From: an uncultured Pseudomonadales bacterium
GTDB lineage: Bacteria > Patescibacteriota > Microgenomatia > UBA1400 > MFAQ01
Direction: 5' to 3'
Assembly (NCBI GenBank): GCA_964429015.1
Contig: CAYSAM010000002.1
Span: 25,158-89,157 of the forward strand
Length of the DNA stretch: 64,000 bases
The notes under the pieces were generated by a model that searched no databases, was not told where the DNA came from, and saw nothing but the letters and a program-made list of their open reading frames with translations. How positions within the stretch are numbered: the stretch's first letter is position 1; every line of letters begins with the position of its first letter. The translations under genes and the position numbers were made by a program. Shown piece by piece: positions 1-64,000 of the stretch.

Positions 1-428
1 CCAGACCGAAAATGTGTAGGGATTGACTCGGAAACAAACTGTTGTCCACCAAAACCCAAAAATTCATAATATACCCCCCAAACTGCCATTGCCACCAAAA
101 ACAAAGCAACAGCAGGCCAATAAGTGCTCCATAGAAGTAATCCACAAAAAATCAAGCTAGATCCAATGGCCAGTACAATCATTTTTTCTACGCTCACTTT
201 TTTCAAAAGTTGGGGTAAAAACAAGTCTGCTACAAACCCCACTACCGACGAAAACGAAATAATTATACCCATCAACCAGGGCTTACCGACTGATTCTTGT
301 ATATAAGCAGGGACCCAATCAGAGAGTATAGCGTCGCCCAAATATACAAAAAATAAAACCATTGAAACAGACATTACCTTACCCCAAAAACTCATTTTAA
401 GATCTCCCATCCCAAACTTTTTGTTCAT
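1..428 (-). CDS. Membrane protein, partial (C-terminus runs off the left edge); multi-TM, transporter-like
   Basis: Reverse-strand translation from the ATG at 426-428 gives MNKKFGMGDLKMSFWGKVMSVSMVLFFVYLG... with several hydrophobic helices and no stop before position 1. The + strand ORF 124..306 is a shadow of it. Confidence 0.4.
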   Translation of the reverse strand, partial: MNKKFGMGDLKMSFWGKVMSVSMVLFFVYLGDAILSDWVPAYIQESVGKPWLMGIIISFSSVVGFVADLFLPQLLKKVSVEKMIVLAIGSSLIFCGLLLWSTYWPAVALFLVAMAVWGVYYEFLGFGGQQFVSESIPTHFRS

Positions 429-471
429 TAATTAATACTATCAAAACCCCCAGTCATCTACCATCTACCAT

Positions 472-759
472 CTACGATCTATTATCCCCTTCCTGCTTTA
501 GGCTTTTCACTTTCCACATAAACATTTTTGCTTTACTCCTAGCATTAGAATCTATCACAAAACTTTTTGCCTTTTCCAAAATTTCTCTAGGTGTGTTTTT
601 TGCCATGCGCATATATATAGGAGTATGTGCCGTATCATCCAAAGCCACAGCTAGGCGATAAGCATAATCCTGAAACTCTCTACTAATTCTTTTTTGCTTC
701 TCCTCATCTAGCTCATATCTATCCAACACGTTTATTAGTTTTGTAAATCCTGTATCCAT
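472..759 (-). CDS. Hypothetical small protein; 3' end overlaps a 7-nt tandem microrepeat
   Basis: 95-aa ORF with no recognisable motif. The C-terminal codons (DNRS*) are encoded by the CATCTACCATCTACGATCT repeat. Confidence 0.3.
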   Translation of the reverse strand: MDTGFTKLINVLDRYELDEEKQKRISREFQDYAYRLAVALDDTAHTPIYMRMAKNTPREILEKAKSFVIDSNARSKAKMFMWKVKSLKQEGDNRS

Positions 760-810
760 ATTGCCAATTATATTTTATTTCTCTAGTCTTTATAATGAAC
801 ATGCCCTCCT

Positions 811-2622
811 ATGAAAATCAAAAATCTTAATCTTGCTAACTTAAAAAAATTCCTCAAAACTTACACCTCTACCATAGCTCTCGCTTGGGCAACCAACAAA
901 AAATACTTTCTCTTTATTACCCTTGCTGGTGCCTTAGAGGGATTATTGGTATATCCAGAACTTTTAATCACCAAAAACATTACTGACAACGTTCTCAAAG
1001 GCATTAGTACCTCAAATTACACAGACCCACTAAGAATAATCATCACTCTTACCTTAATCACCATTATTATCAATCAAATTCAGCAACTAATTTACGATTA
1101 TGCCGACGTTTACTCCAATACTCTCTCCGGATTAATCAAGGAAACCATTAATATCAACATTAGTCGCAAAATTAACTCTCTCCCTGTTTCTCAAGCAGAA
1201 AATCCAGAAATAAGAAATACTTTCCAAAAAGTCCAAGATGCCTCTGGCACTGCTGTCTGGGCTATCACCACCCCACTTAGTACTTTTCCTACCATTTTTT
1301 TCGGCCTAATTAGCTCTGCAATTCTTATTTTCAAATTTAACTTTTTAATTACCATACCCGCCATTTTATTCGCCTTACCTCGTATTAGCTTTGGTATAAA
1401 AAGAACTGCAGCTTGGCGCGCAATAAGAAACAAGTACTCATCCATGTGGAGAATTTGGGGTGCCCTAGACGATTTCGCCAACAAAGGCCGCTACTTATAC
1501 GAAAACAAAATACTAGGCCACGTCAACACCCTCCTCAATCGTCGCCTCAAGCTTACCATCCAGTACTTCAAAGAAACCGAAAAACACAAACTAAAGTACA
1601 GTAAGATGCAACGTCTTTACTCTGCCCCTTTGATTATTTTCGAAAATAGCACCAAATTATATTTATTTTTTCTAGCCATGACCAAGGCTATGAGTTTAGG
1701 AACTGCTCAAGCCACCAACTCTTCCATCAATCGTTTTATTAATTACATAAGTAGACTAATTAGAGAAACCAGCGATCTTTACCAAAATTACACTTTTATT
1801 AACGACTACGAAAACTTTATCAATCTGGCCGACGAAGAGTCAACCGGAATTAACATTGACCAACAAATTCAAACAGGTCTTGTTTTCAAAAACGTTTGGT
1901 TCAAATATCAAAGCTCACCAGACTGGAATTTAAAAAACCTATCATTCAACATAAATCCCACAGAAAACATCGCCATCGTCGGTGAAAATGGAGCAGGCAA
2001 AACAACCCTCATAAAACTTATCTGTCGCTTTTACAAACCCCAAAAAGGCCAAATTACTTTAAACGGAATAGATATCTACGACTACGATCTCGCCTCATAC
2101 AGACAAGCTATTGCTGCCCTCTTTCAAGATTTTGCCCAATATCCTTTTTCTACAAAAGACAATATCCATTTTGGTGACGTCAAGAAAAAACTAAGAATGA
2201 AAGATATCAAAAAAGCTGCCAAGTATACAGACATGCAACACTTTATCGAAAAACTGCCTCTAAAATACAACAATCCCTTAGACAAAGAATTTGCCAAAGG
2301 TATAGAGCCTAGCAAGGGGCAATGGCAAAGAATCGCCCTGTCTAGAACTTTGTATAGAGATGCCCATATTGTTATCTTAGACGAACCTACAAGCAACGTA
2401 GACCCCGAATCCGAAGAAAAAATCTTTGAGTCGGTGATGAAGATTGATAAAGACAAAATGATCTTCCTAGTTTCACACCGTTTTAGCACCGTAAGAAAGG
2501 CAGACAAAATTCTAGTAATAGAACAAGGCGTTTTAGTGGAAGAAGGAAAACACGACAAACTCATGAAAAACAAATCTCGCTACTACGAACTCTTTAATCT
2601 ACAAGCTCAAAGCTACCAATAG
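811..2622 (+). CDS. ABC transporter, fused permease/ATP-binding protein (exporter type)
   Basis: N-terminal multi-TM domain. Walker A GENGAGKTTL, ABC signature and Walker B (SKGQWQRIALSRTLYRDAHIVILDEPTSNVD), H-loop LVSHR. Confidence 0.85.
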   Translation: MKIKNLNLANLKKFLKTYTSTIALAWATNKKYFLFITLAGALEGLLVYPELLITKNITDNVLKGISTSNYTDPLRIIITLTLITIIINQIQQLIYDYADVYSNTLSGLIKETININISRKINSLPVSQAENPEIRNTFQKVQDASGTAVWAITTPLSTFPTIFFGLISSAILIFKFNFLITIPAILFALPRISFGIKRTAAWRAIRNKYSSMWRIWGALDDFANKGRYLYENKILGHVNTLLNRRLKLTIQYFKETEKHKLKYSKMQRLYSAPLIIFENSTKLYLFFLAMTKAMSLGTAQATNSSINRFINYISRLIRETSDLYQNYTFINDYENFINLADEESTGINIDQQIQTGLVFKNVWFKYQSSPDWNLKNLSFNINPTENIAIVGENGAGKTTLIKLICRFYKPQKGQITLNGIDIYDYDLASYRQAIAALFQDFAQYPFSTKDNIHFGDVKKKLRMKDIKKAAKYTDMQHFIEKLPLKYNNPLDKEFAKGIEPSKGQWQRIALSRTLYRDAHIVILDEPTSNVDPESEEKIFESVMKIDKDKMIFLVSHRFSTVRKADKILVIEQGVLVEEGKHDKLMKNKSRYYELFNLQAQSYQ

Positions 2623-3120
2623 CTCGTCACAGGCCTCATCTAGCAAGTCAGCAATCTCCTCTTGTTCTTCTGTAGTGAAACGAGACAAAACATAGTCAGA
2701 CCCACTTCCCCCAAAACTATTTTTATCTCTATTGTTTATACCAACACGTAGTCTCAAAAAGTCTTTTCCTCCCAAGTATTGTTCAACCGAATTAACTCCA
2801 TTATGCACTTTGGGACCAACCCCCTTTTGAATCTTGTACTCCCCAAAATCAATATCCAAATCATCATGTACCACTACCACATCGCTTACACTAAGTTTGT
2901 AAAAGTCGCAAATTTTTCTTACCGCTCGTCCCGATTCATTCATAAAAGTAGTTGGTTTACAAAGTAACATATCGCCCACTTTGCATATTTCTGCCTCAAA
3001 CTTACTATCAGGTCTAGCAATCTGCCCAGCAAGTAGCTTGTCAACAGCCATAAACCCCACGTTATGTCGGGTGTTCACATATTCTTTGCCTATATTTCCT
3101 AGTCCCACAATTAGTTTCAT
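2599..3120 (-). CDS. pth: Peptidyl-tRNA hydrolase
   Basis: MKLIVGLGNIGKEYVNTRHNVGFMAVDKL is the canonical Pth N-terminus. The start is trimmed to the internal Met (M17), because the longer ORF overlaps the divergent GT2 gene. Confidence 0.85.
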   Translation of the reverse strand: MKLIVGLGNIGKEYVNTRHNVGFMAVDKLLAGQIARPDSKFEAEICKVGDMLLCKPTTFMNESGRAVRKICDFYKLSVSDVVVVHDDLDIDFGEYKIQKGVGPKVHNGVNSVEQYLGGKDFLRLRVGINNRDKNSFGGSGSDYVLSRFTTEEQEEIADLLDEACDELLVALSL

Positions 3121-3159
3121 CTTTTTGCTATCGTAATATACAATTGATTTTATCATTCT

Positions 3160-4011
3160 ATGAACCAAAGACCATTTTTCTCTATCATTATCCCGGCTCT
3201 CAACGAGGAAAAATACCTCCCCAAATTACTCAATGATCTCGCCAAACAAACCTACCAAGACTTCGAGGTTATCGTTGTCGACGGAAATTCAGATGATCAA
3301 ACCTCCACAAAAGCAAAGGAGTTTTCCAAAGACATCTCACTTCTAAAAGTCTTAACTTCCCCCGAAAGAAACGTTTCCGTCCAAAGAAATATGGGGGCCA
3401 AAACATCTCAAGGAGAGTATCTTATTTTTAGTGATGCCGACAACCGCCTTCCCAAATATTTTTTAGAAGGTATTCACTATCAGTTAATGTTCAAACCAAC
3501 AGATGTTTTTACTTGCTGGGTCCTCCCCGAAACCAACAACCAAAAGGATAAAACCATAGCAACCAGCCTCAACCTACTATTAGAAGCGGGCCTACTATCA
3601 AAAAACCCCAACGCTCTTGGTGCTATGATTGGATGCAAGAAATCAGTTTTCAAAAAAACAACCGGATTTGATCCAAAAATTGGCTTTGCAGAAGATGCTG
3701 ATTTCGTAAGAAGAACATATAAAGAAGGTTATTCTTTTAGAGTTATTCACAATCCTCGCTTTATTGTTTCCTTGCGCCGATATCATAGTCACGGAACATT
3801 TAATGTTATTCAAAAATCAGCGTCCCTAATACTAAAATATCTCACCAAACAACCAATTGATCAAAAACGAGAATACCCCATGGGTGGAATGGCTTTCCAA
3901 AAATCATCTGAAGACAACTTGATAAGCAAACTAAACCTTTTCCTCAACACTCCAATCAAAAAGCCAAAAATTCTCGATAAACTTCAGTCACTATTAGAAC
4001 TAGAAGACTAA
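3160..4011 (+). CDS. Glycosyltransferase family 2
   Basis: FSIIIPALNEEKYLPKLL...VIVVDGNSDDQT and a DAD motif (FSDADN), the typical GT-A fold N-terminus. Confidence 0.8.
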   Translation: MNQRPFFSIIIPALNEEKYLPKLLNDLAKQTYQDFEVIVVDGNSDDQTSTKAKEFSKDISLLKVLTSPERNVSVQRNMGAKTSQGEYLIFSDADNRLPKYFLEGIHYQLMFKPTDVFTCWVLPETNNQKDKTIATSLNLLLEAGLLSKNPNALGAMIGCKKSVFKKTTGFDPKIGFAEDADFVRRTYKEGYSFRVIHNPRFIVSLRRYHSHGTFNVIQKSASLILKYLTKQPIDQKREYPMGGMAFQKSSEDNLISKLNLFLNTPIKKPKILDKLQSLLELED

Positions 4012-4976
4012 TACTTTCCGAGCAAAAACTGTAGACCTACAAACATCATATATACCCCAATCAAGGTTAAACCCTCCCAGCGCTCAAGTTTACGCTTAGA
4101 CTTTGTAAATACCCAAAACAGTCCAAGTATTAATATCAAAAACAATCCTGAAAGTCCTTTTCCCACAGAAGACTCAAAAGCAATAGGTGAAATCATACCT
4201 ACAATTCCCAATATAAAGGTTGAGTTTACTATTACACTCCCCAAAATATTCCCAAGCAAAAGTGAAGTATCTCTCTTTTCCGAAGCAAATATTGACAATG
4301 TAAGTTCTGGTAAAGTAGTCCCAAAAGAAACAACCAATAACCCAACCCAGTATGCGTTTACCCCAAAGTTTTTTGACAAGCCCAACGCCACATCTATTAG
4401 ATAATGCGAAGCAACAGCCATTGACACCAAAACAAAAAGTAACAGTAAAACATGTCCAATCCACGAACCCACACTTTTAATCTTTGTCTTCACTATTTTA
4501 TGTCTTTTAAGTCTACTATGTTTCAAAACATCTGCTTCTGCCACCATGCTTTTTGCGTAAAACATGTAAGCTATTACCAAAAGTAAACCATCAAGTCTAC
4601 TGAGCCTTCCATCCACCATAAGCAAAAAAGGCAACATCGACATTCCCATGGCCATCCATAAATCTCTACGCAAATAATCTCCCACCACAGGTATAGTCCC
4701 TGCCACAACAGCTGCCCCTCCCACAATCCAGCTTAGGTTTGCAAGATTCGCTCCAATTAAATTTCCAAGTGCAATCTGTGGCTCACCCTTTAAAGCTGAG
4801 GCAATTCCTACTGAAAACTCTGGCAATGACGTCGAAAAACTTACCAAAAAAGTAGCCAACAACAATTTATTTATCTTAACTTCGTGAGCAATTTTTTCAA
4901 AAATATCTACCGCCACACCAGAAAAAAACACCAATATCAAAATCAATAATATTCCCCAAAAAACTTCTCCTAACAT
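4008..4976 (-). CDS. Ca2+/cation antiporter (CaCA, YrbG-like Na+/Ca2+ exchanger)
   Basis: Two alpha-repeat motifs (GNLIGANLANL and GNILGSVIVNSTFILG) in a ~10-TM protein. Confidence 0.75.
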   Translation of the reverse strand: MLGEVFWGILLILILVFFSGVAVDIFEKIAHEVKINKLLLATFLVSFSTSLPEFSVGIASALKGEPQIALGNLIGANLANLSWIVGGAAVVAGTIPVVGDYLRRDLWMAMGMSMLPFLLMVDGRLSRLDGLLLVIAYMFYAKSMVAEADVLKHSRLKRHKIVKTKIKSVGSWIGHVLLLLFVLVSMAVASHYLIDVALGLSKNFGVNAYWVGLLVVSFGTTLPELTLSIFASEKRDTSLLLGNILGSVIVNSTFILGIVGMISPIAFESSVGKGLSGLFLILILGLFWVFTKSKRKLERWEGLTLIGVYMMFVGLQFLLGKY

Positions 4977-4995
4977 AACTTAATTAAAGCACACT

Positions 4996-5631
4996 TTACT
5001 TTTTCTTTCTCTTGGCAACTTCCACAAATATAGGAACTACTGACACAGCAATTATTCCCAAAACCATATAGTGAAAGTTTTCTTTTACTACTGGCAAGTT
5101 TCCAAACAAAAACCCACCACCCAAAAACAAAGTAACCCACAAAAACCCACCAACCAAGTTGTATTTTATAAAATCCCCGTAGTGCATCTTACTTATACCT
5201 GCCACAAATGGTGCAAAAGTGCGAACAATTGGCACAAAACGAGCAAAAACAATTGCTTTACCACCATGTTTAGCATAAAACTCTTCTGCTTGTTCTAAAT
5301 ACTCCTTTTTAAATATTTTACTTCTGCCATCAAAAACACTTTTCTCAAATTTATCCCCAATCCAATAATTTACAGTGTCACCAACAATTGCTGCTATAAG
5401 CAGTAAAGGATATAGAAGCCAAAAATTAAAACTACCTAACGCCGCCAAAGCACCAGAAGCAAAAAGCAAAGAATCTCCAGGCAAAAATGGAGTCACTACA
5501 AACCCTGTTTCCATAAAAACAACTAAAAATAAAATTCCATAAGTCAAAAAGCCATATTGGTTAGTTACCATAGCTAAGTTCTTATCTATATGCAAAAATA
5601 TATCTACCAGCTTTTTTATTGTTTCCATCAT
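4996..5631 (-). CDS. DedA/SNARE-associated family membrane protein
   Basis: VVFMETGFVVTPFLPGDSLLFASGALAA is the DedA signature; multi-TM. Confidence 0.8.
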   Translation of the reverse strand: MMETIKKLVDIFLHIDKNLAMVTNQYGFLTYGILFLVVFMETGFVVTPFLPGDSLLFASGALAALGSFNFWLLYPLLLIAAIVGDTVNYWIGDKFEKSVFDGRSKIFKKEYLEQAEEFYAKHGGKAIVFARFVPIVRTFAPFVAGISKMHYGDFIKYNLVGGFLWVTLFLGGGFLFGNLPVVKENFHYMVLGIIAVSVVPIFVEVAKRKKK

Positions 5632-5647
5632 CCTTATATTCTAATAC

Positions 5648-5722
5648 AGACGACAACATCTGTAATCTGTAATCTGTAACCTGTAATCTGTGATCTGTAA
5701 TCGATCTACGATCTACGATCTA
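5648..5722. repeat. Tandem 7-nt microrepeat array (CTGTAAT / CTACGAT units) between dedA and the ligase gene
   Basis: tctgtaatctgtaatctgtaacctgtaatctgtgatctgtaatcgatctacgatctacgatct read directly. The same unit family recurs at 453-481, 6655-6690, 22886-22925, 48593-48624, 51041-51072, 54464-54500 and 57281-57306. Confidence 0.8.
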
Positions 5723-7465
5723 AATCATTATATTCCCCGATATCTTCGCAATTCTCAACACTTCCTCCCAAGTCGTTGCTTGCTCAGATGCCTTGTCATC
5801 TCTAAATCGAACAAGCCTGGGAAACCGTAGAGCTAATCCTCCAGAGTGAGAAGGGCTTTTGGTAACCTCGTCTGCTGCAATCTCCACCACCACTTTAGGG
5901 CTCACCCACACATCGGGAGCCAAGCTTCCTTCTACCAAACAATTTTCTGGTTTTGTCACAACCTCCAAATTATCCAATCTTTTTCTAAGCTCCGTAAACT
6001 CTATGTCAGTTAAGCCAGTTCCAATCTTAGCAATCGACACCCACAAGTCACCCTTTTTAAGCCCGGCCAAAAATGCTCCCATACCAAATCCTGCTCGCTT
6101 CCCCCTACCGTAGTAATAACCCAAAACCACAAGGTCAAAAGTATCCGCCAATTTCCCACTTGTTCCTTCTGCCTCCTTAATTTTTACCCAGTTCCATCCT
6201 TGTCTACCAGGCAAATACTCACCACTCCACATCTTCATTACCGCCCCCTCATATCCCTCCTCCAAAAATCGAGTATGAATTTCTTCTAGTTCTACTGGGT
6301 CATTAGTTTTAACAAATTCATCCACTACCAAAACATCATTTTTCAAAATTATTTTCTTTAGTATCTCTCTCCTTTCAAAGTAGTTTTTCGAAAGCAAGCT
6401 TTCTCCGTTACAATACAAAACATCAAAAACAAAAAACCTCAAGGGAACACTAGCTGCGGCTTCCTCTACCCCATGCTTTCGCTTTCTTGTTATTGTCTCC
6501 TGAAAATTTAATATTCTTCCAGTCTTAGGATCATAACCAACAGCCTCGCAGTCCAAAATTAGTTCATCTGCATTTGTATACTCGGCCATTTTTTTAAGTT
6601 CCGGAAACATAGCACTACTCTCCTCCAAATTTCTAGTGAATGATTTCACCATACGTCTGTCATCTGTAATCTGTAAACTGTGATCTACATTTCTATCAAA
6701 ATGTATCTGCACTCTTGTCCCATCATACTTTGGTTCAATCGCTACTTCCCCCATATTTTTCACTATCTCTTCATATGTGTTAAGTCTTTGACATAGAGCT
6801 GGTACTATTGGAACGCCCACTTTTACTTTAATTTTTTTTAGTCCGTCCAAGCCCGCCTCTTTAAAAGCTCTCACTATCTCACCGGAGTCCGGATAAAGCT
6901 GATAAACTCTGTCTAGCTCTTTTCGCAAAGACTTATTTCCACTTTCTATCTGCGACAATGCATCAAAAACCGTCTTTTCCGAAAATCCCAAACGCAGCTT
7001 ACCCATCACCATTCGTACTACAAACTTTCCCTCCAAAAACGATAATTTGTTTATAAGCTTCGATAGTTTATTTACTTTCAACTCTTGGCTACCAGTACCC
7101 TCAAAGTAAGCTATTTCACTCAAGTCATCAAATACTTCATCCAAACTAATACTCTGTATTTTTTTGTCTTCTCCAAAATTTACTACCACTTCACCCAAAT
7201 CTCCAACTCGTTTATATTCTTTTTCCACCTCTTCAGTACTTTTGCCAAAGGCCAAGGCCACAGATCGAATCACCATCTTAGCTGCCATACTAAATTCTCT
7301 GTTATCAAATATCGGCCCCAACAAGCCCTGAGTCAAATAGATACCTTTGGCTGCCTCACCAACCTCAAATTTCCCAATAAGATCAGCAAGCACCACAGTA
7401 ATCTCTAGTCGAGATGAAATCTTTTCTAGTTTTTCTAAGTACTCTGCAAATTCTCTAAACAACAT
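5720..7465 (-). CDS. ATP-dependent DNA ligase (Lig1/archaeal-eukaryal type, DBD + adenylation + OB domains)
   Basis: Motif I KYDGTRVQIH (KxDGxR). 581 aa with an N-terminal DNA-binding domain, and EGAVMK (motif IV-like) further on. Confidence 0.85.
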   Translation of the reverse strand: MLFREFAEYLEKLEKISSRLEITVVLADLIGKFEVGEAAKGIYLTQGLLGPIFDNREFSMAAKMVIRSVALAFGKSTEEVEKEYKRVGDLGEVVVNFGEDKKIQSISLDEVFDDLSEIAYFEGTGSQELKVNKLSKLINKLSFLEGKFVVRMVMGKLRLGFSEKTVFDALSQIESGNKSLRKELDRVYQLYPDSGEIVRAFKEAGLDGLKKIKVKVGVPIVPALCQRLNTYEEIVKNMGEVAIEPKYDGTRVQIHFDRNVDHSLQITDDRRMVKSFTRNLEESSAMFPELKKMAEYTNADELILDCEAVGYDPKTGRILNFQETITRKRKHGVEEAAASVPLRFFVFDVLYCNGESLLSKNYFERREILKKIILKNDVLVVDEFVKTNDPVELEEIHTRFLEEGYEGAVMKMWSGEYLPGRQGWNWVKIKEAEGTSGKLADTFDLVVLGYYYGRGKRAGFGMGAFLAGLKKGDLWVSIAKIGTGLTDIEFTELRKRLDNLEVVTKPENCLVEGSLAPDVWVSPKVVVEIAADEVTKSPSHSGGLALRFPRLVRFRDDKASEQATTWEEVLRIAKISGNIMI

Positions 7466-7494
7466 ACTGCTAGTATACCAACTCTACTACGGTG

Positions 7495-9306
7495 TCATTT
7501 CACCACACTAACAGATTTTGTAGCAACATTACCCTTATTGTCAGTAACAGTTACCTTTATGGTGTGCGAACCCTTTGAAATATTCCAAGTTACCTTCGAG
7601 TATTCACAAACTGTTACCCTAGTACAAGTCTTAACTTTTGTGGAGTCAAAATAAATACTTATTGTTTTTATACCACTAGAATCACTTGCCGTTGATTTAA
7701 TCAAAAACTTGCTCACTCCACTTATATTCGTACCATTTACTGGTTTAGAAATAGTCACCACAGGTGCTTGAGTATCCGAAGTTGTAGGTGTTGGAGTCAC
7801 GGTTGTTGTTGGAATAGTTGTTGTTCCGCAAGGAAATGCCCCTACATAAGTACCATTCTCACCAGCGTTACAAGCGGGAGATAAAGGGTCTAGATGAAAA
7901 TTACCAAGCGCTGCATTCACAAACAAAGGTTTAGAAGTATCCTGAATCGTACTGTGCATATCTAATCCATACCTCTGCTGCCACTCTAAAAATGTTAAAT
8001 ATGTAAACGCAGAAGATCCTGTAGTAGCCAAGTTAGTCTTATCTTGTAGTATAAAACGCCCAACAGGAGAATAAAAATTATAATCCATCTTTGTACCAGT
8101 TGTTTTTATATTCATATTTATTGCGTTTTTATTCACAACAATATTATTTTTTACAGTCCAGTTATTGGACGGCCATGCATCTACTGGGTAGTACTCACCA
8201 ATTCCAATTCCAGAGTACATACCAGTAGAGTTTGTTGCGTAGTAAATTGTATTATTATTGACCGTTAATCCCGTTTGGCCTGTAGAAGTTATTCCAACAT
8301 TTAATGTGCCAAACATTACATTGTTACGAATTATCGTATGTGTATCTTTGTCTCGCCACTCAAGCTTACCCGCAGTAAAAAAGTCTGGTCCATTTCCAGT
8401 TCCACTTACGTGAATAGCAATATTTTGGTTTTTGAAAGTATTCCACTCAACCACAGAGTCAAAAGCGTTTTCTAATTCAATACCCATATCACAATTAGTA
8501 AATGAATTGTTTTTAATCAAAAAACGAGTAACTGGAGTACCAGCGCCATCAGCATCAACACATTTTCCAGAATCGTGAATATTATTTCCATCAATCACAA
8601 TATTGTCTGTTCTATCCATCGACCAAATACCACGGTTGGAATAACCGTAGATATTATTATTGCGGTATGTGTTGTTATAGCTAGTTGCATACCAATCCTG
8701 CACGCCATTTTCCCAATAATTCTTTCCGTTAAACTCACAATTTTCAACAAGGTTGTCATGACCATAATACTTAAGATTACCCTCCACGTAGCAATTTCGG
8801 ACAATAAAACCATTATTTCCAAGAGTTTTGTCGGTGGCACTCCAAGTTGTTCCCTGGCCAAAATACAAAGTTGCTAAATTACCAGTATTGGCAGTCGAAA
8901 TAAACCTAAATCCGTCAATAATATAATAGTGAACATTATTAGTTGTCACTATTGTTTTTTCTGAGCCCGAGTTTACAGTACATCCTTTTTGAGTTGCGCA
9001 CCTTAGTGTAACTGGGGCAGTAGCTACACCTGAATTTTTAATAGTTAAAGATTCGTTATATATACCACTGGCAACCTCACACATTTCACCTGCTTTCACC
9101 ATATTTAAACACTTTTGTATTGTCTTAAAAGGCAAGGCAGATGTGCCTGTGTTAGTATCGCTCCCTGTCGAGGAAACGTAATATGTGGTTGTAGATAGAC
9201 CAAGAACACTCCTAAATCTAGAATACCTAAAAACAAAAAATACCAAACATATGAAAAAAACAGTCAAAACTAAAAAATAACCATCAACTTTCTTTTTCTT
9301 AGCCAT
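7495..9306 (-). CDS. Secreted/anchored right-handed parallel beta-helix protein (pectate-lyase-like fold) with a C-terminal Ig-like domain
   Basis: N-terminal TM/signal (FLVLTVFFICLVFFVF). Repeated N-rich beta-helix rungs (NNIYGYSNRG, DGNNIHDSG, IRNNVMFG, NNNTIYYATN). Thr/Pro linker TTTVTPTPTTSDTQAP followed by a ~90-aa beta-sandwich-like tail. Confidence 0.6.
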   Translation of the reverse strand: MAKKKKVDGYFLVLTVFFICLVFFVFRYSRFRSVLGLSTTTYYVSSTGSDTNTGTSALPFKTIQKCLNMVKAGEMCEVASGIYNESLTIKNSGVATAPVTLRCATQKGCTVNSGSEKTIVTTNNVHYYIIDGFRFISTANTGNLATLYFGQGTTWSATDKTLGNNGFIVRNCYVEGNLKYYGHDNLVENCEFNGKNYWENGVQDWYATSYNNTYRNNNIYGYSNRGIWSMDRTDNIVIDGNNIHDSGKCVDADGAGTPVTRFLIKNNSFTNCDMGIELENAFDSVVEWNTFKNQNIAIHVSGTGNGPDFFTAGKLEWRDKDTHTIIRNNVMFGTLNVGITSTGQTGLTVNNNTIYYATNSTGMYSGIGIGEYYPVDAWPSNNWTVKNNIVVNKNAINMNIKTTGTKMDYNFYSPVGRFILQDKTNLATTGSSAFTYLTFLEWQQRYGLDMHSTIQDTSKPLFVNAALGNFHLDPLSPACNAGENGTYVGAFPCGTTTIPTTTVTPTPTTSDTQAPVVTISKPVNGTNISGVSKFLIKSTASDSSGIKTISIYFDSTKVKTCTRVTVCEYSKVTWNISKGSHTIKVTVTDNKGNVATKSVSVVK

Positions 9307-9354
9307 AAGACCAATATACTCGGGTTTATTTCTTTTTGCTAGACAAAAAATTTA

Positions 9355-10455
9355 CTATCTAAAGCTCTTCACCTTCCCCAACACATAAACAGCGCCTTTA
9401 GTTTTTCCCCGCTTTCTTATCATCTTTTTAGCTACCAAATCTTTAAGATCACGCAAAATAGTATCATCAGAAACCAAAGGTAGTACTTGTCTTAATTCCT
9501 TAATTGTCAATTGTCCTTTAACGGTCAACTCTTCCATCAACGCTACTTGTCTTTCAGTCAAAGCCACAGCTCTACCCGCTTCAGTTTTATACTTCACCGA
9601 TTCTCCAGTCACACTCATCACCCTCAATTTATTTTTCTCACAAGCCGCCGCAAAAACATCCACAACTAGTTCCATAAGCAAGCTCATACCATCTTCAGAA
9701 TCAGAAACCGTTGCCAAAGTATGAAAAAGTTTTTCCTTAATCTTAAAAAGTTCTTCTTCAATAGCACAAAGTCCCAAGTTATAACCACCCATCTCAATCG
9801 TCATCATCATATACAAAAATGCTGTTATCAAGTTGCTATGCAAAAATGGCCTTATCCTCATCAATTCATAAAAAATTACTACACCTTTTAGTACTGGATG
9901 TATTTTTTCTGGCAAAGCTGTTTTATACCAAAGCAAAACATCTTCCAGCTGAAACAAAACTTCATGAGTTTTTGGGTGTGAAATAGCAGAACCCTCAACA
10001 AACGAGTCTTTCCTCCAATCTCCCAAACTCTCAGCAGCAATCAATCTCTCACCAAGCATTTTATTTATCGAAACAAGATCTTTTTCTCCCACCTCATTTT
10101 GTTTAAATTTTGTCGACAGATAAACAATCTGCTCCACCAACCTACTTGCATTTACCCAGTTAAGGGCTGCTTGCAACTCACTTTCTTTGACAACAAGCTC
10201 TAATCTCTTGGCAACATCAGAAGTTTGTTCGTCTCTTCCTGGCTCATCAAAAACAATTTTCGAAACAGTTTCCGTATCCAAACTAATCCCCAAAAACCTA
10301 AGTGAATTTACCAACCTCTTTACAATTACCTCTTTTTTTAATCTACTCTGCCACTCTATAGGAACTTCAATGTTTTTAATAATATTCAAGTCAAGCTCTA
10401 CCTTAATAAGGCTAGTAAGTAAACGGTTGGATATCTCGTACTTAGGAAAAAACAC
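9355..10455 (-). CDS. Fic-like protein with degenerate active-site motif and C-terminal winged-helix domain
   Basis: Size and architecture match typical ~370-aa Fic proteins. The core segment IRPFLHSNLITAFL aligns to HPFx(D/E)GNGRxxR, but the catalytic His is replaced by Arg and G/G/R are missing. The C-terminus LTERQVALMEELTVKGQLTIKELRQVL...RDLKDLVAKKMI is wHTH-like. Confidence 0.4.
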   Translation of the reverse strand: MFFPKYEISNRLLTSLIKVELDLNIIKNIEVPIEWQSRLKKEVIVKRLVNSLRFLGISLDTETVSKIVFDEPGRDEQTSDVAKRLELVVKESELQAALNWVNASRLVEQIVYLSTKFKQNEVGEKDLVSINKMLGERLIAAESLGDWRKDSFVEGSAISHPKTHEVLFQLEDVLLWYKTALPEKIHPVLKGVVIFYELMRIRPFLHSNLITAFLYMMMTIEMGGYNLGLCAIEEELFKIKEKLFHTLATVSDSEDGMSLLMELVVDVFAAACEKNKLRVMSVTGESVKYKTEAGRAVALTERQVALMEELTVKGQLTIKELRQVLPLVSDDTILRDLKDLVAKKMIRKRGKTKGAVYVLGKVKSFR

Positions 10456-10485
10456 TAACTTTATTTTCGCATTTCTTGCGGAAAA

Positions 10486-11352
10486 TCACAATCTACTAAT
10501 CACCTCTCCATACGCCAAGGGAATATTCTCTGCTAAATCTTGAGCACTAAACATCAAGCTTCGCTCATCCATCAACTTTTTGCCTGCCATCTTAATTAGA
10601 TATGAGGAATAAGCGCAAGACATCAAAGGGTTGTCCTTCGCCAAAAAACCCAAAGCCAATCCTGCTGTTACATCTCCTACACCACCCTTTACCAAACCAT
10701 CACTACCACCCCCAATAGCTACAACTTTGTTACCATCAGTAACTAAAGATGTTTCATCTTTTGTCAAAATTACAATCTCGTGTTTTTTAGCAATCTCCAA
10801 AATAATCTCTGCTCTTAATGAAACCTCACTTGGCAAATCAACACCAAACAACATCTCAAACTCCTTCTGGTTAGGGGTAACAATCGCCCCTTTAGGGATT
10901 TCATTAGCTGCAACCACTTGCAACGCACCACCATCCACAATCCATTTTTTATTAGGAAACTTTTTAAACAAACCAATCGTCAAATCCCGTGTTTTTTGCC
11001 CCTCATCATCACAAACAAACCCATGCTCTTTTATATGGCTTCTCATCATTCCAGGGCCAATCAAAACAGCATCAGACTTTTCTATATAGCCATCAATATC
11101 GTCTTCAGGAATCCACACAAAAGCTTGTACCTCACTTTTAATTTTATTTACCGCCTCAGCATCGTCTTTAGGACTAGCAAAATAAACCATGCCTACAATT
11201 CGAGAACACGCCTTAAGCGACATAATAGGTGCACCATGGAAAAGACTACTGCCACCCACAATTACTACTTGCCCACCCGAAAACTTACTTTTTGTATCTT
11301 TAAAAGTTTTAGAGTCTAAAAACCATTTTTCCTCAAATTTCTCTATTATCAT
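10486..11352 (-). CDS. nnrD: ADP-dependent NAD(P)H-hydrate dehydratase (YjeF C-terminal / carbohydrate-kinase-like domain)
   Basis: GGSSLFHGAPIMSLKACSRIVGMVYFA, VLIGPGM and VVAIGGGSDGLVKGGVGDVTAGLALG match the YjeF_C family. Confidence 0.7.
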   Translation of the reverse strand: MIIEKFEEKWFLDSKTFKDTKSKFSGGQVVIVGGSSLFHGAPIMSLKACSRIVGMVYFASPKDDAEAVNKIKSEVQAFVWIPEDDIDGYIEKSDAVLIGPGMMRSHIKEHGFVCDDEGQKTRDLTIGLFKKFPNKKWIVDGGALQVVAANEIPKGAIVTPNQKEFEMLFGVDLPSEVSLRAEIILEIAKKHEIVILTKDETSLVTDGNKVVAIGGGSDGLVKGGVGDVTAGLALGFLAKDNPLMSCAYSSYLIKMAGKKLMDERSLMFSAQDLAENIPLAYGEVISRL

Positions 11353-11371
11353 TTCATATATATTCTACTCC

Positions 11372-11412
11372 CGTCATTGCGAGGCGCGACTTTAGGTTGG
11401 CCGCGGCAATCC
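11372..11412. repeat. Dispersed imperfect-palindrome element (TCGTCATTGCGAG...CCGCGGCAATC), copy 1
   Basis: ccgtcattgcgaggcgcgactttaggttggccgcggcaatcc: ATTGCGAG and CGGCAAT arms are reverse complements around a GC-rich core. Copies at about 43168-43205, 48564-48592, 53313-53350 and 56430-56503. Confidence 0.75.
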
Positions 11413-11435
11413 AGTCAAATTGATACAATATAACT

Positions 11436-11699
11436 ATGAAATCCAAACCAGCCAAAAAACCCATTCACCAAAAAGTTGCCGCCCAAACGCTAACCCTCAT
11501 TACTACTTCCTTAGGTTTAGTTGCGGCTCTAGCTTGGAACGAAGCCATCACTGAGTACGTCAATATCTACATCAAACCTCGCTTTGCAAACGGCTCGGGA
11601 GTTATCTCTCTTTTTGTTTATGCTTTAGCCATCACCATTTTTACCGTCTTTCTTTCTTACCAGCTCAACAAAATCACCAAAAAAATCACCAAGCAATGA
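11436..11699 (+). CDS. Small membrane protein (2 TM), hypothetical
   Basis: 87 aa, two hydrophobic helices. Its stop overlaps the next start (ATGA). Confidence 0.35.
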   Translation: MKSKPAKKPIHQKVAAQTLTLITTSLGLVAALAWNEAITEYVNIYIKPRFANGSGVISLFVYALAITIFTVFLSYQLNKITKKITKQ

Positions 11700-12103
11700 A
11701 AATAGATGGTCTTCTTAAGGAACTGAGAGCACTAAAAATTCCAAGGGATGAAATGGCGATAACATCATCTGGCCCAATTGGAATAAGAGGTTTAAGAGAA
11801 ATAGGCGACTTAGATATCATCGTTACATCAAAAATCTGGGACAAGCTTTCAAGAAAATACAAAATAACCAAAGAGGATAATTTTGAATCAATTTTTATAG
11901 GTAATATTCAAGTTCTAGGAAATGGCTCCTGGTTCACAGATATTCAATATGGTTCTGTGGAAGATGATATTAAAAATGCTGACATTATCGATAATAATAG
12001 ATATGTTAAGCTAGAAAAGATCTTAATGATCAAAAAAATGAAAGACCGTCAAAAAGACATCGATGACGTGAAACTAATAGAAAGACATCTTAACAAGTCT
12101 TAA
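11696..12103 (+). CDS. Minimal nucleotidyltransferase-fold protein
   Basis: SSGPIGIRGLREIGDLDII fits the GS-x(9-13)-DxD motif of Pol-beta-superfamily minimal NTases. Confidence 0.35.
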   Translation: MKIDGLLKELRALKIPRDEMAITSSGPIGIRGLREIGDLDIIVTSKIWDKLSRKYKITKEDNFESIFIGNIQVLGNGSWFTDIQYGSVEDDIKNADIIDNNRYVKLEKILMIKKMKDRQKDIDDVKLIERHLNKS

Positions 12104-13176
12104 CTCAACTCTACTTTCTTTGCCGACTTAAACATATCCGCATCCCCCTCGTCTGCCGTAGTCACTATAACCTGCCTTCCTTCAGTCACCCTCAAAACCT
12201 CTTGCTTATGAATATTATCTAGTTCTGAAAAAATATCATCTAGTAGTAATAAAGCTTTTTTCTTTCCTCTTTCCTCCAAAAAATAAATCTCACCCATCTT
12301 CATCGCCAAAACCGCCATTCTTTGCTCACCCCTAGAACCAAAAGTACTTAGGTTTCTCTCATTCTCTGTCACCACCAAGTCGTCCTTATGCGGACCCACC
12401 AAGGTGTATCCTACTGCCACCTCAGCGTCTTTATACTGGGCTAGTCTACTTTCACTTATAGTACTCATTTCGTAATTAAGTTTCACCTTTTTAAACAGCT
12501 CACTTTTTCCAAACAAATCATTAATATACTGCACCAGTTCTTGTCTTTTTACCGTTACTATATTTCCGTGTTTAATTAGTAGTCCGTCCCAAAAAGTCAA
12601 AGCATATCTATTTGCTGACCCATCTCTTATTGCGTCGAGTATCTTATTTCTCCTACGTAAAGCCTGTTCATAAGTCGTAATACTGTTTTCATAAATTTTA
12701 TCAGCTTGGCTTAGTAATCTATCCATAAATTTTCTACGTACGTCCGCCGAACCACTCACAAGTTCCACGTCTTCCGGTCGAAAAATCACAATTGGCAACA
12801 GTCCCAACAAATCTTTTCTTCTGCGAGAAACTCCATCAATTAAATACTTTCTTTTATTTACCACCTTGCCCATCACCACTCCGCCATTCACCATCACTTC
12901 AATTTCTTGAGTATCCCCATCCTCCCAGACGATATCTGCTTTTACTTTTCCTAGCTCACACCCAAATCTCACCATCTCTTCTGTGCGCCTGGCTCTAAAG
13001 CTCTCACCCAAACTAGTGAGGTAAACAGCTTCCAATATATTTGTTTTCCCTTTGGCATTTTCTCCAAAAATCACATTAACTCCAGGTTCAAAATCTAGTT
13101 CCTTTTCTTCGTAATTTCTAAAATCAGTTAAGCTAAGTTTCCTTATTCCCACGCCTAAAGTATACAATAGAACCAA
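12100..13176 (-). CDS. recF: DNA replication and repair protein RecF
   Basis: Walker A FGENAKGKTNILEAVYL. C-terminal signature/Walker B region LLLLDDIFSELD. 358 aa. Confidence 0.85.
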   Translation of the reverse strand: MVLLYTLGVGIRKLSLTDFRNYEEKELDFEPGVNVIFGENAKGKTNILEAVYLTSLGESFRARRTEEMVRFGCELGKVKADIVWEDGDTQEIEVMVNGGVVMGKVVNKRKYLIDGVSRRRKDLLGLLPIVIFRPEDVELVSGSADVRRKFMDRLLSQADKIYENSITTYEQALRRRNKILDAIRDGSANRYALTFWDGLLIKHGNIVTVKRQELVQYINDLFGKSELFKKVKLNYEMSTISESRLAQYKDAEVAVGYTLVGPHKDDLVVTENERNLSTFGSRGEQRMAVLAMKMGEIYFLEERGKKKALLLLDDIFSELDNIHKQEVLRVTEGRQVIVTTADEGDADMFKSAKKVELS

Positions 13177-14031
13177 ATGAACTGGTTTTTTCTTACCATT
13201 CTAAGTGCTATTTTTGGATCACTTACTAGAATACTTCAAAAAACTCTTTTAAAAGATAAAGATAGCGATCCTTTTGCGTTTGGATTTGTTTTTCAATTAC
13301 TAGTATCTTTTCTTTTTCTTTGTTACACATTGGTTACAAACACTTTAGAATTCCCCAACCTTTCTGGTTTACTTTTAAACATTTTTATAATGGCTATTTT
13401 TTATAGCCTAGGAAACATACTCACTTTTAAAGCATTTAGTCTTGCCGAAGCCTCAGAAGTATCAATCATACTTTCATCAAGCACTATTTGGTCAGTAATT
13501 ACCGCCACCATTCTTTTAAACGAAAAAGTCACCACCAAAAATATCATCGGAATAGTATCGATAGTTTTAGGAATTGTTGTCATAAACTACACAAAAAAAT
13601 CATGGATGGTCAACAAAGGGCACCTCTATGCTTTGGCGGGAGCAATGCTGTTTGGATTTGCTTTCACCAACGATGCTTTTATTGTCAATCGTTACAGCAG
13701 TATTTCTTCATACATGATTATTGCTTTCTCTTTGCCAGCAATTCTGTCGCTAGCTCTAAATCCCAAATCCTTCAAAAAAATTAGTACCTATACAAAAAGT
13801 TCTGTTCTTCCCAGCTTACTTCTGTGTTCTATTGTTTATGCTTTATCGGCAATTACTATTTTTTCCGCCTACAAAATTGGAGGCAAAGCTAGTGTAATCT
13901 CCCCTATTCAGCAAAGCAGCACCATACTTACTGTTATTTTTAGTTACTTTTTACTAAAAGAAAAGGATAAACTACCAAACAAAATAATTGGAACCATCCT
14001 TACCTTTATCGGAGTCTTATTGCTAATATAA
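13177..14031 (+). CDS. EamA/DMT-family transporter
   Basis: 10 predicted TM helices in two duplicated halves. 284 aa. Confidence 0.65.
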   Translation: MNWFFLTILSAIFGSLTRILQKTLLKDKDSDPFAFGFVFQLLVSFLFLCYTLVTNTLEFPNLSGLLLNIFIMAIFYSLGNILTFKAFSLAEASEVSIILSSSTIWSVITATILLNEKVTTKNIIGIVSIVLGIVVINYTKKSWMVNKGHLYALAGAMLFGFAFTNDAFIVNRYSSISSYMIIAFSLPAILSLALNPKSFKKISTYTKSSVLPSLLLCSIVYALSAITIFSAYKIGGKASVISPIQQSSTILTVIFSYFLLKEKDKLPNKIIGTILTFIGVLLLI

Positions 14032-14583
14032 CTCTGGGTTCTTAAAAGGAATGAGTGCCAATATAATCGCTGGTTCATAATAAGTAGATCTAGTCAACAC
14101 ATCATCTGTTAATATTCCAACCGCTCCTGTAGACTGTTTTGAATTTGTTCTTCCAAAAACAATGTCGTCTGCTTCACCCAACTCTTTTCCTTGTTTTACC
14201 AGCTCTGCAACTTTAGTTGGTAAAAAGAAAGATCCGCTTCTCCCTTTACCCACTTTGCCCTCTTTAGAAATAACCACCATCCAAGCAAATGCCTCCAATT
14301 CACCACCAACTTCCTCCAAACCACCTTCAATACCCACCCAATAATCAGCCTCAATCATTTTAAAAACATTTTTTGCTCTATTTGTCGCTCCCAACAGTGT
14401 TTCTTTTTCACTCATAGGTTGATCAGATACTTCAGAAGGTGCCGATAACCCCTCAAATTCAAAAACTTCTTTGGGAAACATTTTCTCAAAACCTATTTTC
14501 GTCGTATTTATTTTAACCGGGTTATTTGAAGCAATTACAACTTTTTTCATACTCCAATTATTACATATTAGCCAAAAAACCAA
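14023..14583 (-). CDS. Non-canonical purine NTP phosphatase (YjjX/ITPase-XTPase-like)
   Basis: MKKVVIASNNPVKINTTKIGFEKMFP... resembles the YjjX N-terminus (VxxATxNPxK). ~186 aa. Confidence 0.55.
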   Translation of the reverse strand: MVFWLICNNWSMKKVVIASNNPVKINTTKIGFEKMFPKEVFEFEGLSAPSEVSDQPMSEKETLLGATNRAKNVFKMIEADYWVGIEGGLEEVGGELEAFAWMVVISKEGKVGKGRSGSFFLPTKVAELVKQGKELGEADDIVFGRTNSKQSTGAVGILTDDVLTRSTYYEPAIILALIPFKNPELY

Positions 14584-14626
14584 AAACTATTTAAGGAGAG
14601 TTTGTGTTTGTTTGTGCGATATTTTG

Positions 14627-14668
14627 CAAGGTGCGTAAAGCAGGCCCCCTGCAAAGTCAGGGGTTTAC
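14627..14668. promoter_or_regulatory. Nested perfect palindrome in the fpg-yjjX intergenic region (GTGCGTAAA...CCCCTG-CAAAGT-CAGGGG...TTTACGCAC)
   Basis: 9-bp outer arms and 6-bp inner arms read directly. Function unknown (operator or RNA hairpin). Confidence 0.3.
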
Positions 14669-14775
14669 GCACCGCAAACAAGAAAATTTTCTCGCAGGGA
14701 AAATCTTTCGGTCGCCAACAAATAAACACAAACGATCATATTAAATACTTTTTGCGATACTTCGAATCAAAAAAA

Positions 14776-15639
14776 TCAAATCTGACAATCTGGGCAGTAA
14801 AAAGTTCCCCTGCCCCCAAGTTTAACTTTTACAATCTTTCCACCACAATTTTTACAGGGCTGCCCCTCTCGCTTATAAGTTAAAAAGAAATTCTGATATG
14901 TTCCCCCCAAACCCTTGGTGTCTACATAATTTGCCGCGCTAGCACCCCCACACTCAATTCCCAAATTAATTACAAACCTCACAGCCTCATAAAGCTTTTT
15001 GGCTTCCTCTTTAGTCAATTCACACGCCTTTCTAGTAGGTAATATTTTTGCCATATTCAAAGCATCATTAGCATAGATATTTCCAATCCCTCCCATCAAC
15101 AGCTGATCAAGTAACACTATTTTTATTGGTCTTTTGTTTTTAATGAGTACCTTTTCAAAGTAATCCAAACTAAACTCCTCATCTACTACATCCGGCACTT
15201 TTTTAATCTGTAAACTGTTATCTGCCAGCTGTAAACTTACTACTCTCATCCACCCAAAAGCTCTCATATCATTAAAAAACAAAGCAGAATTGTCATCAAA
15301 AACAATCTCTATTCTTGTGTGCTTGCTAGGTAAACTATTAACCCAATCAGCACTAGGATGCCCACCCACAATTCTCTTTCCCTCACTTTGAGTTCTCTCT
15401 ATGTATATCAACTGCCCAGTCATCTTTAGGTGAACCTGAACAATAAAATCTGCATTTTCTAGCTCTATCTCCACCATCTTTGCTACTCTTCCAATTCTTT
15501 TAATTTTTCCACCCACAAGAATCTCTTTGTCACCAACGAAATTTTTATCCCTATAAACCTTCACCGTACAAATCACTCTCCCAACCAAAAAATTATTTAA
15601 CTGCCTTGCAATAGTTTCTACTTCTGGTAACTCTGGCAT
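14776..15639 (-). CDS. mutM: Formamidopyrimidine-DNA glycosylase (Fpg/MutM)
   Basis: N-terminal MPELPEVET (catalytic Pro2/Glu3). C-terminal zinc finger CKNCGGKIVKVKLGGRGTFYCPDCQ. Confidence 0.85.
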   Translation of the reverse strand: MPELPEVETIARQLNNFLVGRVICTVKVYRDKNFVGDKEILVGGKIKRIGRVAKMVEIELENADFIVQVHLKMTGQLIYIERTQSEGKRIVGGHPSADWVNSLPSKHTRIEIVFDDNSALFFNDMRAFGWMRVVSLQLADNSLQIKKVPDVVDEEFSLDYFEKVLIKNKRPIKIVLLDQLLMGGIGNIYANDALNMAKILPTRKACELTKEEAKKLYEAVRFVINLGIECGGASAANYVDTKGLGGTYQNFFLTYKREGQPCKNCGGKIVKVKLGGRGTFYCPDCQI

Positions 15640-16749
15640 TTATTTGTCTGTAATCGCCCACTTAATTACCCTCTTTATCTCACTCAAAAATCTTTTTTCA
15701 GAAAAAATCAAAGCTCGCTTTTGCAACATACTTTTTTTCCACTTAGTTTTCAGAACTTTTTGTATTGCAATCTCCAAAGTTTTTTCATCTGTATCATTTA
15801 CCAAAACGCCAGTCTTCCCGTCCAAAACTGATTCTTTAAACCCACCACCATTAAAAGCAATTACCGGAGTTCCCGAAGCCATTGCCTCCACCGGAGTAAC
15901 TCCAAAGTCTTCTTCACGCGCCAGAGCTATAAATCCAGTTGCCTTTGCATATAATCTTGGTAGCTTCAAATCACTAACTCTACCCAACAACTCAACTCCT
16001 TTAATCTTTGTCAACTTCCTTTTTATATCCGAAAACCCAACCGACTCTCCCGATATCTTCAGTTTATATCCTAGTTTTCTTATTGCTTCTGCAGTTTCTA
16101 CAATTCCCTTGGCACCCACCAATCGTGATACTATCAAAAAATACCCCTCTTTCTTTATACCTCTAGATTTTCTTATAAACTCTTCCGACCGTACAGGTGG
16201 ATACACAACCACTGCCTCTTTTCTATAAAATTTCCAAATTCTTTTCTTTACATTTTCTGAGTTTGCAATCCAAAAATTAACTCTCTGCGAACTCCATAAA
16301 TCAAATATTCTCAAAAAATGGTTGACAATAACAGCATAGACTCTCACAATCCAAAATTTTTGCAAATTTATACTAGTTTCGTATCCATACAAAAATCTAG
16401 GAGGTGTGTGACAGTATGCAACCACAGTAGCTTCCTTTCTCACTCGAAATCCTCTTGCAAAATATGAAGAACAAGAAGTAATTACCAAATCATAATCTCT
16501 AAGATCAATACTCCACCAAACCAAAGGTGCCAAAAATCGAAGGGGGCTATATAAATTAAAATGCTTAAGCAGCCAGCCAAACTTACTTTCAACTATCTTT
16601 CTGTCCCCAAACTCCTTTGCGCAAACTGAATTTGTTTTTACAAAAGAAGTATATATTGGTGCCTCAGGGTACACATTTGCTAGCTGCCTCAAAACTCTTT
16701 CAGCTCCCCCAAACTCCTTAATATAATCGTGAACAAGTGCTACTTTCAT
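15640..16749 (-). CDS. Glycosyltransferase family 4 (GT-B)
   Basis: C-terminal EDFGVTPVEAMASGTPVIA (EX7E-type motif). Confidence 0.75.
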   Translation of the reverse strand: MKVALVHDYIKEFGGAERVLRQLANVYPEAPIYTSFVKTNSVCAKEFGDRKIVESKFGWLLKHFNLYSPLRFLAPLVWWSIDLRDYDLVITSCSSYFARGFRVRKEATVVAYCHTPPRFLYGYETSINLQKFWIVRVYAVIVNHFLRIFDLWSSQRVNFWIANSENVKKRIWKFYRKEAVVVYPPVRSEEFIRKSRGIKKEGYFLIVSRLVGAKGIVETAEAIRKLGYKLKISGESVGFSDIKRKLTKIKGVELLGRVSDLKLPRLYAKATGFIALAREEDFGVTPVEAMASGTPVIAFNGGGFKESVLDGKTGVLVNDTDEKTLEIAIQKVLKTKWKKSMLQKRALIFSEKRFLSEIKRVIKWAITDK

Positions 16750-17666
16750 ACAAATATATCTACAACATCTTTTTCAAACTTTTCTTCAGGTAATTTTCCC
16801 AGTAAACTCTTAAAGTTTAGTTCTGTTAGTAAGTCCGTCACCTTCTTTTTATCATAGTCACTCATCAAACATTTATCCCAATCAAAGTCCAGTGGCACCT
16901 CTCTAAAAATTTCTGCCAAATGTCTACTCTTATCTGCCATCTCTCTGTCATCTTCCAACAACATTCTAGTTCTCGGGGCAATTTTTGTACTTTCAATATT
17001 TTTATATATTTCTTCTACACTTCCAAAATCTTTAACTAATTTAGTGGCGGTTACCTTACCAACCCCTTTAACACCAGGAATATTATCAGATGGATCACCC
17101 ATCAAACCTTTCAAGTCTATAATTTGTTTTGGTTTCATTCCATAAACTTCCATCACTTTGTCTTCATCAAAAACCACTGATTGAGAATATTTATTCTGAA
17201 TCGGTAAGTATACTACCACTTTTTTCTCTTCAATTAATTGAAGAGCATCTCTGTCTCCTGTTACTATCACCACTTGTACACCTACATCATTTTGATTTTT
17301 TTCAAACGCAACTTTCGATATTGTCCCAATAATATCATCCGCTTCATATCCCTCAATCCCAAACTGGGGAATATTTAAGGCTTCAACAACTTCTTTTGTT
17401 CTGTCTATCTGTTGCACCAAACTTTCATCCATGGGAGCTCGCTGAGCTTTATAATCCTCAAACTCTTTCTTCCTGAAGGTAGGTCCTTTTACATCCCAAG
17501 CCACAATTACATGAGTTGGTGAAAGTTTATCAATAACCGAAAAAAGCAAAGTTGTAAATCCGTACACTGCCCCAACCAACTCACCTTTAGGGGTCGTAAA
17601 AGGCGGATATGCATGAAAGGCTCTATGTAATAGTGCGTTACCATCTATAAGTATTAGTTTCTTCAT
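16746..17666 (-). CDS. 5'-3' exonuclease (Pol I N-terminal-domain-like / FEN-type)
   Basis: MKKLILIDGNALLHRAFHA..., GYEADDIIGT and the helix-hairpin-helix region GVKGVGKVTATKLV. Confidence 0.8.
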   Translation of the reverse strand: MKKLILIDGNALLHRAFHAYPPFTTPKGELVGAVYGFTTLLFSVIDKLSPTHVIVAWDVKGPTFRKKEFEDYKAQRAPMDESLVQQIDRTKEVVEALNIPQFGIEGYEADDIIGTISKVAFEKNQNDVGVQVVIVTGDRDALQLIEEKKVVVYLPIQNKYSQSVVFDEDKVMEVYGMKPKQIIDLKGLMGDPSDNIPGVKGVGKVTATKLVKDFGSVEEIYKNIESTKIAPRTRMLLEDDREMADKSRHLAEIFREVPLDFDWDKCLMSDYDKKKVTDLLTELNFKSLLGKLPEEKFEKDVVDIFV

Positions 17667-19523
17667 TTATTCAAATGAGCCTTTGCTCACACCTACTATC
17701 TCTTCAAATTCTTCTTGCTCCATGGTTTCCACCTCCACAAGTTTCGAAGAAAGCTTATCCAACAGTTTCTTGTGTTTTTTAACCACTTTTTCTGCCAAGC
17801 TGTAAGCTTCATCGATTTTTTTCTTAATCTCTAGATCTACTTTTGTCTGGGTCGATTCAGACAATTTACCAGATTCACCAGAAGTGTACCCCCAAGCGTT
17901 ACTCTCTATAGTTTGGCTCAAAGAAATTGGTCCTAAAACACTCATCCCAAAGTCAATTACCATTCTTCTAGCCACCATTGTTGCTCTCTCTATGTCATTA
18001 CTAGCTCCAGCTGTTAGTTCATTAAACACAAGCTTTTCTGCCGCCCTTCCAGCAAGCATCATCGCCATTTCATGTTTCAATTCACTTTCTGTTTGCTGGT
18101 ATTTATCCGTTTTTGGTCTACTCATAGTAAAACCAAGGGCCATTCCTCGAGAAACAATACTAATTCTGTGAATAGGATCAGTTCCCGAGAGCATGTGCCC
18201 CACCAAAGCGTGTCCCATTTCGTGATATGCTGTCATCTTTTTTTCAAGCTCACTAGACAACCTTCTTCTTTCTGGTCCCATCTTTACTTTTAAGCTTGCC
18301 TCTGCAATATCCTTCATTCCAATTTCTTTATTGTTGTCTCTTGCGGTCAATATAGCCGATTCATTCAACATATTTTCCAAGTCTGCACCAGAGAACCCCA
18401 CCGTGCTTTGAGCTACTTTATCCCAATTTACTGTTTTTGCAAACGGTTTACCTTTTTTATGTATCTCCAATATTTCTTTTCTACCTTTAATATCAGGCAA
18501 ATCCAAAGTTACTCGTCTATCAAATCTTCCTGGGCGAACTAATGCCGGATCTAGCACATCAGGTCTGTTTGTAGCGGCCATTACAATTACGTTTTCATTT
18601 TTCGAAAATCCATCCATCTCTACCAAAATTTGGTTTAGAGTTTGTTCGCGTTCATCATGACCACCCATACCACCACTTGCTCCACGAGCCCTGCCAATTG
18701 CATCCATTTCATCAATAAAAATTATCGATGGGGCAGCTTTTTTTGCCGTATCAAAAAGATCTCTTACTCTACTTGCTCCTACACCCACCAACATCTCCAT
18801 AAACTCAGATCCGGCCATAGAGAAAAACGGTACACCCGCTTCTCCAGCTACAGCTCTAGCCAGTAATGTTTTACCAACTCCAGCTGGTCCTGTCAAAAGA
18901 ACTCCTTTTGGTGTTCTCGCTCCAAGATCGACATATTTTTTTGAGTTTTTCAAAAAATCTACCACTTCCTCTAGTTCTTTTTTTGCCTCATCTACTCCAG
19001 CTACATCAGAAAACTTCACACTCTGTTTACCTTTAGCAAAAAGTTTTGCCTTGCTCTTACCAATACCGAACATGTCCACATTTCCTCCTTGTTTTTTCAT
19101 CATAAAAAACATCAATAAACCAAATCCTAGTATAGGAAGCAACAAAGAAAACATATCCCAAAATGCTTTGCCAAAGTCTTGCGAAACCACTTCAATTTTC
19201 ACCTTACTTTCGTCAATTCCTGCCTTCTGTAGTTGATCTACAAAACTAGAACCTTCCTCTTTTCGCGAAATACCGAGTGGCTCTACCCCTTTATCATCTT
19301 TAGGGTAATAAACCATAATATCGTCCCCTCTAATTTGTACCGTAGTAATTTTTCCTTGTTTTATTTCAGTAATTACTTCCGATAAAGACAAGTTTTTTAC
19401 CAATCCAGTGCTACCCAAAAACAGTTTTATTATGCTAGGAACAAACAAAAACAAAATCAACACCCACATCAAAATTCTTTTCAAATTAAAGTTTACTTTT
19501 AGTTCAATTTTTTTAGTTTGCAT
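17667..19523 (-). CDS. ftsH: ATP-dependent zinc metalloprotease FtsH
   Basis: N-terminal TM region. AAA Walker [27 protein letters not shown] region and the zinc motif HEMGHAL. Confidence 0.9.
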
Positions 19524-19537
19524 ATTTATTTATCTAA

Positions 19538-19873
19538 CTATCTTACCACCGCTCCAGGCTCTACAGACTCTGGCAAAAAAATCATTACTGGTTTTTCAGC
19601 ACCATCTACCATAAGCACCATCCCTTCCGAAAACTCTTGCCCCATCTTTTTAGGTGTCATATTTAAAATCACTGGCACTTTCTTACCTACCAATTCTTCG
19701 GGTGAATAAAAAGATCTAATTCCAGAAAACAGAGTTTTTTTACCAATCTCCTCACCAAAATCAATTTTGTAGCGAATAAGTTTCTCGCTCCACTCGGGTG
19801 CGTCCGCTTCCACAATCACCCCTGCTCTAATTTCTAACTTTCCAAAATCATCATAATTTATTAGATCTTTCAT
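19538..19873 (-). CDS. tRNA-binding protein (CsaA/EMAP-like OB-fold domain)
   Basis: DFGKLEIRAGVIVEA...GKKVPVILNMTPKKMG matches the Trbp111/MetRS C-terminal-like tRNA-binding domain. Confidence 0.65.
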   Translation of the reverse strand: MKDLINYDDFGKLEIRAGVIVEADAPEWSEKLIRYKIDFGEEIGKKTLFSGIRSFYSPEELVGKKVPVILNMTPKKMGQEFSEGMVLMVDGAEKPVMIFLPESVEPGAVVR

Positions 19874-20871
19874 ATTTTTTTAATTCCAATTACCTTATAA
19901 ACCTCCTCCAAAGTTGCATTGGCTACCATTGCCGCCTTCCCTGCTCCGGTTCTCAGAATCTCTCTCACTTCATCCAAGTTGTTTTCCAACTCAACTCTTC
20001 TTTTTCTTGCTTGTTCAAAAGTTCTCTGGTGTGCCTCAAACAATCGATCTTTAACCTCTACATCCCCAACAGCACCCTGTCGATATCTTTCTTTCAAAGA
20101 ATTCACCTCATCTCGGTTGTCGTTCAACAAATCATGAAAGATAAATACAGGGTTACCCTCTACCTTTCCAGGATCTGTAGCTTTCAGCCTATTAGGATCA
20201 GTAAAACATCCTTTTATCTGCTTCCTAATTACTTCAGGATCATCAAAAATACCAATCACGTTTCCTAAACTCTTACTCATCTTTCTTTCACCATCGGTTC
20301 CTATTACCCTACCTGTATCCTTAGATATAAGCGGTTCAGGCAACTTCAAAGTGTCCACAGCATAAGACCTGTTAAAGCTCTCTGCCATATCTCGAGTTAT
20401 TTCTACGTGTTGTCTTTGGTCCTCTCCTACAGGTACGCCATCTGGCTTATATAGTAGTATGTCCGCAGCCATCAGTATCGGATAGTTAAAAAGCCCCATG
20501 TTTATCGACTCTACACTTGCCCCCTTAGAAAGTTTATCCTTAAAGGCGTGCATTCTCTGCATATGGCCATAGGTTACGTAATTACCAAGCACTACCATCA
20601 ATTGAGAGTGAGCTGGTACGTCAGATTGGCGAAAAAAGACACATTTACTAGGATCAAGGCCCAAAGCCAAATAATCCAGAACCACGCTAATTATGTTTTT
20701 CTCTAGATCCTCTTTTTTCTGAACCGTTGTCAAAGCGTGCAAGTCTGCAACAAAATAGTATGCTTCATGGGTCTCCTGAAGCTCAATCTGAGGCTTAACC
20801 GCCCCAAAGTAGTTCCCAATATGCAAAGCGCTCCCACTTGGAGTAATACCAGACAATATCCTCTTTTTCAT
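19870..20871 (-). CDS. trpS: Tryptophanyl-tRNA synthetase
   Basis: ILSGITPSGSALHIGNYFGAV (HIGH-class motif region) and KMSKSLGN. Confidence 0.9.
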   Translation of the reverse strand: MKKRILSGITPSGSALHIGNYFGAVKPQIELQETHEAYYFVADLHALTTVQKKEDLEKNIISVVLDYLALGLDPSKCVFFRQSDVPAHSQLMVVLGNYVTYGHMQRMHAFKDKLSKGASVESINMGLFNYPILMAADILLYKPDGVPVGEDQRQHVEITRDMAESFNRSYAVDTLKLPEPLISKDTGRVIGTDGERKMSKSLGNVIGIFDDPEVIRKQIKGCFTDPNRLKATDPGKVEGNPVFIFHDLLNDNRDEVNSLKERYRQGAVGDVEVKDRLFEAHQRTFEQARKRRVELENNLDEVREILRTGAGKAAMVANATLEEVYKVIGIKKI

Positions 20872-20873
20872 AG

Positions 20874-20947
20874 TAGCTGGGGCGAGATTCGAACTCGCGC
20901 TCTTCGGTTTATGAATCCGATGCTTTAACCAACTAAGCTACCCAGCC
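20874..20947 (-). tRNA. tRNA-Met (anticodon CAT; elongator-type, alternatively a lysidine tRNA-Ile2)
   Basis: Manual fold of the reverse complement: acceptor GGCTGGG/CCCAGCT (G1-U72), D-arm GCTT/AAGC, anticodon loop TTCATAA (CAT), T-arm GCGAG-TTCGAAT-CTCGC, discriminator A, no encoded CCA. The 31-39 A-A mismatch was noted. Confidence 0.7.
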
Positions 20948-20989
20948 TCAACTATTTATTTTATCATCACCTAGCCTCAAATCACTCTG

Positions 20990-21112
20990 AGGTGTCACAG
21001 TTACCTAAATCATGCTAAAATAAGCTCGTTCCCTATTTGCGGGGGGAAGGTAAGTATCTTGCAGGGCTCATAATCCTGCTTAACCGGGGGGCGGAACCTC
21101 GGCCCCGCAACA
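20990..21112. ncRNA. GC-rich structured intergenic segment, possible small ncRNA or degraded tRNA-like remnant
   Basis: GCGGGGGGAAGG...GCAGGGCTCATAATCCTGC...CCGGGGGGCGGAACCTCGGCCCCGC forms several GC stems and stands out in an AT-rich genome. No family was assigned. Confidence 0.2.
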
Positions 21113-21116
21113 CAAT

Positions 21117-21503
21117 TCAAAAATCGCGATAGAACACCAATTCTTTCCACTTCTCCCAGTTTTCTATATCTCTTTTTTCATTTTCTGAACCTATAGTTTT
21201 ACTTAATTTCTTGGGCAAAACCACTACCACTTCATCAGTTCTTTGCATATTTAGCTTTTCTCTAATCAACTTCTCCTTGTGCTCATCAGAGCTCACCTCA
21301 GTAAATTTAGCCACAAGCCTTTGATTCTCCTTGAGTACACTTTCTAGTCTACGCTCAGACTCTTTTATGCGCTCAAAACCACGCCTAGTCAGCCACAAAT
21401 CTCTAGCCATTGATATTATTAAAAACCACACAAATCCCAAAAATACCCATCCCACCCACCATTTTGCCTCATGTTGTTTTTCCTTTCGTATTAGCCCTTG
21501 CAT
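21117..21503 (-). CDS. Septum formation initiator (FtsB/DivIC-family)
   Basis: Single TM (WWVGWVFLGFVWFLIISM), a coiled coil, then the family C-terminal motif IREKLNMQRTDEVVVVLP. The start is set at the internal Met to avoid overlap with the divergent recombinase gene. Confidence 0.55.
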   Translation of the reverse strand: MQGLIRKEKQHEAKWWVGWVFLGFVWFLIISMARDLWLTRRGFERIKESERRLESVLKENQRLVAKFTEVSSDEHKEKLIREKLNMQRTDEVVVVLPKKLSKTIGSENEKRDIENWEKWKELVFYRDF

Positions 21504-21537
21504 TAGTAGACCTAGAGTGTTATAATAGACGTCACAT

Positions 21538-22404
21538 ATGGAACAAAACGCCAAAGCCGCTATAAATAGCTTCAAAGAGAACCTTGCCAAACAAGGTAGA
21601 GCTTCTGCTACCATTCTAGCCTACAGTAAGGATATAGAGCAACTAACCGATTTTATCGGCAAAAGTGGCAAAGCTTCTCTAAAAGAGATCACCAAAGCTG
21701 ATATTGACGCTTTCAAAGAAGATCTTTCTCAAAAGAACTACACTACCAAGTCTATTTCCCGCAAAATCAACTCCATCAAGAGCTTTTTTGCCTACATACA
21801 AATAAATGGTGTTATCGTAGATAACCCTGCCACAGAAGTAACCCACCCCAAGTACGACATCAAACCTCCAAGGTTGTTAAATAAGCTCGAATACCGCGCC
21901 CTAAGAGACGTTTGCAAAGACGATCTTCGTATGGCAGCCATAGTTGAACTTCTCCTCCAAACTGGTATGAGAATTTCAGAGCTTGCCAACTTAAGACTAA
22001 AAGATATCAACCACGAAACCAACCAGCTTACTATTAAGGCTTTCGAATCTCATCCAGAGCGTACCATCCCTTTCAATCAGCCAGCCAAAGAAGCGCTCGA
22101 TAAATATCTAACTGTGAGACCAAAAAGTCAAAATGATAGTGTTTTCATCACCAAAACTGGTAACACTTTCTTAATTCGTAACATTCGTTCTAACTTGGAC
22201 AGCTACTTCCATATTGCCGGTATCCAAAACGCCAAAGTAAACGACTTAAGACACACTTTTATTGCTCAACAGCTTACCTCAGGCAGTCCTTTAGTCTACA
22301 TCAGCAAGCTAGTTGGCCACAAAAGATTGTCCACAACTGAAAAATATCTGGAATTCATCTCCGAAAAACCAGCTAAGGACAAACCAAAACTTATCGACCT
22401 GTAA
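21538..22404 (+). CDS. Tyrosine site-specific recombinase (XerC/XerD / phage-integrase family)
   Basis: N-terminal SAM-like core-binding domain. Catalytic region RISELANLRLKDI ... LRHTFIAQQL ... GHKRLSTTEKYLEF (R..H-x-x-R..Y). Confidence 0.85.
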   Translation: MEQNAKAAINSFKENLAKQGRASATILAYSKDIEQLTDFIGKSGKASLKEITKADIDAFKEDLSQKNYTTKSISRKINSIKSFFAYIQINGVIVDNPATEVTHPKYDIKPPRLLNKLEYRALRDVCKDDLRMAAIVELLLQTGMRISELANLRLKDINHETNQLTIKAFESHPERTIPFNQPAKEALDKYLTVRPKSQNDSVFITKTGNTFLIRNIRSNLDSYFHIAGIQNAKVNDLRHTFIAQQLTSGSPLVYISKLVGHKRLSTTEKYLEFISEKPAKDKPKLIDL

Positions 22405-22750
22405 ACCGCTTCAAAGCGTCCAGTGTTGATTGTGATAAAAAGCTCAAAACAGCTCCCATTTTATCCATAGATCCTACTGCCAATGCCAACCAACCCGATA
22501 CTTTTTTTCGGGAATCCTCTACTATCAAAAAGGCATTCCTTACACCAGATATTTCTAGCTGCTCACCCGTTACCTCATCTTCAATAAAAATCGTTACAGG
22601 ATTACCACTCTTACCCAAGTCAAGGTCACCATTAACCATCATTCCCTGAGGCCATACCCTATTTTGGGCATAGTCAATATCTTCACGCATCTCACCAGAA
22701 ACTTTCAAAAATCTGTCTTGTACCTTTTTCTTAGACTTCTTTTTAATCAT
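22391..22750 (-). CDS. Hypothetical protein
   Basis: 119-aa ORF with a Lys-rich N-terminus and no recognisable motif. Confidence 0.3.
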   Translation of the reverse strand: MIKKKSKKKVQDRFLKVSGEMREDIDYAQNRVWPQGMMVNGDLDLGKSGNPVTIFIEDEVTGEQLEISGVRNAFLIVEDSRKKVSGWLALAVGSMDKMGAVLSFLSQSTLDALKRFTGR

Positions 22751-22772
22751 TAGCTATTTTACACATTATTAG

Positions 22773-22846
22773 TTTTAGGATGTGGGTCGACCTGGATTCG
22801 AACCAGGGACATCGAAGGTATAAGCTTCGCGCTCTAACCAGCTGAG
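22773..22846 (-). tRNA. tRNA-Ile (anticodon TAT / UAU)
   Basis: Manual fold: GGGTCGA-TA-GCTC-AGCTGGTTA-GAGC-G-CGAAG-CTTATAC-CTTCG-ATGTC-CCTGG-TTCGAAT-CCAGG-TCGACCC-A. All stems are Watson-Crick. The loop CTTATAC gives U33, anticodon UAU, A37. Confidence 0.65.
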
Positions 22847-22922
22847 CTATCGACCCAATAAGATATATTCTACCGCAACACACGTAATCTGACATCTGTG
22901 ATCTGTGATCTGTGATCCAATC

Positions 22923-25268
22923 TTACAGCTTCGATCTCTTCTCTATCTCTTCTTCTACTTCGTCAGCATCTCTACCAAATTTAAGTCGAGACAATTCTTT
23001 CACCATTCTAGCTACTTCAGGGCTACCTGCTGCCTTTTCTGCCTTTAAGTCCCTACCAACATTCATAGAAAATGGTGGAACCGGTGTTCCGTTTACAATA
23101 GTTTTTACGTAAATGTTTTGTGCTGGCACATTCCCCAAGTCGTTTTCATTAAAAACCGGCTCAAACTCCTTGGCTAATATCGAAGCGTCTTGTACACCCA
23201 CTCTGTAAGTCATCTGAGTTCCAGAGTTTCCAAAAATAGCATCTCTTACCTGTTCTTCAAGTTGACTCACAAACTGATTAGCCATAATTAACCCCATTCC
23301 ATACTTTCTAACCTCTGAAAGCATCTGGGCAAAATCCGGGGTGGCAAAGTTCTGAAACTCGTCAACATAAAAGTAAAAGGGTCTTCTTTCTTCCCTTGCT
23401 AATTCTTGTCGCGAAAGGGCAGCTGCCAAAATCTTTGGCACAATCAAGTTCCCCAAAAAGCTAGAGTCCTCTTCGCCAAGCAATCCCTTTGCCAGTTTCA
23501 AAAACACAATCTTACCCTGATCCATAGCCTCACGCATATTTAAAGTACTCTTTGCCTGGCCAATAATATTTCTAATCATTTTGTTAGTTACAAAACGACC
23601 AAACTTGGACGAAATATAGTCCAAAGTTTCACTTTTATGAAAATCGCTCGTCTGAGCAATTTGATCTGTCCAGTAGCGCCTTACAATTGGATCTTTTACC
23701 AACGGTAATATTTCCTGCACATACTTTTGGTCAGTTAACACTCTATTTACCTCAACAAAAGTTGCTCCTGGCACACAGCCAACAGTAAGCATTGCGTTAC
23801 GCACAGCATGTTCAAACCGCGCTCCTACCATACCAGTTCTATTAGGATCAAAAAGTTTATACATCAAATTAATAATCGAAGAAGCCACTTGGTACATTTC
23901 GTCATAATGTTGTACTTCCAACAAGTTAAAACCAATTGGCCTTTCTTTATCTGAAGGATCAAAAAGTATAACGTCTTCAGCCCTCTCAGGTGGAACCAGC
24001 TCTAGCAACTCTTCAATACCATCTCCGTGTGGCTCCATAAAACAAAGACCTCTTCCTGCTCTCATGTCTTGTAAAATCATCGATTTCAAAAGTTCAGTTT
24101 TACCAGTACCAGTCTTACCAATAATATACATATGCCTCATCCTGTCCGCCTCACTTATGTAAATATTTCTTTCTTGACCTCTATAAATTGACCTCCCTAG
24201 CCACAAGCCCTCAGAGGGAAATCCACCTGTTGCGGGAGCACTCTTTGCCGTTAGCCAATATATGTGTGGGGTTTCAATTGTTTTATTGGGTAAGTGCCAT
24301 ATAGCGGCCAGCTCATCAGTCGACAGTATAGAGTTGTTACCCCACATGTTTTGATAACGATAAATAATATCCAGCATAAACGAATGTTTAAAGCGAATCT
24401 TACCCCCACTAAAACTGTTTTGATTACCATTAAACTGAGAAAAGACACCTTTTAAATTACTTATATTTGCCTTTGCTGTTTCTTTGTTAGGTGAAATGCT
24501 TACCAAGCGAATACTTGTCAAAAATCCTTGCTTATTACATTTTGCCGAAATTGCCTCCATATCCTGAGGATTCATTTTATACTTTGCCTTCTCCGGATCA
24601 GACTCATCCTTTTTAAGTTTAGAAATATAACCCAAACCAGACTTTGACCACAAAGACTCAGCAGGGGAAATAATAATTTGGATAATCGCTGCTTCATCAT
24701 CACCAAACTTAGCTAATGCAGAAGTTAAAGAAGACAAAAAATCTACTGGCATCTCCTTAAAGGATTTTAGAGGTTTAAATGACTCATTTTTCAAAGTCAG
24801 CTCAGAAAACTCAATTTTTGCATCCTTATAAAAAACATTGTATTCATCTACCTGTACTACTTGTGTTCCCGGGTAAGTCCCTACTACCATTTTTTCAATT
24901 AGCTCAACATTATTTTTGTGACAAGAAATATAAAATCTTATATCCTCTTTTTTGCCAACCACCTCCAAAGAGAGATGTTGTTGGGCTGCAAATTTTTGCC
25001 AAAAGCCACTTTTTTTGAGTGAGTATAAGGAGCTGAACATCTGCTCCACCGCCTCCACCTTTATTTCATTATCTCTAGGTACTGCTATCTCTAGTAATAC
25101 AAAATTCATACTCACTTCTTCTCTGTTTCGAAATCGAAGCCAAATCACAAATATCATCCAACAAAAAATCAAAGAGGCGACAACCAACAGCACCCCCAAA
25201 ATCAAAACCAAAAAATACTGCAACCAATAAGCACTAATCATATTCATTGCTTGGGCTATAAAAAACAC
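22923..25268 (-). CDS. VirD4/TraD/TraG-like coupling-protein-family ATPase (FtsK-HerA superfamily) with N-terminal TM segments
   Basis: N-terminal hydrophobic helices. Walker A YIIGKTGTGKTELL. Walker B/DEF YFYVDEFQNF followed by LSEVRKYGMGLIMANQFVSQL...YRVG, matching the RKxGxxxxxxxQ region of T4SS coupling proteins. A ~350-aa N-terminal region of unknown function. Confidence 0.5.
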   Translation of the reverse strand: MFFIAQAMNMISAYWLQYFLVLILGVLLVVASLIFCWMIFVIWLRFRNREEVSMNFVLLEIAVPRDNEIKVEAVEQMFSSLYSLKKSGFWQKFAAQQHLSLEVVGKKEDIRFYISCHKNNVELIEKMVVGTYPGTQVVQVDEYNVFYKDAKIEFSELTLKNESFKPLKSFKEMPVDFLSSLTSALAKFGDDEAAIIQIIISPAESLWSKSGLGYISKLKKDESDPEKAKYKMNPQDMEAISAKCNKQGFLTSIRLVSISPNKETAKANISNLKGVFSQFNGNQNSFSGGKIRFKHSFMLDIIYRYQNMWGNNSILSTDELAAIWHLPNKTIETPHIYWLTAKSAPATGGFPSEGLWLGRSIYRGQERNIYISEADRMRHMYIIGKTGTGKTELLKSMILQDMRAGRGLCFMEPHGDGIEELLELVPPERAEDVILFDPSDKERPIGFNLLEVQHYDEMYQVASSIINLMYKLFDPNRTGMVGARFEHAVRNAMLTVGCVPGATFVEVNRVLTDQKYVQEILPLVKDPIVRRYWTDQIAQTSDFHKSETLDYISSKFGRFVTNKMIRNIIGQAKSTLNMREAMDQGKIVFLKLAKGLLGEEDSSFLGNLIVPKILAAALSRQELAREERRPFYFYVDEFQNFATPDFAQMLSEVRKYGMGLIMANQFVSQLEEQVRDAIFGNSGTQMTYRVGVQDASILAKEFEPVFNENDLGNVPAQNIYVKTIVNGTPVPPFSMNVGRDLKAEKAAGSPEVARMVKELSRLKFGRDADEVEEEIEKRSKL

Positions 25269-25599
25269 GCCCAGGGTATTTTTTAATCATCATCAAGCAC
25301 CACTCGGCGAGCCATCGCATTCCACTCTGAGTGTCCGCCTTTAAGCCATCAGTCAAATTTCCCTCATTCAGGGGTAACACTATTTTCTTAGGGGCGGGCG
25401 CTAATATTCCAGAAGTTTGTTGATTTACATTCTTAGTTGTTACATCAGCCACTCCAGGTTTAGCTCCGTTATTTTGGTTATCCTGGCCAGAGGTTTCAGT
25501 ACTCTTTTCAACTTTTTCTATATAGCTTTCCACCTCTCTTATAGCAACCGCTTCAGGAGAGTCTATTCGACGTTCTATTTCCTTACCCATAGAAGGCAT
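25234..25599 (-). CDS. Hypothetical protein, overlapping the upstream end of the ATPase gene
   Basis: 121-aa ORF with a low-complexity Q/N/T-rich middle. It has a 35-nt overlap with the following gene, suggesting co-transcription. Confidence 0.3.
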   Translation of the reverse strand: MPSMGKEIERRIDSPEAVAIREVESYIEKVEKSTETSGQDNQNNGAKPGVADVTTKNVNQQTSGILAPAPKKIVLPLNEGNLTDGLKADTQSGMRWLAEWCLMMIKKYPGRVFYSPSNEYD

Positions 25600-25876
25600 A
25601 TCTAACTATACCAATTTTCAAGACAATATTCGATACTCACAAAATACACACATATATAACAAAAACTATAATGATAATCAACTGTCAAGGTCAAAGTAGG
25701 TAAAATTATTAAGAAAAAAATCAAACACAACAAAAAAAGATTGATACAAGGCAATTTTACAACCAAAACACTACATTATCAATGTCAACAAAAGAGTGAT
25801 AGTAAACAAATTTACCTAACTAAATTAAAGTTTAATTTTTCTCACAAGTCAATTCCCACCTAAATAGCTCAAAATA

Positions 25877-25917
25877 GATCAAAGACTCTCCTATAGTATC
25901 AGGAAAAGTCTTTGATC
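25877..25917. terminator. Perfect 10-bp inverted repeat (GATCAAAGAC...GTCTTTGATC) followed by a T8 run; terminator-like hairpin downstream of nrdJ
   Basis: Read directly. The T-run is on the + side (25921-25928). It sits in the longest non-coding AT-rich stretch of the window (25600-25926). Confidence 0.35.
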
Positions 25918-25926
25918 TCCTTTTTT

Positions 25927-28203
25927 TTAAATTTTTCCCTCTGAATAGTCTATATCACAGGCACCAGCAACACAAGCAAGTTCTTGAGCTGCCTTTGTAT
26001 AGTCCTCTTCTTCGTAACGGTAAAGCTTACTAAAGTCTATGGCAGGAAAAACAGCAGCCAGTTTTTCATACTCAGCCAACGAAATCTCTTGATAAGGCAT
26101 CTGAGCATAAGCTGCATCGAATGCTGGTAAAAAAGCCATACCTCCTATCAAATCTCTATGATCCCAAACCCACTTAACCAAGTCAATTACTTCGTGCGGG
26201 TAATAGGTAATCGTTACACTGGGGTTATGCTCTGTCCAATTAATTTTATTTTGAAGCCAATAATTACACTGATCAATTGCCGACATACTCTTTCTCAACT
26301 TTGCTCCATCTGGCGACTTTACGGGGAAGTGAACTACAAAAGTATTAGCACTTTCAAAGCTCTGACCATTTTCCGGATCCATAGGCACACCTTCATCTTT
26401 TAGAACCTTATATATCGGTGAGTGAGTACTCACTCGAATATTTCTAACATAGTTAGCTGCCCACCTAGCATGAATCCCTGAGGAACAATTAAATAGTTGC
26501 GAAGAGTTTCCAGATGGCTTCACACAAGTCACAGCAGCTGCTTGATTGATACCCAACTTTTCTGCATAAACTCTGTTTGTTTCAATAGCCACCTGCCTCA
26601 ATCTACCTTGTACTGCAGGATCTTGTGCCACCAAGCTATCGAGCTGACCATTTATATCTACTCCCAACAACCTTTCTTCTTCACAATTTTTCTTCCATGT
26701 AGGGCGAAGTCCGGGGAAGTTGGTTGCCATAGCTTGAATCGTTCCTATTATCGCCGCCACTTCTACTTTATCTTTCAAAGATTCATACGTATCCTCTTTT
26801 CGAGCTATAGCAATTGACAAATTACAAAACTCATATGGACGCAAAATAATTTCCCCACATGGATTTGTTCCAAACTCCGCCTCTGCTCTTCTAGCTGGTC
26901 GCATATTTATAGCTCCTTGTCTGTTAAAAATGCCTGGCTCTCCTCTACCATTTTCCACCATCTCCATCATTTGTTTAACTATATCTAGTTGAGTTAATCC
27001 CTGAGAAGGCCAAACTGCACTATTGTTGGCATTCCATCGTTGACTATTGTCGCGCTCAAAATCCCCAGACTTGCAATTCCTCATCTCCGCGTCATCAAAA
27101 TCAAAAAGCGAAATCATTGCCGTTCTTCTCATCCCCCCCGAAACAGCCGCATTTCCTACCTCGCACATAATGTCATGGGCATCAAGTGGTCTCAAAAAAC
27201 TCCCTTGTCGTGATAAAACCCTCTCTCTCACAAACTCCATCATTTTTCTAAAAGGTTCAGGACCAGACGATCTACCACCTTTAATTCTTAATATTGCTCC
27301 TGCTGGCCTCAAAGCCGAATAGTCAAAACTTACATCACCACCTTCAAACCAGGTCTGCAAACCAAGCCTCAAAGCGTCTGCCCACCCTTCGGTTGTATCT
27401 TCAACTAGGCAATACAAAGGCTCTCCTCCTATTTGTCTTTTAACTCTGGGTAGATTTTCTACATACTTACTTTCCACCGAAAACCCCACTCCGCAGCCAT
27501 TCATTGAGATAAGCAACGCTTCCACAAAAGAATCCAAACTATCTACGGGCTGATAAGAGCAGTTATAGATTCCAATATTATTTCTCCTTGCGGCAGGCCC
27601 AGCCATCGCCAAAAGCCTCATCGAAGGTGCCGCCTTCATCTCCAATACTGATTTTCTAATCCTTTCATAATCAGATGCTTGTAACTTGTTTTCAGAAATT
27701 TCGCTCAAATAGCTCACTGCCCTGTCCACAGTTTCTCGCCAAGTTTCCCTTCTTCCTAGGTCATAGTTAAATCTAGAATACTTATCAAAAAACTGAAATT
27801 TTTGTATTTGGTTACCAAAATATTTATCACTTTCAGCAAACGCAGCCTGAACTTCAGCCGGTACAGGTCTCACCTCTCTCAGTTTTGCATGCTCTGCTCT
27901 ATACAAAATATAACTTTTTGCCGCCTCAAACTCACCAGCAGCCTGCAAAACAACCTCTACCGCATCTTGTACTTGTTCAACTGTAGGCTTCTCAAACTTA
28001 CTACCAACCAAATTTACTACCCTACTAATTAGTTCTTCAAAAGAAACACTAGGGATAGAATCAATATCTCTAAAACATGCTTCTATTGCCTTTTTTATTT
28101 TATCTACCTCAAAAGCCACCACTCTTCCGTCTCTCTTGGTAATAGAGGTCGGAATTCTTGCCACTATCTTTGTTCTAATCTTTTTTTTGAATTTTTTTAT
28201 CAT
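25927..28203 (-). CDS. nrdJ: Adenosylcobalamin-dependent ribonucleotide reductase (class II, NrdJ)
   Basis: NPCGEIILRPYEFCNLS (class II RNR active-site Cys motif). N-terminal ATP-cone-like region. 758 aa. Confidence 0.85.
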   Translation of the reverse strand: MIKKFKKKIRTKIVARIPTSITKRDGRVVAFEVDKIKKAIEACFRDIDSIPSVSFEELISRVVNLVGSKFEKPTVEQVQDAVEVVLQAAGEFEAAKSYILYRAEHAKLREVRPVPAEVQAAFAESDKYFGNQIQKFQFFDKYSRFNYDLGRRETWRETVDRAVSYLSEISENKLQASDYERIRKSVLEMKAAPSMRLLAMAGPAARRNNIGIYNCSYQPVDSLDSFVEALLISMNGCGVGFSVESKYVENLPRVKRQIGGEPLYCLVEDTTEGWADALRLGLQTWFEGGDVSFDYSALRPAGAILRIKGGRSSGPEPFRKMMEFVRERVLSRQGSFLRPLDAHDIMCEVGNAAVSGGMRRTAMISLFDFDDAEMRNCKSGDFERDNSQRWNANNSAVWPSQGLTQLDIVKQMMEMVENGRGEPGIFNRQGAINMRPARRAEAEFGTNPCGEIILRPYEFCNLSIAIARKEDTYESLKDKVEVAAIIGTIQAMATNFPGLRPTWKKNCEEERLLGVDINGQLDSLVAQDPAVQGRLRQVAIETNRVYAEKLGINQAAAVTCVKPSGNSSQLFNCSSGIHARWAANYVRNIRVSTHSPIYKVLKDEGVPMDPENGQSFESANTFVVHFPVKSPDGAKLRKSMSAIDQCNYWLQNKINWTEHNPSVTITYYPHEVIDLVKWVWDHRDLIGGMAFLPAFDAAYAQMPYQEISLAEYEKLAAVFPAIDFSKLYRYEEEDYTKAAQELACVAGACDIDYSEGKI

Positions 28204-28219
28204 TTTTTATAATAATTTT

Positions 28220-28684
28220 TTAATTAATATCAATTTCGTTAACAAATTTTTTAAAGTCAATCAAACCAGAAAAATCCAAATAAACACTCGCAAAACGTAA
28301 ATAAGCAAACTTGTCAATTTTTTTAAGCTTTTCCATCACCATTTTCCCTATATCACAAGACCTTACCTCTGTAGACTTTCTAGACAACAACTTAGCCTCA
28401 ATTCTGTCTACAACCTCTTCAATTTTGTCCGTTCTCACATTTCTCTTATAACAAGCCTTTACTACTCCTTTAAGGAGTTTTTCCCTATTATATTGTTCTA
28501 CTCTTCCGCTTTTCTTAACCACCTTCAAATCAATATTCACTACCATCTCGTGAGTTGTAAATCTTTTGTTACATTTCAAACATTTCCTCCTCCTCCTTAT
28601 ACCATCACCAGAACTCAAAACCCTGCTCTCCAAAACAGATGTTTCTTCTTTATTGCAATATGGGCAGTTCATATAAATACACAA
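28220..28684 (-). CDS. nrdR: Transcriptional repressor NrdR
   Basis: Zinc ribbon CPYCN...CLKCNKRFTT followed by an ATP-cone. It sits immediately upstream of nrdJ on the same strand. Confidence 0.85.
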   Translation of the reverse strand: MCIYMNCPYCNKEETSVLESRVLSSGDGIRRRRKCLKCNKRFTTHEMVVNIDLKVVKKSGRVEQYNREKLLKGVVKACYKRNVRTDKIEEVVDRIEAKLLSRKSTEVRSCDIGKMVMEKLKKIDKFAYLRFASVYLDFSGLIDFKKFVNEIDIN

Positions 28685-28791
28685 TATCTAGTGTTCCTAT
28701 CATTATTGAAACACTACCACTAGTAATTCAACTATTACAAAATAAAACAAAGTCAAACAATGAACTCAATTTCCGCAAAATCTTCTCCCAA

Positions 28792-29367
28792 TTAGACGAA
28801 TAATGCAATATTCAAAATAAATCTGGCCACTATCGAGCCCAAAACATTTCCACTCTTAGTTCTAATTACCCCATTTATCATCGCCACCGCAAAAACAAAT
28901 ATTAAAACAAAAATCATTTCCAAGCCTCCTACTTTAAAATCAAAAAGCAGTACAGGTAATCTCAAAACAGCTACCAATAAAGCACAAAAAAATATTGACC
29001 ATGTCTCAGGAATACTTTTTTGCAAGTACCCCAAAACGAAACCAGTCAAGGCAATCTCCTCTACTACAGCGGTCACCAAGGCTACACCTAACAAATTCCA
29101 ATTGCCATATAGCACCCCTGGCACCTTTTGCAAAGCAAAAAAATAAAATCCACCAACCACCAATCCAATCACCAAAGATAAAAACATGTTGTCACCAAAA
29201 AGAGAAACTCTTTTTTCTCTCAAAAAAATGTTCCACCAAAACAAAGGCACCAACCAAATTACTGGTTTAAACCACAATTCCTCAATAATCTCTGGCAAGT
29301 TAAAAAAATATCTAAATCCACCCCATATCAATAGCAAATACCCTGTATATAACAACACCTTTTTCAC
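28792..29367 (-). CDS. CPBP-family intramembrane metalloprotease (CAAX protease / Abi)
   Basis: Multi-TM with VTAVVEEIALTGFVLGYL (EExxxR-type motif 1 region). 191 aa. Confidence 0.6.
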   Translation of the reverse strand: MKKVLLYTGYLLLIWGGFRYFFNLPEIIEELWFKPVIWLVPLFWWNIFLREKRVSLFGDNMFLSLVIGLVVGGFYFFALQKVPGVLYGNWNLLGVALVTAVVEEIALTGFVLGYLQKSIPETWSIFFCALLVAVLRLPVLLFDFKVGGLEMIFVLIFVFAVAMINGVIRTKSGNVLGSIVARFILNIALFV

Positions 29368-29388
29368 ACTTCATCCTACCACGTTCAG

Positions 29389-31791
29389 ATGCTGTTAATA
29401 AAGACTGCACCAAAGACAAAGTATATAATTACTCCACACATGGAACCGAAACGCAAAAAGTTTTTTAAAGAGTTAGAAAAAAGAATAGCCACCAAGTCCT
29501 GGAAAAAATTAAACAGCAAATCTTTACTGTTTCTTTTAGCTGGTATTTTTCTGATCTGGCTCTTCTTTCTCCTCAAGGACGTTCCTAGTCCAGCCAAACT
29601 CACCAAAACTCCAGCACCACAAAGTACAAAAATACTTGATCGCAACCAAAACCTCCTGTACGAGGTCTACTCAGATTATCGACGTACACCTGTAAACTTT
29701 CAAAACATCTCTCAAGATGTCAAAAACGCCACCATTGCAATTGAAGATAAAAACTTTTACCGCCATCACGGGCTAGATACTTTAGCTATTATCCGTGCCG
29801 CCTTTAACACTCTAAGAGGTAAAAGACTAGAGGGTGGTTCCACACTCACTCAGCAACTCGTCAAGAATTCTTTATTATCCGACACCAGAAGAACTCTTAC
29901 TCGCAAAATTAAGGAGGCCATACTTTCCGTCGCCACTGAATTTACCTACACCAAAAATGAAATTCTAGAGCTATATCTCAATCACGCACCATACGGCGGC
30001 ACCGTCTACGGCATCGAGACCGCCTCCCAAACTTACTTTGGCAAGTCAGCAAAAGACTTAAATCTTGCCGAGTCAGCGCTTCTTGCTGGATTACCACAAT
30101 CTCCAACCAGATACTCACCATTTGGTGCCAAACCAGAATTAGCCATCAACCGACAACATGAAGTTTTAAGACGTATGTACGAAGACGGCTATATAAACAA
30201 AGATCAATACGATTCCGCCAAAAACACCAAACTTAATTTTTCCAAAAAAAATATAACCATCAACGCTCCTCATTTTTCTCTCATGGTTAGAGATCAACTT
30301 GTCCAAAAATACGGCGAAGACTTAGTCAACCTTGGTGGACTAGTGGTTACAACAACTCTCGATCTAGATCTCCAAAATTATTTTCAAGCTTCGCTCTCAG
30401 CTGAACTAAAAAAAATTGCCAAACTAAAAATTAGCAATGGTGCAGCACTAGTCACCAAGCCAAATACTGGAGAAATTATTTCTTTAATTGGTTCCAAAGA
30501 TTACTATGACAACGATATTGATGGACAAGTAAACATCACTACGGCATTGCGCCAACCAGGCAGTTCTATAAAACCACTAAACTACGCCACAGGTCTTTTA
30601 CTTGGCTGGCCAACTAGCCTTGTTTATTTAGATGTTCCTACTTGCTTCAATGTTCTTGGTCAAAAATCTTACTGTCCCAAAAACTACGATAATTCTTTCA
30701 GGGGACCAGTTTCTATGCGTCAATCTTTGGCAAATTCTCTAAATATTCCCGCTGTCAAACAACTCGCACTCAATAGTATGGACTCTTTTATCGCAACCGC
30801 ATCAGCCATGGGGATCTCTACCTGGACAGACTCAAGCAAATACGGACTTTCTCTCACTCTAGGTGGCGGTGAAGTTACCATGTTCGATCTTGCAAAAGCA
30901 TTTAGTACTTTTGCCAATCAAGGGGTGACTGTTCCTCTTGTTTCTGTTCTTAAAGTCCAAACATACGACGGTATAACTCTAGAAGAGTATGATGCTGAAA
31001 AAACCGCCAATCTCGTCTCTGTTCTTCCAGAAGATTGGGCAACTTTTTGGTCAAGTTCCAGCCATTCTGCCTCCCCTTCTGCCGAACCTGTCACCACCCT
31101 ACCCAAAGAAGTCACTTTCATTATTTCCGACATTCTCGCAGACAACGGCGCTCGCTCCGCAGCCTTTGGCACCAACAGTTTATTAGTAATACCCAATCAT
31201 ACCGTTTCTGTAAAAACAGGCACCACTAACGACCTCAAAGATAACTGGACCATAGGCTACACACCAGATTTCCTCGCTGCCACCTGGGTGGGTAACAACG
31301 ACAATACTTCCATGAGCTACGTTGCCTCTGGTGTCACCGGCGCATCTCCAATCTGGAACAGTATCATGAAAAAACTCCTCAAAGAAATCAAAGACAAACC
31401 ATTATCAAAACCAGAAAATGTTACCAATTTTCAAGTCTGCAACTCCACAGGGTTACTTGCTCAACAAGAAAACCAGTGCGAGTCTCACTCAGAATATTTT
31501 ATAAAAGAAATTCTACCACTTGGTCAATCAGGTATTCCCGTTCGCAAACAAATTTGGGTCAATCGTGCTGACAAGTCTCCAATACAAGAAAACGACACCA
31601 CAACAATTGACAGGGATCTTGAAGAACATACAGTTCTATCAGATCCATTCATCAAAGAATTTTGTTTAGATTGCAACTACCCATTAAACGAAAAGGGTAG
31701 TATTCAGTGGCCCCAAACAAACGTTAACATGTCTACTTTCAAGGCCAACTCAAAAAACTACTTAAATCTAAATGTCCAAAACAGCCCTTAA
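29389..31791 (+). CDS. Class A penicillin-binding protein (PBP1A; transglycosylase + transpeptidase)
   Basis: GT51 motifs EDKNFYRHHGLD and RKIKEAILS. Transpeptidase motifs SSIKP (SxxK) and KTGTTN (KTG). Confidence 0.85.
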   Translation: MLLIKTAPKTKYIITPHMEPKRKKFFKELEKRIATKSWKKLNSKSLLFLLAGIFLIWLFFLLKDVPSPAKLTKTPAPQSTKILDRNQNLLYEVYSDYRRTPVNFQNISQDVKNATIAIEDKNFYRHHGLDTLAIIRAAFNTLRGKRLEGGSTLTQQLVKNSLLSDTRRTLTRKIKEAILSVATEFTYTKNEILELYLNHAPYGGTVYGIETASQTYFGKSAKDLNLAESALLAGLPQSPTRYSPFGAKPELAINRQHEVLRRMYEDGYINKDQYDSAKNTKLNFSKKNITINAPHFSLMVRDQLVQKYGEDLVNLGGLVVTTTLDLDLQNYFQASLSAELKKIAKLKISNGAALVTKPNTGEIISLIGSKDYYDNDIDGQVNITTALRQPGSSIKPLNYATGLLLGWPTSLVYLDVPTCFNVLGQKSYCPKNYDNSFRGPVSMRQSLANSLNIPAVKQLALNSMDSFIATASAMGISTWTDSSKYGLSLTLGGGEVTMFDLAKAFSTFANQGVTVPLVSVLKVQTYDGITLEEYDAEKTANLVSVLPEDWATFWSSSSHSASPSAEPVTTLPKEVTFIISDILADNGARSAAFGTNSLLVIPNHTVSVKTGTTNDLKDNWTIGYTPDFLAATWVGNNDNTSMSYVASGVTGASPIWNSIMKKLLKEIKDKPLSKPENVTNFQVCNSTGLLAQQENQCESHSEYFIKEILPLGQSGIPVRKQIWVNRADKSPIQENDTTTIDRDLEEHTVLSDPFIKEFCLDCNYPLNEKGSIQWPQTNVNMSTFKANSKNYLNLNVQNSP

Positions 31792-32980
31792 AGTAATTCT
31801 TAGCATTGTTATCTCAATCACCACAGTAGTCTTAATATCAGTTGTTTATTGGCAAAAAAACCTGCCTCTTGTCAGTCCTGTCGCCTTCATCGAAAGCATT
31901 TATCAGCCCAGTACAAAAAACAAAAGGATCGTTTATGGTTTCTTGCCTTACTGGAATCTAAAATACGCCAAAGAGCTTCAAATAAACCACCTTACTCATC
32001 TTGCATATTTTGGACTAGATTTAAAATCAGACGGTACAGCCAACAAAAAAGTAAACGCGAGGGAATTAGAACCAGGATGGAACAAACTAAACTCAGACAC
32101 CACCAAAAACATTCTCTACCAAAGCAAACTTCTCAATCAAAAAACAGTCCTAACAGTCACCGCCATGGAGCCAGAAATCATTTCCTCTATTGTCAACAAT
32201 CAAACTTACACTCAAAACTCTATAAATGACATTCTTCAGGTTTATAAAGACTTCAACTTCGATGGTATCAATATCGATTTTGAATACGTTGGGATACCAG
32301 ACGAAGTTACCAAAAAAAACTTTACCAATTATATAAAGCTCATAAATCAGGAGTGTAAAAAAAGTTACCCCAAATGCTTTATCGATATAGATATCTTTGG
32401 CGATACAGCCGAAAAAAACAGGCTTTGGAATCTAGAAGAGCTCCATCCACACGTTTCCCATATTATTGTTATGGCCTACGATTACTACCGCAAATCATCT
32501 TCCCAAGCAGGGCCAGTTGCTCCATTGACTGGCTCATGCAAAGGACAAAGCGATAATCCTTGCCTAGAACACGATATTCTTCAACACATATCTTTAATAA
32601 CCAAAAAAGTACCCCAAAATAAAATTATTCTTGGAATTCCTTTTTATGGCTACGAATGGCAAACAGCCTCAGAAGATTTTTTGGCTAACACCTATCCAAA
32701 AACCGGAAGCATAGCAACATACCAACGAATTCAAGAAATAATTACAAATCCAGAAACAAGCTCACTATCTGCTAAATGGTCAAACTCAACCCTTAGTCCA
32801 TATTTAGTTTATTATGAAGACAAAAAAATAAAACAAATCCATTACGAAAACCAACAATCCCTAAAACTAAAAATCGATGTTCTAAATGCAACTAATTTGG
32901 GAGGAATGGCAATTTGGGCACTTGGCTACGAAGTCCCATATCAAGATCTTTGGCAACCGATTTTCGAAATGAATCGTTAA
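31772..32980 (+). CDS. Glycoside hydrolase family 18 domain protein (chitinase-like / YaaH-like)
   Basis: N-terminal TM. Catalytic motif FDGINIDFEY (DxxDxDxE). C-terminal MAIWALGYE. Confidence 0.7.
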   Translation: MSKTALKVILSIVISITTVVLISVVYWQKNLPLVSPVAFIESIYQPSTKNKRIVYGFLPYWNLKYAKELQINHLTHLAYFGLDLKSDGTANKKVNARELEPGWNKLNSDTTKNILYQSKLLNQKTVLTVTAMEPEIISSIVNNQTYTQNSINDILQVYKDFNFDGINIDFEYVGIPDEVTKKNFTNYIKLINQECKKSYPKCFIDIDIFGDTAEKNRLWNLEELHPHVSHIIVMAYDYYRKSSSQAGPVAPLTGSCKGQSDNPCLEHDILQHISLITKKVPQNKIILGIPFYGYEWQTASEDFLANTYPKTGSIATYQRIQEIITNPETSSLSAKWSNSTLSPYLVYYEDKKIKQIHYENQQSLKLKIDVLNATNLGGMAIWALGYEVPYQDLWQPIFEMNR

Positions 32981-33060
32981 AATAAGCAAACTTTTCCCTC
33001 TATTTTTTTTCATCCAAAAAACATAAAATTGTCTTATCTCCTGCCCTTTCATACCACATC

Positions 33061-35097
33061 ATGTTTAAAGACAAAAAAAGAATCACTAAACTATTTTTAT
33101 ATATCGGTTTACCTTTATACCGTCTATTTCTTGTTGCCATTATTGCCACTTTTTACACCTTAAGAAGACTAAAACATCTAGTTCAATTAATTAAACTACC
33201 CAAAGTTAATTTTTCCCCTCCCAAAACCAAAACAATCTCTCGATTACTTTTTCTTATCTGCCTCCTCCAAATCACGTTTTTAATTTATCACTTCTTCTCA
33301 ACTCTCCCCAACCCAAAACTGCTAAACCACTTTCCGGATAAACTATCTACTAAGATTCTAGATCGAAACGGTAATTTGCTATATCAAATTTATAAAGATG
33401 AAAATAGAACTGAAATCAAAATTGGCAACTTACCCACACACGTTAAACTAGCCTTCCTAGCTGCCGAAGATAAAGACTTTTATAAACATCACGGTTTTTC
33501 TCTTACGGGGCTAATGAGAGCTTTTTATAAAAACTTAGTCAAAGATCACGTCGAAGGTGGCTCAACTATTACTCAGCAACTTGTAAAAAACACTTTACTC
33601 ACCAACGAAAAAACTTTTGTTAGAAAAATCAAGGAACTTGTACTCTCATTAGAGGTAGAAGCTATGTACACCAAAGATAAAATCTTGGAAATCTATCTTA
33701 ATCAGGTTGGTTTTGGCGGCCCCGCCTACGGTATCCAAGAAGCCGCCCAACAATACTTCAACATCGACGCTAAAGATTTATCTATCTCTCAAGCCGCTTT
33801 TCTGGCAGGGCTTACACAAGCACCCACCAAATACTCACCTTTTGGGGAAAATATTCAACTTGGCATAGAAAGACAAAAAATTGTTTTACAACAAATGCAA
33901 AAAAATCATTTTATTACTGATGAAGAATATCAAAATTCACTACACGAAACCATTCTCTTCAGATCTGCCAAAAACGACATTATTGCTCCCCACTTTGTTA
34001 TGTATGTCCGTAGTCAACTTATAAATCAGCTAGGTGAAAATATCGTCAATCAAGGCGGACTAACCGTATACACAACCCTAGATCAAAACATCCAAAACGA
34101 AGCACAAAAAATAGTCTCCCAGGAAATTGAAAAACTAAAGGGATTAAACGTTACAAATGGCTCTGCTTTAATCACTAATCCACAAACAGGTGAAATATTA
34201 GCTATGGTAGGCTCCAAAGATTACTTTAACCTCAACGAAAATGGCCAAGTAAATCTCACTACCTCTTTGCGCCAACCAGGCAGTTCCATCAAACCTCTAA
34301 ATTACGCCCTTGCCTTCGAAAAAGGCAAAAAACCAACCGATACCGTAGAGGATAAGCCACTTTCAATTATCTACCCAAACAGAACAACTTGGACACCAAA
34401 AAACTACGATAACAAATTTCATGGAACAGTAACTCTTAAACAAGCCTTAGCAAACTCTTACAATATTCCCTCAGTTCTCCTTCTAAAAGAAAACGGTATA
34501 GCTGAATTTGCCAATTTTGCCCATAAAATGGGTATCAACTCTTGGTCTGACACTAGCCGCTACGGACTATCCATGAGCCTTGGCAGTCTCGAGGTCAAAA
34601 TGACCGAATTAGCCACTGCATATTCATCTTTTGCTAACAATGGAGTCGTTACGCCTCTAACATCAATTTCCAAAGTAGTATCTAGTGAACAAGGGCAAAT
34701 ATACTTTCCTAAGTGCCAAACAGTTGAAAATCAAGAAAGCAACAAGTCAGTTCTAGCCAACGAAGACAACTGTCTATCGCGTCGTGTAATAACTAATCAA
34801 ACTGCAAAACATATCACCGAAATACTTAGTGACAATATTGCCCGCTCCAGTGCCTTCGGTTCCAATTCCGTGCTGAATATCAAAGGTCACAAAGTCGCTG
34901 TAAAAACTGGCACTAGCAATGATCTCAAAGATAACTGGGCAATCGGCTATAACGAAAATTATTTAGTATCCACCTGGGTGGGAAACAATAATAGCCAACC
35001 CATGTCACACATTGCTTCAGGAGTTACGGGTGCTTCTCCAATTTGGTCCAAAATTTTCAACAACCTTCTTATAAAACCCCTTGCCTCAAGTAACTAA
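33061..35097 (+). CDS. Class A penicillin-binding protein, second paralog
   Basis: EDKDFYKHHGF, SSIKP and KTGTSN; same architecture as 29389..31791. Confidence 0.85.
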   Translation: MFKDKKRITKLFLYIGLPLYRLFLVAIIATFYTLRRLKHLVQLIKLPKVNFSPPKTKTISRLLFLICLLQITFLIYHFFSTLPNPKLLNHFPDKLSTKILDRNGNLLYQIYKDENRTEIKIGNLPTHVKLAFLAAEDKDFYKHHGFSLTGLMRAFYKNLVKDHVEGGSTITQQLVKNTLLTNEKTFVRKIKELVLSLEVEAMYTKDKILEIYLNQVGFGGPAYGIQEAAQQYFNIDAKDLSISQAAFLAGLTQAPTKYSPFGENIQLGIERQKIVLQQMQKNHFITDEEYQNSLHETILFRSAKNDIIAPHFVMYVRSQLINQLGENIVNQGGLTVYTTLDQNIQNEAQKIVSQEIEKLKGLNVTNGSALITNPQTGEILAMVGSKDYFNLNENGQVNLTTSLRQPGSSIKPLNYALAFEKGKKPTDTVEDKPLSIIYPNRTTWTPKNYDNKFHGTVTLKQALANSYNIPSVLLLKENGIAEFANFAHKMGINSWSDTSRYGLSMSLGSLEVKMTELATAYSSFANNGVVTPLTSISKVVSSEQGQIYFPKCQTVENQESNKSVLANEDNCLSRRVITNQTAKHITEILSDNIARSSAFGSNSVLNIKGHKVAVKTGTSNDLKDNWAIGYNENYLVSTWVGNNNSQPMSHIASGVTGASPIWSKIFNNLLIKPLASSN

Positions 35098-35379
35098 ATC
35101 TTGTACTTCACAAAAAACTTATTCTCCTTCTCCCCACCATCAATCTCTTCCACATTTTGATTCTTTGAGTTCTCGGTTTTTTGAATTTTTACTCCTTCCC
35201 CATTTATCATCGCTTTCATCCAAAATCCCAACGAAACCAACACTACCAAAACCAAAACAAAAAAAACCGCTTTTCTATCCCTACTTCTTTCCTCTTTTGA
35301 CTTTTTCTTTTTTTCCTTCTTTTTAACAACTTCTTCACCAGCCTCTCCTTCATCCAAAACATCGTCAAAATCTTTTACT

Positions 35380-36360
35380 TTATTCATAGACTTTTATTTC
35401 AGCATTTATCAAACAACTCGGCTGTCTACCCTCTAGAGCATCTCTTAAGTTATCAACCAATACTTTTGCCATCGAGTCTCTAGCCTCTACTGTTGCCGAT
35501 GCGGTGTGAGGTGTCAGTACCACGTTTGACATAGCCAATAGCTCCCCAGGAATACTCATCTCATTTTCAAAAACATCCAGTCCCGCACCCGCGATTAGAC
35601 CATCTTTCAACGCTTTAATCAAATCTTTCTCTACTACTAAGCCACCCCTTGCCGTATTAATAAACAAAGCACTTCTCTTCATCAAAGAAAACTCTTTTAG
35701 AGTAAAAAGATGTTTTGTTTCTTCGTTCAAAGACAGCGACAAACTCACCACATCCGAAAGCTCCAGTAATTTTTCCAAAGTGTGATAAATACAATCATTT
35801 TCTTCTTCAAACTCCAAGTTTCTATTTCTATTAAAATAGATCACTTTCATCCCCAACCCCTTAGCTAATCTTGCTGTCCACCTACCAATTCTTCCAAGCC
35901 CTACCACTCCTATTACCTTATTCTTTACACTTGTTCCAAGTAACAAATCTGGCTCCCACCCTTTATATTTACCGGATCGAACCAATCTATCCCCCTCTAC
36001 AATCCTTCTGTACAAAGTAAAAATCATTGCAACCACTTGTTCAGCAACCGATTCCGTAAGAACTCCAGGAGTATTAGTTACACAAATACCTCTTTTAGTC
36101 GCCGCCTCCACATCTATATTGTCATAGCCTACAGCATAATTACTTACTACTTTCAGTTGTTTTCCCGCTACATCCATTACCTCCGCATCAATTTTTTCAG
36201 TCAACAGGGACACAATACCTACCGACCCTTTCACTCCCTCAAGTAATTCTTTTCGCGTTATATTTTTTCCAGGATAAGTTATCACTTCAAACTTATCTCG
36301 TAAGGATTTCACATATCTCTCCAAAAAAATATGCGTCACAAAAACTTTAGGTTTATCCAT
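35380..36360 (-). CDS. D-isomer-specific 2-hydroxyacid dehydrogenase (glyoxylate/hydroxypyruvate reductase-like)
   Basis: NAD-binding VIGVVGLGRIGRWTARLAKGLGMKV. Catalytic-domain residues around TPHTAS. Confidence 0.8.
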   Translation of the reverse strand: MDKPKVFVTHIFLERYVKSLRDKFEVITYPGKNITRKELLEGVKGSVGIVSLLTEKIDAEVMDVAGKQLKVVSNYAVGYDNIDVEAATKRGICVTNTPGVLTESVAEQVVAMIFTLYRRIVEGDRLVRSGKYKGWEPDLLLGTSVKNKVIGVVGLGRIGRWTARLAKGLGMKVIYFNRNRNLEFEEENDCIYHTLEKLLELSDVVSLSLSLNEETKHLFTLKEFSLMKRSALFINTARGGLVVEKDLIKALKDGLIAGAGLDVFENEMSIPGELLAMSNVVLTPHTASATVEARDSMAKVLVDNLRDALEGRQPSCLINAEIKVYE

Positions 36361-36372
36361 ACATTCATTTAA

Positions 36373-37353
36373 TCACACTAACCCCTCAACCATTTTTAGT
36401 TTCTTTTTAAGCCTTTTATTCATATCCACCATATTAAGTAACCCATCTTTTGCCCCCATATAAGTAACAACACTGCTACCATTTGCCAGGCCCGCCTTCA
36501 AAATTTCCACTTCATTTTTATAATTAAGCATCGCCCATACAGCTCCAGAAACAAAAGCGTCACCTGCTCCAGTATCATCAATAGACTTATCCGGAAAAGT
36601 ATTCATCTTCCACCAATTACCAGAACGAATCAAACATGCCCCTCTTTTTCCATCAGTAATCGCAATAATTCTTGGACCAAAACTGCTAATTTTTTTATAA
36701 GTCAATTTTTCCTCGTCAAAACTTATCCCAGTTAACTTACTTGCCTCATCTTTATTCAAACTTAGAAAATCTACTTTTGGTAATAACTTTTTAAAATCAA
36801 TCGATTGAAGTTCTGCTTTTCCTGGGTTTACACCAACCCTAACCCCAATGTTAAAGCAAAAATCAACCAAATCCGTTAACAAATCCATTCTCCCACCCAA
36901 ACTAGAAATCTGTAACCAATCAGCTTTTTTTATTAGTTCCCAATCTATATCTCTACTTTCAATGTTTAAACTCTCACCTCTATATGTCACAATCGATCTT
37001 AGTCCATTGCTAGCAATCAACACAGAAGATACTCCCGTTTCTCCTTTTCCTTTTTGAAGCAATTCAAGGTCTAATTGTTTTTCTTCTAGCTCTTTTACTA
37101 TTAAGCTACCCATGTAATCATCTCCTATTCTAGATACAATTTTTACCGCCTCACCCAACCTTTTCAAGCCAACCGCCACGTTACTTCCCCCACCACCAGA
37201 ACACAATTTACAAGTATCAGCTTCTATTTTTCCTCCCAAAACCTCTGCCATCGCTACCCCACCAGGTACTTCGTGGCTTTTTAAAACCCTAAATTCTTTA
37301 GATTTCATCAAAACATCAACTACACTTGCACCGACTACAACAACTTTATTCAT
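36373..37353 (-). CDS. PfkB-family carbohydrate kinase (ribokinase-like)
   Basis: GGGGSNVAVGL near the N-terminus and the anion-hole motif DTGAGDAFVSG near the C-terminus. Confidence 0.75.
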   Translation of the reverse strand: MNKVVVVGASVVDVLMKSKEFRVLKSHEVPGGVAMAEVLGGKIEADTCKLCSGGGGSNVAVGLKRLGEAVKIVSRIGDDYMGSLIVKELEEKQLDLELLQKGKGETGVSSVLIASNGLRSIVTYRGESLNIESRDIDWELIKKADWLQISSLGGRMDLLTDLVDFCFNIGVRVGVNPGKAELQSIDFKKLLPKVDFLSLNKDEASKLTGISFDEEKLTYKKISSFGPRIIAITDGKRGACLIRSGNWWKMNTFPDKSIDDTGAGDAFVSGAVWAMLNYKNEVEILKAGLANGSSVVTYMGAKDGLLNMVDMNKRLKKKLKMVEGLV

Positions 37354-37414
37354 TACCTCATTCTAGCAAACCGATGATCTATAAAAATTACTAAGCTGCT
37401 AAAATAACAAAGGC

Positions 37415-37861
37415 ATGAAACCTTTTGTCCTTCTCAAACCAAAAACAGGAAAAGAAATTCCATTCATTATTCTCATCAGCTTTCTTCTCACTTTTATTGT
37501 TTCTCGCCTAGTTGTCTTTTACGGACCAACTTCCAACTTTTACCTCAAAGTCAAAGGTGTCCACGTTCACCATCTGGCTTACGGTATTTTTCTACTTAGT
37601 TTGGTGGGGTTTCTTAGTTTAGTTTTAGAAAGAACAGAAAAAGTTCGCCTCCAACTTTCAGTACTATACGGAATCGCTTTAGGGCTAGCTTTCGACGAGT
37701 TTGCTATGTGGATCCAGTTAGAAGATGTCTATAAAGATCGTTCTACTTACGATGCCATTGTTACTATCACCCTCATTCTTCTCAATGTTGTTTACTTTGG
37801 TGATTTTTGGAAAAAATGGCACAACCACCTCGGCACCCTCCTTCGCAAACTCACCTCCTAA
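37415..37861 (+). CDS. Hypothetical membrane protein (4 TM)
   Basis: 148 aa, with hydrophobic helices. Confidence 0.3.
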   Translation: MKPFVLLKPKTGKEIPFIILISFLLTFIVSRLVVFYGPTSNFYLKVKGVHVHHLAYGIFLLSLVGFLSLVLERTEKVRLQLSVLYGIALGLAFDEFAMWIQLEDVYKDRSTYDAIVTITLILLNVVYFGDFWKKWHNHLGTLLRKLTS

Positions 37862-38195
37862 TTTTTCTACTCTCACACAACAACACAACCAACAACGAAA
37901 ATGCCACCACTGGCAACAAAAATATAGATTGAAAGTAGACAAACAACCCAAGAAACTCAAGCAAACTCTTAGTATTCAACTCCTGAACAAATACGATATA
38001 TCCTAGAGAAACTAAAAACACAGTGACTACATCTATAGCAACAAAAGAAGTCAACAAACGTAATCCATTTGCCCTCAACCATTTTTCTTCCTTCTTTAAT
38101 TCTGACTTCGAAGCTGGATATGGAATAAATATCATGTTTTCATTATAGATCAAATCTAATTTCCAAAATCAAAAATCCAAAAACAAAATTAATAT

Positions 38196-38936
38196 CTAAA
38201 ACCCAAAAACTATCTCCGATAATTTTTTCGAAATTTCAGTAGGATTTTCGTGTTGCCAAACATTTCTTCCAATCGCAATCCCTTTAGCCCCAGCTTTCAT
38301 CACGCCAGCAACCTCTTCTTCTAGGTTCTCCCAATCAGTCTTCATTCCACCTTGTGCCAAAACCCCAGTTTTACCCGCTGCTCTCACCACCCAATTAAAG
38401 CTCTCCGGGTCACCTGTGTAAGGTACTTTAACAAAGTCAGCATTAAGTTCTAGTCCTAGCCTTGCCCCATAGGCGACAGTATCCCTCTCACTCTCTCTAC
38501 CAGCAACTTTAGATCCTCTAGGGTACATCCACGCAATTACTTCCAATCCCTTGGCGTGTGCCTCATCTTCAATTCGCGAAAATTCTACCAACATTTGTTC
38601 TTCATGCTCACTTCCTACATATATCGTATAACCAACTGCTTTAGCTCCCAATTCTATGGCCTTATCTACAGTACAAAGTTGCAAAGACAACGGCTCTTCA
38701 CTATAAAAAGACGTTTTTCCATTTAATTTTACAATTAGCGGTACACCGCAGTCTTTTTCGTAGTATCTAGCCGCAACGCCCTCTTGAAAAACCACCCCAG
38801 TAAAAAATCCATTTTTTGCAATCTCCATAATGTATTTAGGGTCAACATTTTTTTCATCAAAGTCCACCGGACCATGTTCAAAACCTTGGTCATATGCCAA
38901 TATCATCACCTTACCGTTTTTATCTAAAACACTCAT
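38196..38936 (-). CDS. Class I fructose-bisphosphate aldolase, DhnA/archaeal type (DeoC/LacD TIM-barrel family)
   Basis: VPLIVKLNGKTS (Schiff-base Lys region), 246 aa. Its neighbourhood contains transketolase, Rpe and RpiB. Confidence 0.65.
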   Translation of the reverse strand: MSVLDKNGKVMILAYDQGFEHGPVDFDEKNVDPKYIMEIAKNGFFTGVVFQEGVAARYYEKDCGVPLIVKLNGKTSFYSEEPLSLQLCTVDKAIELGAKAVGYTIYVGSEHEEQMLVEFSRIEDEAHAKGLEVIAWMYPRGSKVAGRESERDTVAYGARLGLELNADFVKVPYTGDPESFNWVVRAAGKTGVLAQGGMKTDWENLEEEVAGVMKAGAKGIAIGRNVWQHENPTEISKKLSEIVFGF

Positions 38937-39907
38937 TTTTTAAAAACTAAATTTTTTATAACTTTTACTAAATTTTCACTAGTTAAACCATATTTTTTCA
39001 TCAGCTCTTCTGGTTCTCCACTCTCCCCAAAACCATCAACCATTCCCAACCTTACCATCTCAGTTGGGCATTTTTCTGAGAGAACTTCTGCTACTGCACT
39101 ACCCAAGCCACCAATTATGGAGTGCTCTTCAGCCGTTACCACCTTTCCAGTTTTTTTAGCCGAACGCACAATCGCCTCAACATCAATAGGTTTAATAGTG
39201 TGTATGTTAATTACCTCTACCTCTATAGTTCCAGCCAATTTTTCCGCAGCAACCAAAGCTTCATAAACCATACTTCCACAAGCAAACACGCTGATGTCTT
39301 TACCACCCCTCAACACTTGCGCTTTACCAAACTCAAAAGGCGTTTCATTTGTTGTAAATACTTCTCTGGCGGGCTTAGTCATTCGCAAGTAACATGGTCC
39401 CTGTTTTTCATTTATAGCCCAAACCGCTTTTTTAACTTGTTCATAATCAGCAGGCACCACAATATTCATGTTAGGTAACACTCTAGTCAAAGCAATGTCT
39501 TCAAAACTTTGTTGATTGGCTCCATCTGCCCCATTTCCAAATCCACTATGCCCTCCCACAATTTTTACATTTTCTTTAGTCAAACAAACTGATACTCTAA
39601 TTTGGTTCCAATTGTTTCCAGGATTAAAACAAGCAATCGAGTTTACAAAAGGCGTCATCCCACTCATCGCCATTCCCGCCGCTATCCCCATCATATTTTG
39701 CTCTTGTATCCCTACCTCAATAAGTCTGTCAGGAAACTCGCGTTTAAAACTCTCAAGCTTCAAACTATCAAGCAAATCAGCAACAAGAGCCACCACCTTC
39801 TTATCTGTTCTCGCAATTTCCACTATGGCCTCACCATAACCATCCCTCATCGGCTTCTTTGTTACCTTCCCAAAATCCACCACCAAATTCATATTTTGAT
39901 TCAACAT
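38933..39907 (-). CDS. Transketolase, C-terminal (pyrimidine-binding + C-terminal domain) subunit
   Basis: The split form is paired with the N-terminal subunit upstream. GIQEQNMMGIAAGMAMSG and the pyrimidine-binding region. Confidence 0.85.
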   Translation of the reverse strand: MLNQNMNLVVDFGKVTKKPMRDGYGEAIVEIARTDKKVVALVADLLDSLKLESFKREFPDRLIEVGIQEQNMMGIAAGMAMSGMTPFVNSIACFNPGNNWNQIRVSVCLTKENVKIVGGHSGFGNGADGANQQSFEDIALTRVLPNMNIVVPADYEQVKKAVWAINEKQGPCYLRMTKPAREVFTTNETPFEFGKAQVLRGGKDISVFACGSMVYEALVAAEKLAGTIEVEVINIHTIKPIDVEAIVRSAKKTGKVVTAEEHSIIGGLGSAVAEVLSEKCPTEMVRLGMVDGFGESGEPEELMKKYGLTSENLVKVIKNLVFKK

Positions 39908-39916
39908 TTTGAGTTT

Positions 39917-40756
39917 TTAATCATTACTAACCCTCCCATCCAAAGTTCTTACTTTTCTAATTTCCAAAAGCGCTTGTACCGTTTCCCCAATTCCAGGAGC
40001 TCTACCATGCCAGTTATAATCATTCTCCATAAAATTCACCCCTTTACCAGGTATTGTTCTCAAAATAATTACACTTGTTCTGTCATGTATTGTTTTTGTT
40101 TTCTCATAAGCACTGGCAATATCTTCAAAACTGTGTCCGTCAACTTCCAAAACAAAAAACCCAAACGCTTCCAATTTTTTATCTAGTGGTTCAAGCGGCA
40201 TAATGTCCTGTGTAAAACCATCAATCTGAATATTATTTCTATCAACTACAAACAATAAATTATTTAATTTAAATTTATTAGCACTCATATATGCCTCCCA
40301 CACCTGCCCCTCATTTTGCTCTCCATCTCCCATAAAACAAATCGTTTTTCGCTTATTCCCTTTCATTTTGTCTACAAGAGCCATACCAACAGCCACACTC
40401 ACGCCTTGACCCAAAGGACCACTGCTACTTTCTATCCCAGGCAATAATCTAGCCACAGGGTGACCTTGCAACCTTGTTCCTGTTTTTCTTAAACTAGTCA
40501 GTTCTTCTTTGGAAAAGTATCCCGCCTCTGCCAAGCTAGCATAAAGTACGGGGCAGTAGTGTCCCGCCGAAAGCACGACTCTATCTCTTTCTTCATTCCA
40601 AGGATCTTTAGGAAAATGTTTAATCTCTCCTCCAAAATAAATCCAAGTAAAAAAATCAGCCGAGCCCAATGCTCCAGCCGGGTGACCAGTCCCCGCCTCA
40701 AGCAGCATTTTTATTATTTCTTCTCGTATCACACTCGCTTTCAATCTCAAATCCAT
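39917..40756 (-). CDS. Transketolase, N-terminal (TPP-binding) subunit
   Basis: GHPAGALGSADFFTWIYF, SAGH, and GDGEQNEGQVWEA (the GDG-x-N TPP motif). Confidence 0.85.
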   Translation of the reverse strand: MDLRLKASVIREEIIKMLLEAGTGHPAGALGSADFFTWIYFGGEIKHFPKDPWNEERDRVVLSAGHYCPVLYASLAEAGYFSKEELTSLRKTGTRLQGHPVARLLPGIESSSGPLGQGVSVAVGMALVDKMKGNKRKTICFMGDGEQNEGQVWEAYMSANKFKLNNLLFVVDRNNIQIDGFTQDIMPLEPLDKKLEAFGFFVLEVDGHSFEDIASAYEKTKTIHDRTSVIILRTIPGKGVNFMENDYNWHGRAPGIGETVQALLEIRKVRTLDGRVSND

Positions 40757-40860
40757 ACATTAATATTACCATCGTCAACTCCTCATTTTGAATTCTTGGA
40801 TTCTTGCGAACGGAGTGAGTCCCGTGTATTTGCGCGGGAAGTTCTTGAGTTCTTGAAATA

Positions 40861-41490
40861 TTATTCCATAAAAGCCGTCTCTCCACTCCCGCTGTCTATA
40901 GGGTGAGCCACGTGTCCATCACGCTCATTATCAAATTCTTCCAAGTACTTTAAAACCATCTCAGGTGTCGTAGCAATTCTATAAACCTTCAAAGAGTCAG
41001 GGCGAGATTCAGCAATCTTCATATTTGCCACCAAGGCTTCCATAATAGGGAACCAAAAATCTCCATACAAAATAAACGGTTTATGGTGACCAAAATAAAG
41101 GTAAGCTAGTCCCCAGGCCATTCCAAATTCAGACAAAGTTCCCGTACCGCCATTAAAGACTACATAGGCGTTTCCAAGCTCAAGAAGCTTCATGGTTCTA
41201 TCTACGTAGTTATTCATAATAATTTCTTTGTCTGCTTTATTAAAGTGATCTTTTCCCTCAAAGTTTTCTATAAACTTTGGGTAAAAAGTTGCCACCGATG
41301 CTACCCCGCCACCCTCATGAGCTCCATCTGTAGCCGCCCTCATCACCCCAGGACCCCCACCATTTACAATTTCCAAACCATTAACGGCCAACAGCCTCGC
41401 CACCTCTTTAGTTTCCTGATACAGCGGGTGGTCTTCAGTACAATCTGCAAAACCAAAAATAGTAATTGCTTTCAAATTCTTAAATGCCAT
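40861..41490 (-). CDS. LOG-family protein (cytokinin riboside 5'-monophosphate phosphoribohydrolase-like / TIGR00730)
   Basis: IVNGGGPGVMRA and FNGGTGTLSEF (the GGxGTxxE motif). Confidence 0.7.
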   Translation of the reverse strand: MAFKNLKAITIFGFADCTEDHPLYQETKEVARLLAVNGLEIVNGGGPGVMRAATDGAHEGGGVASVATFYPKFIENFEGKDHFNKADKEIIMNNYVDRTMKLLELGNAYVVFNGGTGTLSEFGMAWGLAYLYFGHHKPFILYGDFWFPIMEALVANMKIAESRPDSLKVYRIATTPEMVLKYLEEFDNERDGHVAHPIDSGSGETAFME

Positions 41491-41518
41491 GTTTTTATAT
41501 TATCATCAAATCCATCCC

Positions 41519-42208
41519 CTAAACCCCTCTCAAATTAACTAAATTATCATATTCTTCCTCAACATCAGCAGATTTAAACAAATCACTGCCCACCGCAAAC
41601 TCCATTTTTCCAAAATTTCTATCCAGTTCATCCTCAGATATTTCCTCAGCCCACTCTGCTTCAAAGCATCGCTTAATATCTTTCCCATCAATTCCCCCAT
41701 CAACGATTATCTTTATATTCTTATCTATCTTTCTAATTTCTTTTATTTTCTCTAGTACTTTCTCATCAAAATCTTCTTTCCCTTGTGTTCCAAGTTTAGA
41801 ACTCATAAGTAACACCGCATCCAAATTATTTATTACATCTTCCAAGTCAGTAAGTGGCGTCTCCAATGCATAAGCAAGACCTGCTCTAAGCCCAGCAAAC
41901 TGAGCATCAGCCACAAAAGCTACTTTATCTGTCATCTTCTCCACCTGTCCATAAACTGCTGTTATTCCCGCTTCCACACAACGCTCAATCCAATCGTGTG
42001 GTTCCTCCACCATTAGGTGAGCCTCAAACTCTATTTCAACAGGCAAATCAACTTCCTTAAGTGCTTCAGGAATCACGGTCGTAGCTGGAGCAAATTTTCC
42101 GTCAATAATATCCACTTGCACTCTTTTGGCAAAACCCTTCACTTTTTCTGCCTTATCCAAAAAGGAAGAAATATCTTTTTCTAATATGGCGGGTACAATT
42201 GTTACCAT
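41519..42208 (-). CDS. rpe: Ribulose-phosphate 3-epimerase
   Basis: VPAIL, VQVDIIDGKFAP (the HxDxMDGxFVP equivalent) and HLMVEEP (HLMV motif). Confidence 0.75.
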   Translation of the reverse strand: MVTIVPAILEKDISSFLDKAEKVKGFAKRVQVDIIDGKFAPATTVIPEALKEVDLPVEIEFEAHLMVEEPHDWIERCVEAGITAVYGQVEKMTDKVAFVADAQFAGLRAGLAYALETPLTDLEDVINNLDAVLLMSSKLGTQGKEDFDEKVLEKIKEIRKIDKNIKIIVDGGIDGKDIKRCFEAEWAEEISEDELDRNFGKMEFAVGSDLFKSADVEEEYDNLVNLRGV

Positions 42209-42660
42209 TTTTGTTCTAATTCAATAATTTTTTTAATTCTTCTCGAGTACTTTTCTTCAGCTGATGCCTCAGTATTCAAAAAAATCTCCACCATTTCTTT
42301 TACACCCTCAAAACTTACATAATCAGTCGGTATTGCCAGAGCGTTAATGTTGTCATCAATTCTGCCCTTGCGAACAGCCTCAAGCCCAAACCCCAAGCCA
42401 CACCTAACTCCCTTAAATTTATTTGCTACTATACACATCCCCATTCCGTTACGGCAAAACAAAATAGTTTTATTCCCCTCATTCATTTGCAAAGCAGCCT
42501 TTGTTGCGTAATCTACATAATCATCATCTCCATTTTGCTGATATGCACCAACATCTTCCACCTCGTAACCTTTTTCTTCCAGCAAAGTCACTATTTTTTC
42601 TTTAGTTTCAAATCCTCCATGATCAGCACCAATTATTACTCTCATACCTCCAGTGTACAC
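42202..42660 (-). CDS. rpiB: Ribose-5-phosphate isomerase B
   Basis: MRVIIGADHGGFETKEKIVTLLEEKGYEVEDVG is the canonical RpiB/LacAB N-terminus. CRNGMGMCIVANK contains the catalytic Cys region. Confidence 0.85.
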   Translation of the reverse strand: MYTGGMRVIIGADHGGFETKEKIVTLLEEKGYEVEDVGAYQQNGDDDYVDYATKAALQMNEGNKTILFCRNGMGMCIVANKFKGVRCGLGFGLEAVRKGRIDDNINALAIPTDYVSFEGVKEMVEIFLNTEASAEEKYSRRIKKIIELEQKW

Positions 42661-42672
42661 AATTTGATTAAT

Positions 42673-43113
42673 TTATGCTTGCTCTTCAACGGGTATATAC
42701 ATATAGTGGTTTTTTGAAAACACAACAGGTTCCCCTTTGTCATCCCTAAGTAATTTCAACGCTACCCCATCCAGAGTCAACACGCCGTTAAATGTCAAAC
42801 TCCTCAGTAGGGTTGAACCTTTCGGCCAAGACGATAAGATTGCTTTCTCAACACTCGAATCCAAAATAGACTTAAAATCCCTTATGTTAAATTCTGTCTT
42901 CATTTCTTGACCATGAATTGTAACATCAGCACCAATTTTTTGATCGTATTCAAAAATTCTTTCACCGTTTGTAAAAAATAACCCACCAGATTCGTCTGAC
43001 TTAACTTTTTTTACCATTATATTTCCAGGTAAATGTACTTCAGCTTGTCCATCTTTTTTTGTATGCGCACCCCACGGACCCGGAGTAACTCCATCAAAAT
43101 CAATTATAGCCAT
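42673..43113 (-). CDS. Hypothetical protein
   Basis: 146 aa with no recognisable motif. It sits between rpiB and a HAD hydrolase. Confidence 0.3.
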   Translation of the reverse strand: MAIIDFDGVTPGPWGAHTKKDGQAEVHLPGNIMVKKVKSDESGGLFFTNGERIFEYDQKIGADVTIHGQEMKTEFNIRDFKSILDSSVEKAILSSWPKGSTLLRSLTFNGVLTLDGVALKLLRDDKGEPVVFSKNHYMYIPVEEQA

Positions 43114-43286
43114 ATGTCAGTTTCCTCTCTCTCTCTCTTTGTCAACACTTTTCTTGAAACCAAGTATCGTCATTGCGAGGCGCGACTTTAGGTCGGCCGC
43201 GATGCTTCTCAGCAGAGCTAAATGTCGAAATTAGTTTTTGTTGAAGACAAAAATAACTTTCGACCAATCTATGCAAATAAACACTC

Positions 43287-43976
43287 CTATTTTTTCAACA
43301 ACTCCATTACCTTTTCATAAGCCTCATTATCACTCACCACCAACCAACCTTCTTCTTTTGCGTGTTTCAATAACTCTTCTGTAGGATTTATACAGATTGG
43401 GTTTTGAACTTTTTCCAACATTCCGATATCGTTTTCCGAGTCCCCAAAAGCAAAATTATTACCACTGCTATATTCAGACAACAAACTCTCCACCACATGT
43501 TTACCATCAGCCAAAGAATTCACAATACTCCCAGTAAAAACCCCATCAACTACTTCAAAATTAGTACACAAATACCCATCCAATCCAAACATTTCCTTTA
43601 CCGCTTCTGCAAACATCTGCGAGTTCGTGGTTACTATATAAATATCATGAGTCTGCTTTAATACCGGAACCAAATCAACAAAATATTTATAAAAATTATC
43701 CTTTGTATCCTCAAAAAATTTCTTCACCAAACCAGAAACTTCGTCAAAATTTTTCCCTTTCAAGGCTTCTCCAAATATCTTAAGTAAATTATTTGCAGTA
43801 ATTGAATACTCCTGGAGTTTACTATTATATTTTTCCAGTTCTGCTTCAATTCTCGGCCAAGTTTCAGCCGTAAATATACCTTTTTCAATTAAGAATTTTG
43901 CTGCGGAAAAAAAAGAATGTTGGTTGTATATTGTTTTATCAATATCAAATAGAGCAATCGACTTTTTTGTACTCAT
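43287..43976 (-). CDS. HAD-superfamily hydrolase (phosphoserine-phosphatase-like subfamily IB)
   Basis: Motif I LFDIDKTIY (DxDxT). Motif IV GDSENDIGM. Confidence 0.65.
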   Translation of the reverse strand: MSTKKSIALFDIDKTIYNQHSFFSAAKFLIEKGIFTAETWPRIEAELEKYNSKLQEYSITANNLLKIFGEALKGKNFDEVSGLVKKFFEDTKDNFYKYFVDLVPVLKQTHDIYIVTTNSQMFAEAVKEMFGLDGYLCTNFEVVDGVFTGSIVNSLADGKHVVESLLSEYSSGNNFAFGDSENDIGMLEKVQNPICINPTEELLKHAKEEGWLVVSDNEAYEKVMELLKK

Positions 43977-43979
43977 ATT

Positions 43980-44693
43980 TTAAACTCCAAAATCTGTTCT
44001 ACCTTCCTCAACTTTCTTCAGTATTTCCTCAGCTTCGCGCAAACGAATAGTTAGGTTATGAGTTCTGGCAATTTCTACAGATTCTTTAATTCTCACCAAA
44101 GCTTCTTCCTTGTTATTCTCCAGCACACTTGCAATTGCCAATTTGTTCAAACAACCAGTTTCCCATACTCTCGGTGCATAAGTATTCATATCTCCCGTTC
44201 TTATATCCTCAAGTGCCTCTTTAATCTCTTTTATTCCTTCTTCCTTTTTTCCCAATTTGTATTTTATTCCTCCGATGTGAGCTTTAAGATTTCCTTTCTC
44301 ACACCTGTCTGCCGTAGTTACTTCTAGTGCTTTCTCAAAGTATTCAACCGACTCTTGTACCTTTCCACTCATAAGAAGCCCATCTCCGTAACATCGGTAA
44401 CCAATCGCCACGATATAGGGGTTAATCCTCTCTTTGTTTTCTTCAGCAACTTTATAACTCTCATATGCGTAAGCCAAAGTAAGTCTTTTGAACAATTCAC
44501 CACCACTACCAATCTGATGCTTAAAGACTAAACTCATTCCCCCCAAAGCGTGGACCATACCTTCAAAATCATCTGTCTTTACGCAATCAATTAACGCCTC
44601 TGTATACTCTTTCGCCGACTCACCATATTTTTCTTCTTCGCGCAAAGTATTTGCTTTATTAAGCCTCTCTTCCATTTCTTTTGTCATATGCAA
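43980..44693 (-). CDS. TPR-repeat protein
   Basis: Repeated 34-aa helical hairpins (e.g. AYESYKVAEENKERINPYIVAIGYRCYGDG, ESVEYFEKALEV). Confidence 0.5.
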   Translation of the reverse strand: MHMTKEMEERLNKANTLREEEKYGESAKEYTEALIDCVKTDDFEGMVHALGGMSLVFKHQIGSGGELFKRLTLAYAYESYKVAEENKERINPYIVAIGYRCYGDGLLMSGKVQESVEYFEKALEVTTADRCEKGNLKAHIGGIKYKLGKKEEGIKEIKEALEDIRTGDMNTYAPRVWETGCLNKLAIASVLENNKEEALVRIKESVEIARTHNLTIRLREAEEILKKVEEGRTDFGV

Positions 44694-44711
44694 TTATAAT
44701 AACACTGATAT

Positions 44712-45854
44712 ATGACAGATCTAAACAAGCTTAAAATTGCCACCATAGCAACTTCATCTCCATTTTGGATAGCAATAATTGTCCTATATCTAAACTCAAG
44801 AGGAATATCTCTGTCAGACGTTTTCAAACTAATAAGTTTTTACCAAATATCAGTGGTTGCTCTAGAGTATCCCACAGGAGTGATTGGAGACCACTTTTCC
44901 CACAAAACATCTGTAACTTTAGGATATCTGTTTTCATCTATCGGGATGCTACTGGCAACATTTCAACTTAGTATTCTTTTTTATTACTTAATTATGGTAA
45001 TTATCGCTCTAGGTGTATCACTTGTTTCGGGAAGCAACACCGCTTTGTTACACAAACTTTCAGAGGACTTTAAAAAAGACTCCGCCTCCCTAAAAAGTAC
45101 AACTATGGCATGGTCACTTATAGCTCTGTCCGTTGGAGGGTTAATCGGAAAATATAGCCTTGTAGCACCAATTTACCTTACCAGCGCTGCTTTCATGGTC
45201 GGTTTTATAACAATGACCTCAATCAACCAATCAGACCACAACAAAAAATCTGGAAATGTTTTTAGCAAAGCAAAAGAAGGAATAATTCACATAAAGAATA
45301 ACAACACCCTAATATCCATTTTAATTCTCAACGCACTAGTATCTGGCATTTTTCTTAGCACAAAGTGGTTCTACAACCCCTTCTTTGAAACTCTAGGAAT
45401 AAATATTTCTTGGTGGGGAATACTTATTAGTCTTGCATCACTTTTAAGTATTGCTGGTGTATTTTTATACAAAAAATTCACAAGCAATAAAATCATAGAG
45501 TATTACGTCTTTCTTATTATTCTATTTGGGCTTACATCCCTACTAAATAGTCGATTTTCAATCGTATCGCTTCCATCACTTATGCTTGCCCATCTTGTAG
45601 GTTCGGGGTACATACAAACATTTTTTGAAGTTAACATCAATAGTCACTTATCAGACTCAACTAGAGCAAGCGTCTTATCTTTCGGCAGTTTACTTATCAG
45701 ATTAACATCCTCAATTTACATTTACGCAACAGGTCTAATCATTGCCAATTACAACCTGTCACATCTATTTATTTTTACAGCAGCAATACTAACAATAATC
45801 GGTTTACCGTTTGTCTTCAAATTAAACTCCAAATTTGATTCTTTGAGTTCTTGA
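44712..45854 (+). CDS. MFS-type transporter
   Basis: 12 predicted TM helices in two 6-TM halves. The C-terminal codons are supplied by the GAGTTCTT tandem repeat. Confidence 0.65.
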   Translation: MTDLNKLKIATIATSSPFWIAIIVLYLNSRGISLSDVFKLISFYQISVVALEYPTGVIGDHFSHKTSVTLGYLFSSIGMLLATFQLSILFYYLIMVIIALGVSLVSGSNTALLHKLSEDFKKDSASLKSTTMAWSLIALSVGGLIGKYSLVAPIYLTSAAFMVGFITMTSINQSDHNKKSGNVFSKAKEGIIHIKNNNTLISILILNALVSGIFLSTKWFYNPFFETLGINISWWGILISLASLLSIAGVFLYKKFTSNKIIEYYVFLIILFGLTSLLNSRFSIVSLPSLMLAHLVGSGYIQTFFEVNINSHLSDSTRASVLSFGSLLIRLTSSIYIYATGLIIANYNLSHLFIFTAAILTIIGLPFVFKLNSKFDSLSS

Positions 45855-45883
45855 GTTCTTGAGTTCTTGAGTTCTTGAGTTCT
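45835..45883. repeat. Tandem 8-nt microrepeat (GAGTTCTT) x about 6, overlapping the MFS stop codon
   Basis: ttctttgagttcttgagttcttgagttcttgagttcttgagttctt read directly. Related arrays at 40793-40860, 47464-47497, 53234-53266 and 55025-55060. Confidence 0.8.
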
Positions 45884-45887
45884 TATA

Positions 45888-46190
45888 TCATTCTATTCCC
45901 AGTTCTGCCTTAACCTCTTCCGAAATAAGCTCCTTACTCCATGGTGGATCCCATACTAGTTCCACATGTAATGACTTCACCTCCTCTATTTCTCCAACTG
46001 CTTTTTTAACCTCACTGTCAATTACAGGAGCCAAAGGGCAACCTGGGCTCGTCAAGGTTAAATCTATCTCCGCTTCTCCTTTTTCAAACCTTACGTCATA
46101 TATAAGCCCCAAAGATACAATATCAATGCCCAGTTCCGGATCTATAACTTTTTTCAACGCTTCCCTAATTTTTTCTTCTACATTATTCAT
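45888..46190 (-). CDS. DUF59/MIP18-family Fe-S cluster assembly protein (SufT/PaaD-like)
   Basis: VIDPELGIDIVSLGLIYDV and the conserved Cys in TSPGCPLA. Confidence 0.65.
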   Translation of the reverse strand: MNNVEEKIREALKKVIDPELGIDIVSLGLIYDVRFEKGEAEIDLTLTSPGCPLAPVIDSEVKKAVGEIEEVKSLHVELVWDPPWSKELISEEVKAELGIE

Positions 46191-46904
46191 CTAAAAAAAT
46201 TTCTCATAATTTATTAATTCTTCTGGCACTTGCTTTTCTCTAAGCCTACTTTTCATTTCTTCAATCATTCTAGTAGACCCACACAAGTACCAAACGCTTC
46301 CTTTTATTTCCACAGCATCCAAATTATCTCCAACATGTCCCTGTTTACCAGTCCACAGAGACTCCGGTTGCGACATATATATTTCAAAATCAAAATTCTT
46401 ATACTTTTCCTTTATTTCTTGTAGCCATTTCTGCCAGTACAAGCCCCTAATAAAGCGAAGTCCCCACCACAAAATCACTTTTCCACCAAATCCATCTAAA
46501 AGCAATTTTTCTATCATCGGTAAAAAGGGGGCAATACCAGTTCCAGTAGCAACAAAATATACTGTTGTCTCCTCCATGGCTTCTGCTTCTTCTAGTACAA
46601 ATCGCCCCAAAAATCCCATCACCTCAACTTCATCACCAACCGACAACTTCTCTAAATATATAGATCCCATCCCACCAGGGCTCACATCCACAAGCAGTCT
46701 TACTGTATTTTTCTGGTAACCGGCAACCGAATAAGAACGTCTAACTCCATTTTCATTTACCTTCAAACTTACATACTGCCCAGGTTTAAACAAGCAAATT
46801 TCGCTAAGCTTAATATCTAGCTCATAAATACTCTCTACAATTAGATCTTTTCTTGTTACCACTCCAATTTGTTTTTTTGGTCCCATTACACTTTTAATTA
46901 TCAT
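46191..46904 (-). CDS. FAD/NAD(P)-binding oxidoreductase (ferredoxin-NADP+ reductase-like)
   Basis: RSYSVAG (the RxYS FAD-binding motif) and ATGTGIAPF (the NAD(P)-binding GTGxAP motif). Confidence 0.65.
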   Translation of the reverse strand: MIIKSVMGPKKQIGVVTRKDLIVESIYELDIKLSEICLFKPGQYVSLKVNENGVRRSYSVAGYQKNTVRLLVDVSPGGMGSIYLEKLSVGDEVEVMGFLGRFVLEEAEAMEETTVYFVATGTGIAPFLPMIEKLLLDGFGGKVILWWGLRFIRGLYWQKWLQEIKEKYKNFDFEIYMSQPESLWTGKQGHVGDNLDAVEIKGSVWYLCGSTRMIEEMKSRLREKQVPEELINYEKFF

Positions 46905-46906
46905 TT

Positions 46907-47623
46907 TTACTTAACCAAAAAATAAGCAATTCCAAATAAAAACAAAGCCATCACCATTCTCAGTTGTTTGTTGTATTTATGTTCCCATTCTTTCATCTCC
47001 ACCACTTTTTTGCCTCCTGCCATAACGAGCAATATAACAAAAATAGGCAAAATAAATATTAAGTTATAGTACAAAAAGTAAAACAGCACCTGCCACATAG
47101 GCAGACCAGATCTCGCCAAGTAAGAGGTTGTTCCTATATAGACAGGTAACATACAAGGAGTCGAAAACGCTGTAGTCAAAACACCTACTAACACCGCCAT
47201 CGAAGGACCTGCCTTTGCCAAAATTCCATTTATTTTTTCATACCCCTTACTGCTCATTCTTAAGTGAACAGGTAAGTGATCCCAAAACACATCTTTAAAC
47301 TGAATAAGTCCTGCTATTACCAAAATTCCCGCCATTAAATATTTAAATACACTAGCAATCCATAGTCTTTGCAAGTAAAAAGCAAGTCCATAAAAAAACA
47401 ATCCCAATACTAAATATGTAACAAACACACTCACCAAATACACCAAACCCTCCCTCAAAACCCTTGAATTCTTGATTCCTTGAGTTTTTGAGTTCTTTTT
47501 TGGATCGTTCTGCGATCCAAAAACTAAAATATACCCCAAAAAAGTAATCATCATCCCTATTCCACAGGGGTTCAACCCATTTACTAGTGCCGCCCCCGTC
47601 AAAGCCCAAATATTTATTGTCAT
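46907..47623 (-). CDS. ccdA: CcdA/DsbD-like transmembrane thiol-disulfide transporter, carrying an in-frame microrepeat insertion
   Basis: TM Cys residues in LNPCGIGMM and STPCMLPVY. The loop GSQNDPKKNSKTQGIKNSRVLREG is encoded by the GGATCGCAGAACGATCC palindrome plus the CAAGAACTCAAG-type repeat. Confidence 0.7.
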   Translation of the reverse strand: MTINIWALTGAALVNGLNPCGIGMMITFLGYILVFGSQNDPKKNSKTQGIKNSRVLREGLVYLVSVFVTYLVLGLFFYGLAFYLQRLWIASVFKYLMAGILVIAGLIQFKDVFWDHLPVHLRMSSKGYEKINGILAKAGPSMAVLVGVLTTAFSTPCMLPVYIGTTSYLARSGLPMWQVLFYFLYYNLIFILPIFVILLVMAGGKKVVEMKEWEHKYNKQLRMVMALFLFGIAYFLVK

Positions 47624-48261
47624 TACTTTTTATTTAATATTTCTTTAACTTTATCCATAACGAACGGAACTCCTACTTGCTCTCCATTTACAAAAATCGT
47701 TGGTGTTCCCGAAAGTTGCAACCTAGCTGCCAAACTTGCGTCAATTTGTACCATCTCAGCTACTTCTTTGGAGTTCATTGTTTCTTCAAATTTTTTCTCT
47801 TCAAGCCCCAAACTCTTTGCATACTCTACAAACTTTTTCTCCGGGTTTTTAATATCGGACCACTCACTTTGCTTATCAAACATCAAGTCCATCATTTCCC
47901 AACCCTTACCCATTACCCTACCAGCCTCTACCGCTTTAGCCGAAATCAAAGCATATTTATGAACATTTGGAGGGAGAGGAAACTGCCTCATCACCGTTCT
48001 TACTCCTGGCATTGTTTCCAAGTCTTTAAGAGCTTCTTTTGCTGCTTTACATGAAGGGCACTGAATATCCGAAAAACTTACTACTGTTACTTTTGTATCT
48101 CCATTTTCTCGTACAAATCTTGCTCCCTCCAACAGTTGCTGCATGTCTACACTGGTTGCTGTAGTTGTTCCAGAGCTCATTTTTGTTAAGCCAAAAATAG
48201 CCGCCAAAACCACCACCACGCTACCTCCAATTATTAACAAAGTATTTTTTATGTCAGTCAT
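47623..48261 (-). CDS. DsbA/thioredoxin-fold thiol:disulfide oxidoreductase, membrane-anchored
   Basis: N-terminal TM and a CxxC motif (DIQCPSCK). Confidence 0.7.
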   Translation of the reverse strand: MTDIKNTLLIIGGSVVVVLAAIFGLTKMSSGTTTATSVDMQQLLEGARFVRENGDTKVTVVSFSDIQCPSCKAAKEALKDLETMPGVRTVMRQFPLPPNVHKYALISAKAVEAGRVMGKGWEMMDLMFDKQSEWSDIKNPEKKFVEYAKSLGLEEKKFEETMNSKEVAEMVQIDASLAARLQLSGTPTIFVNGEQVGVPFVMDKVKEILNKK

Positions 48262-48338
48262 TTTTTTTCACGGTTCCAAAGGTAGGGGTTTGATTTATCA
48301 AACCCAAGCTACAATCATAACCATTAATTTTATAAATA

Positions 48339-48758
48339 TTAATTTTCATTATTCATCACTTTTAATAACGCTCTATAAGCCAAGGTTGCACACTTCATTC
48401 TACCTGCATTTATCTCTCCCCCCATCATTTCTACAATTCCCTCTTCTCCAATTTTTTCAACGTCCACAAAAGTCATTCCAATCACTTTCTCCGAAAGCAT
48501 ACTAGCTGCCGCTGTCGATATTGCACACCCCACCCCTCGCCACCTCACCTCCTTGATCACAACGTCGTCATTGCGAGCAGCGCGCGGCAATCCATCTCCT
48601 CTACCATCTACCATCGACGATCTTTTAAGCTTAATTTGCACTTGCACAACATCCCCACAACTAGAGTTAGACTCGTTTATAGTTAAGTCAGCGTCCTCCA
48701 TCTCCCCAAAATTTCTAGGGTTCTTGTAGTGATCAATTATTTCATCCTTGTAATCCAT
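48339..48758 (-). CDS. sufU: SufU/IscU-type Fe-S scaffold protein with a ~20-aa in-frame insertion derived from the dispersed palindromic element
   Basis: HYKNPRNFG, CGDVVQVQIKL and GVGCAISTAAASM are scaffold motifs. Between them, KRSSMVDGRGDGLPRAARNDDV is encoded by the cgtcgtcattgcgagcagcgcgcggcaatc + ccatctaccatc repeat at 48564-48624. Confidence 0.7.
   Translation of the reverse strand: MDYKDEIIDHYKNPRNFGEMEDADLTINESNSSCGDVVQVQIKLKRSSMVDGRGDGLPRAARNDDVVIKEVRWRGVGCAISTAAASMLSEKVIGMTFVDVEKIGEEGIVEMMGGEINAGRMKCATLAYRALLKVMNNEN
48564..48624. repeat. Palindromic element copy 3 fused to a 7-nt microrepeat, located inside the sufU reading frame
   Basis: cgtcgtcattgcgagcagcgcgcggcaatccatctcctctaccatctaccatcgacgatct read directly. 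Confidence 0.8.
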
Positions 48759-48802
48759 ATCTATGTAAACACCTTTGGTACTTCTTTTAATTTTTCTACC
48801 AA

Positions 48803-49999
48803 TTAATCAATATCTTCTTTGGTATTGTAAACATAAAATGTCGCTCTTACCATCGCCATTACCCCAAAACTAGTAACGAGTGGAGCTGCACAATGTTGAC
48901 CAGATCGCACACAAATTCCAAAACTATTTAGTACTTGCGCCACGTCATGAGAGTGAACTCCTTTAACATTAAAGGCAATCGCCCCACCTCTCTCCTCTGC
49001 ATTCCTCACACCATAAACCTCTACCAACCCTTCTTTTTCTATTACTTCAAATTTTTCCAGTGCATAACCCACTAACTCTTTTTCGTGTTCTCTCACATTG
49101 TCCATTCCTAATTTTTCAAGGTAATCCACTGCTGCCCCCAAACCTATTATCCCCGCAATATCTGGTGTTCCAGCTTCAAACTTATTTGGCAAGTCTGCCC
49201 AAGTTGTATTATCTAGTGTTACTTCACCAATCATGTCACCACCGTACAAAAATGGATCCATTTTATTAAGTAAGTCTTTCTTACCCCAAAGCACTCCAGT
49301 TCCTGTTGGACCCATCATTTTGTGTCCCGAAAAAGCCACAAAATCTACTGGCAGCTTAGTAACATCAAGTTTCATATGGGGCACCATTTGGGACGCATCC
49401 AAAACCACAACCACATCTGGGTTTTTTGCTCTTACTTTTTCTACCAACAACTTAATATCAGGTAGGGTTCCAATTGCATTACTCGCACCTGTCAAAGCAA
49501 ACAATTTCACTTTCCCGTCAGCAGTAAGTCTCTCCAAGCTATCCATATCAATTCTTCCGTCACTATCCACGTCAGCTACTCTAAAACTTCCAAACTTTTC
49601 TTTGCAAAGCACTTGCCAAGGCACAAAATTTGAGTGATGCTCTAGTCTGGTCACCAAAACAGCATCTCCCTCTTTTATATTTTTCTTTCCCCAAGAATAC
49701 ATTACCAGGTTAAGAGATTCACTAGCGTTTCTTGTAAAAATTACTTCTTCAGTACGTGCTCCTATAAATTTAGCCACCTTCTCCCGTGCTTCATCCACCA
49801 TTTTAGTGGACTCAACAGACAGGTCATACACTCCGCGGTGAATATTGGCATTATTGGTTCGGTAAAAGTCATCCATTGCTCGCAACACGCTTTCCGGTTT
49901 CTGGCTTGTAGCACCACTATCCAAAAACACCAAATCCTGTCCCCTAATTTTTCTCTTTAATATTGGAAAATCAGATCGAATCTTTTTTACATCAAACAT
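48803..49999 (-). CDS. sufS: Cysteine desulfurase SufS (class V aminotransferase)
   Basis: PLP-lysine region FSGHKMMGPTGTGVLWG. C-terminal active Cys in RSGQHCAAP. Confidence 0.9.
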   Translation of the reverse strand: MFDVKKIRSDFPILKRKIRGQDLVFLDSGATSQKPESVLRAMDDFYRTNNANIHRGVYDLSVESTKMVDEAREKVAKFIGARTEEVIFTRNASESLNLVMYSWGKKNIKEGDAVLVTRLEHHSNFVPWQVLCKEKFGSFRVADVDSDGRIDMDSLERLTADGKVKLFALTGASNAIGTLPDIKLLVEKVRAKNPDVVVVLDASQMVPHMKLDVTKLPVDFVAFSGHKMMGPTGTGVLWGKKDLLNKMDPFLYGGDMIGEVTLDNTTWADLPNKFEAGTPDIAGIIGLGAAVDYLEKLGMDNVREHEKELVGYALEKFEVIEKEGLVEVYGVRNAEERGGAIAFNVKGVHSHDVAQVLNSFGICVRSGQHCAAPLVTSFGVMAMVRATFYVYNTKEDID

Positions 50000-50013
50000 A
50001 ATCTTATTCTAAC

Positions 50014-50553
50014 TTAGAAATTACTCCTTCCTACAAAAATTTCTTGATTTTTATCCATAATTCCCTCCTTAGAAATTTTATTACTTAGCAACAAAAACAT
50101 TCCCCCATCTTCTTGTTTCTTTATCTCATTTTTGTCCAAGTAGTAATATGGTTTACCTAAAACTTCAAAACCGGCCTTACCGTAAAGACCTCCTAGTCTT
50201 TCAATCTCAGTACACAACATTACCACGTCTACACCCAGGTTTTTCAAATAATCATTACACGCCATTAACACTCTCAACGCGTACCCTTTTCTTCTTTGGT
50301 TCAGCTCTGTCACAACACCTCCAATACCTCCCACCAAAACAGCTTTGTTAGAAATCAAAACCGTCTTAAACATAACCACTAAACCAGATAAAATTTTACC
50401 TTCATCTACTAGTGTAAACAACAATCTATGTAAATCAAAAAAATCTAAGTCTGAATCTCCATCGTGGCTATGTTCACCCCAGTTTTCATCAGCAAACTTT
50501 TCAAAAAGATCAATCTGTTCTTTGTCTGGGTTTGCAACCACTTTAATCTCCAT
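50014..50553 (-). CDS. GNAT-family N-acetyltransferase, embedded in the SUF operon
   Basis: Acetyl-CoA motif VGGIGGVVTELNQRRKGYALRVLMAC (the Q/RxxGxG/A region). Confidence 0.55.
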   Translation of the reverse strand: MEIKVVANPDKEQIDLFEKFADENWGEHSHDGDSDLDFFDLHRLLFTLVDEGKILSGLVVMFKTVLISNKAVLVGGIGGVVTELNQRRKGYALRVLMACNDYLKNLGVDVVMLCTEIERLGGLYGKAGFEVLGKPYYYLDKNEIKKQEDGGMFLLLSNKISKEGIMDKNQEIFVGRSNF

Positions 50554-50556
50554 AGC

Positions 50557-51030
50557 CTATTCTACCCCCAAAAAACCTTTAATTATTAAGTTTTCCGCCT
50601 CATTTCTGTTAATACCTCTCGTTTCCAAGTAAAAAAGCTGCTCTTCATCTATTCTCCCCACACTAGCAGAATGACTCGCTTTTACCTCATTGTTTTCAAT
50701 CTCTAGTTCCGGCTCAGCTACCGCCATACTTTTATCATCAAGTAATAATAGTTTCATCGATAAAAAACTATCACTACCTTTAGCTCCCTCTGCAATTTTT
50801 ACCAAGCCCTTTATTTTTACCCTAGCTCCACCGCGCACCACACCTTTAACATCTACCCTGCATTTTGTTTTGCCCACTTTATGCGCCGAGAGCAAATTTA
50901 TTTCGTAATCTCCCTCCTCATTTGCTTCTACAAATCCTAAAAGTTCTTTCTCTTGTCCCTTTTTATCCACACTAACTTCAAAGTTATATATTCCTGGTTT
51001 ATTAATTCTAAAAGTTTCTTTATTATTCAT
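50557..51030 (-). CDS. sufD: Short SufD-like protein (C-terminal SufB/D beta-helix region only)
   Basis: C-terminal EEQLFYLETRGINRNEAENLIIKGF parallels the SufB tail [25 protein letters not shown]. Only 157 aa. Confidence 0.55.
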   Translation of the reverse strand: MNNKETFRINKPGIYNFEVSVDKKGQEKELLGFVEANEEGDYEINLLSAHKVGKTKCRVDVKGVVRGGARVKIKGLVKIAEGAKGSDSFLSMKLLLLDDKSMAVAEPELEIENNEVKASHSASVGRIDEEQLFYLETRGINRNEAENLIIKGFLGVE

Positions 51031-51075
51031 ATGTTTTTATCTGTAACCTACGATCTATCATTTACTATCTAATTT

Positions 51076-52506
51076 CTATCCCACACTCCCTTCCATCTCC
51101 ATGTTTACTAATCTATTCATTTCAATAGCATACTCAAATGGCACCTCTTTCATTACCGGCTCCAAAAATCCATTCACAATCATTCCCTCAGCATCGTGCT
51201 CCGAAAGTCCCCGCGACATCAGGTAAAACAATTGCTCTTCAGACACCCTACTAACTACCGCTTCATGTTCTAGAACTGATCTATTTTCCATAATTTTATT
51301 AGTAGGGTAAGTGTCAGATCGCGAAAGCTCATCCAAAATAAGCGCATCACAAACTACTTTAGAACGCGAATTTATCGCTCCCTTAGCAATGTGTACCAGA
51401 CCTCTATAAGTAGACCTTCCGCCACCCTTACTAATCGACTTAGATAAAATCTGCGAAGTTGTTTCGGGTGCCAAGTGAATCATTTTGGCTCCCGTGTCTT
51501 GATGTTGCCCCGCTCCTGCCCAAGCAATAGAGAGAATTTCACCTTTAGCTTTTCTTCCTACCAAAAGACAGGCAGGATACTTCATGGTAAGTTTGCTTCC
51601 CAAGTTTCCATCTATCCAGCGCATACTTCCTTCTTCTTCTACACGAGCTCTTTTTGTCACCAAGTTATAAACATTTTTATACCAGTTCTGAACCGTGGTG
51701 TACTGCACACTAGCACCTTTCTTTACTATTATTTCTACCACCGCAGCATGAAGTGACCCCGAAGAATAAGCCGGAGCGCTACAACCTTCAATATAATGCA
51801 GTTTGCTTCCCTCATCCGCAATAATCAAAGTTCTTTCAAACTGACCAGCATTTTCACTATTAATTCTAAAATATGTTTGCAAAGGAAGACCTACGTCAAC
51901 ACCCTTAGGAACATAAATAAAAGATCCACCAGACCAAGCTGCACTATTAAGCGCCGCCAGTTTATTGTCCCCAATAGGTATTACACTTCCAAAGTATTTT
52001 TTTACTAACTCTGGATACTGTTTTAAACCCTCATCCATTCCCAAAAACACCACTCCTTTTTTGGCCAAGTTGGCTTTTAGAGATCCGTAAATTACTTCAG
52101 AATCATACTGGCTTTTTACTCCTGCGAGAGCTTCTCTCTCAGCCTGGGGAACTCCAATTTTTTCAAAAGTCGCTTTTACCTCTGCGGGTACATCATCCCA
52201 AGTTTTTCCAGCGTGATCTAGTGGCTTTAAGTAATAAAAAATATTCTGAAAATCAATCGCCGACATATCTCCGCCCCAAGTAGGCATCGGTTTTTCAAAA
52301 AAGATTTTCAAAGCTTTAAGACGAAGTTCCAACATCCATTCTGGTTCATTTTTCATTGCACTTATCTCTCTAATTCTGGCCTCATCCACACCCTTAGTAG
52401 AGCGATATGCATACTTAAAATCATCAGTGTGACCAAGAGAATAAGAGTCACCAATCCCTCCAATGTTATTTACTTCCTCTATTTTCTTTTTAGCAAATCT
52501 ACTCAT
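51076..52506 (-). CDS. sufB: Fe-S cluster assembly protein SufB
   Basis: 476 aa with the conserved SufB C-terminal half (…[15 protein letters not shown]…[12 protein letters not shown]…). Confidence 0.9.
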
Positions 52507-53275
52507 ATTTTTTATATCCAGTTTTACCCAAACTTTCTATTAACTCGGCTCCACCCTCATCAACCACCAAGCCCTTCTTTAAAACAACTACCTTATCCAC
52601 ATTCACCAAATTCAACATTTTTTGGTAATGAGTAATAAGTATCACAGTCATCCCTGTTTCTTTGGACTGCTTATTTATTTCTTCAGCTACAAGGTTCAAG
52701 GCATCAAGGTCCAAGCCACTGTCTGTTTCGTCTAGTATTGCAAGTTTTGGTCGCAAAACTCTCATCTGCAAAATCTCTATCTTCTTTTTCTCACCACCGC
52801 TAAAACCTTCGTTTATTCCACGGGTTAACAGATCATCACTTACTCTTAGTTCTTTTGCGATTTCTTCTACTTGGCGTTTTACATCAATGGCTTTTACCAC
52901 ACCACCCTTTGCTCTCAAGGAAGCTATCAAAACCTCTTTTACTGTTACTCCAGGTACAGAAACAGGATACTGAAAAGCCATAAAAATTCCCTCTTTAGCT
53001 CGTTCATCTGGGGTCATCTCGTTTATTTTCTTACCCATCCACAAAATCTCTCCTTCTGTTATTTCGTAAGCCGGGTTTCCCATCAAAGTGTTAGACAAAG
53101 AAGATTTGCCAGAACCATTTGGTCCCATCAAAGCCACTACTTTTCCAGTTTCTATTTCTATATTCACACCCCTAAGAACTTCTTTTCCTTCTACCCTTAC
53201 CTTCAAATTCTTAATCAAAAGTAATTCCTTATCTTGGGTTCTTGATTCCTTGATTCCTTGAGTTCTATTCGTCAT
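52499..53275 (-). CDS. sufC: Fe-S cluster assembly ATPase SufC
   Basis: Walker [14 protein letters not shown] signature [12 protein letters not shown]. Walker [13 protein letters not shown]-loop ILITHYQ. The start is placed at M16, because upstream codons are encoded by microrepeat and palindromic-element sequence; the alternative start is 53320. Confidence 0.85.
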
Positions 53276-53360
53276 TTTGAATTTTTGATTTTTTATATTT
53301 TGAATTTTTTCTGTCGTCATTGCGAGAAGTGTACTCGCGACGCGGCAATCTATACAAATC

Positions 53361-53747
53361 TTATTTAATAAGGTCCTCCAAAGTATATTTCTCCAACAAT
53401 TTATTAATATCTCCAGTAAGTCTACTCATAAAATCCTGTTGCCCGCACTCTCCCTCTACTGGGCAACCACCACAACAAACAGGTTCCACTTCACCCTCAA
53501 TAGCCTCCAAAGCCTCTTTTACCTGAATCTCTTTTGGCTCGTAGTTTAGAGCAAATCCGCCACCCTTACCTTCTTTAGAGTTCAAAATTCCAGCCTCAAC
53601 CAGGTCAATTGCAATCTTAGCCATAAAAGCTCTTGGCATCCCAAGCTCAGACAGGTCCTTTAGCGACACACGACCACCTCGGCCCTTTTCAGCCAATATC
53701 GAAAGCAAAGCTAGTCCGTAATCTGCCCTTTTGGTAAGTGTAAACAT
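53361..53747 (-). CDS. Rrf2-family transcriptional regulator (IscR/SufR-like, Cys-ligand type)
   Basis: N-terminal wHTH MFTLTKRADYGLALLSILA... and C-terminal Cys cluster PVCCGGCPVEGEC. It is the first gene of the SUF operon. Confidence 0.8.
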   Translation of the reverse strand: MFTLTKRADYGLALLSILAEKGRGGRVSLKDLSELGMPRAFMAKIAIDLVEAGILNSKEGKGGGFALNYEPKEIQVKEALEAIEGEVEPVCCGGCPVEGECGQQDFMSRLTGDINKLLEKYTLEDLIK

Positions 53748-53790
53748 ATACTTGGACTATTATACTCCAAGTACATAAAAATGAAAATAT

Positions 53791-54420
53791 CTAAAACAGC
53801 CCCATCTGCATCTCCGCAGGCTTCTCCTCAACCACTTCTGTAGGGTAACCAAAATCAACTACTATCTCTCGGAACTCATTCCACCTATCCTTAAACTTCA
53901 GTATTCCATTTTTTCTACCGTAGTCATACACCTTCGTTGTCACCTCCACATCCACCTCGCAATATTTTTTAAGATTAGCTAAACTCTCAGAGTCGCCAAG
54001 ATTCCACCACTTTACAGCGTCCAATCCTCCTGCAATTTTTCCTGCACCAATCGTTTCTTTAGCTACACTGTCTAGTTTTACTCTGTGTCCAAAAGATTTT
54101 CTAATCTCCTCCAAAATATCGAAGTGTTTCAATTTAGTAAAGTCACCTTTTGTATACACCCCATTCATCGCTGGATTATCAAACCCAAAAGAGTTATACC
54201 CAATTATTCTGTCCGCCTCCTCAAACCAACTCCACATACTATCAAAGTCACCTTCCCAAAAACTTTTCATTTCACCAGATAATTCATTACCATTTTCATC
54301 TACTTCTCGTCTATAAGCTGACACTATCGATATTCCCAAATCTGCCGGATTGTTTGTACTTATCTCATCAAAAATTTTCTTAGTTTCTATGTCGTAAATC
54401 ACTTCAACTCTTTTTTTCAT
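53791..54420 (-). CDS. RNase H-like 3'-5' exonuclease (DEDD / PolB-exonuclease-like, YprB-type)
   Basis: Motif I YDIETK (DxE). Motif II GYNSFGFD. Motif III YCEVDVEVT. Confidence 0.5.
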   Translation of the reverse strand: MKKRVEVIYDIETKKIFDEISTNNPADLGISIVSAYRREVDENGNELSGEMKSFWEGDFDSMWSWFEEADRIIGYNSFGFDNPAMNGVYTKGDFTKLKHFDILEEIRKSFGHRVKLDSVAKETIGAGKIAGGLDAVKWWNLGDSESLANLKKYCEVDVEVTTKVYDYGRKNGILKFKDRWNEFREIVVDFGYPTEVVEEKPAEMQMGLF

Positions 54421-54497
54421 AGTTCCCCCATTAAACCACTACCTTCCAAAAATGTAAAACTATACTCCACGATCCACGATCTACAAACTACGATCTT

Positions 54498-55007
54498 TTA
54501 TCTCCCGTTCTCCCAAATTCTCATTCTTTTCTTAACCCAAACCCCAAAACCCATTACAGCTATTCCCGCCAACACTCCATAAAGAATATTTTCCCAAACA
54601 CCAGTTTCTGGTAAGGTTGTAACCGCCGATGCCGTCGCTGTTGGGGTTGGGGTTGGCGTGGCTGCAGATGCATTAAATCGTATTGTAAAGGTCAAAATCT
54701 GACTTCCCGAATTAACAGTTATCAAATTATCACCAGTATTCAAAGAACTAGGAGTAAAATTCCAAACCCCACTTGTTGTCGCTGCAATCACCGCACTAGA
54801 TGTTGCGTTTACTTTTACACTTACCATTGCAGCGGGAGTAGCTGTTCCTTCAAGCTGTGGCACTGATCCGGTATAACTGACCAAAGTGTAATCTGCCCCT
54901 ATTGTTGACAAAGTTCCAATCTTTGTCAAAGTAAGGTCATAAGCAAAAACGGGAAAAGCAAACAAAAATGCTCCCAGTATTGTCCATAAAATATTTTTTT
55001 TCCACAT
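54498..55007 (-). CDS. Sortase-anchored surface protein (LPETG cell-wall anchor)
   Basis: Signal peptide MWKKNILWTILGAFLFAFPVFA. C-terminus TTLPETG + hydrophobic helix + KKRMR. Thr/Pro-rich linker ATPTPTPTA. Confidence 0.65.
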   Translation of the reverse strand: MWKKNILWTILGAFLFAFPVFAYDLTLTKIGTLSTIGADYTLVSYTGSVPQLEGTATPAAMVSVKVNATSSAVIAATTSGVWNFTPSSLNTGDNLITVNSGSQILTFTIRFNASAATPTPTPTATASAVTTLPETGVWENILYGVLAGIAVMGFGVWVKKRMRIWENGR

Positions 55008-55068
55008 TTTGATTTTTTGATTTTTTCTTGATTTCTCGAGTTCTTGATTTTTCGAGTTCTATATATAT

Positions 55069-56406
55069 TTATAACTCAATTTCTGTTTCTAAGTTAGGAA
55101 GAATTACTTCTACTCCATCAAATTCATTTAGTATTTTCTCCTTCAGTACCAATCTGGGTATTTCCTCACCATGTGTCAAGGCAACTTTCTTTACACCTTT
55201 TATTTTTGAAAACCAGTTTATAAGCTGGCTCTGATCAGCATGTGAACTCATTGTTTTAATTTCTTTAATTTGTGCCCTAACCTCTATATGGTTCCCCCAA
55301 ATAACTACATTTTCTTTTCCGTCTTTTATTTCCCTTCCCAGCGTTCCCTCAGCCTGAAATCCCACAAAAACAATTGTATTTTTCGGATCATCTAAATAGT
55401 TAATAGCGTGATGAATTATTCTTCCCCCAGTCATCATTCCACTTCCAGCTACAATAACTTTTGTTCCTGGATAGTTCTTTATTTGCTTACTTTTTTCCAC
55501 ACTGTCGCACACCACTAAACCAGGAAAATCAAAGGGATCGTCACTCCTAACGACATCTTTCAATTTTTTACTAAAAAGTCCAGGATAATCCTTAAAAATC
55601 TCGGTCGCTTTTATTGCCATTGGCGAGTCCAAAAAAACTGGAGTGTCATTACTTACTTTTCCTTGTTTTTTGAGTTGATCAAAAACAAATAAAACCTCTT
55701 GCGATCTTTGCAAAGAAAAAGTCGGAATCATTACTGTTCCACCCACTCTTTCTGCTTCGACAACAATTTCCGCAAAATCTTCGATCTCTTCTCTTTTTCC
55801 GTGAACTTCATCACCGTAAGTAGACTCCAAAACAGCAAAATCGGCACCATCAACAAACTCTGTTGGCTTTATCAAAGGCTCTGGGGTATTCCCTAAGTCA
55901 CCACTAAATACCAGTTTCTTTTTTGTCGCAATTTCTTCCACTAAAATACTCGTCGACCCCAAAATGTGTCCCGCATCAAACATTGTTAACTTAAAATCAC
56001 CAACAGCAAAAGGTACGTGATAGTCTACTAAAACTACTTTTTTCAAAAATTTTACAACCGCATCTTCGTTATACATTGTTTCCGTTGCGTCTTCTTTTGC
56101 AATTTTTGCACTATCCATCAAAACAATCTCCGCCAAAGCCTTTGTTGGCTCATTCATAAAAACAGGTCCGTCAAAACCAAACTCAAGCAACATTGGCAAA
56201 CGGCCACAGTGATCTAGATGTGCGTGTGTCAAAACAATCGCATTTAGCTTTTCAAAATCAATTGCGGGCTTGGCAAAGTTTAACTTGTCATCATCCTTTA
56301 TTCCCTGAAACATGCCGCAGTCCACCATTAAACCTGTGTTTTTACCTTGCAAAAAATAACATGATCCGGTCACCATACCAGCAGCACCCAAAAACTTTAA
56401 CTTCAT
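55069..56406 (-). CDS. Beta-CASP-family metallo-beta-lactamase ribonuclease (RNase J/CPSF-like)
   Basis: HAHLDHCGRLP (HxHxDH), a MBL beta-CASP domain with downstream conserved His and Asp. 445 aa. Confidence 0.7.
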   Translation of the reverse strand: MKLKFLGAAGMVTGSCYFLQGKNTGLMVDCGMFQGIKDDDKLNFAKPAIDFEKLNAIVLTHAHLDHCGRLPMLLEFGFDGPVFMNEPTKALAEIVLMDSAKIAKEDATETMYNEDAVVKFLKKVVLVDYHVPFAVGDFKLTMFDAGHILGSTSILVEEIATKKKLVFSGDLGNTPEPLIKPTEFVDGADFAVLESTYGDEVHGKREEIEDFAEIVVEAERVGGTVMIPTFSLQRSQEVLFVFDQLKKQGKVSNDTPVFLDSPMAIKATEIFKDYPGLFSKKLKDVVRSDDPFDFPGLVVCDSVEKSKQIKNYPGTKVIVAGSGMMTGGRIIHHAINYLDDPKNTIVFVGFQAEGTLGREIKDGKENVVIWGNHIEVRAQIKEIKTMSSHADQSQLINWFSKIKGVKKVALTHGEEIPRLVLKEKILNEFDGVEVILPNLETEIEL

Positions 56407-56429
56407 ATATATTCAGTCTACCAGAACCA

Positions 56430-56503
56430 GTCGTCGTTGCGAGGAACAACCCGCCCGCAACACTGAAGAGTACTTCTGCGAGCAGGAGTGACGTGGCAAT
56501 CTA
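56430..56503. repeat. Palindromic element, long variant (copy 5)
   Basis: tcgtcgttgcgaggaacaacccgcccgcaacactgaagagtacttctgcgagcaggagtgacgtggcaatc, with the same TCGTCnTTGCGAG...GGCAATC termini. Confidence 0.7.
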
Positions 56504-56522
56504 TATAGATTAGAATGTATTT

Positions 56523-57278
56523 ATGACCTGCCCACAATGTCACGATAGTCTAAATAAACTAGAAGTAAGCACCACCGATGGTCAAGTGAGAAAAATAGAC
56601 GAGTGCTTAAACTGTGGTGGACATTTTTTAGACAATTATCTTGTCAACTTTATTTCAGTCGAAACAGCCCGGAACATCGACTCTGTTCTTCCCAAAAAAC
56701 ACCTCCCCACAGTATCCGAACCAAAATGTTTCCATTGTGGTCAAGTTATGTTTGCAATCTCCGATGACTCCACTCCCAAAACCGTCACTGTCTACAACTG
56801 TCCCAACAACCACGGTGATTTTTTTCCCAAAGGTCAACTCCTCCTTTTCAAAAAAGCTCAAGACGCCAAAATAAACTATCACAAACTCTGGGGAATCCCT
56901 CTCAAAACTGCCTTCTCAGTAATCATTCCCCTTTTTATTATCTTCACCTCAGTTACGGTCCTACCCTCAGTTGTTAAAGAACTCAATCAGAGTACCGAAA
57001 ATCGCGTCAAAGCTTCTGAAATACTTACCGAACCTCTCATTACTCCCATCTCAGACAATCAAGTCCTCATTTCTTTCTCCACCAAAAACAAAGTACCCAC
57101 CAACCTTATTTTTACTTCAGGTATAAACAAAACTTTTACTGTTTCAGAGCAACCAAAAACAAGCCACTTAGTTAGTATCGAAAACCTTCCTCCTGCCACC
57201 ACTTTTAAATACACAATCGTTATAGATCCACAAGGTAAAAATCTCAAAACCTCAGAATACTCCTTCTCTACCCCCTAA
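56523..57278 (+). CDS. Zinc-ribbon membrane protein with a C-terminal FN3-like beta-sandwich domain, hypothetical
   Basis: Two CxxC...CxxC ribbons (CPQCH...CLNCG; CFHCG...CPNNHG), one TM (FSVIIPLFIIFTSVTVL) and a beta-rich tail. Confidence 0.4.
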   Translation: MTCPQCHDSLNKLEVSTTDGQVRKIDECLNCGGHFLDNYLVNFISVETARNIDSVLPKKHLPTVSEPKCFHCGQVMFAISDDSTPKTVTVYNCPNNHGDFFPKGQLLLFKKAQDAKINYHKLWGIPLKTAFSVIIPLFIIFTSVTVLPSVVKELNQSTENRVKASEILTEPLITPISDNQVLISFSTKNKVPTNLIFTSGINKTFTVSEQPKTSHLVSIENLPPATTFKYTIVIDPQGKNLKTSEYSFSTP

Positions 57279-57318
57279 ACTCAACAATCTACGATCTACG
57301 ATCTACTATAATACTCCC

Positions 57319-58068
57319 ATGCCCCGCCAACTTTCTCCTTACGAAAAAAACTTTCTAACCAAACACCACTTTGATTTAAACTTACCGGAACTCCAAACCG
57401 AAATACCAGTAGAATATTTAGTTGGCAAAGCTGAATTTCGAGGGCTAGACTTTTTTGTCAATAACTCTACTCTAATTCCCAGAATAGAAACAGAAAAAAT
57501 AGTTGATCTTGCACTAGAAAATATTATGGAAAAATTCTCTACTCGCAACAAAATAATCATTGCTGATGTTTGTACAGGATCGGGGTGTATTGGAGTCTCA
57601 CTTGCCTTAGAACTCGTAAAGCACAACTATGACTTTCATGTCTATTTTTCTGATATTTCCCAAGAAGCACTCAAAATTGCCCAAAAAAACTTTAGTTATT
57701 TTTTACCTGACTATAAAAATTTCGCCTCATTTTTATATTCAAATCTTTTTGACAAATATCCATTGGATACAAACATAGACCTAGTTCTCTCAAACCCTCC
57801 CTACATTCCAAGCAACAGAATAAAAACACTAGATGTCTCCGTCAAAAACTATGAACCAATAACTGCCCTAGATGGCGGACAAGATGGGCTTTTATTTATC
57901 AATAAAATTATAGATGACTTGGCAAACATCCAAAACAAGGTTAACGCAATTATCGAGATAGATGAGATTCATACATTGCAAGATATAAAAAAAAGCGAGA
58001 GCTACAAACTCTCGCTTATCAAAGACACGTTCGGTGTCAATCGCTTCTTATCTCTTTTTTCTTTTTAA
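57319..58068 (+). CDS. prmC: Release-factor glutamine N5-methyltransferase (PrmC/HemK)
   Basis: SAM motif VCTGSGCIG and the NPPY motif LSNPPYIP. Confidence 0.8.
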   Translation: MPRQLSPYEKNFLTKHHFDLNLPELQTEIPVEYLVGKAEFRGLDFFVNNSTLIPRIETEKIVDLALENIMEKFSTRNKIIIADVCTGSGCIGVSLALELVKHNYDFHVYFSDISQEALKIAQKNFSYFLPDYKNFASFLYSNLFDKYPLDTNIDLVLSNPPYIPSNRIKTLDVSVKNYEPITALDGGQDGLLFINKIIDDLANIQNKVNAIIEIDEIHTLQDIKKSESYKLSLIKDTFGVNRFLSLFSF

Positions 58069-58322
58069 AACTTTTTTCTTGGCTTTTACCACTTGAGTTT
58101 TAACTTTAGCTACTTGAGCTTTACCTTTTTTAACAGCTTTTTTTACTTCACCAGCAACCATCTCTCTATTTTCTTTTTTACTAAGAAACATTCCCGCTAC
58201 TCCAGCAGCTACACCAATAACAGCAGCTCCTACGGCAGCGAACAAATTCATATTATTTTTTTTGGCAGGCATTTTTGTTTTTTTGCTTACTAACTTTTAA
58301 TAAATTCATTATGCCACAAAAA

Positions 58323-58356
58323 CAAAATCTCTGCAAAAAAAAGCCCCCTGTAAAAA
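58323..58356 (-). terminator. Rho-independent terminator of the vWA/kinase/phosphatase operon
   Basis: On the minus strand: GCCCCCTTG-TTTTTA-CAGGGGGC hairpin followed by TTTTTTTT, 25 nt after the vWA stop codon. Confidence 0.5.
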
Positions 58357-58382
58357 CAAGGGGGCGAGAAAATAAAATTAAA

Positions 58383-59207
58383 CTACGGCTGTCCAAAACC
58401 ACCAGCAGCGGCTTGTGAAAACGGCTTTGCGCCCTGACTTCCGCGAGCAGCTGTCTGAGAGAACGTACCAAAATTCAAGCGAATATCATGCTTGTTTGCG
58501 GTCGTGGTGAGAATCCATTTGTCCTGGATACCCATCCGCTTAAACACATCACGGAAGTCAGTACCATGTTTATCTTGGATACCCATAGCAGACACAATAT
58601 GTGTTTCATCTTGGAGAATCTCTGACACAATATCTTTCACACTTTCAGGGGTAGTAAACCGCCTACTGTGCTGGTCATAACCGTCAGTTACGATTAAGGT
58701 GGCAGAGCGAACAGGCTTTCCGCGATTTGAAAATTCCTGCGTCTTAGCCATAAGGTCCCCCAAGGCAACGACAGACATATCATAAAGAGGAGTTCCACCA
58801 TTAGCCTGATAGTTGCTTGCATCCAAAACTGGAACCTGAGCTATCGGGGTAAAGGGAATAACGACTGTACCATTCAAGTAACGTACGCACATAAGTACAG
58901 CATTGTTTGAATTACTTTCCATAAGCGCTTCACGAACAACATTAACCCCATCACGAATTGCTTGTTCGTTTCCAGCTTCAGCAATCGATCCAGAGTCATC
59001 AACCAGAATGGTAACCAAATAAACCTCATTTGGCCCCTTTACGTCAACTGCAGGAACGCCCATTGCCTGATTGATTTGGTTAGCGATATCAGGAATTGAA
59101 AAAACGCTAACCGCCGCTTTTGACAGCACACCATCTTCATGTGCAGAGCCAAACAAACTTTGTACATTTGCAATACCAGCAGCTTTAGAACTATTTTGTG
59201 GGTTCAT
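58383..59207 (-). CDS. vWA-domain protein (TerY-like)
   Basis: MIDAS DxSxS in VTILVDDSGSI; GGTPLYDM; TLIVTDGYD. 274 aa with a Gln/Ala/Gly-rich C-terminal tail. Confidence 0.7.
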   Translation of the reverse strand: MNPQNSSKAAGIANVQSLFGSAHEDGVLSKAAVSVFSIPDIANQINQAMGVPAVDVKGPNEVYLVTILVDDSGSIAEAGNEQAIRDGVNVVREALMESNSNNAVLMCVRYLNGTVVIPFTPIAQVPVLDASNYQANGGTPLYDMSVVALGDLMAKTQEFSNRGKPVRSATLIVTDGYDQHSRRFTTPESVKDIVSEILQDETHIVSAMGIQDKHGTDFRDVFKRMGIQDKWILTTTANKHDIRLNFGTFSQTAARGSQGAKPFSQAAAGGFGQP

Positions 59208-59234
59208 TTTTTATCTCCTTTAGACAGTACCAAC

Positions 59235-60263
59235 TTAGAACTTAATTCCCGGCCACGATTCAATCGGGTCGGTTGATTTCACGATATTCATGCCGGCTTT
59301 GGCAAAACGTTTGAATGCCGCGTCTGCAGCATCGGTGTGATCAACCACACCAGGAACGACAACAGGGCTTGTACAATCTTCCAACAAGTAAACTTTCTTA
59401 GCCAAAGTAGGATCAACAGCATTAATTTCGTCTAAGAAATCCGCAACTGTCCACGCTACACAATGACTCTTAGCTTGGCCAGCAATTGCGAGGTAGTCGT
59501 ATGCCTGTAGTTTCTTCACAAAGCCAGTGCTCTTCTGTGCAATCGCCTGTTTCATGGCAAAAAGAACTTCACCACGCAGCGCAGAATAGTTCTCAGATAA
59601 AACATTTCCACCCTTGATTTCATCTCCTGCGTCGACTTCGCGAGCCACATTATGGAAAAATACGGCTTCGTGCAAGGAAGCAACAAGTGCATGACCAATA
59701 CCACCGAGCATTGCGTGATATGGCCAAATTGTCAACTTATAACGACCGGCAGCTTCAAGTTGAGCTGTATACTCCAACAAGTAAGCTTGCAACCAAGCAT
59801 AGTTAACACCTGGAACACGACCAACAACACCAGGATTAATCATCCATTTGCCTTTTCTTACATCATCATTACTAATTTCAGTGTATGGAGCCGGGTGGTT
59901 TCCTCTTCCATCAACAATAAACATTGCATGGAAGATTTGCTGGATGTAGTGTGTGTCAAAAGTTAGTTCAATTCCGGAAATACGTCTCATCTCACGATAA
60001 ATCATTTCCGTCAAGCGTCGAATATCATCGACTGCGCCATTACCAGATCGACCACCAACAAAAAGTTCAAATCCGGGTGAACAAAAAGTGTTCTGAGCAT
60101 CAATGATCATCAAGCCAAAGCGTTTGGCATCTCGAGAAGATGGGGGGATGTTGTACTTTCTAGCCCAGTTTGGAGCATCAGTAGCCAGTTTTTCATATTT
60201 TGGTTCCCAGATCTTTCCAACGGCCTTCGGATCATAGTGAGCAGGTAAAGGTAAACTAGACAT
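59235..60263 (-). CDS. Isochorismatase/nicotinamidase-family cysteine hydrolase with a large internal insertion
   Basis: LMIIDAQNTFC (DxQxDF-C). Catalytic Cys context LAIAGQAKSHCVAWTVADF. 342 aa, whereas ~190 aa is typical. Confidence 0.55.
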   Translation of the reverse strand: MSSLPLPAHYDPKAVGKIWEPKYEKLATDAPNWARKYNIPPSSRDAKRFGLMIIDAQNTFCSPGFELFVGGRSGNGAVDDIRRLTEMIYREMRRISGIELTFDTHYIQQIFHAMFIVDGRGNHPAPYTEISNDDVRKGKWMINPGVVGRVPGVNYAWLQAYLLEYTAQLEAAGRYKLTIWPYHAMLGGIGHALVASLHEAVFFHNVAREVDAGDEIKGGNVLSENYSALRGEVLFAMKQAIAQKSTGFVKKLQAYDYLAIAGQAKSHCVAWTVADFLDEINAVDPTLAKKVYLLEDCTSPVVVPGVVDHTDAADAAFKRFAKAGMNIVKSTDPIESWPGIKF

Positions 60264-60278
60264 TTTTTTCTCCTATTT

Positions 60279-62147
60279 TTATTTTATTGTTAGACTTAGA
60301 ATTTCTTTTTTTCTTATAACCAAAACACCACTCGAACTTGGAAGTAGGAATGAGTTTTTGTCAACATATGGCTCAGTATCCGGAAACACTTTTGTCTGTG
60401 TAACTTTTCCAGATACTATCTCAGAACGAACCAACCCCTCATCAGTAGCACTCAGTATAAAATTACCAACAGGAAGTTTGCCCCTGATATTTCCCAACCA
60501 AGAGCCATCACCTTCATCAGTTTCAGCCACTGCTTCAATTTCCCCCAGTGAGTTAATTACCTGTAAACGGTTTAGCAACTTTGGACCATTTTTTTCAGTG
60601 GTCATAAACCACGCCCGCGTGCTAGTAAAAACACAGGTAGAATCAACAAGCTGACCACGTGTCGGAGTAATATTCACAGAGTCATTTATTCCAGACCTAT
60701 CAGCGTCAAATGTAAATGCCCTGGTTAGATTCCCAACACGATAGAAACCAAAACCAAAACTTTCTCCAACCCAAAACATTGTCTGGCCCTCGAGCACTGT
60801 ACCTATTGGTTCAGGTCCAACATCTTCATCTCTGTATAAGATACCTCCACTAGCCCAGTACCTGTGTCTGGAATTGGCATCAATAAGTGGTAAGTTTCCA
60901 AAACTATCAACTGGAATATTATCAATGACCTTACCACCTTCTAAAACCACCATACGCCCATCTCTCGCAAGTATTGTCTTCTTCCCCGACACACGATATC
61001 GCAACCCAGGATCAAGATCTCCTACCAGAGCTACACTTCCACCTTCTCTGATGAAGTTCCCGTCTTCATGGAAGATATATTTCAAGGTTCCATTTTGGAC
61101 AGTTGCGTATATTACTACACCCCTAGTTTGAAAAAGAAAATCAATCTTTACAGAGCCGCGAATTTGAGTTACTTTCTTTGAAGCAACACCCTTTAAACAG
61201 TTTGGGCATATAGCCCTAGCATGCTCAATACCACAGTTGGAACATTTCTCAAAATTGATATCTAGTAATCTTAGGGGGAACTCTCCTCTCCAGCCTTTTT
61301 CAAAAGTTCTTGAAAAAATTTCCAAGAGCTCATCAGGCAAAATATTAAGTTGAGGTGCGTCCTTTGGATACTTCACCGCAGAGTTAAAAACACTAATGCC
61401 TCGCAAGGGTCTTTCGTCTAGCAGAACCTTTCTCATTTTATTTTTTGCAATATAAACGCCACCATAAGGCCTCACAAACAGCAAAGCTTCCATCAACATC
61501 GCCATATATGCATACCAATCAGAGTTTCTATCATGAGGTCTAATTAGCATCATCGATTTCAGGTTTGGATCACATAGCCGAGGATCCACGTAGTTCGCTG
61601 TAAACAGCTGGCTTAGATATTTCGAATTTCCCATACTATCAGCGTCAACAATTCTGCAAACTCCTTGTTTGAGTAATACATTCAAACTATTAAAATCAGA
61701 AATTACCCCACCAGCGTCTTCATGAACTTGTTTTACTGTAGGATGCAAATCGCGAAAATATCCCAACATTGCGTTGTTTCCAATACCTCCCCTTGTACGA
61801 AACTCAGGATCGAGGTATTTAAGCATCGGCTCAAAGCCTTTAAGTTTCTCCATAGAATAGCCCAATACCTTCTTCTCGTTTGCGTCAGTCAAAAGACTAA
61901 GTGGTATAACCACCTTTGAAGGAAGTTTTGAAAAGGGAAACTCTCTAAGTTTCGTCTGATGAACAGCTATCCTTTCTCTGGCACGTTCTTGTTGAACTGG
62001 ATCCTTTGAATATGTTGGGTCATCTGGAAGTTTGTAAATTTTGGCCAGTTTCTTCGGACCAATATCATAGATATACGCCTCACCTCCTTCACTAAAAAGT
62101 ATGTCGAGGAGAATTCGCATACTACCATCATAAGCAACTCTATACAT
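60279..62147 (-). CDS. Atypical Ser/Thr protein-kinase-like protein with a central zinc ribbon and a ~300-aa C-terminal domain of unknown function
   Basis: Kinase-like subdomains: SEGGEAYIY (Gly-rich loop-like), LAKIYK (VAIK-like), ISDFNSLNVLL (HRD/catalytic-loop-like D...N), VDADSMG (DFG-like). Zinc ribbon CSNCG...CPNCL. Confidence 0.6.
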   Translation of the reverse strand: MYRVAYDGSMRILLDILFSEGGEAYIYDIGPKKLAKIYKLPDDPTYSKDPVQQERARERIAVHQTKLREFPFSKLPSKVVIPLSLLTDANEKKVLGYSMEKLKGFEPMLKYLDPEFRTRGGIGNNAMLGYFRDLHPTVKQVHEDAGGVISDFNSLNVLLKQGVCRIVDADSMGNSKYLSQLFTANYVDPRLCDPNLKSMMLIRPHDRNSDWYAYMAMLMEALLFVRPYGGVYIAKNKMRKVLLDERPLRGISVFNSAVKYPKDAPQLNILPDELLEIFSRTFEKGWRGEFPLRLLDINFEKCSNCGIEHARAICPNCLKGVASKKVTQIRGSVKIDFLFQTRGVVIYATVQNGTLKYIFHEDGNFIREGGSVALVGDLDPGLRYRVSGKKTILARDGRMVVLEGGKVIDNIPVDSFGNLPLIDANSRHRYWASGGILYRDEDVGPEPIGTVLEGQTMFWVGESFGFGFYRVGNLTRAFTFDADRSGINDSVNITPTRGQLVDSTCVFTSTRAWFMTTEKNGPKLLNRLQVINSLGEIEAVAETDEGDGSWLGNIRGKLPVGNFILSATDEGLVRSEIVSGKVTQTKVFPDTEPYVDKNSFLLPSSSGVLVIRKKEILSLTIK

Positions 62148-62156
62148 TCCGACCTC

Positions 62157-63008
62157 CTAAATTCTACTAGCCGTTACGATAGCCAAATCATCAGTTAAGA
62201 CTGGTGGGTAAATTTTTACTCGTTCATCTTTCCAGTTTATGACTCGCTTCTCACTAGCAAGCAAATTTAATCTTCCAACCAAATTACTTCGATTGTCGAA
62301 ATACGACACATTCTTCCAAAAATCTTCTGGATCTGCAATTTCAGTTGTTCCTGGCACACACTTTTTACTATCATTAAAAAACCCTTTAAGTCCATCCGTC
62401 GCCACCATTGCCGAATTTACGGTATTAGTTGAAGCAACTTTTTTAACCCTAATTTTTAAATCATCCGGAGCCATAACCTTTAGGCTTGTTTCGATCAAAT
62501 TGTACCCCAAGGCGGTAGGAAAATTATCTCTTGCGTCTGGTATCATTTCAAATTTCACGCCGTTCAAATAATAATACCCATCACCAACCCCAACGAACAG
62601 CGTAATATCTGGCGTGACTATCATACCTACAAGGGTGAACAAAAAGTAGCTCACAATATTATTGTGGTAGCTTCCACCTATTCCTCGAGCAATACTATCA
62701 ATTTCTCCCAGGGTATGCTTCTGAATATCTGCCCAAAAATTTTCATTTTGAAGGTAGAAGTTCCAGCGCCACTTAGAAATACTTTCAAGTCGGGAAACAA
62801 CATAGTTTGTTACAATTCCAACTCCAACTCTAGACCCCACTTCAGTATAAGTCTCAAAGGGAAAATTGCTATTTGAACAACCATCGGCAACAAACGACAC
62901 CATCAGATCTTTTTTTTCTTTTACTAAATACGCATCTTGGCAGTTCTTTTTTACCTTCACATGATCACCACCAATTACACTACCATGGCTATATCTCAGA
63001 GGAATCAT
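62157..63008 (-). CDS. PP2C-family Ser/Thr protein phosphatase
   Basis: QDAYL, VADGCS (metal-binding DG motif), GDGYYY and VATDGL (the C-terminal metal-binding D). Confidence 0.75.
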   Translation of the reverse strand: MIPLRYSHGSVIGGDHVKVKKNCQDAYLVKEKKDLMVSFVADGCSNSNFPFETYTEVGSRVGVGIVTNYVVSRLESISKWRWNFYLQNENFWADIQKHTLGEIDSIARGIGGSYHNNIVSYFLFTLVGMIVTPDITLFVGVGDGYYYLNGVKFEMIPDARDNFPTALGYNLIETSLKVMAPDDLKIRVKKVASTNTVNSAMVATDGLKGFFNDSKKCVPGTTEIADPEDFWKNVSYFDNRSNLVGRLNLLASEKRVINWKDERVKIYPPVLTDDLAIVTASRI

Positions 63009-63136
63009 CGTTTCTCCTTACTATATTTTATTATAAAAGTTCTAATACCCCACACTTAGTGTATTTATGACACAATTATAGCCCACTTTTCTTTATTGTC
63101 AATAGCAAGCTAACACAAGTCAGGTATACTTAACTC

Positions 63137-63892
63137 ATGTCCTGGATCTATACCATTCTTGCCTCCCTAGTAGAGGGTTTTACCGAGTTTCTCCCTATCT
63201 CCTCTACTGGTCACCTAATAGTCCTCAATCATCTTCTAAAAATCCAAGACTCCGACATAATCTCCTCTTTCAATATTTTTATTCAGCTAGGAGCCATCCT
63301 TGCAGTATTAAATCTTTACTATCAAGACCTTCTCAAAGACAAAAAAATATTACTCAATATCCTTATCTCATTTATACCGACAGCCATCATCGGTTTTACC
63401 TTATATCCACTTATAAAACGATACCTCTTAAGTAACCTACTTATTACCACAGCAAGTCTTTTTCTGGGAGGCATACTTATCTTTCTTTTACCAAAAACAA
63501 CAAAGTCAAAGGAGGTTAATCTTTTGGGATATTTTAAAATAGGTATTTTTCAGTCTCTTTCAGTTATTCCGGGTACGAGCAGAGCTCTAATGTCTATTAT
63601 TGGAGGACTATTCTCAGGCCTAAACATGGAAGAGGCTGTCAGATATTCTTTTCTATTGGCCATTCCCACCATAGGTGCAGCTACCGGCTTAGATTTAATC
63701 AAAAATAAAGAAATATTACTCCAGAATATAAATCTACTACCGTTTTTTCTTCTTGGGTTTACCCTATCATTTGTAACAGCAAAGTTAACCCTTAAATACT
63801 TTCTTGGTCTTGTCAAAAACAACTCCCTAAAGTTTTTTGGTTACTACAGAATTGCACTCGCACTCCTAATATATCTAGTACTACTGAGGTAA
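63137..63892 (+). CDS. uppP: Undecaprenyl-diphosphate phosphatase (UppP/BacA)
   Basis: LVEGFTEFLPISSTGHLIV is the canonical UppP N-terminal motif. Multi-TM. The second motif is PGTSRA. Confidence 0.85.
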   Translation: MSWIYTILASLVEGFTEFLPISSTGHLIVLNHLLKIQDSDIISSFNIFIQLGAILAVLNLYYQDLLKDKKILLNILISFIPTAIIGFTLYPLIKRYLLSNLLITTASLFLGGILIFLLPKTTKSKEVNLLGYFKIGIFQSLSVIPGTSRALMSIIGGLFSGLNMEEAVRYSFLLAIPTIGAATGLDLIKNKEILLQNINLLPFFLLGFTLSFVTAKLTLKYFLGLVKNNSLKFFGYYRIALALLIYLVLLR

Positions 63893-64000
63893 TCCCCTCC
63901 AAACCACAAACCTTTTTATATATACTTATATTTAGTCATGAATACTTTTTTAGAGCTCGCAGCCATCATAACTCTCGCCACCACTATTTCCATCTTCACA

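Follow-up and report, generated by a model that had tools for sequence, protein, structure and literature searches.

Gene content and transcription signals of the cassette

The window (the whole 64-kb stretch of DNA analysed here) carries, on its minus strand between two housekeeping genes, a compact cassette of four genes that we call P, K, N and V in order of transcription. The left flank is prmC (57319..58068, plus strand; release-factor glutamine methyltransferase, TIGR03534 at 191.8 bits and HemK family above cut-off), and the right flank is the divergently transcribed uppP/BacA (63137..63892, plus strand; BacA E=6.5e-62); the first-pass annotation had both genes, and their placement on the strand opposite the cassette, right. 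Between prmC and the cassette lies a membrane/Lys-rich ORF of 74 aa (58048..58272, minus strand), which belongs to the conserved flank and is outside the cassette.

P (62157..63008, minus strand) encodes a PP2C-type Ser/Thr phosphatase of 283 aa, matching Pfam PF13672 PP2C_2 at E=8.3e-13 and 48.8 bits (cut-off 24 bits). K (60279..62147, minus strand) encodes a YegI-like Ser/Thr kinase of 622 aa. Its protein kinase domain (residues 1-295) is followed by a Nop10-like zinc ribbon (CxxC...CxxC, 302-317) and then by an all-beta domain resembling a propeller (327-622); residues G21, K36/K39, D151, N156 and D168 are invariant. In Foldseek its AlphaFold model (pLDDT 90.3) matches the kinases AAK1, CaMKII and PknG as well as clathrin, DDB1 and WD40 propellers, and hhalign against E. 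coli YegI gives a probability of 98.4% (E=5e-15) spanning both kinase and zinc ribbon.

N (59235..60263, minus strand; 342 aa) is assigned by model, Foldseek and hhalign as a divergent PncA-like nicotinamidase/cysteine hydrolase. Its model (pLDDT 85) has A. baumannii PncA 2wta (E=1.9e-9) and yeast Pnc1 as best Foldseek matches, and the hhalign probability with E. coli PncA is 95.3% (E=2.3e-8). Thus N shares the fold of the isochorismatase-like cysteine hydrolases PncA/Pnc1, which catalyze the first step of Preiss-Handler salvage, and D55/K217/C268 align with their Asp-Lys-Cys catalytic triad while D103/H105/H183 align with the Asp-x-His...His metal ligands; all six residues are invariant among 27 homologues. 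At 342 aa it is longer than these enzymes (about 180-215 aa), because its N terminus is extended by some 45 aa and some 65 aa are inserted. Its identity to them is 12-19%, it falls under Pfam and NCBIfam thresholds, and its gene is invariably accompanied by those of a kinase, a phosphatase and a vWA-like protein. Because the 65-aa insert is near the active site and the score against the curated PncA profile (17.6 bits) is far under the 174-bit cut-off, the substrate of N may not be free nicotinamide. N is the best conserved of the four proteins, at 56% between this organism and Leptolyngbya.

V (58383..59207, minus strand) encodes a vWA-like protein of 274 aa, with a MIDAS-type motif (DDSGS at 70-74, T139 and D175, invariant among 24 homologues) and a conserved Ser/Gln-rich C-terminal tail. 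Direct searches of Pfam and PDB profiles gave no match to V, and the link to vWA is transitive: its homologue in the relative L094 aligns with the V family (hhalign probability 98.5%) and itself matches Pfam VWA (E=9.5e-4). A weak hhalign match of V to E. coli YegL covers the T...DG region. The PADLOC defence models matched none of the four proteins.

The cassette promoter (63075..63102, minus strand) is a perfect sigma-70 consensus, TTGACA-16-TATAAT, with 12/12 matches. Directly downstream of the -10 hexamer is the palindrome GTGTCATAAATACAC (63059..63073, read on the minus strand), a candidate repressor site resembling the NrtR box and the sole GTGT-N7-ACAC within the 64-kb window. An identical site occurs in L090, L001 and L004, where both hexamers are kept and the spacer differs. 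At the other end, an intrinsic terminator hairpin, CCCCTTGTTTTTACAGGGGG, followed by a T run (58344..58363, minus strand) is common to the window, L094 and L090. Positions 58344-63102 thus read as one minus-strand transcription unit, comprising a promoter with an NrtR-type operator, four genes and a terminator.

NrtR is the Nudix-related, ADP-ribose-responsive repressor of NAD metabolism, and its published operator has a GT-N7-AC core inside a 21-bp palindrome, which the window's site fits (Rodionov et al. 2008, PMC2330246). No nrtR gene was found in the 64-kb window, so the case for NrtR regulation here is the one operator-like site.

Distribution of the module and its neighbours

The P-K-N-V order is essentially invariant over about 80 independent loci in many phyla. 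By this constancy of gene content the four genes behave as an obligate module: wherever the contig had room, P accompanies K in 60/60 loci, N in 62/63 and V in 50/50, and the P stop codon overlaps the K start (median -4 nt). The family comprises 485 clusters at 50% identity (E<=1e-30), with a patchy phylum distribution that takes in CPR/Patescibacteria, cyanobacteria, several other bacterial phyla and one DPANN archaeon. Cassettes are also found on IMG/VR contigs likely to be from huge phages; in L106 a phage-type DNA polymerase (E=4e-154) and a primase lie 1-5 kb from the cassette, and on such contigs the cassette adjoins NAPRTase and NadE. We found no published description of the P-K-N-V module.

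Elsewhere the regulator itself is often at hand, with an NrtR-like gene (Nudix + wHTH) upstream of the cassette in 27/48 other loci. The operator motif of the window (consensus TAGTGTA-N5-TACACTA) also precedes the PP2C gene in 30/55 loci, at a density of 2.67 per kb versus 0.062 per kb elsewhere (43-fold); it is present in 20/27 loci with an adjacent nrtR and in 6/21 without. Among 127 neighbours, the families include NAPRTase (8), ADP-ribosylglycohydrolase (4), NAD kinase (4), NMNAT-like (3) and NAD synthase (2), and integrases are absent from the top families. Like the cassette loci, published NrtR regulons combine a Nudix-wHTH regulator gene with a palindromic operator overlapping the promoter, and the co-located pncB, nadD and nadE match the cyanobacterial regulon; unlike them, the cassette loci add the PP2C/kinase/vWA set. 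The frequent adjacency of N to NAPRTase (PncB), NadD-like and NadE genes is also in keeping with a PncA-type role.

A second likeness is to the ARG-centred systems, predicted to act against viral ADP-ribosylation (Iyer et al. 2022, PMC9503650, section 3.8). There too the negative regulators are Nudix-HTH (NrtR-like) proteins for which ADP-ribose sensing is predicted, a vWA 'chaperone' is an accessory component, and the modules are variable and rapidly exchanged, which that paper reads as a hallmark of conflict systems. Some P-K-N-V loci, e.g. Leptolyngbya L007, have an inserted ADP-ribosylglycohydrolase. The core of the ARG-centred systems, however, is the glycohydrolase with rhodanese-type phosphatases, with no kinase, PP2C or nicotinamidase described, whereas in P-K-N-V loci the glycohydrolase is rare and from the window it is missing.

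Divergent cassette versions at one site

The first-pass annotation had proposed horizontal acquisition and suggested comparing the site in relatives. Such a comparison bears out acquisition or exchange of the cassette and shows horizontal exchange directly: the same site holds highly divergent cassette versions and was never seen empty. Relative L094 (GCA_020049755.1) is 98.7% identical in nucleotides to window positions 54362-58380, with the products of prmC at 99.2%, a Zn-ribbon protein at 100% and an MBL-fold protein at 99.8%. Its homology ends 3 nt past the stop codon of V (blastn end 58380), giving a left recombination junction at 58364-58382 that adjoins the terminator hairpin and is confirmed independently by L097; upstream of it in the direction of transcription the window, L094 and L090 are unrelated in sequence. 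Past the junction, L094 has a remote version with the same four-gene architecture and 24-34% identity (kinase 24-26%, nicotinamidase-like 33.5%, vWA-like about 26%).

L090, with flanks at 90-91% nucleotide and 93-100% amino acid identity, bears a third version (50-66% aa). The right junction is visible only against this genome and its position is approximate; in L090 a further gene (375 aa) separates uppP from the cassette, and the 5' end of uppP is just 78% identical in nucleotides. The prmC body (57266-57995) is a second tract divergent from L090, at 70% aa versus 99.2% to L094. Incongruently with prmC (43%), the L090-type allele closely resembles the alleles in L001 and L004, which are distant hosts (79-82% for K, 88-89% for V). 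Other alleles at this site recur in independent assemblies (L094 and L097; L090, L091 and L096), while the window-type allele was found once in databases, on the window's own 93-kb contig. The neighbourhood of prmC, Zn-ribbon gene and 74-aa ORF is the same in L001, L004, L090 and L094, and the 74-aa ORF is an anchor beside the variable site, since 7 contigs have it at 100% identity while diverging to one side of it or to both.

These alignments place at least three mutually very divergent versions at one site, with flank identities of 90-99% among the genomes concerned. They show that in this lineage the module is swapped horizontally and as a whole, within a conserved frame of promoter/operator on one side and terminator on the other. 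It is also possible that an old polymorphism has been shuffled by within-population recombination. As in genomic islands and defence-island hot spots, near-identical genomes differ in content at a fixed site between housekeeping genes, and the composition of the cassette is atypical. Unlike islands, it has no integrase, tRNA target or flanking direct repeats, and the site is never empty, a homologous divergent cassette taking its place, apparently after recombination within the promoter and terminator frames, both of which are conserved. It is also richer in GC than its host, whereas acquired DNA is usually richer in AT.

Base composition

The first-pass annotation had based transfer on a GC-rich island at 58270-63136 enriched in G/C-ending codons. 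The higher GC is real: the cassette (58383-63008) is at 41.7% versus 38.2% for the remaining window (0.411 over 58270-63136), the top value among all 4.6-kb windows, the next (19751-24376, 0.410) being lower by 0.7 points; at the 1-kb scale, values of 0.43-0.44 occur at 26.5-28 kb and 30.5-31.5 kb. The rise does not match the cassette "exactly" as had been said, since it is uneven by gene (0.452, 0.443, 0.404 and 0.384), the last value, that of the PP2C gene, equalling background. Nor are G/C-ending codons enriched. GC3s is 0.320 for the island and 0.316 outside it, with the four genes at ranks 14, 17, 37 and 33 of 64, and z scores for GC at their 4-fold sites run from -0.4 to 0.8; GC3 therefore stays within the window-wide range, and GC and k-mers are outlying. 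The GC excess lies in codon positions 1 and 2 of two genes (GC1 z 2.1 and 1.7; GC2 z 1.7 and 1.6), because the proteins are rich in Gly/Ala/Arg/Pro; the GC-rich string cited as an example does occur, at about 58408-58460, and codes for the Ala/Gly/Arg-rich C-terminal tail of V.

Cassette GC exceeds flank GC in 38/40 loci, in hosts of 31-74% GC, so the excess belongs to the gene family and is no footprint of a donor. It averages +5.5 points, against which the window's +3.5 points is below average, and cassette GC follows host GC (r=0.93, slope 0.92, 40 loci). With the excess intrinsic to the module and GC3 not raised in this genome, the GC argument is invalid, and the GC excess here is no evidence of transfer.

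The true synonymous-site anomaly, which the first-pass annotation did not name, is a much weaker strand skew, together with the most deviant k-mer signature of the window. Coding-strand GC3 skew in the four genes is 0.10, -0.04, 0.23 and 0.21, versus +0.53 ± 0.13 in 49 other minus-strand ORFs (ranks 2, 1, 5 and 4 of 53; Mann-Whitney p=6e-4). At 4-fold sites C is 13.5% versus 6.9% and G 16.1% versus 21.3% (chi2=51, p=4e-11). The tetranucleotide and dinucleotide distances of the cassette to the window are both the maximum, with 0 of about 107 windows reaching either. All three cassette versions share a common synonymous-site composition, unlike the strong strand bias of the host, while both flanks show host-like skew (-0.42 for uppP).

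Function and origin of the module

We consider it probable (roughly 60%) that the cassette is an ADP-ribose-responsive, TerY-P-like NAD+ module that is exchanged horizontally. Cleavage of NAD+ would release ADP-ribose and nicotinamide; the ADP-ribose would free the operator from an NrtR-type repressor, and N would deamidate nicotinamide to nicotinate, which could enter the Preiss-Handler route through PncB, NadD and NadE, whose genes often adjoin the cassette elsewhere. The kinase/phosphatase/vWA triad, like in kind to YegI/PphC/YegL (TerY-P), may be a reversible phospho-switch gating this response, with the propeller of K as a putative sensor of a protein or ligand. Allele turnover and the likely phage-borne copies suggest that the module takes part in host-virus conflict over NAD+ and is not plain housekeeping.

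TerY-P comprises a vWA protein, a PP2C phosphatase and a kinase that bears a zinc ribbon at its C terminus; modules of TerY-P-like type have been reported as anti-phage systems (Gao et al. 2020, as summarised in PMC11090510). The cassette shares with TerY-P/yegI-pphC-yegL all three protein types, namely a PP2C_2 phosphatase, a MIDAS-bearing vWA-like protein and a YegI-like kinase with a zinc ribbon after the kinase domain, and the translational coupling of phosphatase and kinase genes. It differs in the fourth, obligate PncA-like gene between kinase and vWA (62/63 loci), in the beta-propeller, about 300 aa long, that follows the ribbon of K (versus an OB fold or nothing), in a V too divergent for Pfam, and in its NrtR-type operator and NAD-salvage neighbourhood.

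A stand-alone TerY-P-type anti-phage (abortive-infection) system is an unlikely but arguable alternative. The triad would sense infection and the nicotinamidase would be the effector, destroying nicotinamide so that phage Nampt- or Namat-based NAD+ reconstitution is blocked, or so that NADase effectors lose product inhibition. Homology of K to the kinase of the E. coli triad fits this, as does extreme allele turnover among near-identical genomes, typical of immune loci, and NAD+ is a known battlefield (phage pathways NARP1-3). Against it, PADLOC detects neither TerY-P nor any other defence model, the neighbours are NAD biosynthesis and salvage genes and not defence or mobile-element genes, and likely phage copies beside NAPRTase and NadE fit NAD+ rebuilding better than blocking.

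Still more doubtful is an ordinary housekeeping NAD salvage operon, with N as the organism's PncA, P, K and V as metabolic regulators and neutral allele diversity. Retention of every PncA catalytic and metal residue, the high conservation of N, the NrtR association and the PncB, NadD, NadE and NAD kinase neighbours would suit it. But when the window is compared with L090 or L094, identity is 93-100% for housekeeping genes of these contigs and 24-66% for the cassette, and a neutral housekeeping operon would escape such repeated replacement; the patchy distribution and the lack of a kinase/PP2C/vWA set in any described NrtR regulon (PMC2330246) also count against it.

Vertical inheritance of a native operon, in which protein composition explains the GC excess and fast-evolving orthologues the divergent versions, is very improbable, even though background GC3s, the near-universal GC excess over flanks and the shared neighbourhood agree with it. 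It is contradicted by the fall from 98.7% to undetectable nucleotide similarity within about 20 nt at the terminator, which in-situ divergence cannot explain, and it is at odds with the L090 allele being more similar to alleles found in distant hosts than to the allele of its close relative and with the deviating skew and k-mer signature. Least credible of all is a chimeric contig, with a foreign cassette joined at short shared sequences: conserved stretches, the shared terminator and promoter among them, can lead metagenome assemblers to cross over, and the window-type allele is known from one contig, but host-like skew on both flanks would require two crossovers, promoter/operator and terminator are continuous with the genes, and the other alleles in independent assemblies show the variability of the site to be real.

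Composition of the cassette block

The four minus-strand genes between prmC (57319-58068, +) and uppP (63137-63892, +) encode a PP2C phosphatase (P), a YegI-like kinase (K), a PncA-like hydrolase (N) and a vWA-like protein (V). The first-pass annotation had described 58270-63136 (41.1% GC) as a GC-rich island, rich also in codons ending in G or C, and had read this as consistent with horizontal acquisition. Drawn tightly around the genes (58383-63008), the block has 41.7% GC, against 38.4% for the entire window and 38.2% for the remainder, the maximum among all 4.6-kb windows (runner-up 19751-24376, 41.0%); 1-kb windows outside it reach 43-44%. The block is thus GC-richer, but unevenly so, falling from 45.2% in V (58383-59207) and 44.3% in N (59235-60263) to 40.4% in K (60279-62147) and 38.4% in P (62157-63008). 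The codon claim did not hold: GC3s is 0.320 inside the island and 0.316 outside, and GC at 4-fold sites is unremarkable there. The excess is located in GC1 and GC2, because the V and N proteins abound in Gly, Ala, Arg and Pro; the string offered as an example of the island's composition is real and encodes the Ala/Gly/Arg-rich tail of V, the last gene.

Strand bias in the window is very strong (plus-strand GC skew -0.315). The asymmetry is extreme and uniform over 1-64000, with no switch in the 64 kb, and the G-rich strand carries 53 of the 67 ORFs. Across 49 other minus-strand ORFs, coding-strand GC skew at third positions amounts to +0.53 ± 0.13, and across 14 plus-strand ORFs to -0.53, whereas the cassette genes show 0.10, -0.04, 0.23 and 0.21, which places them 2nd, 1st, 5th and 4th among 53 (p = 6e-4). 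The share of C at 4-fold sites is 13.5% in the cassette versus 6.9% in other genes, and that of G 16.1% versus 21.3% (chi2 = 51, p = 4e-11). In both its tetranucleotide and its dinucleotide signature, the block deviates more than any other window. The block is compositionally distinct, though otherwise than first described, and as a whole the earlier observation is partly confirmed.

Two explanations of the weak skew were rejected. Inversion fails since the orientation, compared relative to prmC, the adjacent 74-aa ORF and the leading strand, is identical in the window and in the comparison contigs L001, L004, L090 and L094 (GCA_020049755.1). Nor does the skew mark the window allele alone as a recent import, since the L090 and L094 alleles match it in synonymous composition. 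Among the remaining long minus-strand ORFs, weak strand skew is found in one alone, at 7495-9306 (GC3 skew 0.12, GC2 0.43); it encodes a 603-aa beta-helix / Big_7 surface-type protein and may be another exchanged or atypical gene.

The GC excess belongs to the gene family

Scanning metagenomes with the kinase profile yielded 80 loci, with more found through exact-protein look-ups. Among the 40 with sufficient flank, whose hosts range from 31 to 74% GC, the cassette exceeds its flanks in GC in 38 (mean excess +5.5 points) and follows host GC closely (r = 0.93, slope 0.92). The gradient P<K<N~V is seen again across loci, and the mean cassette rise is 3.8 points for GC1, 2.4 for GC2 and 7.3 for GC3. 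A GC content above that of the surroundings is a property of the gene family itself. Since the footprint of a donor would not follow host GC, the GC bump is no evidence of recent transfer; the original step from GC island to acquisition falls away. As a lesson of method, a GC bump by itself is a poor indicator of transfer; the informative signals here were third-position strand skew, k-mers and, above all, near-identical relatives.

Allele exchange between prmC and uppP

Such relatives bear out horizontal exchange, so that the first-pass inference is correct, on grounds other than GC. Contig L094 is 98.7% identical in nucleotide sequence to window positions 54362-58380 (amino acid identity 99.2% for prmC, 100% for a Zn-ribbon protein and 99.8% for an MBL-fold protein). 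This homology stops at the common terminator hairpin, about 20 nt or less from the V stop codon, and past the junction lies a remote cassette of the same architecture. Its kinase (620 aa) aligns full-length at an hhalign probability of 99.9% with 24% identity, while its N homologue (315 aa) and V homologue (280 aa) are 33.5% and 26% identical to those of the window. The same junction is present in L097, an independent assembly.

A second comparison comes from L090, a 63-kb contig that keeps the gene order over 13 kb, with flanks 90-91% identical in nucleotides and 93-100% in amino acids (SufB 99.8%). Identity to the window falls to 50, 64, 66 and 61% for the cassette proteins. The L090 allele groups instead with the alleles of L001 and L004, which are far more distant (K 79-82%, V 88-89%), and this affinity, despite a prmC identity of 43%, is incongruent with vertical descent. 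A second stretch diverging from L090 is the prmC body (57266-57995; 58-79% nucleotide and 70% amino acid identity), which nevertheless is 99% identical to L094; between it and the cassette lies a 300-bp block (57995-58295) that is 91-94% identical to L090. The neighbourhood is therefore a recombination mosaic. Further configurations are suggested by contigs L098 and L099.

Among close relatives, the same site thus holds at least three alleles, the window type having been seen in the window alone. Promoter hexamers and operator are conserved across alleles while spacer and leader differ, and therefore the four coding regions appear to have been swapped within a conserved regulatory frame. All three alleles share a 4-fold composition (A.28-.29, C.12-.135, G.16-.18, T.41-.43) that can be set against that of same-strand host genes (A.34, C.07, G.21, T.38). 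This fits either alleles that mostly live in another gene pool or a selection regime specific to the locus.

Like a classical integrative island, the cassette occupies a site that varies between close relatives; it differs in having no integrase or recombinase, tRNA target or flanking direct repeats. None of the window ORFs encodes an integrase, scans for tRNAs and Rfam families gave no match close to the island (nearest tRNAs at 20.9 and 22.8 kb), and searches for att-like direct or inverted repeats at its ends gave chance-level matches only. By tblastn, no cassette match was found in plasmids (PLSDB), and GenBank phages gave just two remote kinase-domain matches (23-24%). An exact look-up of the window kinase and uppP in the contig index returned no record, and a genome-contig scan with prmC found one distant Levyibacteriota MAG (43%) and an acidobacterial contig, neither syntenic.

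Some small features of this neighbourhood deserve mention. (i) The 74-aa ORF adjoining the cassette (58048-58272, -) is identical across seven contigs, among which its neighbours differ; its product has a single membrane helix and a tail rich in Lys, its coding region shares 21 nt with the 3' end of prmC, and a strong terminator of its own follows (58017-57993). (ii) The small secreted protein encoded at 54498-55007 (-), which combines a Thr/Pro-rich linker with a sortase-type anchor signal (LPETG), is 93-98% conserved in L090 and L094. (iii) L090 carries between uppP and the cassette promoter an extra 375-aa gene (201-1328), of host-like composition and without a Pfam match, that is absent from the window.

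The four proteins

P matches PF13672 (48.8 bits, cut-off 24 bits) and is a PP2C phosphatase. PDB sequence and profile searches with N, K and V gave nothing useful at the sequence level, so structure prediction and hhalign were needed for these. The K model (pLDDT 90) comprises a kinase domain, whose fold is backed by Foldseek matches, a Nop10-like zinc ribbon and a beta-propeller-like domain. K aligns with E. coli YegI across the kinase and the CxxC...CxxC (hhalign probability 98.4%, E = 5e-15), and its catalytic residues are invariant.

For N, Foldseek returned 81 PDB matches at E ≤ 1e-3, the best five being nicotinamidases, and hhalign to E. coli PncA gave a probability of 95.3%. The triad D55, K217 and C268 aligns with PncA D10, the Lys of KGENPL and the Cys of DYCV, and the metal site aligns likewise (D103 and H105 with QDWH, H183 with WPDH); all these residues are invariant in 27 sequences. 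N scores 17.6 bits against NCBIfam NF008623, below the 174-bit cut-off, and the Pfam Isochorismatase profile leaves the window N unmatched, with a weak match in 8 of 27 homologues. N is thus PncA-like in predicted fold and active site, yet outside the curated family. Five homologues (P0143, P0147, P0155, P0207 and P0213; 582-585 aa) have an N-terminal extension of ~240 aa without a Pfam match; it is not the vWA-like protein, and a fusion of N with vWA was rejected.

V has an invariant MIDAS motif (DxSxS...T...D), and its C-terminus is a conserved tail of Ser and Gln. It matched no Pfam or PDB profile, reached an hhalign probability of only 20% against YegL, and is tied to Pfam VWA solely, and transitively, via its L094 homologue.

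Regulation and the link to NAD

The cassette unit runs from a perfect sigma-70 promoter (63102-63075, -) to a terminator (58363-58344, -). Abutting the -10 hexamer is a palindrome with a GT-N7-AC core (63059-63073), the sole such site in the window. The NrtR operator has been defined as a GT-N7-AC core within a 21-bp palindrome, and ADP-ribose frees NrtR from DNA (PMC2330246); the cassette palindrome fits this core and is a candidate operator. Of 55 loci, 30 have the form TAGTGTA-N5-TACACTA ahead of P, often in two copies, a 43-fold enrichment over the rest of the loci. An NrtR-like HMM (Nudix plus wHTH) had no match within the 64-kb window; of 48 other loci, 27 have such a gene directly upstream of P. 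The commonest Pfam families among 127 neighbouring ORFs are NAPRTase (8), ADP-ribosylglycohydrolase (4), NAD kinase (4), NMNAT-like (3) and NAD synthase (2).

Occurrence in other genomes and in IMG/VR contigs

Wherever K has room beside it, the order P-K-N-V is fixed (P in 60/60, N in 62/63 and V in 50/50 loci), and the P and K genes overlap by 4 nt. The kinase family forms 485 clusters at 50% identity (E ≤ 1e-30). Cassettes come from, among other named sources, Patescibacteria (Uhr-, Sung-, Falkow-, Shapiro- and Peribacteria), many cyanobacteria, Eremiobacterota, KSB1, Thermoanaerobaculia, Actinomycetota and one Aenigmarchaeota MAG. They also occur on 14 IMG/VR 'viral' contigs of 41-545 kb (L100-L113). 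In one of these, L106 (2686-6262), the cassette has a phage-type DNA polymerase gene (E = 4e-154) and a primase gene at a distance of 1-5 kb. RNA ligases, a CCA-adding enzyme, PurZ-like and Mom-like genes, NAPRTase and NadE are among the other neighbours. Preiss-Handler clusters are encoded by jumbo phages (PMC11662467).

Known systems and a proposed role in NAD+ conflict

The closest known system is the TerY-P triad (PMC11090510), whose phosphatase and kinase types recur here: a PP2C-family phosphatase, and a YegI-like kinase with a C-terminal zinc ribbon, YegI being the kinase of yegI-pphC-yegL. V is a candidate for the third type, the TerY-like vWA protein. The cassette differs from this three-gene module by a fourth gene, N, between K and V (62 of 63 loci). 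PADLOC-DB 2.0.0, TerY-P models included, gave no family at E ≤ 1 for the four proteins or the 74-aa ORF. With the ARG-centred systems of Iyer et al. (PMC9503650) the cassette has in common an NrtR-like regulator and a vWA theme, but the core differs. No description of the four-gene combination was found in the literature searched, and the cassette is apparently a hitherto undescribed, NAD+-salvage-linked form of a known kind of signalling triad.

Fast allele replacement and the apparently phage-borne copies argue for involvement of the cassette in conflict over NAD+. Cleavage of NAD+ would yield ADP-ribose and nicotinamide; ADP-ribose would derepress the operon, and N, whose activity is predicted from sequence and model, would turn nicotinamide into nicotinate for Preiss-Handler resynthesis. 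K, P and V could form a TerY-P-like phospho-switch that gates the response to something sensed by the propeller. The net effect of the module could be either defence or NAD+ rescue. We tentatively propose, at a probability of roughly 0.3, that P-K-N-V represents an undescribed class of NAD+-centred conflict modules, which ADP-ribose would switch on via NrtR during NAD+ cleavage, in which a dedicated nicotinamidase is gated by a propeller-bearing YegI-like kinase, a PP2C and a vWA protein, and which are present as divergent alleles under diversifying selection. Such a module would be common to bacteria, CPR/DPANN symbionts and huge phages; N would decide whether nicotinamide re-enters NAD+, and very divergent alleles would circulate and recombine at a single chromosomal site.

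If true, this would be the first metabolic output known for the enigmatic TerY-P triads. The cassette would couple a TerY-P-like switch to a defined enzyme and its pathway, namely nicotinamide deamidation and NAD+ salvage by the Preiss-Handler route, and to a known small-molecule regulatory logic, that of NrtR and ADP-ribose. Depletion and reconstitution of NAD+ is a central theme of phage-bacterium conflict, and a module that is widespread, of fast turnover and apparently both phage-borne as well and ADP-ribose-responsive is directly testable. It could also explain how the NAD+ pool is protected or regulated in minimal genomes such as those of CPR bacteria.

Peculiar loci

(i) In locus L007 (Leptolyngbya sp. 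'hensonii', 5170-11604), an ADP-ribosylglycohydrolase gene lies between P and K, the cassette is also broken by two Uma2-family (putative restriction endonuclease-like) genes, and nrtR is divergently placed. (ii) Locus L036 has a second, weaker N-like paralogue (11517-12467; HMM score 130) downstream of the cassette, and canonical isochorismatase genes (PF00857) neighbour the cassette in two other loci. (iii) In the window itself, the tRNA-Ile gene at 22782-22856 (-) has the anticodon TAT (UAU), uncommon in bacteria, and lies 1.9 kb from a tRNA-Met(CAT) gene.

Follow-up and report, generated by a model that had tools for sequence, protein, structure and literature searches.

A PncA-Type Nicotinamidase Encoded with a Kinase, a Phosphatase and a vWA Protein: A Candidate NrtR-Controlled Nicotinamide-Salvage Operon

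Analyses of a four-gene operon within a 64-kb stretch of DNA (hereafter, the window) indicated that it encodes a PncA-type nicotinamidase together with a Ser/Thr protein kinase, a PP2C phosphatase and a vWA protein. We lean towards reading it as an NrtR-controlled nicotinamide-salvage operon whose nicotinamidase is probably gated by a phospho-switch made up of the kinase, phosphatase and vWA protein. To all appearances the module serves signal-gated NAD salvage in a form not yet described, and phage defence seems the poorer fit.

Operon Structure and Predicted Regulation

Checking of the open reading frames confirmed four minus-strand ORFs with exact coordinates (62157-63008, 60279-62147, 59235-60263 and 58383-59207), separated by gaps of 9, 15 and 27 nt. 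In 5' to 3' order, the first gene encodes a PP2C_2 phosphatase, the second a kinase bearing a zinc ribbon and a beta-propeller, the third a PncA-type nicotinamidase and the fourth a vWA/MIDAS protein. The original prediction of a tightly spaced operon ending in a clean terminator was borne out, as these gaps are short (9-27 nt) and a rho-independent terminator is present on the minus strand at 58335-58363 (8-bp stem with 5 GC pairs, 4-nt loop, T8 run; the hairpin itself spans 58363-58344, with the T-run next). Upstream of the genes, the minus strand has a sigma-70 promoter at 63075-63102 (TTGACA, 16-nt spacer, TATAAT) that matches the consensus at 12/12 positions, and there is no second perfect site in 57900-63300. 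A ribosome-binding site read off the sequence (AAGGAG, 63014-63019, minus strand) lies 5 nt 5' of the PP2C ATG.

The core of a predicted NrtR-type operator, GTGT-N7-ACAC, was located at 63059-63073 on the minus strand, 1 nt 3' of the -10 box. This was the single match to the motif in the entire 64-kb window, with 0.39 expected. Its extended right half-site reads TACACTA, and the left half-site matches the consensus at just 5/7 positions. Published NrtR sites have a GT-N7-AC core inside a 21-bp palindrome and overlap promoters, from which NrtR is released by ADP-ribose (PMC2330246); the element at 63059-63073 likewise is palindromic, has the GT-N7-AC core and is situated just 3' of the promoter. 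By analogy with those regulons, the operon would be expected to respond to ADP-ribose in this organism. The window flanks carry housekeeping genes (BacA, a HemK-like methyltransferase, a beta-CASP RNase and SufBC), and a gene scan of the 64-kb window found no nrtR, pncB or nadE.

The Nicotinamidase-Type Hydrolase

The product of the third gene (59235-60263, minus strand; 342 aa) was assigned to the PncA-type nicotinamidases of the isochorismatase superfamily by hhalign and motifs, with the activity being a prediction. Comparison with E. coli PncA by hhalign gave a probability of 95.2% (E 2.7e-8). The Asp-Lys-Cys triad (D55, K217 and C268) was invariant in 27 sequences of 55-72% identity, as were D103-x-H105, H112 and W180-P181-x-H183. 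In the hhalign alignment the K217 and C268 motifs (KGxNxxxxxYS and GQAKSHC) aligned with those of E. coli PncA K111 and C156, and by motif the D-x-H, H and WPxH elements correspond to D52-W-H54, H58 and W83-P-D-H86 of that enzyme. These elements, which after PncA structures we take to be the metal ligands, form a metal site that sets nicotinamidases apart from other isochorismatase-fold amidases.

General family searches gave weaker results. The window protein had no Pfam match and is placed in the family by profile comparison and by its motifs; its score against the NCBIfam PncA model (E 0.0026) was far below the model cut-off, and PDB sequence searches returned weak matches. The Pfam Isochorismatase model was matched by 11 of 27 relatives (best E 3.5e-4), and a phage copy (L105) passed the Pfam gathering score. 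At least 8000 relatives were found, several of which carry the name isochorismatase or nicotinamidase-related amidase in their source databases. Relative to PncA, the hydrolase has a 45-residue N-terminal extension and an insertion of about 46 residues between approximately 113 and 175, which replaces the original placement of an insertion at roughly residues 60-190.

These features are pertinent to the alternative that the hydrolase is another isochorismatase-superfamily amidase, acting on an NMN-like or nicotinamide-riboside-like substrate, or on a modified protein side chain, that is processed by the module. The extension and the insertion set the hydrolase apart from characterized PncA enzymes, the Pfam and PDB sequence searches were weak, and the unusually high conservation of the hydrolase (55-60% identity across phyla) hints at extra constraints. 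Against this, the three metal-site motifs are all invariant, the lysine and cysteine motifs align with E. coli PncA, and NAPRTase-family genes occur time and again alongside the hydrolase, as in the classical pncA-pncB layout (Table 1, PMC2330246). We consider a different substrate very unlikely. The residue pattern suggests that the hydrolase is a nicotinamidase with nicotinamide as its probable substrate, and the predicted conversion of nicotinamide to nicotinate draws its support only from the neighboring pncB/nadE genes.

Kinase, Phosphatase and vWA Protein

The folds originally assigned to all four proteins (PP2C, kinase with ribbon, isochorismatase/PncA and vWA) held up in the Pfam, hhalign, AF2/Foldseek and invariant-motif analyses. 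The second gene encodes a protein with three domains, for which the AF2 model had a pLDDT of 90.5. Residues 1 to about 290 (61278-62147, minus strand) form a eukaryotic-type Ser/Thr kinase domain of the YegI family, with Foldseek matches to AAK1, CaMKII, Akt1 and Aurora B; the G-loop, K36, D151-x4-N156 and D168-x-D170 were invariant in the alignment. The hhalign match to E. coli YegI (probability 98.3%, E 1.7e-14) continues through the following four-cysteine zinc ribbon (residues ~296-320; 61188-61262, minus strand), whose cysteines (C302, C305, C314 and C317) were invariant in 35 sequences and whose profile matched Nop10 zinc ribbons (E 0.0065). YegI itself is a Ser/Thr protein kinase by experiment, with a double-pass membrane anchor and unknown substrates (bioRxiv 10.1101/819920).

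The C-terminal domain of about 300 residues noted in the original prediction is indeed present, but it need no longer be called uncharacterized: structure prediction identified a cytoplasmic seven-bladed beta-propeller of 29 strands (residues 327-622, followed by the stop codon; 60279-61169, minus strand). Its Foldseek matches were to the clathrin N-terminal domain, DDB1 BPB and WD40 propellers, and a match to LRRK2 covered both the kinase and propeller domains. This three-domain architecture was constant in the 830 representatives of the kinase family found at E<=1e-30.

The first gene (62157-63008, minus strand) encodes a 283-aa PP2C_2-family Ser/Thr phosphatase (Pfam PF13672, E=8e-13), a homologue of E. 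coli PphC (YegK; hhalign probability 96%, E 3e-9) in which the metal-binding Asp motifs D25, D42-G, D143-G, D205-G and D273-D274 were all invariant in the alignment. The fourth gene (58383-59207, minus strand) encodes a 274-aa protein of an unannotated family, the AF2 model of which (pLDDT 92.7) matched integrin I and vWF A domains in Foldseek (E 5e-7, probability 1.0). The MIDAS motif that had been predicted to be intact is complete, with D70, S72, S74, T139 and D175 invariant in the alignment. The Pfam scan gave no VWA match for this protein, and its hhalign similarity to E. coli YegL was marginal (probability 17.7%, E 1.4e-3, over the T..D stretch alone). The vWA fold is present, and a TerY-type identity is not detectable by sequence.

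Recurrence of the Module and Its NAD Gene Context

The locus survey comprised 87 loci, of which 27 had the module and 60 had a solo hydrolase. The four-gene arrangement thus recurs, and since it does so in many phyla the adjacency of its genes is not due to chance. It was found in Cyanobacteria, Patescibacteria, Actinomycetota, Entotheonellaceae and phages, with variation in gene order; the nicotinamidase gene lies between the kinase and vWA genes here and in 27 related loci.

The genes surrounding the module pointed to NAD metabolism. An nrtR gene adjoined the module in 11/27 module loci versus 0/60 solo-hydrolase loci, and GTGT-N7-ACAC occurred upstream of the module in 17/27 versus 3/60; in related loci this motif was often doubled and sited between nrtR and the PP2C gene. 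NAPRTase and NAD synthase genes were downstream of the module in several loci, for example L087, which has the order nrtR-PP2C-kinase-hydrolase-vWA-NAPRTase-His_Phos_1-NAD synthase, and NAPRTase was 3' of the vWA gene within L020 and L033. Even among solo-hydrolase loci, 18/60 had a QRPTase/NAPRTase-family gene. Together with the NrtR-type operator at the promoter, the nrtR adjacency and the downstream NAPRTase and NAD synthase genes support the originally suggested link to NAD and nicotinamide turnover, and suggest that this link is to salvage and not to depletion.

The survey also bears on whether the triad and the nicotinamidase are merely co-transcribed, with the triad signaling to unrelated targets, the enzyme working independently and NrtR co-regulating two functions. 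Unrelated targets are still conceivable for E. coli YegI, PphC and YegL, and for YegI no substrate is known. In addition, most genomes have the hydrolase without the triad, and the 60 of 87 hydrolase loci lacking a triad nearby imply that catalysis does not depend on the triad. Among the residues specific to module-linked hydrolases, none stood out as a phospho-acceptor. However, the linkage has been kept across all the bacterial groups named above and phages despite changes in order (e.g., hydrolase-vWA-PP2C-kinase in LR756500.1), and the hydrolase adjoined every kinase of this family in the loci retrieved through the kinase (3/3 cellular and 13/13 viral loci). Moreover, hydrolase and vWA pairs are retained where the kinase and PP2C genes are missing (L046 and L060). 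Gene linkage this persistent normally reflects physical or functional interaction, and we regard simple co-transcription as unlikely.

Based on these observations, we favor phospho-gated salvage and propose that the operon would work as follows. When NAD is consumed, ADP-ribose would build up and NrtR would leave the promoter-overlapping operator, allowing the four genes to be transcribed from the consensus promoter. The nicotinamidase would carry out the opening step of the Preiss-Handler route by turning nicotinamide into nicotinate, which would pass to NAPRTase and NAD synthase encoded elsewhere in the genome. The kinase, whose propeller could serve for docking or sensing, and the phosphatase may together determine whether a module component is phosphorylated; the vWA protein could read or relay this state via its metal site and so tune the activity or assembly of the enzyme.

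Relation to Known Systems

The E. coli yegI-pphC(yegK)-yegL gene set, which we take to be a TerY-P triad (reportedly described by Anantharaman, Iyer and Aravind in 2012), has the same three partners as the window set: its Ser/Thr kinase likewise continues into a cysteine ribbon on the C-terminal side, its phosphatase is of the PP2C_2 type and its third member is a vWA/MIDAS protein. It was on this resemblance that the locus was initially likened to the triad and, with the matches of the kinase to YegI (98.3%) and the phosphatase to PphC (96%), the term TerY-P-like is fair. The window set differs in having a nicotinamidase gene inside it, another gene order and a promoter with an NrtR-type operator. 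Its kinase ends in a soluble propeller where YegI has a membrane anchor, and its vWA protein, with only marginal similarity to YegL, has no Pfam VWA match. Relative to the description of TerY-P in PMC11090510, the window encodes the PP2C-like enzyme (62157-63008) and a Ser/Thr kinase fused C-terminally to a zinc ribbon, with an extra beta-propeller after the ribbon; the three genes are not a contiguous cassette, as the nicotinamidase gene intervenes. The remaining component in that description is a TerY-like vWA-domain protein, for which the window offers a vWA fold with a complete MIDAS motif and a marginal match to YegL.

In published NrtR-regulated pncA-pncB salvage I operons (Rodionov et al. 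2008, PMC2330246), a nicotinamidase is likewise placed under a promoter-overlapping GT-N7-AC operator, and the relatives of the module resemble these operons in having nrtR adjacent and pncB and nadE downstream. The window nicotinamidase differs in belonging to a long, insertion-bearing subfamily and in having a kinase, a phosphatase and a vWA protein around it, no one of which figures in the published NrtR regulons (PMC2330246).

The original prediction framed the locus in terms of defence or abortive infection, and this framing was not supported. As an alternative, the module would be a stand-alone anti-phage system of the TerY-P kind, with the nicotinamidase as its effector (e.g., removing nicotinamide needed by phages) or as part of an abortive-infection response. 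Some TerY-P versions protect against phage and, as far as PMC11090510 relays the findings of Gao et al. (2020), these systems have the same vWA, PP2C and kinase cassette as the window, although their kinase is described there as fused to an OB fold instead of a zinc ribbon and propeller, and the window module differs from them in its lack of a PADLOC match, its NAD-salvage context and its presence in phages. Other points in favor are that NARP1 and NARP2 both need nicotinamide, so its destruction would block them; that NsnABC is beside nrtR in a cyanobacterial locus (L001); that there were scattered Cas4/PD-DExK, AriA-like and RT matches among neighbors, and a NACHT gene in L084; and that NrtR-type ADP-ribose-sensing regulators also govern conflict systems (PMC9503650).

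Several results oppose a defence role, which we judge quite unlikely. The window flanks are housekeeping genes, and enzymes of the hydrolase family are widespread and mostly stand by themselves. The four proteins had zero matches in PADLOC-DB 2.0.0, even at E<=1, in a library that presumably includes TerY-P models. In loci where NAPRTase and NAD synthase share an operon with the module, these enzymes turn the nicotinamidase product into NAD. Finally, huge phages carry the module, which is hard to reconcile with an anti-phage effector and fits NAD rebuilding better than NAD destruction.

Salvage in phages has a parallel in the phage-borne NAD-rebuilding pathways NARP1 (Adps and Namat), NARP2 (Nampt and Nmnat) and NARP3 (PnuC and a NadR-like enzyme) (bioRxiv 10.1101/2024.02.11.579819; PMC13464706), the module too being in huge phages near NAPRTase and NAD synthase. 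Unlike the module, NARP1-3 have no nicotinamidase and no kinase, phosphatase and vWA set, and Pfam and NCBIfam scans found none of their defining enzyme families among the four proteins. A broader and distinctly more tentative view is that the module is a previously unrecognized, phosphorylation-gated NAD+ recovery system common to bacteria and huge phages, which in phages counters NAD-depletion immunity. In cells, NrtR would turn the module on once ADP-ribose reports that NAD is being broken down, also where immune effectors are what depletes it; for huge phages, the four genes with NAPRTase and NAD synthase would constitute a fourth, Preiss-Handler-type NAD reconstitution pathway. If this is correct, the kinase/PP2C/vWA switch would be the first known example of a bacterial NAD-salvage enzyme being under direct control of Ser/Thr phospho-signaling, and orphan YegI/PphC/YegL-type triads would gain a concrete client. 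The module was present on 13 large viral contigs, and a divergent form of it was found in deposited huge-phage genomes.

Organization of the operon

The operon comprises four minus-strand genes, encoding in order a PP2C-type phosphatase (62157-63008, 283 aa), a kinase (60279-62147, 622 aa), a PncA-like hydrolase (59235-60263, 342 aa) and a von Willebrand A (vWA) protein (58383-59207, 274 aa). Their coordinates and strand were an exact match to those originally predicted, and the intergenic gaps along the operon are 9, 15 and 27 nt. Upstream on the same strand is a TTGACA-16-TATAAT promoter (63102-63075) that agrees with the consensus at 12/12 positions and is the sole perfect site within the 5.4 kb scanned. 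A ribosome-binding site (AAGGAG, minus strand) is located 5 nt ahead of the first ATG of the operon, that of the PP2C gene, and a GC-rich, 8-bp hairpin with a T8 run after it (58363-58335, minus strand) forms a terminator 3' of the vWA gene. The four genes are a single transcription unit. The flanking genes in the window have housekeeping functions (BacA, a HemK-like methyltransferase, a beta-CASP RNase and SufBC). In addition, a separate 74-aa ORF (58048-58272, minus strand) was observed just past the operon terminator; it has one hydrophobic segment and a lysine-rich tail, and is served by a promoter-like site of its own (58337-58308) and by a strong terminator with an 11-bp stem (58017-57993).

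The hydrolase probably belongs to the nicotinamidase family

The window hydrolase had no Pfam match and an NCBIfam match to PncA at E 0.0026. PDB sequence searches, both single-sequence and profile, returned nothing useful for the hydrolase or the vWA protein, and structure prediction and hhalign were therefore used. The hydrolase family contains at least 8000 relatives at 55-72% identity, several of which are named in their source as isochorismatase or nicotinamidase-related amidase, and 11 of 27 family members matched Pfam Isochorismatase. Alignment of the family profile with E. coli PncA gave a probability of 95.2% (E 2.7e-8; hhalign). The residue triad D55, K217 and C268 is invariant, as are D103-x-H105, H112 and W180-P-x-H183, and by motif these correspond to D10/K111/C156, D52-W-H54, H58 and W83-P-D-H86 of E. 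coli PncA. The spacing of these motifs indicated an insertion of ~46 residues between ~113 and 175, so that the range of residues 60-190 originally proposed for it was too wide; there is also a 45-residue N-terminal extension.

Some hydrolases are 582 aa long and have a 241-residue N-terminal domain fused to the nicotinamidase in an otherwise normal module (locus L003, 8001-8723; also the proteins P0023, P0027, P0035, P0087 and P0093). We rejected these as fusions between module proteins, the 241-residue domain having no Pfam match.

The phosphatase, kinase and vWA protein resemble a TerY-P triad

The window phosphatase matched Pfam PP2C_2 (E=8e-13), its Asp motifs (D25, D42-G, D143-G, D205-G and D273-D274) were invariant in 18 orthologues, and its family profile aligned with E. 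coli PphC (YegK) (prob 96%, E 3e-9; hhalign). The Pfam Pkinase match to the window kinase was weak (E 0.018). An AlphaFold2 model of the kinase made from 35 homologues (pLDDT 90.5) has three parts. In Foldseek searches with this model, residues 1-~290 resembled the eukaryotic-type Ser/Thr kinases AAK1, CaMKII, Akt1 and Aurora B, residues 327-621, which are modeled as 29 beta-strands, matched seven-bladed propellers (clathrin N-terminal domain, DDB1 BPB, WD40), and LRRK2 was a match that spanned both domains. The ribbon between the two domains has four invariant cysteines (C302, C305, C314 and C317) and the profile matches Nop10 zinc ribbons. Within the glycine loop (G19-G22, E23, A24), G19 and G22 are kept in at least 90% of sequences and the rest in all, while K36, D151-F-N-x-L-N156 and D168-x-D170 are invariant across the aligned sequences. 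The kinase-plus-ribbon region aligned with E. coli YegI (prob 98.3%, E 1.7e-14; hhalign). The proposal of a kinase with a ribbon was upheld, with the type now assignable as that of YegI, but the C-terminal domain that had been called uncharacterised is a predicted seven-bladed propeller. YegI has been found by experiment to be a Ser/Thr protein kinase (bioRxiv 10.1101/819920), which argues against the window kinase being a small-molecule kinase; that identity was ruled out by the YegI homology together with protein kinases being the best structural matches.

The kinase family has 830 representatives (50%-identity) at E<=1e-30, and among the best 150 of these all but a few shorter entries cover the entire 622-position profile. 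The 808-aa kinase P0486 was considered as a fusion of module proteins and rejected, as its extra length was, as read by eye, only a low-complexity tail.

The vWA protein had no Pfam, NCBIfam or PDB sequence match, even with the family profile, and all 277 of its relatives are labelled "hypothetical". Its AlphaFold2 model (pLDDT 92.7) matched integrin I and von Willebrand A domains in Foldseek (prob 1.0, E to 5e-7), and across 34 sequences there is no change at the MIDAS residues D70, S72, S74, T139 and D175.

The resemblance of the operon to TerY-P is real: two partners out of three, the kinase and the phosphatase, are homologues of the E. coli pair YegI/PphC, and the kinase-zinc-ribbon fusion, which is named in the definition of TerY-P within PMC11090510, is present. 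However, strict membership fails on four counts: the hydrolase gene interrupts the cassette, and the vWA protein is not detectably of the TerY/YegL type (prob 17.7% against YegL; hhalign). The window kinase also has a soluble propeller, whereas YegI has a membrane anchor (bioRxiv 10.1101/819920), and the operon proteins match none of the PADLOC defence models.

The four-gene module recurs across phyla

We collected 80 genome loci via the hydrolase and further loci via exact protein look-ups, for a total of 87. Triad genes adjoin the hydrolase gene in 27 of these, most having the window's order, PP2C-kinase-hydrolase-vWA; these module loci derive from Cyanobacteria, Patescibacteria, an Actinomycetota MAG, Entotheonellaceae and others. 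The window itself may be patescibacterial, to judge by how its relatives are named. The four-gene arrangement therefore recurs, and the survey ruled out a chance adjacency of the four genes. In the reverse test via the kinase, which gave the cleaner result, all three homologues looked up on long contigs (3/3) sit in the four-gene arrangement. At the other 60 loci the hydrolase gene is alone or beside a QRPTase/NAPRTase-family gene (18/60), and in a neighbour-joining tree the module-linked hydrolases formed one large clade, apart from the clade tied to QRPTase-like genes.

Three loci are decayed variants of the module. Loci L046 (3404-5388) and L060 (7983-10864) have the hydrolase and vWA genes only, with no kinase or PP2C gene in the DNA covered. 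NrtR-type operators are still present upstream of both pairs, and in L060 the hydrolase and vWA genes are separated by an inserted Uma2-family gene. Locus L038 has kept only the PP2C and hydrolase genes, beside a group II intron reverse transcriptase.

NAD genes, nrtR and NrtR-type operators at module loci

At locus L087 the four module genes, in the window's order PP2C-kinase-hydrolase-vWA, come after nrtR and are followed in turn by genes for NAPRTase (PF04095), a His_Phos_1 phosphatase and a glutamine-dependent NAD synthase. A bona fide NAPRTase gene is also located downstream of the vWA gene in L020 and L033. A gene with NUDIX and WHD_NrtR domains adjoins the module, divergently or co-directionally, in 11 of the 27 module loci compared to none of the 60 solo-hydrolase loci (0/60).

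Upstream of the PP2C gene there is a common palindrome, TAGTGTA-N5-TACACTA, often present twice and overlapping or following a TTGACA...TATAAT promoter. In 17/27 module loci, compared to 3/60 others, its core, GTGT-N7-ACAC, lies no more than 400 bp upstream of the module's first gene. In the 64-kb window the core is found once (63059-63073; 0.39 expected window-wide), 1 nt downstream of the -10 box. Published NrtR sites are 21-bp palindromes with a GT-N7-AC core, over or just downstream of promoters, from which NrtR is freed by ADP-ribose, and the published NrtR regulons include pncA-pncB and no kinase, phosphatase or vWA gene (Rodionov et al. 2008, PMC2330246). Searches of the 64-kb window for nrtR, pncB and nadE found none of them, and full-text literature searches gave no relevant report that joins a nicotinamidase or isochorismatase to vWA, PP2C or NrtR. 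As judged from sequence, the neighbours, the regulator and the operator are three lines that converge on an NAD connection, and the suggested tie of the hydrolase cassette to nicotinamide turnover was supported by them.

Huge phages carry the module

In IMG/VR the kinase profile picked up 13 loci (L089-L101). Their contigs, which are putatively viral, range from 42 to 545 kb, only one of them not exceeding 80 kb, and have a GC content of 0.33-0.68. Kinase, hydrolase and vWA genes are present at each of the 13 loci, and the PP2C gene at all except one that is cut short by the contig edge. Several also have NAPRTase and NAD synthase genes. The flanks gave few Pfam matches (PIF1, Prim-Pol, RNA ligase, DUF5131, HNH and RNase H), and among the best 25 of 36 families there were no ribosomal proteins or typical housekeeping genes, bar one match to Rpb6, a small RNA-polymerase subunit family. 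One of these contigs has a flanking protein that matches two domains of the major vault protein, MVP_shoulder (E 4e-29) and Vault_3 (E 1e-10), which is unusual for a phage-like contig.

Deposited huge-phage genomes hold divergent copies of the module with altered gene order. Genes for all four proteins (hydrolase, vWA, PP2C_2 and kinase) occur in LR745208.1, and those for the hydrolase and a vWA protein in LR756511.1. In LR756500.1 the order is Isochorismatase, with a score above the Pfam gathering cut-off, then a 231-aa ORF, PP2C_2 and Pkinase. Neither Pfam nor tblastn gave a match for the 231-aa ORF itself, which occupies the position of the vWA gene in LR745208.1. In the phage NAD literature searched, comprising NARP1-3 (PMC13464706), a viral NAD-ADPr survey (PMC9503650) and jumbo-phage NAD genes (PMC11662467), neither a pathway based on a nicotinamidase nor an association of kinase, PP2C and vWA is described. 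As huge phages carry the module beside NAPRTase and NAD synthase, a real link between the triad and the nicotinamidase would add a candidate pathway to the host-phage contest over NAD.

Proposed function

The original prediction placed the operon in a defence or abortive-infection frame. PADLOC matched no defence model to any of the four operon proteins. Among 83 neighbour proteins of related loci it gave scattered matches, with no baseline for enrichment, and one complete NsnABC (E 1e-108 to 1e-135; GmrSD_N and AAA_15 proteins) at the cyanobacterial module locus L001, where three genes directly beside nrtR (799-4040) are probably this system, as assigned via their Pfam annotations. While these neighbours would be consistent with defence, the linkage to pncB/nadE and the carriage of the module by phages make it the less likely reading. 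Instead, the evidence points to NAD salvage over NAD destruction, and on this basis we read the operon as a putative NrtR-controlled nicotinamide-salvage unit. Repression of the operon would be lifted by ADP-ribose arising as NAD is consumed, the nicotinamidase would feed nicotinate to the Preiss-Handler enzymes, and the kinase, PP2C and vWA proteins would form a reversible post-translational gate.

We infer such a gate on the nicotinamidase because the linkage persists through changes of gene order, across phyla and into phages. It is weakened by most hydrolase homologues occurring without the triad, and by the residues specific to module-linked copies including no conserved phospho-acceptor; T106 and T212, which are specific to a clade, were considered as candidates and dropped, the window protein carrying Y and A at these positions. 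The survival of hydrolase and vWA genes as pairs suggests that the vWA protein is a direct partner of the enzyme.

Triads of vWA, PP2C and Ser/Thr kinase proteins are widespread, and we know of none with an identified client. On sequence grounds the module is a TerY-P/YegI-type triad joined to a pncA salvage operon under predicted NrtR regulation. This combination is widespread and uncharacterised, and can be tested. Here the triad is tied to one simply assayed enzyme, within the predicted regulon of a known signal (ADP-ribose), so that its function is directly testable. If the link is real, a post-translational layer would be added to bacterial NAD homeostasis, and it would matter most in cyanobacteria and Patescibacteria, given the possible importance of salvage there.

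Two further genes were observed beside salvage genes. The His_Phos_1 (histidine phosphatase) gene of L087 (12440-13246), between the NAPRTase and NAD synthase genes of the extended module operon, may encode an additional NAD-pathway phosphatase. In a KSB1 genome (locus L002, 9032-10336), a 434-aa ORF without a Pfam match, between a solo hydrolase gene and a QRPTase-family gene, may be a further, unrecognised nicotinamide-salvage partner.

Follow-up and report, generated by a model that had tools for sequence, protein, structure and literature searches.

The operon and its components

The kinase gene described here belongs to an operon of four genes, all encoded on the minus strand of the window (the whole 64-kb stretch of DNA that was analyzed). 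The elements are arranged in the order promoter and operator (63102 - 63057), PP2C, kinase, nicotinamidase, vWA protein and terminator (58363 - 58344). The promoter (63075..63102, minus strand) is of the sigma-70 type, TTGACA-16 nt-TATAAT, and with 12 of 12 consensus matches it is the only site of this quality between positions 57900 and 63300. An intrinsic-terminator-like hairpin with a T-run (58344..58363, minus strand) closes the operon 20 nt past the vWA stop codon. A 74-aa gene at 58048-58272 was rejected as a further member of the operon because it comes with a promoter-like site and a terminator of its own, and in relatives it is either 1.3-1.6 kb away or missing. The GC content of the cassette is slightly higher than that of its surroundings.

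The first gene (62157..63008, minus strand) encodes a 283-aa PP2C-family Ser/Thr phosphatase. The PP2C that the original prediction placed beside the kinase gene is indeed there: the product matches the Pfam family PP2C_2 (PF13672) with an E-value of 8e-13, and E. coli PphC belongs to the same family. Residues D25, D42, G43, D143, D205, D273 and D274 are invariant in 24 cassette homologs and PphC, so that the Asp residues that bind metal are conserved.

The third gene (59235..60263, minus strand) encodes a long-form PncA-type nicotinamidase of 342 residues with the isochorismatase fold, which was recognized by its invariant motifs and by a PDB profile match. Neither the catalytic triad (D55, K217 and C268) nor the set of metal ligands (D103, H105 and H183) shows any variation among homologs. 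In the PDB, the family profile is matched best by M. tuberculosis PncA (3pl1), which is aligned over exactly these triad and metal motifs. The Pfam Isochorismatase model matches 8 of 25 family members. The 342-aa protein is predicted to deamidate nicotinamide, and the gene context (adjacency to pncB in loci L087 and L101) supports this prediction. Some homologs (P0292) have an N-terminal extension of about 240 residues, for which no meaningful match was found in Pfam, NCBIfam or the PDB.

The last gene (58383..59207, minus strand) encodes a 274-aa vWA-domain protein, assigned by alignment, AlphaFold2 and Foldseek. Its MIDAS is complete and invariant (D70-x-S72-x-S74, T139 and D175). The AlphaFold2 model has a pLDDT of 92.5 and a pTM of 0.90, and its top Foldseek matches (E 2e-7) are CMG2, TEM8, the integrin alpha-M I-domain and the C2a vWA domains. 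Pfam VWA models match one of 27 family members, weakly. The protein ends in a conserved Ser-Gln-rich pair of helices, which carries S250-Q, S257-Q and S264-Q.

The kinase domain and the zinc ribbon

The second gene, an ORF with an ATG start at 60279-62147 (minus strand), encodes a protein of 622 residues. Its N-terminal region had been described as holding the remnants of protein kinase subdomains. The kinase part of that description is upheld by structural and remote-homology comparison, whereas the word 'remnants' is not appropriate, because the catalytic set is complete and the domain is homologous to the active E. coli kinase YegI. The domain comprises residues 1-295 (61263..62147, minus strand), which were delineated with the help of alignment, AlphaFold2, Foldseek, Pfam and hhalign and which correspond to the protein-kinase fold.

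The sequence motifs on which the original prediction was based are all present in the translation and are not due to chance, as their residues are either invariant or at least 90% conserved in homologs. AKIYK contains K36 and K39, SDFNSLNVLL contains D151 to N156, and VDADSMG contains D168 and D170. The fourth, CSNCGIEHARAICPNCL, contains four cysteines, C302, C305, C314 and C317. In an alignment of 28 homologous sequences with 43-69% identity, K36, K39, H142, D151, F152, N153, N156, D168 and D170 are invariant, so that the check for conserved catalytic residues, which concerns K36, D151, N156, D168 and D170, gave a positive answer. The G-loop, GEGGEA, is formed by residues 19-24, of which G21, E23 and A24 are invariant and G19 is at least 90% conserved. 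The catalytic loop reads D151-F-N-x-L-N156, and D168-A-D170 stands where DFG is expected. T183...D188-P189 replaces GT..APE, and S209-D210-W211 constitutes subdomain IX. The expected position of the alpha-C Glu, in the helix of residues 50-69, varies in the same alignment. This position is also deviant in YegI, where it is occupied by Asp, and the kinase is nonetheless active (10.1101/819920).

Sequence searches alone were not decisive about the fold. The Pfam Pkinase model matches the 622-aa protein with an E-value of 0.018 and a score of 14.9 bits, below the gathering cut-off of 31.7 bits. It matches 24 of the 28 family members, with a best E-value of 8e-7; seven of ten members that were scanned singly match at 13.5-24.2 bits, all under the cut-off. 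Weak matches to the RIO1 and Kdo families were also among the kinase-family results from Pfam. PDB searches with the whole protein and with the family profile retrieved TTK, PKC-theta and RIO2 as marginal kinase matches (E about 0.06), and PADLOC and NCBIfam contained nothing useful for the kinase. Structure prediction was therefore employed. The AlphaFold2 model of the 622-aa protein has a mean pLDDT of 90.5, and the Foldseek matches of its N-terminal half are AAK1, CaMKII, GAK, Aurora B, PKA and PknG, with E-values of 1e-7 to 1e-5 and target TM-scores of 0.5-0.6. The predicted bilobal fold of the Hanks type is thus supported by both the model and the structural comparison.

The closest characterized relative is YegI. 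The family profile aligns with it over residues 18-321, a region that includes the ribbon, with an hhalign probability of 98.4% and an E-value of 6.7e-15. Both kinases have a GxGGE G-loop, a GDxNxxN catalytic loop and a D-x-D motif in place of DFG, and K36, D151 and D168 are aligned with K39, D141 and D159 of YegI. YegI autophosphorylates, which requires K39, D141 and both Asp residues of its DSD motif, and it is dephosphorylated by the PP2C PphC (10.1101/819920). The N-terminal domain is apparently an active Ser/Thr protein kinase that is equipped for catalysis and belongs to the YegI type.

The Cys4 zinc ribbon that had been proposed to follow the kinase domain is genuine. It occupies residues 300-318 (61194..61250, minus strand), and its four cysteines are at least 90% conserved in the 28-sequence alignment. 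H309 and R311 are likewise conserved. The ribbon shows weak matches to Nop10 and to the DZR zinc-ribbon family, and hhalign aligns it with the C..H..CPWC segment of YegI.

The C-terminal beta-propeller

The approximately 300 C-terminal residues, which the original prediction took to be rich in beta structure, form an all-beta domain in the AlphaFold2 model, a seven-bladed beta-propeller that spans residues 326-622 (60282..61172, minus strand) and was characterized by AlphaFold2, Foldseek and phmmer. The model of this region has a pLDDT of about 90. Its 29 strands, which are located between residues 327 and 621, are arranged as seven four-stranded blades and one closing strand. The Foldseek matches of the C-terminal half are the propellers of the clathrin NTD, DDB1 BPB and WDR91. 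The best conserved stretches are Q455-T-x-F-W459-x-G461...G465-F-G-F-Y469-R, G547(D)GSW550L and F588-P-D-T-E-P-x-V595.

No motif had been recognized in this part of the protein, and the family is in fact unannotated: the C-terminal half has no family match in Pfam, NCBIfam or PADLOC, nor is it recognized in the 28 homologs by a repeat family of Pfam or NCBIfam. The name TCAD9, suggested by a weak Pfam match in four of the 28 members, was rejected for the propeller because this match maps to the catalytic loop of the kinase and is far below threshold. When 1.84 billion representative proteins were searched with the propeller in phmmer, 555 representatives were retrieved; the top 150 of them all have it as the C terminus of a protein of about 620 residues or are fragments. 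The predicted propeller is therefore a new sequence family, restricted among these 150 to the ~620-aa kinase family. It had been supposed that the C-terminal domain is specific to this system. This is correct for the sequence family but not for the fold class, since seven-bladed propellers are common. Because the propeller is confined, among the best 150 matches, to the ~620-aa family, it is reasonable to describe it as a system-specific domain for sensing or for binding a partner, and the best reading of the propeller is that of a candidate docking or sensor domain attached to the kinase.

Conservation and distribution of the cassette

A comparison was made of 85 loci, consisting of the window, four contigs that encode homologs and 80 loci from a genome collection. 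Of these, 80 contain the PP2C gene, 82 contain the nicotinamidase gene and 77 contain the gene of the vWA protein, and their order never varies; genes are missing mostly where the contigs are truncated. The order is shared by most of 15 loci from IMG/VR, so that PP2C, kinase, nicotinamidase and vWA follow each other in about 100 loci, including those of CPR bacteria, cyanobacteria, Sorangium and one archaeal MAG. The carriers belong to the CPR bacteria, cyanobacteria, Planctomycetota, Acidobacteriota, Myxococcota and Gammaproteobacteria and include one DPANN archaeon. Occurrence is patchy, with 364 matches among 185,579 species genomes. A distribution that is patchy and yet spans phyla suggests horizontal transfer. 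In most loci, as in the window, the cassette has housekeeping genes as neighbors; in some, NACHT or GmrSD/AAA_15 genes lie next to it.

The IMG/VR carriers are 15 contigs of 42-545 kb, ten of which are larger than 200 kb. The notion that the cassette is phage-borne was not retained, as the neighbors scanned in these contigs are cellular-looking or uninformative (OmpA, an ABC transporter, Ogg, a vault-like protein and PrimPol); the viral label of the contigs is accordingly unverified. GenBank phage records contain no full-length homolog, and two huge-phage records contain only divergent, rearranged relatives of the kinase domain.

The NrtR-type operator and the link to NAD

The NrtR operator has been defined as a palindrome of 21 bp whose core reads GT-N7-AC and from which ADP-ribose releases NrtR (PMC2330246). 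In the window, a motif scan located an NrtR-type operator, TTGTGTCATAAATACACTA, at 63057..63075 (not assigned to a strand), which corresponds to TAGTGT-N7-ACACTA with one mismatch. Its start coincides with the final base of the -10 box and lies some 50 nt 5' of the PP2C ATG, and it is the only site with at most one mismatch in the 64 kb. Since the operator lies over the promoter, the operon is predicted to be repressed until ADP-ribose releases NrtR. The window has this single copy, whereas many loci have two.

Among 80 loci, 69 have TAGTGT-N7-ACACTA upstream of the cassette. Perfect sites are enriched about 317-fold in the regulatory zones (39 in 38 kb, compared to 4 in 1.25 Mb elsewhere). 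A gene for NrtR (NrtR_WHD match, E 1e-25) is present within the flanks of 54 of the 85 loci, mostly directly upstream of the cassette. No nrtR, pncB or nadE gene is present within the 64-kb window. In the 15 IMG/VR loci neither nrtR nor the operator was found upstream of the cassette, and control by NrtR is therefore not universal.

Other arrangements also connect the cassette with NAD metabolism. A full-length variant of the cassette with 26% identity lies directly downstream of pncB-nadE. In locus L087, a 57%-identical homolog of the nicotinamidase adjoins pncB outside the cassette; the long-form enzyme functions there without the triad and therefore has no intrinsic need for phospho-control. 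Of the 85 loci, 18 also contain a gene for an ADP-ribosylglycohydrolase, mostly inserted between the PP2C and kinase genes.

Relationship to known systems

The TerY-P triad, attributed in PMC11090510 and PMC4978471 to Anantharaman, Iyer and Aravind (2012), is defined as a vWA protein, a PP2C and a Ser/Thr kinase with a Zn ribbon (PMC11090510). E. coli YegI, PphC and YegL represent the same trio as is found in the cassette, namely a kinase with a Zn ribbon, a phosphatase of the PP2C_2 family and a vWA protein with a MIDAS, encoded together. The two systems nevertheless differ in several respects. As the abstract of 10.1101/819920 states, a two-pass membrane region follows in YegI, whereas the cassette kinase is soluble and carries the propeller; the membrane-region part of YegI has a weak HhH match. 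The vWA protein of the cassette, too divergent for the Pfam VWA models, barely aligns with YegL (hhalign probability of only 12.5%). The gene order at the E. coli yegI locus is different, and no nicotinamidase or nrtR gene is annotated there.

The same module of vWA, PP2C and Ser/Thr kinase is found in the TerY-P defense system (Gao et al. 2020, as summarized in PMC11090510), and the TerY-P kinase linked to CoCoNuTs of type II or III-A has a C-terminal Zn ribbon like that of the cassette kinase (PMC11090510). The domains that follow the kinase are an OB fold in the defense form and the ribbon only in the CoCoNuT form, whereas the cassette has the ribbon and the propeller. Unlike these systems, the cassette is not linked to McrBC or nuclease genes, and it has a nicotinamidase and an NrtR operator, which they do not. 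An actinobacterial form consists of a kinase with a Zn ribbon and a domain rich in beta strands, a PP2C and a vWA protein that stands alone (Kaur et al. 2020, PMC7159879). It is limited to actinobacteria and tied to GAP1-N2 GTPases, and no nicotinamidase or NrtR link is reported for it. The phmmer search with the propeller gave, among its best 150 matches, only the ~620-aa family and fragments.

In NrtR regulons, as in the cassette, the gene of the Nudix and winged-helix regulator lies beside the target operon, the 21-bp GT-N7-AC palindrome lies over the promoter and one of the targets is of the pncA type (Rodionov et al. 2008, PMC2330246). The published regulons comprise nadABCDE, pncAB, nadV, prs, pnuC/nadR, niaP, pentose-utilization genes, the unknowns nrtX-nrtY, and draG, the gene of an ADP-ribosylglycohydrolase, as an alternative target (PMC2330246). 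The words 'phosphatase' and 'Willebrand' are not found in the text of PMC2330246, in contrast to the PP2C and vWA genes of the cassette, and 'kinase' refers there only to nicotinamide riboside kinase, ribose-phosphate pyrophosphokinase and sugar kinases. ARG-centered systems (Iyer et al. 2022, PMC9503650, section 3.8) share with the cassette a regulator of the Nudix-HTH type, for which ADP-ribose is the predicted signal, as well as a vWA 'chaperone', a phosphatase and an ADP-ribosylglycohydrolase (18 of 85 cassette loci). The core of the cassette is, however, kinase, PP2C, nicotinamidase and vWA protein; the glycohydrolase is optional and the class of phosphatase is different.

No published description of the cassette was found in a literature search for combinations of its components and for YegI. 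On the basis of its gene content, the cassette is a predicted TerY-P-type triad joined to a nicotinamidase under an NrtR-type operator.

Possible function of the cassette

We consider it probable that the cassette is an ADP-ribose-inducible NAD-salvage operon, gated by a phospho-switch of kinase, PP2C and vWA protein, in which the propeller is the docking or sensor module. What is established here comprises the folds with their catalytic residues, the homologous relationship to YegI, a strictly kept gene order and the fact that both the operator and nrtR are enriched. We infer induction by ADP-ribose in the source organism, a substrate for the kinase, a ligand for the propeller and an effect on nicotinamidase activity. 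ADP-ribose is a product of NAD+ cleavage, which frees nicotinamide along with it. Once expressed, the nicotinamidase would convert the freed nicotinamide to nicotinate for resynthesis by the Preiss-Handler pathway. The kinase, the PP2C and the vWA protein would form a reversible switch that gates this salvage response: the kinase would autophosphorylate and then phosphorylate a partner, and the PP2C would undo the phosphorylation. The propeller would be a docking or sensing platform from which the kinase derives its specificity. As a best guess, the target would be either the Ser-Gln-rich helix pair with which the vWA protein ends or the nicotinamidase.

A module of the TerY-P kind might instead protect against phages by abortive infection. 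The propeller would then sense the infection, and the nicotinamidase would be the effector that diverts nicotinamide after the switch has fired, blocking the reconstitution of NAD+ by the phage. TerY-P-like modules have been reported as stand-alone defense systems (PMC11090510) and as accessories of type IV restriction (PMC11090510, PMC4978471), and several properties of the cassette are in line with such a role: its patchy but multi-phylum distribution, which suggests horizontal transfer, the NACHT or GmrSD/AAA_15 genes beside some loci, the divergent versions in huge-phage records and a GC content slightly above that of the surroundings. We nevertheless regard a defense function as unlikely, because the PADLOC models (E up to 1) gave no match for any of the four proteins, housekeeping genes surround the cassette in the window and in most loci, and regulation by a metabolic repressor is conserved. 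Moreover, the nicotinamidase is not obviously toxic, and the same enzyme is paired with pncB and nadE in salvage arrangements. The glycohydrolase gene, which occurs in 18 of 85 loci and mostly within the operon, raises the alternative that the cassette is a variant of the ARG-centered systems and counters protein ADP-ribosylation, with the vWA protein and the propeller binding ADP-ribosylated proteins and the enzymes processing the released ADP-ribose and nicotinamide. Systems of an ARG, a Nudix/WYL factor, a phosphatase and a vWA protein are predicted to reverse viral ADP-ribosylation (PMC9503650), and the cassette also has an NrtR-type regulator and operator. This role appears quite improbable, however. 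About 80% of the loci, and also the window, lack the glycohydrolase, which is therefore an accessory and not a core component; the phosphatases of PMC9503650 belong to other classes (rhodanese-phosphatase, calcineurin-like, HD and HAD); and the terms PP2C, nicotinamidase and PncA are not found in the text of that paper.

Two further alternatives concern the kinase domain itself. The NAD-salvage context, the weak RIO1 and Kdo matches and the fact that the protein-kinase-like fold also covers metabolite kinases would be compatible with a small-molecule kinase for a metabolite of the NAD pathway, such as a riboside or ADP-ribose. This is very unlikely, given that the closest characterized relative, YegI, is an autophosphorylating protein kinase, that a protein phosphatase, a member of the PP2C family, accompanies the kinase as its obligate partner, that the substrate-lobe motifs of protein kinases (T183...D188-P189 and S209-D210-W211) are retained, and that the Foldseek matches listed for the N-terminal half are all protein kinases. 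There is hardly any likelihood that the domain is a pseudokinase, which binds a nucleotide only and leaves it to the propeller and the ribbon to assemble the other three proteins. The sub-threshold Pfam score of the 622-aa protein and the poorly conserved alpha-C Glu would agree with such a scaffold, but the residues essential in YegI (the Lys, the catalytic Asp and both Asp of D-x-D) are invariant across phyla, and the Mg-binding Asn, absent from YegI, is invariant in the cassette family.

The preferred reading, a phospho-gated NAD-salvage operon, can be extended to a bolder proposal, which we regard as speculative and rather doubtful: the cassette may be an unrecognized checkpoint of NAD+ homeostasis, common to bacteria, a DPANN archaeon and huge phages, in which the propeller-kinase senses the breakdown of NAD+. 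If so, the propeller would read ADP-ribose, nicotinamide or ADP-ribosylated proteins, and the kinase, the PP2C and the MIDAS-containing vWA protein would toggle the Preiss-Handler recycling initiated by the nicotinamidase. In phages, the module would be a fourth kind of counter-defense by NAD+ reconstitution, and the triad of TerY-P and YegI-PphC-YegL would have its first concrete biochemical output.

To our knowledge, no physiological role has been established for TerY-P triads, even in the case of the biochemically characterized YegI and PphC of E. coli. In many phyla the cassette ties a TerY-P-type triad, in a fixed gene order, to three features that are open to experiment: the nicotinamidase, an enzyme with a simple assay; NrtR and ADP-ribose, a known regulator and its effector; and the turnover of NAD+, which is now central in the conflict between phages and bacteria. 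It suggests that NAD+ salvage in bacteria may be controlled post-translationally by phosphorylation. The cassette is also among the few elaborate signaling modules that CPR bacteria retain in their small genomes, which suggests that the recycling of NAD+ is critical in these organisms.

Kinase fold and conservation

The gene at 60279-62147 (minus strand) encodes 622 residues, and all four motifs quoted in the original prediction are present in its translation: AKIYK (K36, K39), SDFNSLNVLL (D151...N156), VDADSMG (D168, D170) and the ribbon CSNCGIEHARAICPNCL (C302, C305, C314, C317). Searching 5.8 billion proteins gave at least 324 relatives. Among the 120 matches listed, nearly all are about 620 residues long and align end to end. 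Their hosts are CPR/Patescibacteria, cyanobacteria and other lineages, and most of the proteins are unnamed or inconsistently named ('hypothetical', 'Bud32', 'H/ACA RNP subunit 3', 'serine/threonine protein kinase'). The alignment of 28 relatives (43-69% identity) has K36, K39, H142, D151, F152, N153, N156, D168 and D170 invariant, along with many residues of the C-terminal half, and the four cysteines are at least 90% conserved. The motifs are thus selected features and not chance matches.

The Pfam Pkinase match of the window protein is sub-threshold (E 0.018), and family members match Pkinase (24 of 28) and RIO1 (9 of 28). The AlphaFold2 model calculated from the alignment has a mean pLDDT of 90.5, the linker 319-325 being its sole poorly modelled part. 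The pTM is just 0.54, which leaves it uncertain how the two halves are placed relative to each other. Foldseek comparison with the PDB relates the N-terminal half to the protein kinases AAK1, CaMKII, GAK, Aurora B, PKA and PknG. When compared profile to profile, the family and Escherichia coli YegI align over residues 18-321 with 98.4% probability (E 6.7e-15). These residues comprise the kinase domain and the zinc ribbon, and the proposed four-cysteine ribbon lies within this region.

YegI is an experimentally active Ser/Thr kinase that prefers Mn2+; K39, D141 and both aspartates of a 'DSD' motif replacing DFG are essential (10.1101/819920). It autophosphorylates and is dephosphorylated by the neighboring PP2C, PphC. 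The window protein retains the equivalents K36, D151 and D168-A-D170 and, unlike YegI, has the catalytic-loop asparagine (N156). Because these residues are kept, the protein is expected to be an active kinase. The earlier description as 'protein-kinase-like subdomain remnants' therefore stands as regards the fold, on the Foldseek matches and YegI homology, but not as regards 'remnants', since K36, D151, N156, D168 and D170 are invariant.

The C-terminal propeller

The C-terminal half resembles seven-bladed propellers, namely the clathrin heavy-chain N-terminal domain, DDB1 BPB and WDR91 (Foldseek against the PDB). In the AlphaFold2 model, residues 327-621 form 29 strands, arranged as seven four-stranded blades and one closing strand, which bears out the predicted β-rich character. 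The earlier remark that this part has no recognized motif also holds, as no model of Pfam, NCBIfam or PADLOC gave a match to the propeller. 'TCAD9', which some members match weakly, was rejected as its identity because the match maps to the kinase catalytic loop. A phmmer search of 1.84 billion representative proteins with residues 326-622 gave 555 matches. The fold class is common; the sequence family, however, is tied to this kinase, since in the best 150 of the 555 matches the domain is the C-terminus of ~620-residue proteins or lies in short fragments. It is in this respect that the domain is, as had been proposed, specific to the system.

Partner genes in the operon

The operon runs on the minus strand in the order PP2C_2, kinase, 342-residue protein, 274-residue protein. 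The adjacent phosphatase named in the original prediction is a PP2C_2 protein (62157-63008, E 8e-13). Its invariant aspartates are common to E. coli PphC and look like the metal-binding set of an active enzyme. The 342-residue protein (59235-60263) has the PncA catalytic triad D55, K217 and C268 and the metal ligands D103, H105 and H183, all invariant in 25 homologs, 8 of which match Isochorismatase of Pfam. The best PDB match of the family profile is Mycobacterium tuberculosis PncA, aligned over exactly those motifs. Near a 57% identical homolog outside the cassette, a nicotinate phosphoribosyltransferase gene (NF006415, E 4e-152) lies two genes downstream. Judged by its motifs and profile match, the protein can be assigned as a PncA-type nicotinamidase.

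The 274-residue protein (58383-59207) is not recognized by Pfam. It has a complete MIDAS (D70-x-S72-x-S74, T139, D175), and its AlphaFold2 model (pLDDT 92.5, pTM 0.90), which matches the vWA domains of CMG2, TEM8, integrin I-domain and C2a, identifies it as a vWA domain. Three conserved Ser-Gln pairs (S250, S257, S264) are located on the last canonical vWA helix and an extra C-terminal helix. A TerY-P triad is defined as vWA, PP2C and a Ser/Thr kinase-Zn ribbon protein (PMC11090510); yegI-pphC-yegL of E. coli is one such triad, and the kinase, PP2C and vWA genes of the cassette fit the definition.

A perfect sigma-70 promoter (TTGACA, 16 nt, TATAAT) is found at 63102-63075, upstream of the PP2C gene, and a terminator-like hairpin at 58363-58344, downstream of the vWA gene. 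A 74-residue ORF (58048-58272, minus strand), whose product has a single hydrophobic helix and a tail rich in lysine, is preceded by a promoter-like site of its own (58337-58308) and followed by a strong terminator (58017-57993). It is probably outside the operon, because no loci but the three closest (L005-L007) have relatives of it, and there they lie 1.3-1.6 kb beyond the end of the cassette. The ORF at 56523-57278 (plus strand, 251 residues) has N-terminal CxxC/CxxH pairs (CPQC...CLNC...CFHC...CPNNH), a hydrophobic segment and a β-rich tail, and looks like a zinc-ribbon membrane protein. GC skew is strongly negative on the plus strand throughout the window. The region 58000-62000 (GC 0.41-0.425, skew -0.15 to -0.19) has higher GC and weaker skew than nearly all other 2-kb bins (mostly 0.36-0.40, and -0.23 to -0.42), a composition compatible with horizontal acquisition.

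Distribution and gene order of the cassette

When one genome was scanned for each of 185,579 species, 364 loci were found to encode a relative. The 80 of these that were fetched, the window and four homolog-encoding contigs constitute a comparison set of 85 loci. Of these, 80 have PP2C, 82 the nicotinamidase and 77 the vWA gene. The order is always PP2C, kinase, nicotinamidase, vWA, and contig ends explain most of the gaps. The hosts include many groups of Patescibacteria, cyanobacteria, Planctomycetota, Acidobacteriota, Gemmatimonadota, Sorangium, gammaproteobacterial MAGs and one Aenigmatarchaeota MAG. The vWA and kinase families are of about equal size (277 against at least 324 matches), which is consistent with their co-distribution. 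The comparison establishes that the cassette kinase is obligately associated with PP2C, a MIDAS-vWA protein and a PncA-type nicotinamidase.

Small, apparently selfish genes interrupt the operon in loci of Pseudanabaena and Leptolyngbya (L075, 9836-11180; L054, 9916-10521; L001, 5170-5820 and 10999-11604). Among them are a 201-residue ORF, located between kinase and nicotinamidase, that has a nuclease-like D...EAK motif, an apparent small antitoxin and PIN-like toxin pair in L075, and Uma2-family genes in L001. Some of the nicotinamidase homologs encoded in cassettes are ~580-615 residues long (P0292 at 6001-7749 of L086; long ORFs in L027 and L042); the ~240-residue N-terminal extension of P0292 has no Pfam, NCBIfam or PDB match.

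Fifteen IMG/VR contigs labelled viral (42-545 kb) carry a kinase relative, and 13 have the complete four-gene set, for the most part ordered as usual (L091 and L100 being rearranged or interrupted). Where flanking genes were scanned, they look cellular or ambiguous (OmpA, ABC transporter, Ogg, major-vault-protein-like, PrimPol-HTH, AAA). The GenBank huge-phage record LR745208.1 ('uncultured phage', L104, 485 kb) has a rearranged cluster at 3386-10635. It comprises a short PncA-like gene with all the catalytic motifs (D, DxH, WPxH, K, C), a vWA gene (DATGS MIDAS), genes for a Cys-rich 592-residue and a 211-residue protein, PP2C, a 123-residue ORF and a YegI-type kinase without the Zn ribbon and with a different β-rich tail. 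LR756511.1 (L105, 595 kb) has vWA, PP2C and kinase genes.

Evidence for a link to NAD+ and ADP-ribose

A Nudix-NrtR_WHD regulator gene (NrtR_WHD E 1e-25; NCBIfam 'ADPR responsive transcriptional repressor') is present in the flanks of 54 of the 85 loci, mostly directly upstream of the cassette, divergent or co-directional. The operators described for NrtR are palindromes of 21 bp built around a GT-N7-AC core, and ADP-ribose releases NrtR from them (PMC2330246). A palindrome search of the upstream regions gave the consensus TAGTGT-N7-ACACTA. Of 80 loci, 69 have it ahead of the cassette if up to two mismatches are allowed, and 61 if up to one is allowed; many loci have a pair of copies at a spacing of 23-26 bp. 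The -400 to +80 zones (38.4 kb) contain 39 perfect sites and the other 1.25 Mb contain 4, a ~317-fold enrichment. Most loci carry an NrtR-type operator and regulator, and the site is still present in 17 of the 26 loci without an nrtR gene in their flanks.

The single site with at most one mismatch in the 64-kb window, the palindrome TTGTGTCATAAATACACTA at 63057-63075, starts on the final base of the -10 box, where a repressing site would be expected. The NrtR regulator of this operon, if present, is encoded elsewhere in the genome, because no nrtR gene was found in the 64 kb; nor were pncB or nadE. No nrtR gene or operator upstream of the cassette was found in the 15 IMG/VR loci, the single palindrome being between kinase and nicotinamidase in L093.

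Two of the IMG/VR loci, L101 and L103, contain a deeply divergent whole cassette, with full-length kinases 25-26% identical to the window protein that have both ribbon and propeller; neither nrtR nor operator was found there. L101 (3300028840_008160, 4995-11937; kinase 26% identical, hhalign E 1e-60) reads pncB-nadE-PP2C-kinase-nicotinamidase-vWA, pncB and nadE encoding NAPRTase and NAD synthase. An ADP-ribosylglycohydrolase gene occurs in 18 loci, mostly Pseudanabaena-like cyanobacteria and mostly between PP2C and kinase. The L101 variant, these glycohydrolase genes and the rearranged huge-phage clusters lend independent support to the NAD+ link. A nicotinamidase of the same long form, without the triad, is found outside the cassette in a KSB1 MAG (L087, 5884-9580); its cluster, a salvage context, includes pncB and encodes a 434-residue protein with a domain resembling M6-type metalloproteases (TIGR03296, E 2e-13, below cut-off).

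Alternative explanations and proposed mechanism

A metabolite kinase or a pseudokinase is an unlikely identity for the N-terminal domain because of its YegI homology, PP2C partner and invariant catalytic residues. The cassette as a whole could instead be a defense system of the TerY-P kind, a reading supported by its patchy, cross-phylum distribution, occasional NACHT or GmrSD neighbors and phage-borne relatives. The sole contextual hint of a defense-island location comes from two cyanobacterial-type loci with immune-type genes immediately beside the cassette (L002, 11133-13277; L088, 1-1986), a NACHT NTPase in one and GmrSD_N with an AAA_15/DUF2813-type ATPase in the other. However, PADLOC gives no match and the neighbors are mostly housekeeping genes, and the conserved metabolic regulator and salvage-type gene fusions also weaken this reading.

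The cassette also shares a Nudix regulator, a vWA protein and a phosphatase with the ARG-centred systems of Iyer et al. 2022 (PMC9503650), and might likewise counteract ADP-ribosylation. The glycohydrolase is optional in cassette loci, however, and a term search of that paper did not find PP2C, nicotinamidase or PncA.

We favor control of NAD+ salvage and infer its regulation, salvage and switch steps as follows. The operon would be off until NAD+ is cleaved, whereupon ADP-ribose would lift NrtR. The nicotinamidase would convert the nicotinamide co-released with ADP-ribose to nicotinate for resynthesis, and the kinase, PP2C and vWA protein would form a reversible switch gating this response. 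In the preferred version the kinase, docked through its propeller, would phosphorylate the vWA protein on its Ser-Gln-rich C-terminal helices. The corresponding last helix of integrin I-domains is coupled to whether the MIDAS is open or closed; phosphorylation would therefore be expected to alter vWA binding, and PP2C would reset the protein. Candidate MIDAS ligands are the conserved acidic loops of the propeller, e.g. F-P-D-T-E-P. Two observations temper the model: the long-form nicotinamidase works elsewhere without the triad, and the IMG/VR loci have neither nrtR nor an operator ahead of the cassette.

A kinase with a Zn ribbon and a β-strand-rich domain has been mentioned, with PP2C and vWA, for actinobacterial GAP1-N2 neighborhoods (PMC7159879). 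The searchable literature gave no account of the propeller family, of its constant pairing with a PncA-type nicotinamidase, of its NrtR-type regulon membership across CPR bacteria, cyanobacteria, myxobacteria and others, or of its divergent relatives in huge-phage records. Here an enigmatic triad gains an assayable partner and a known inducer, and the cassette suggests that NAD+ salvage is under phospho-control.
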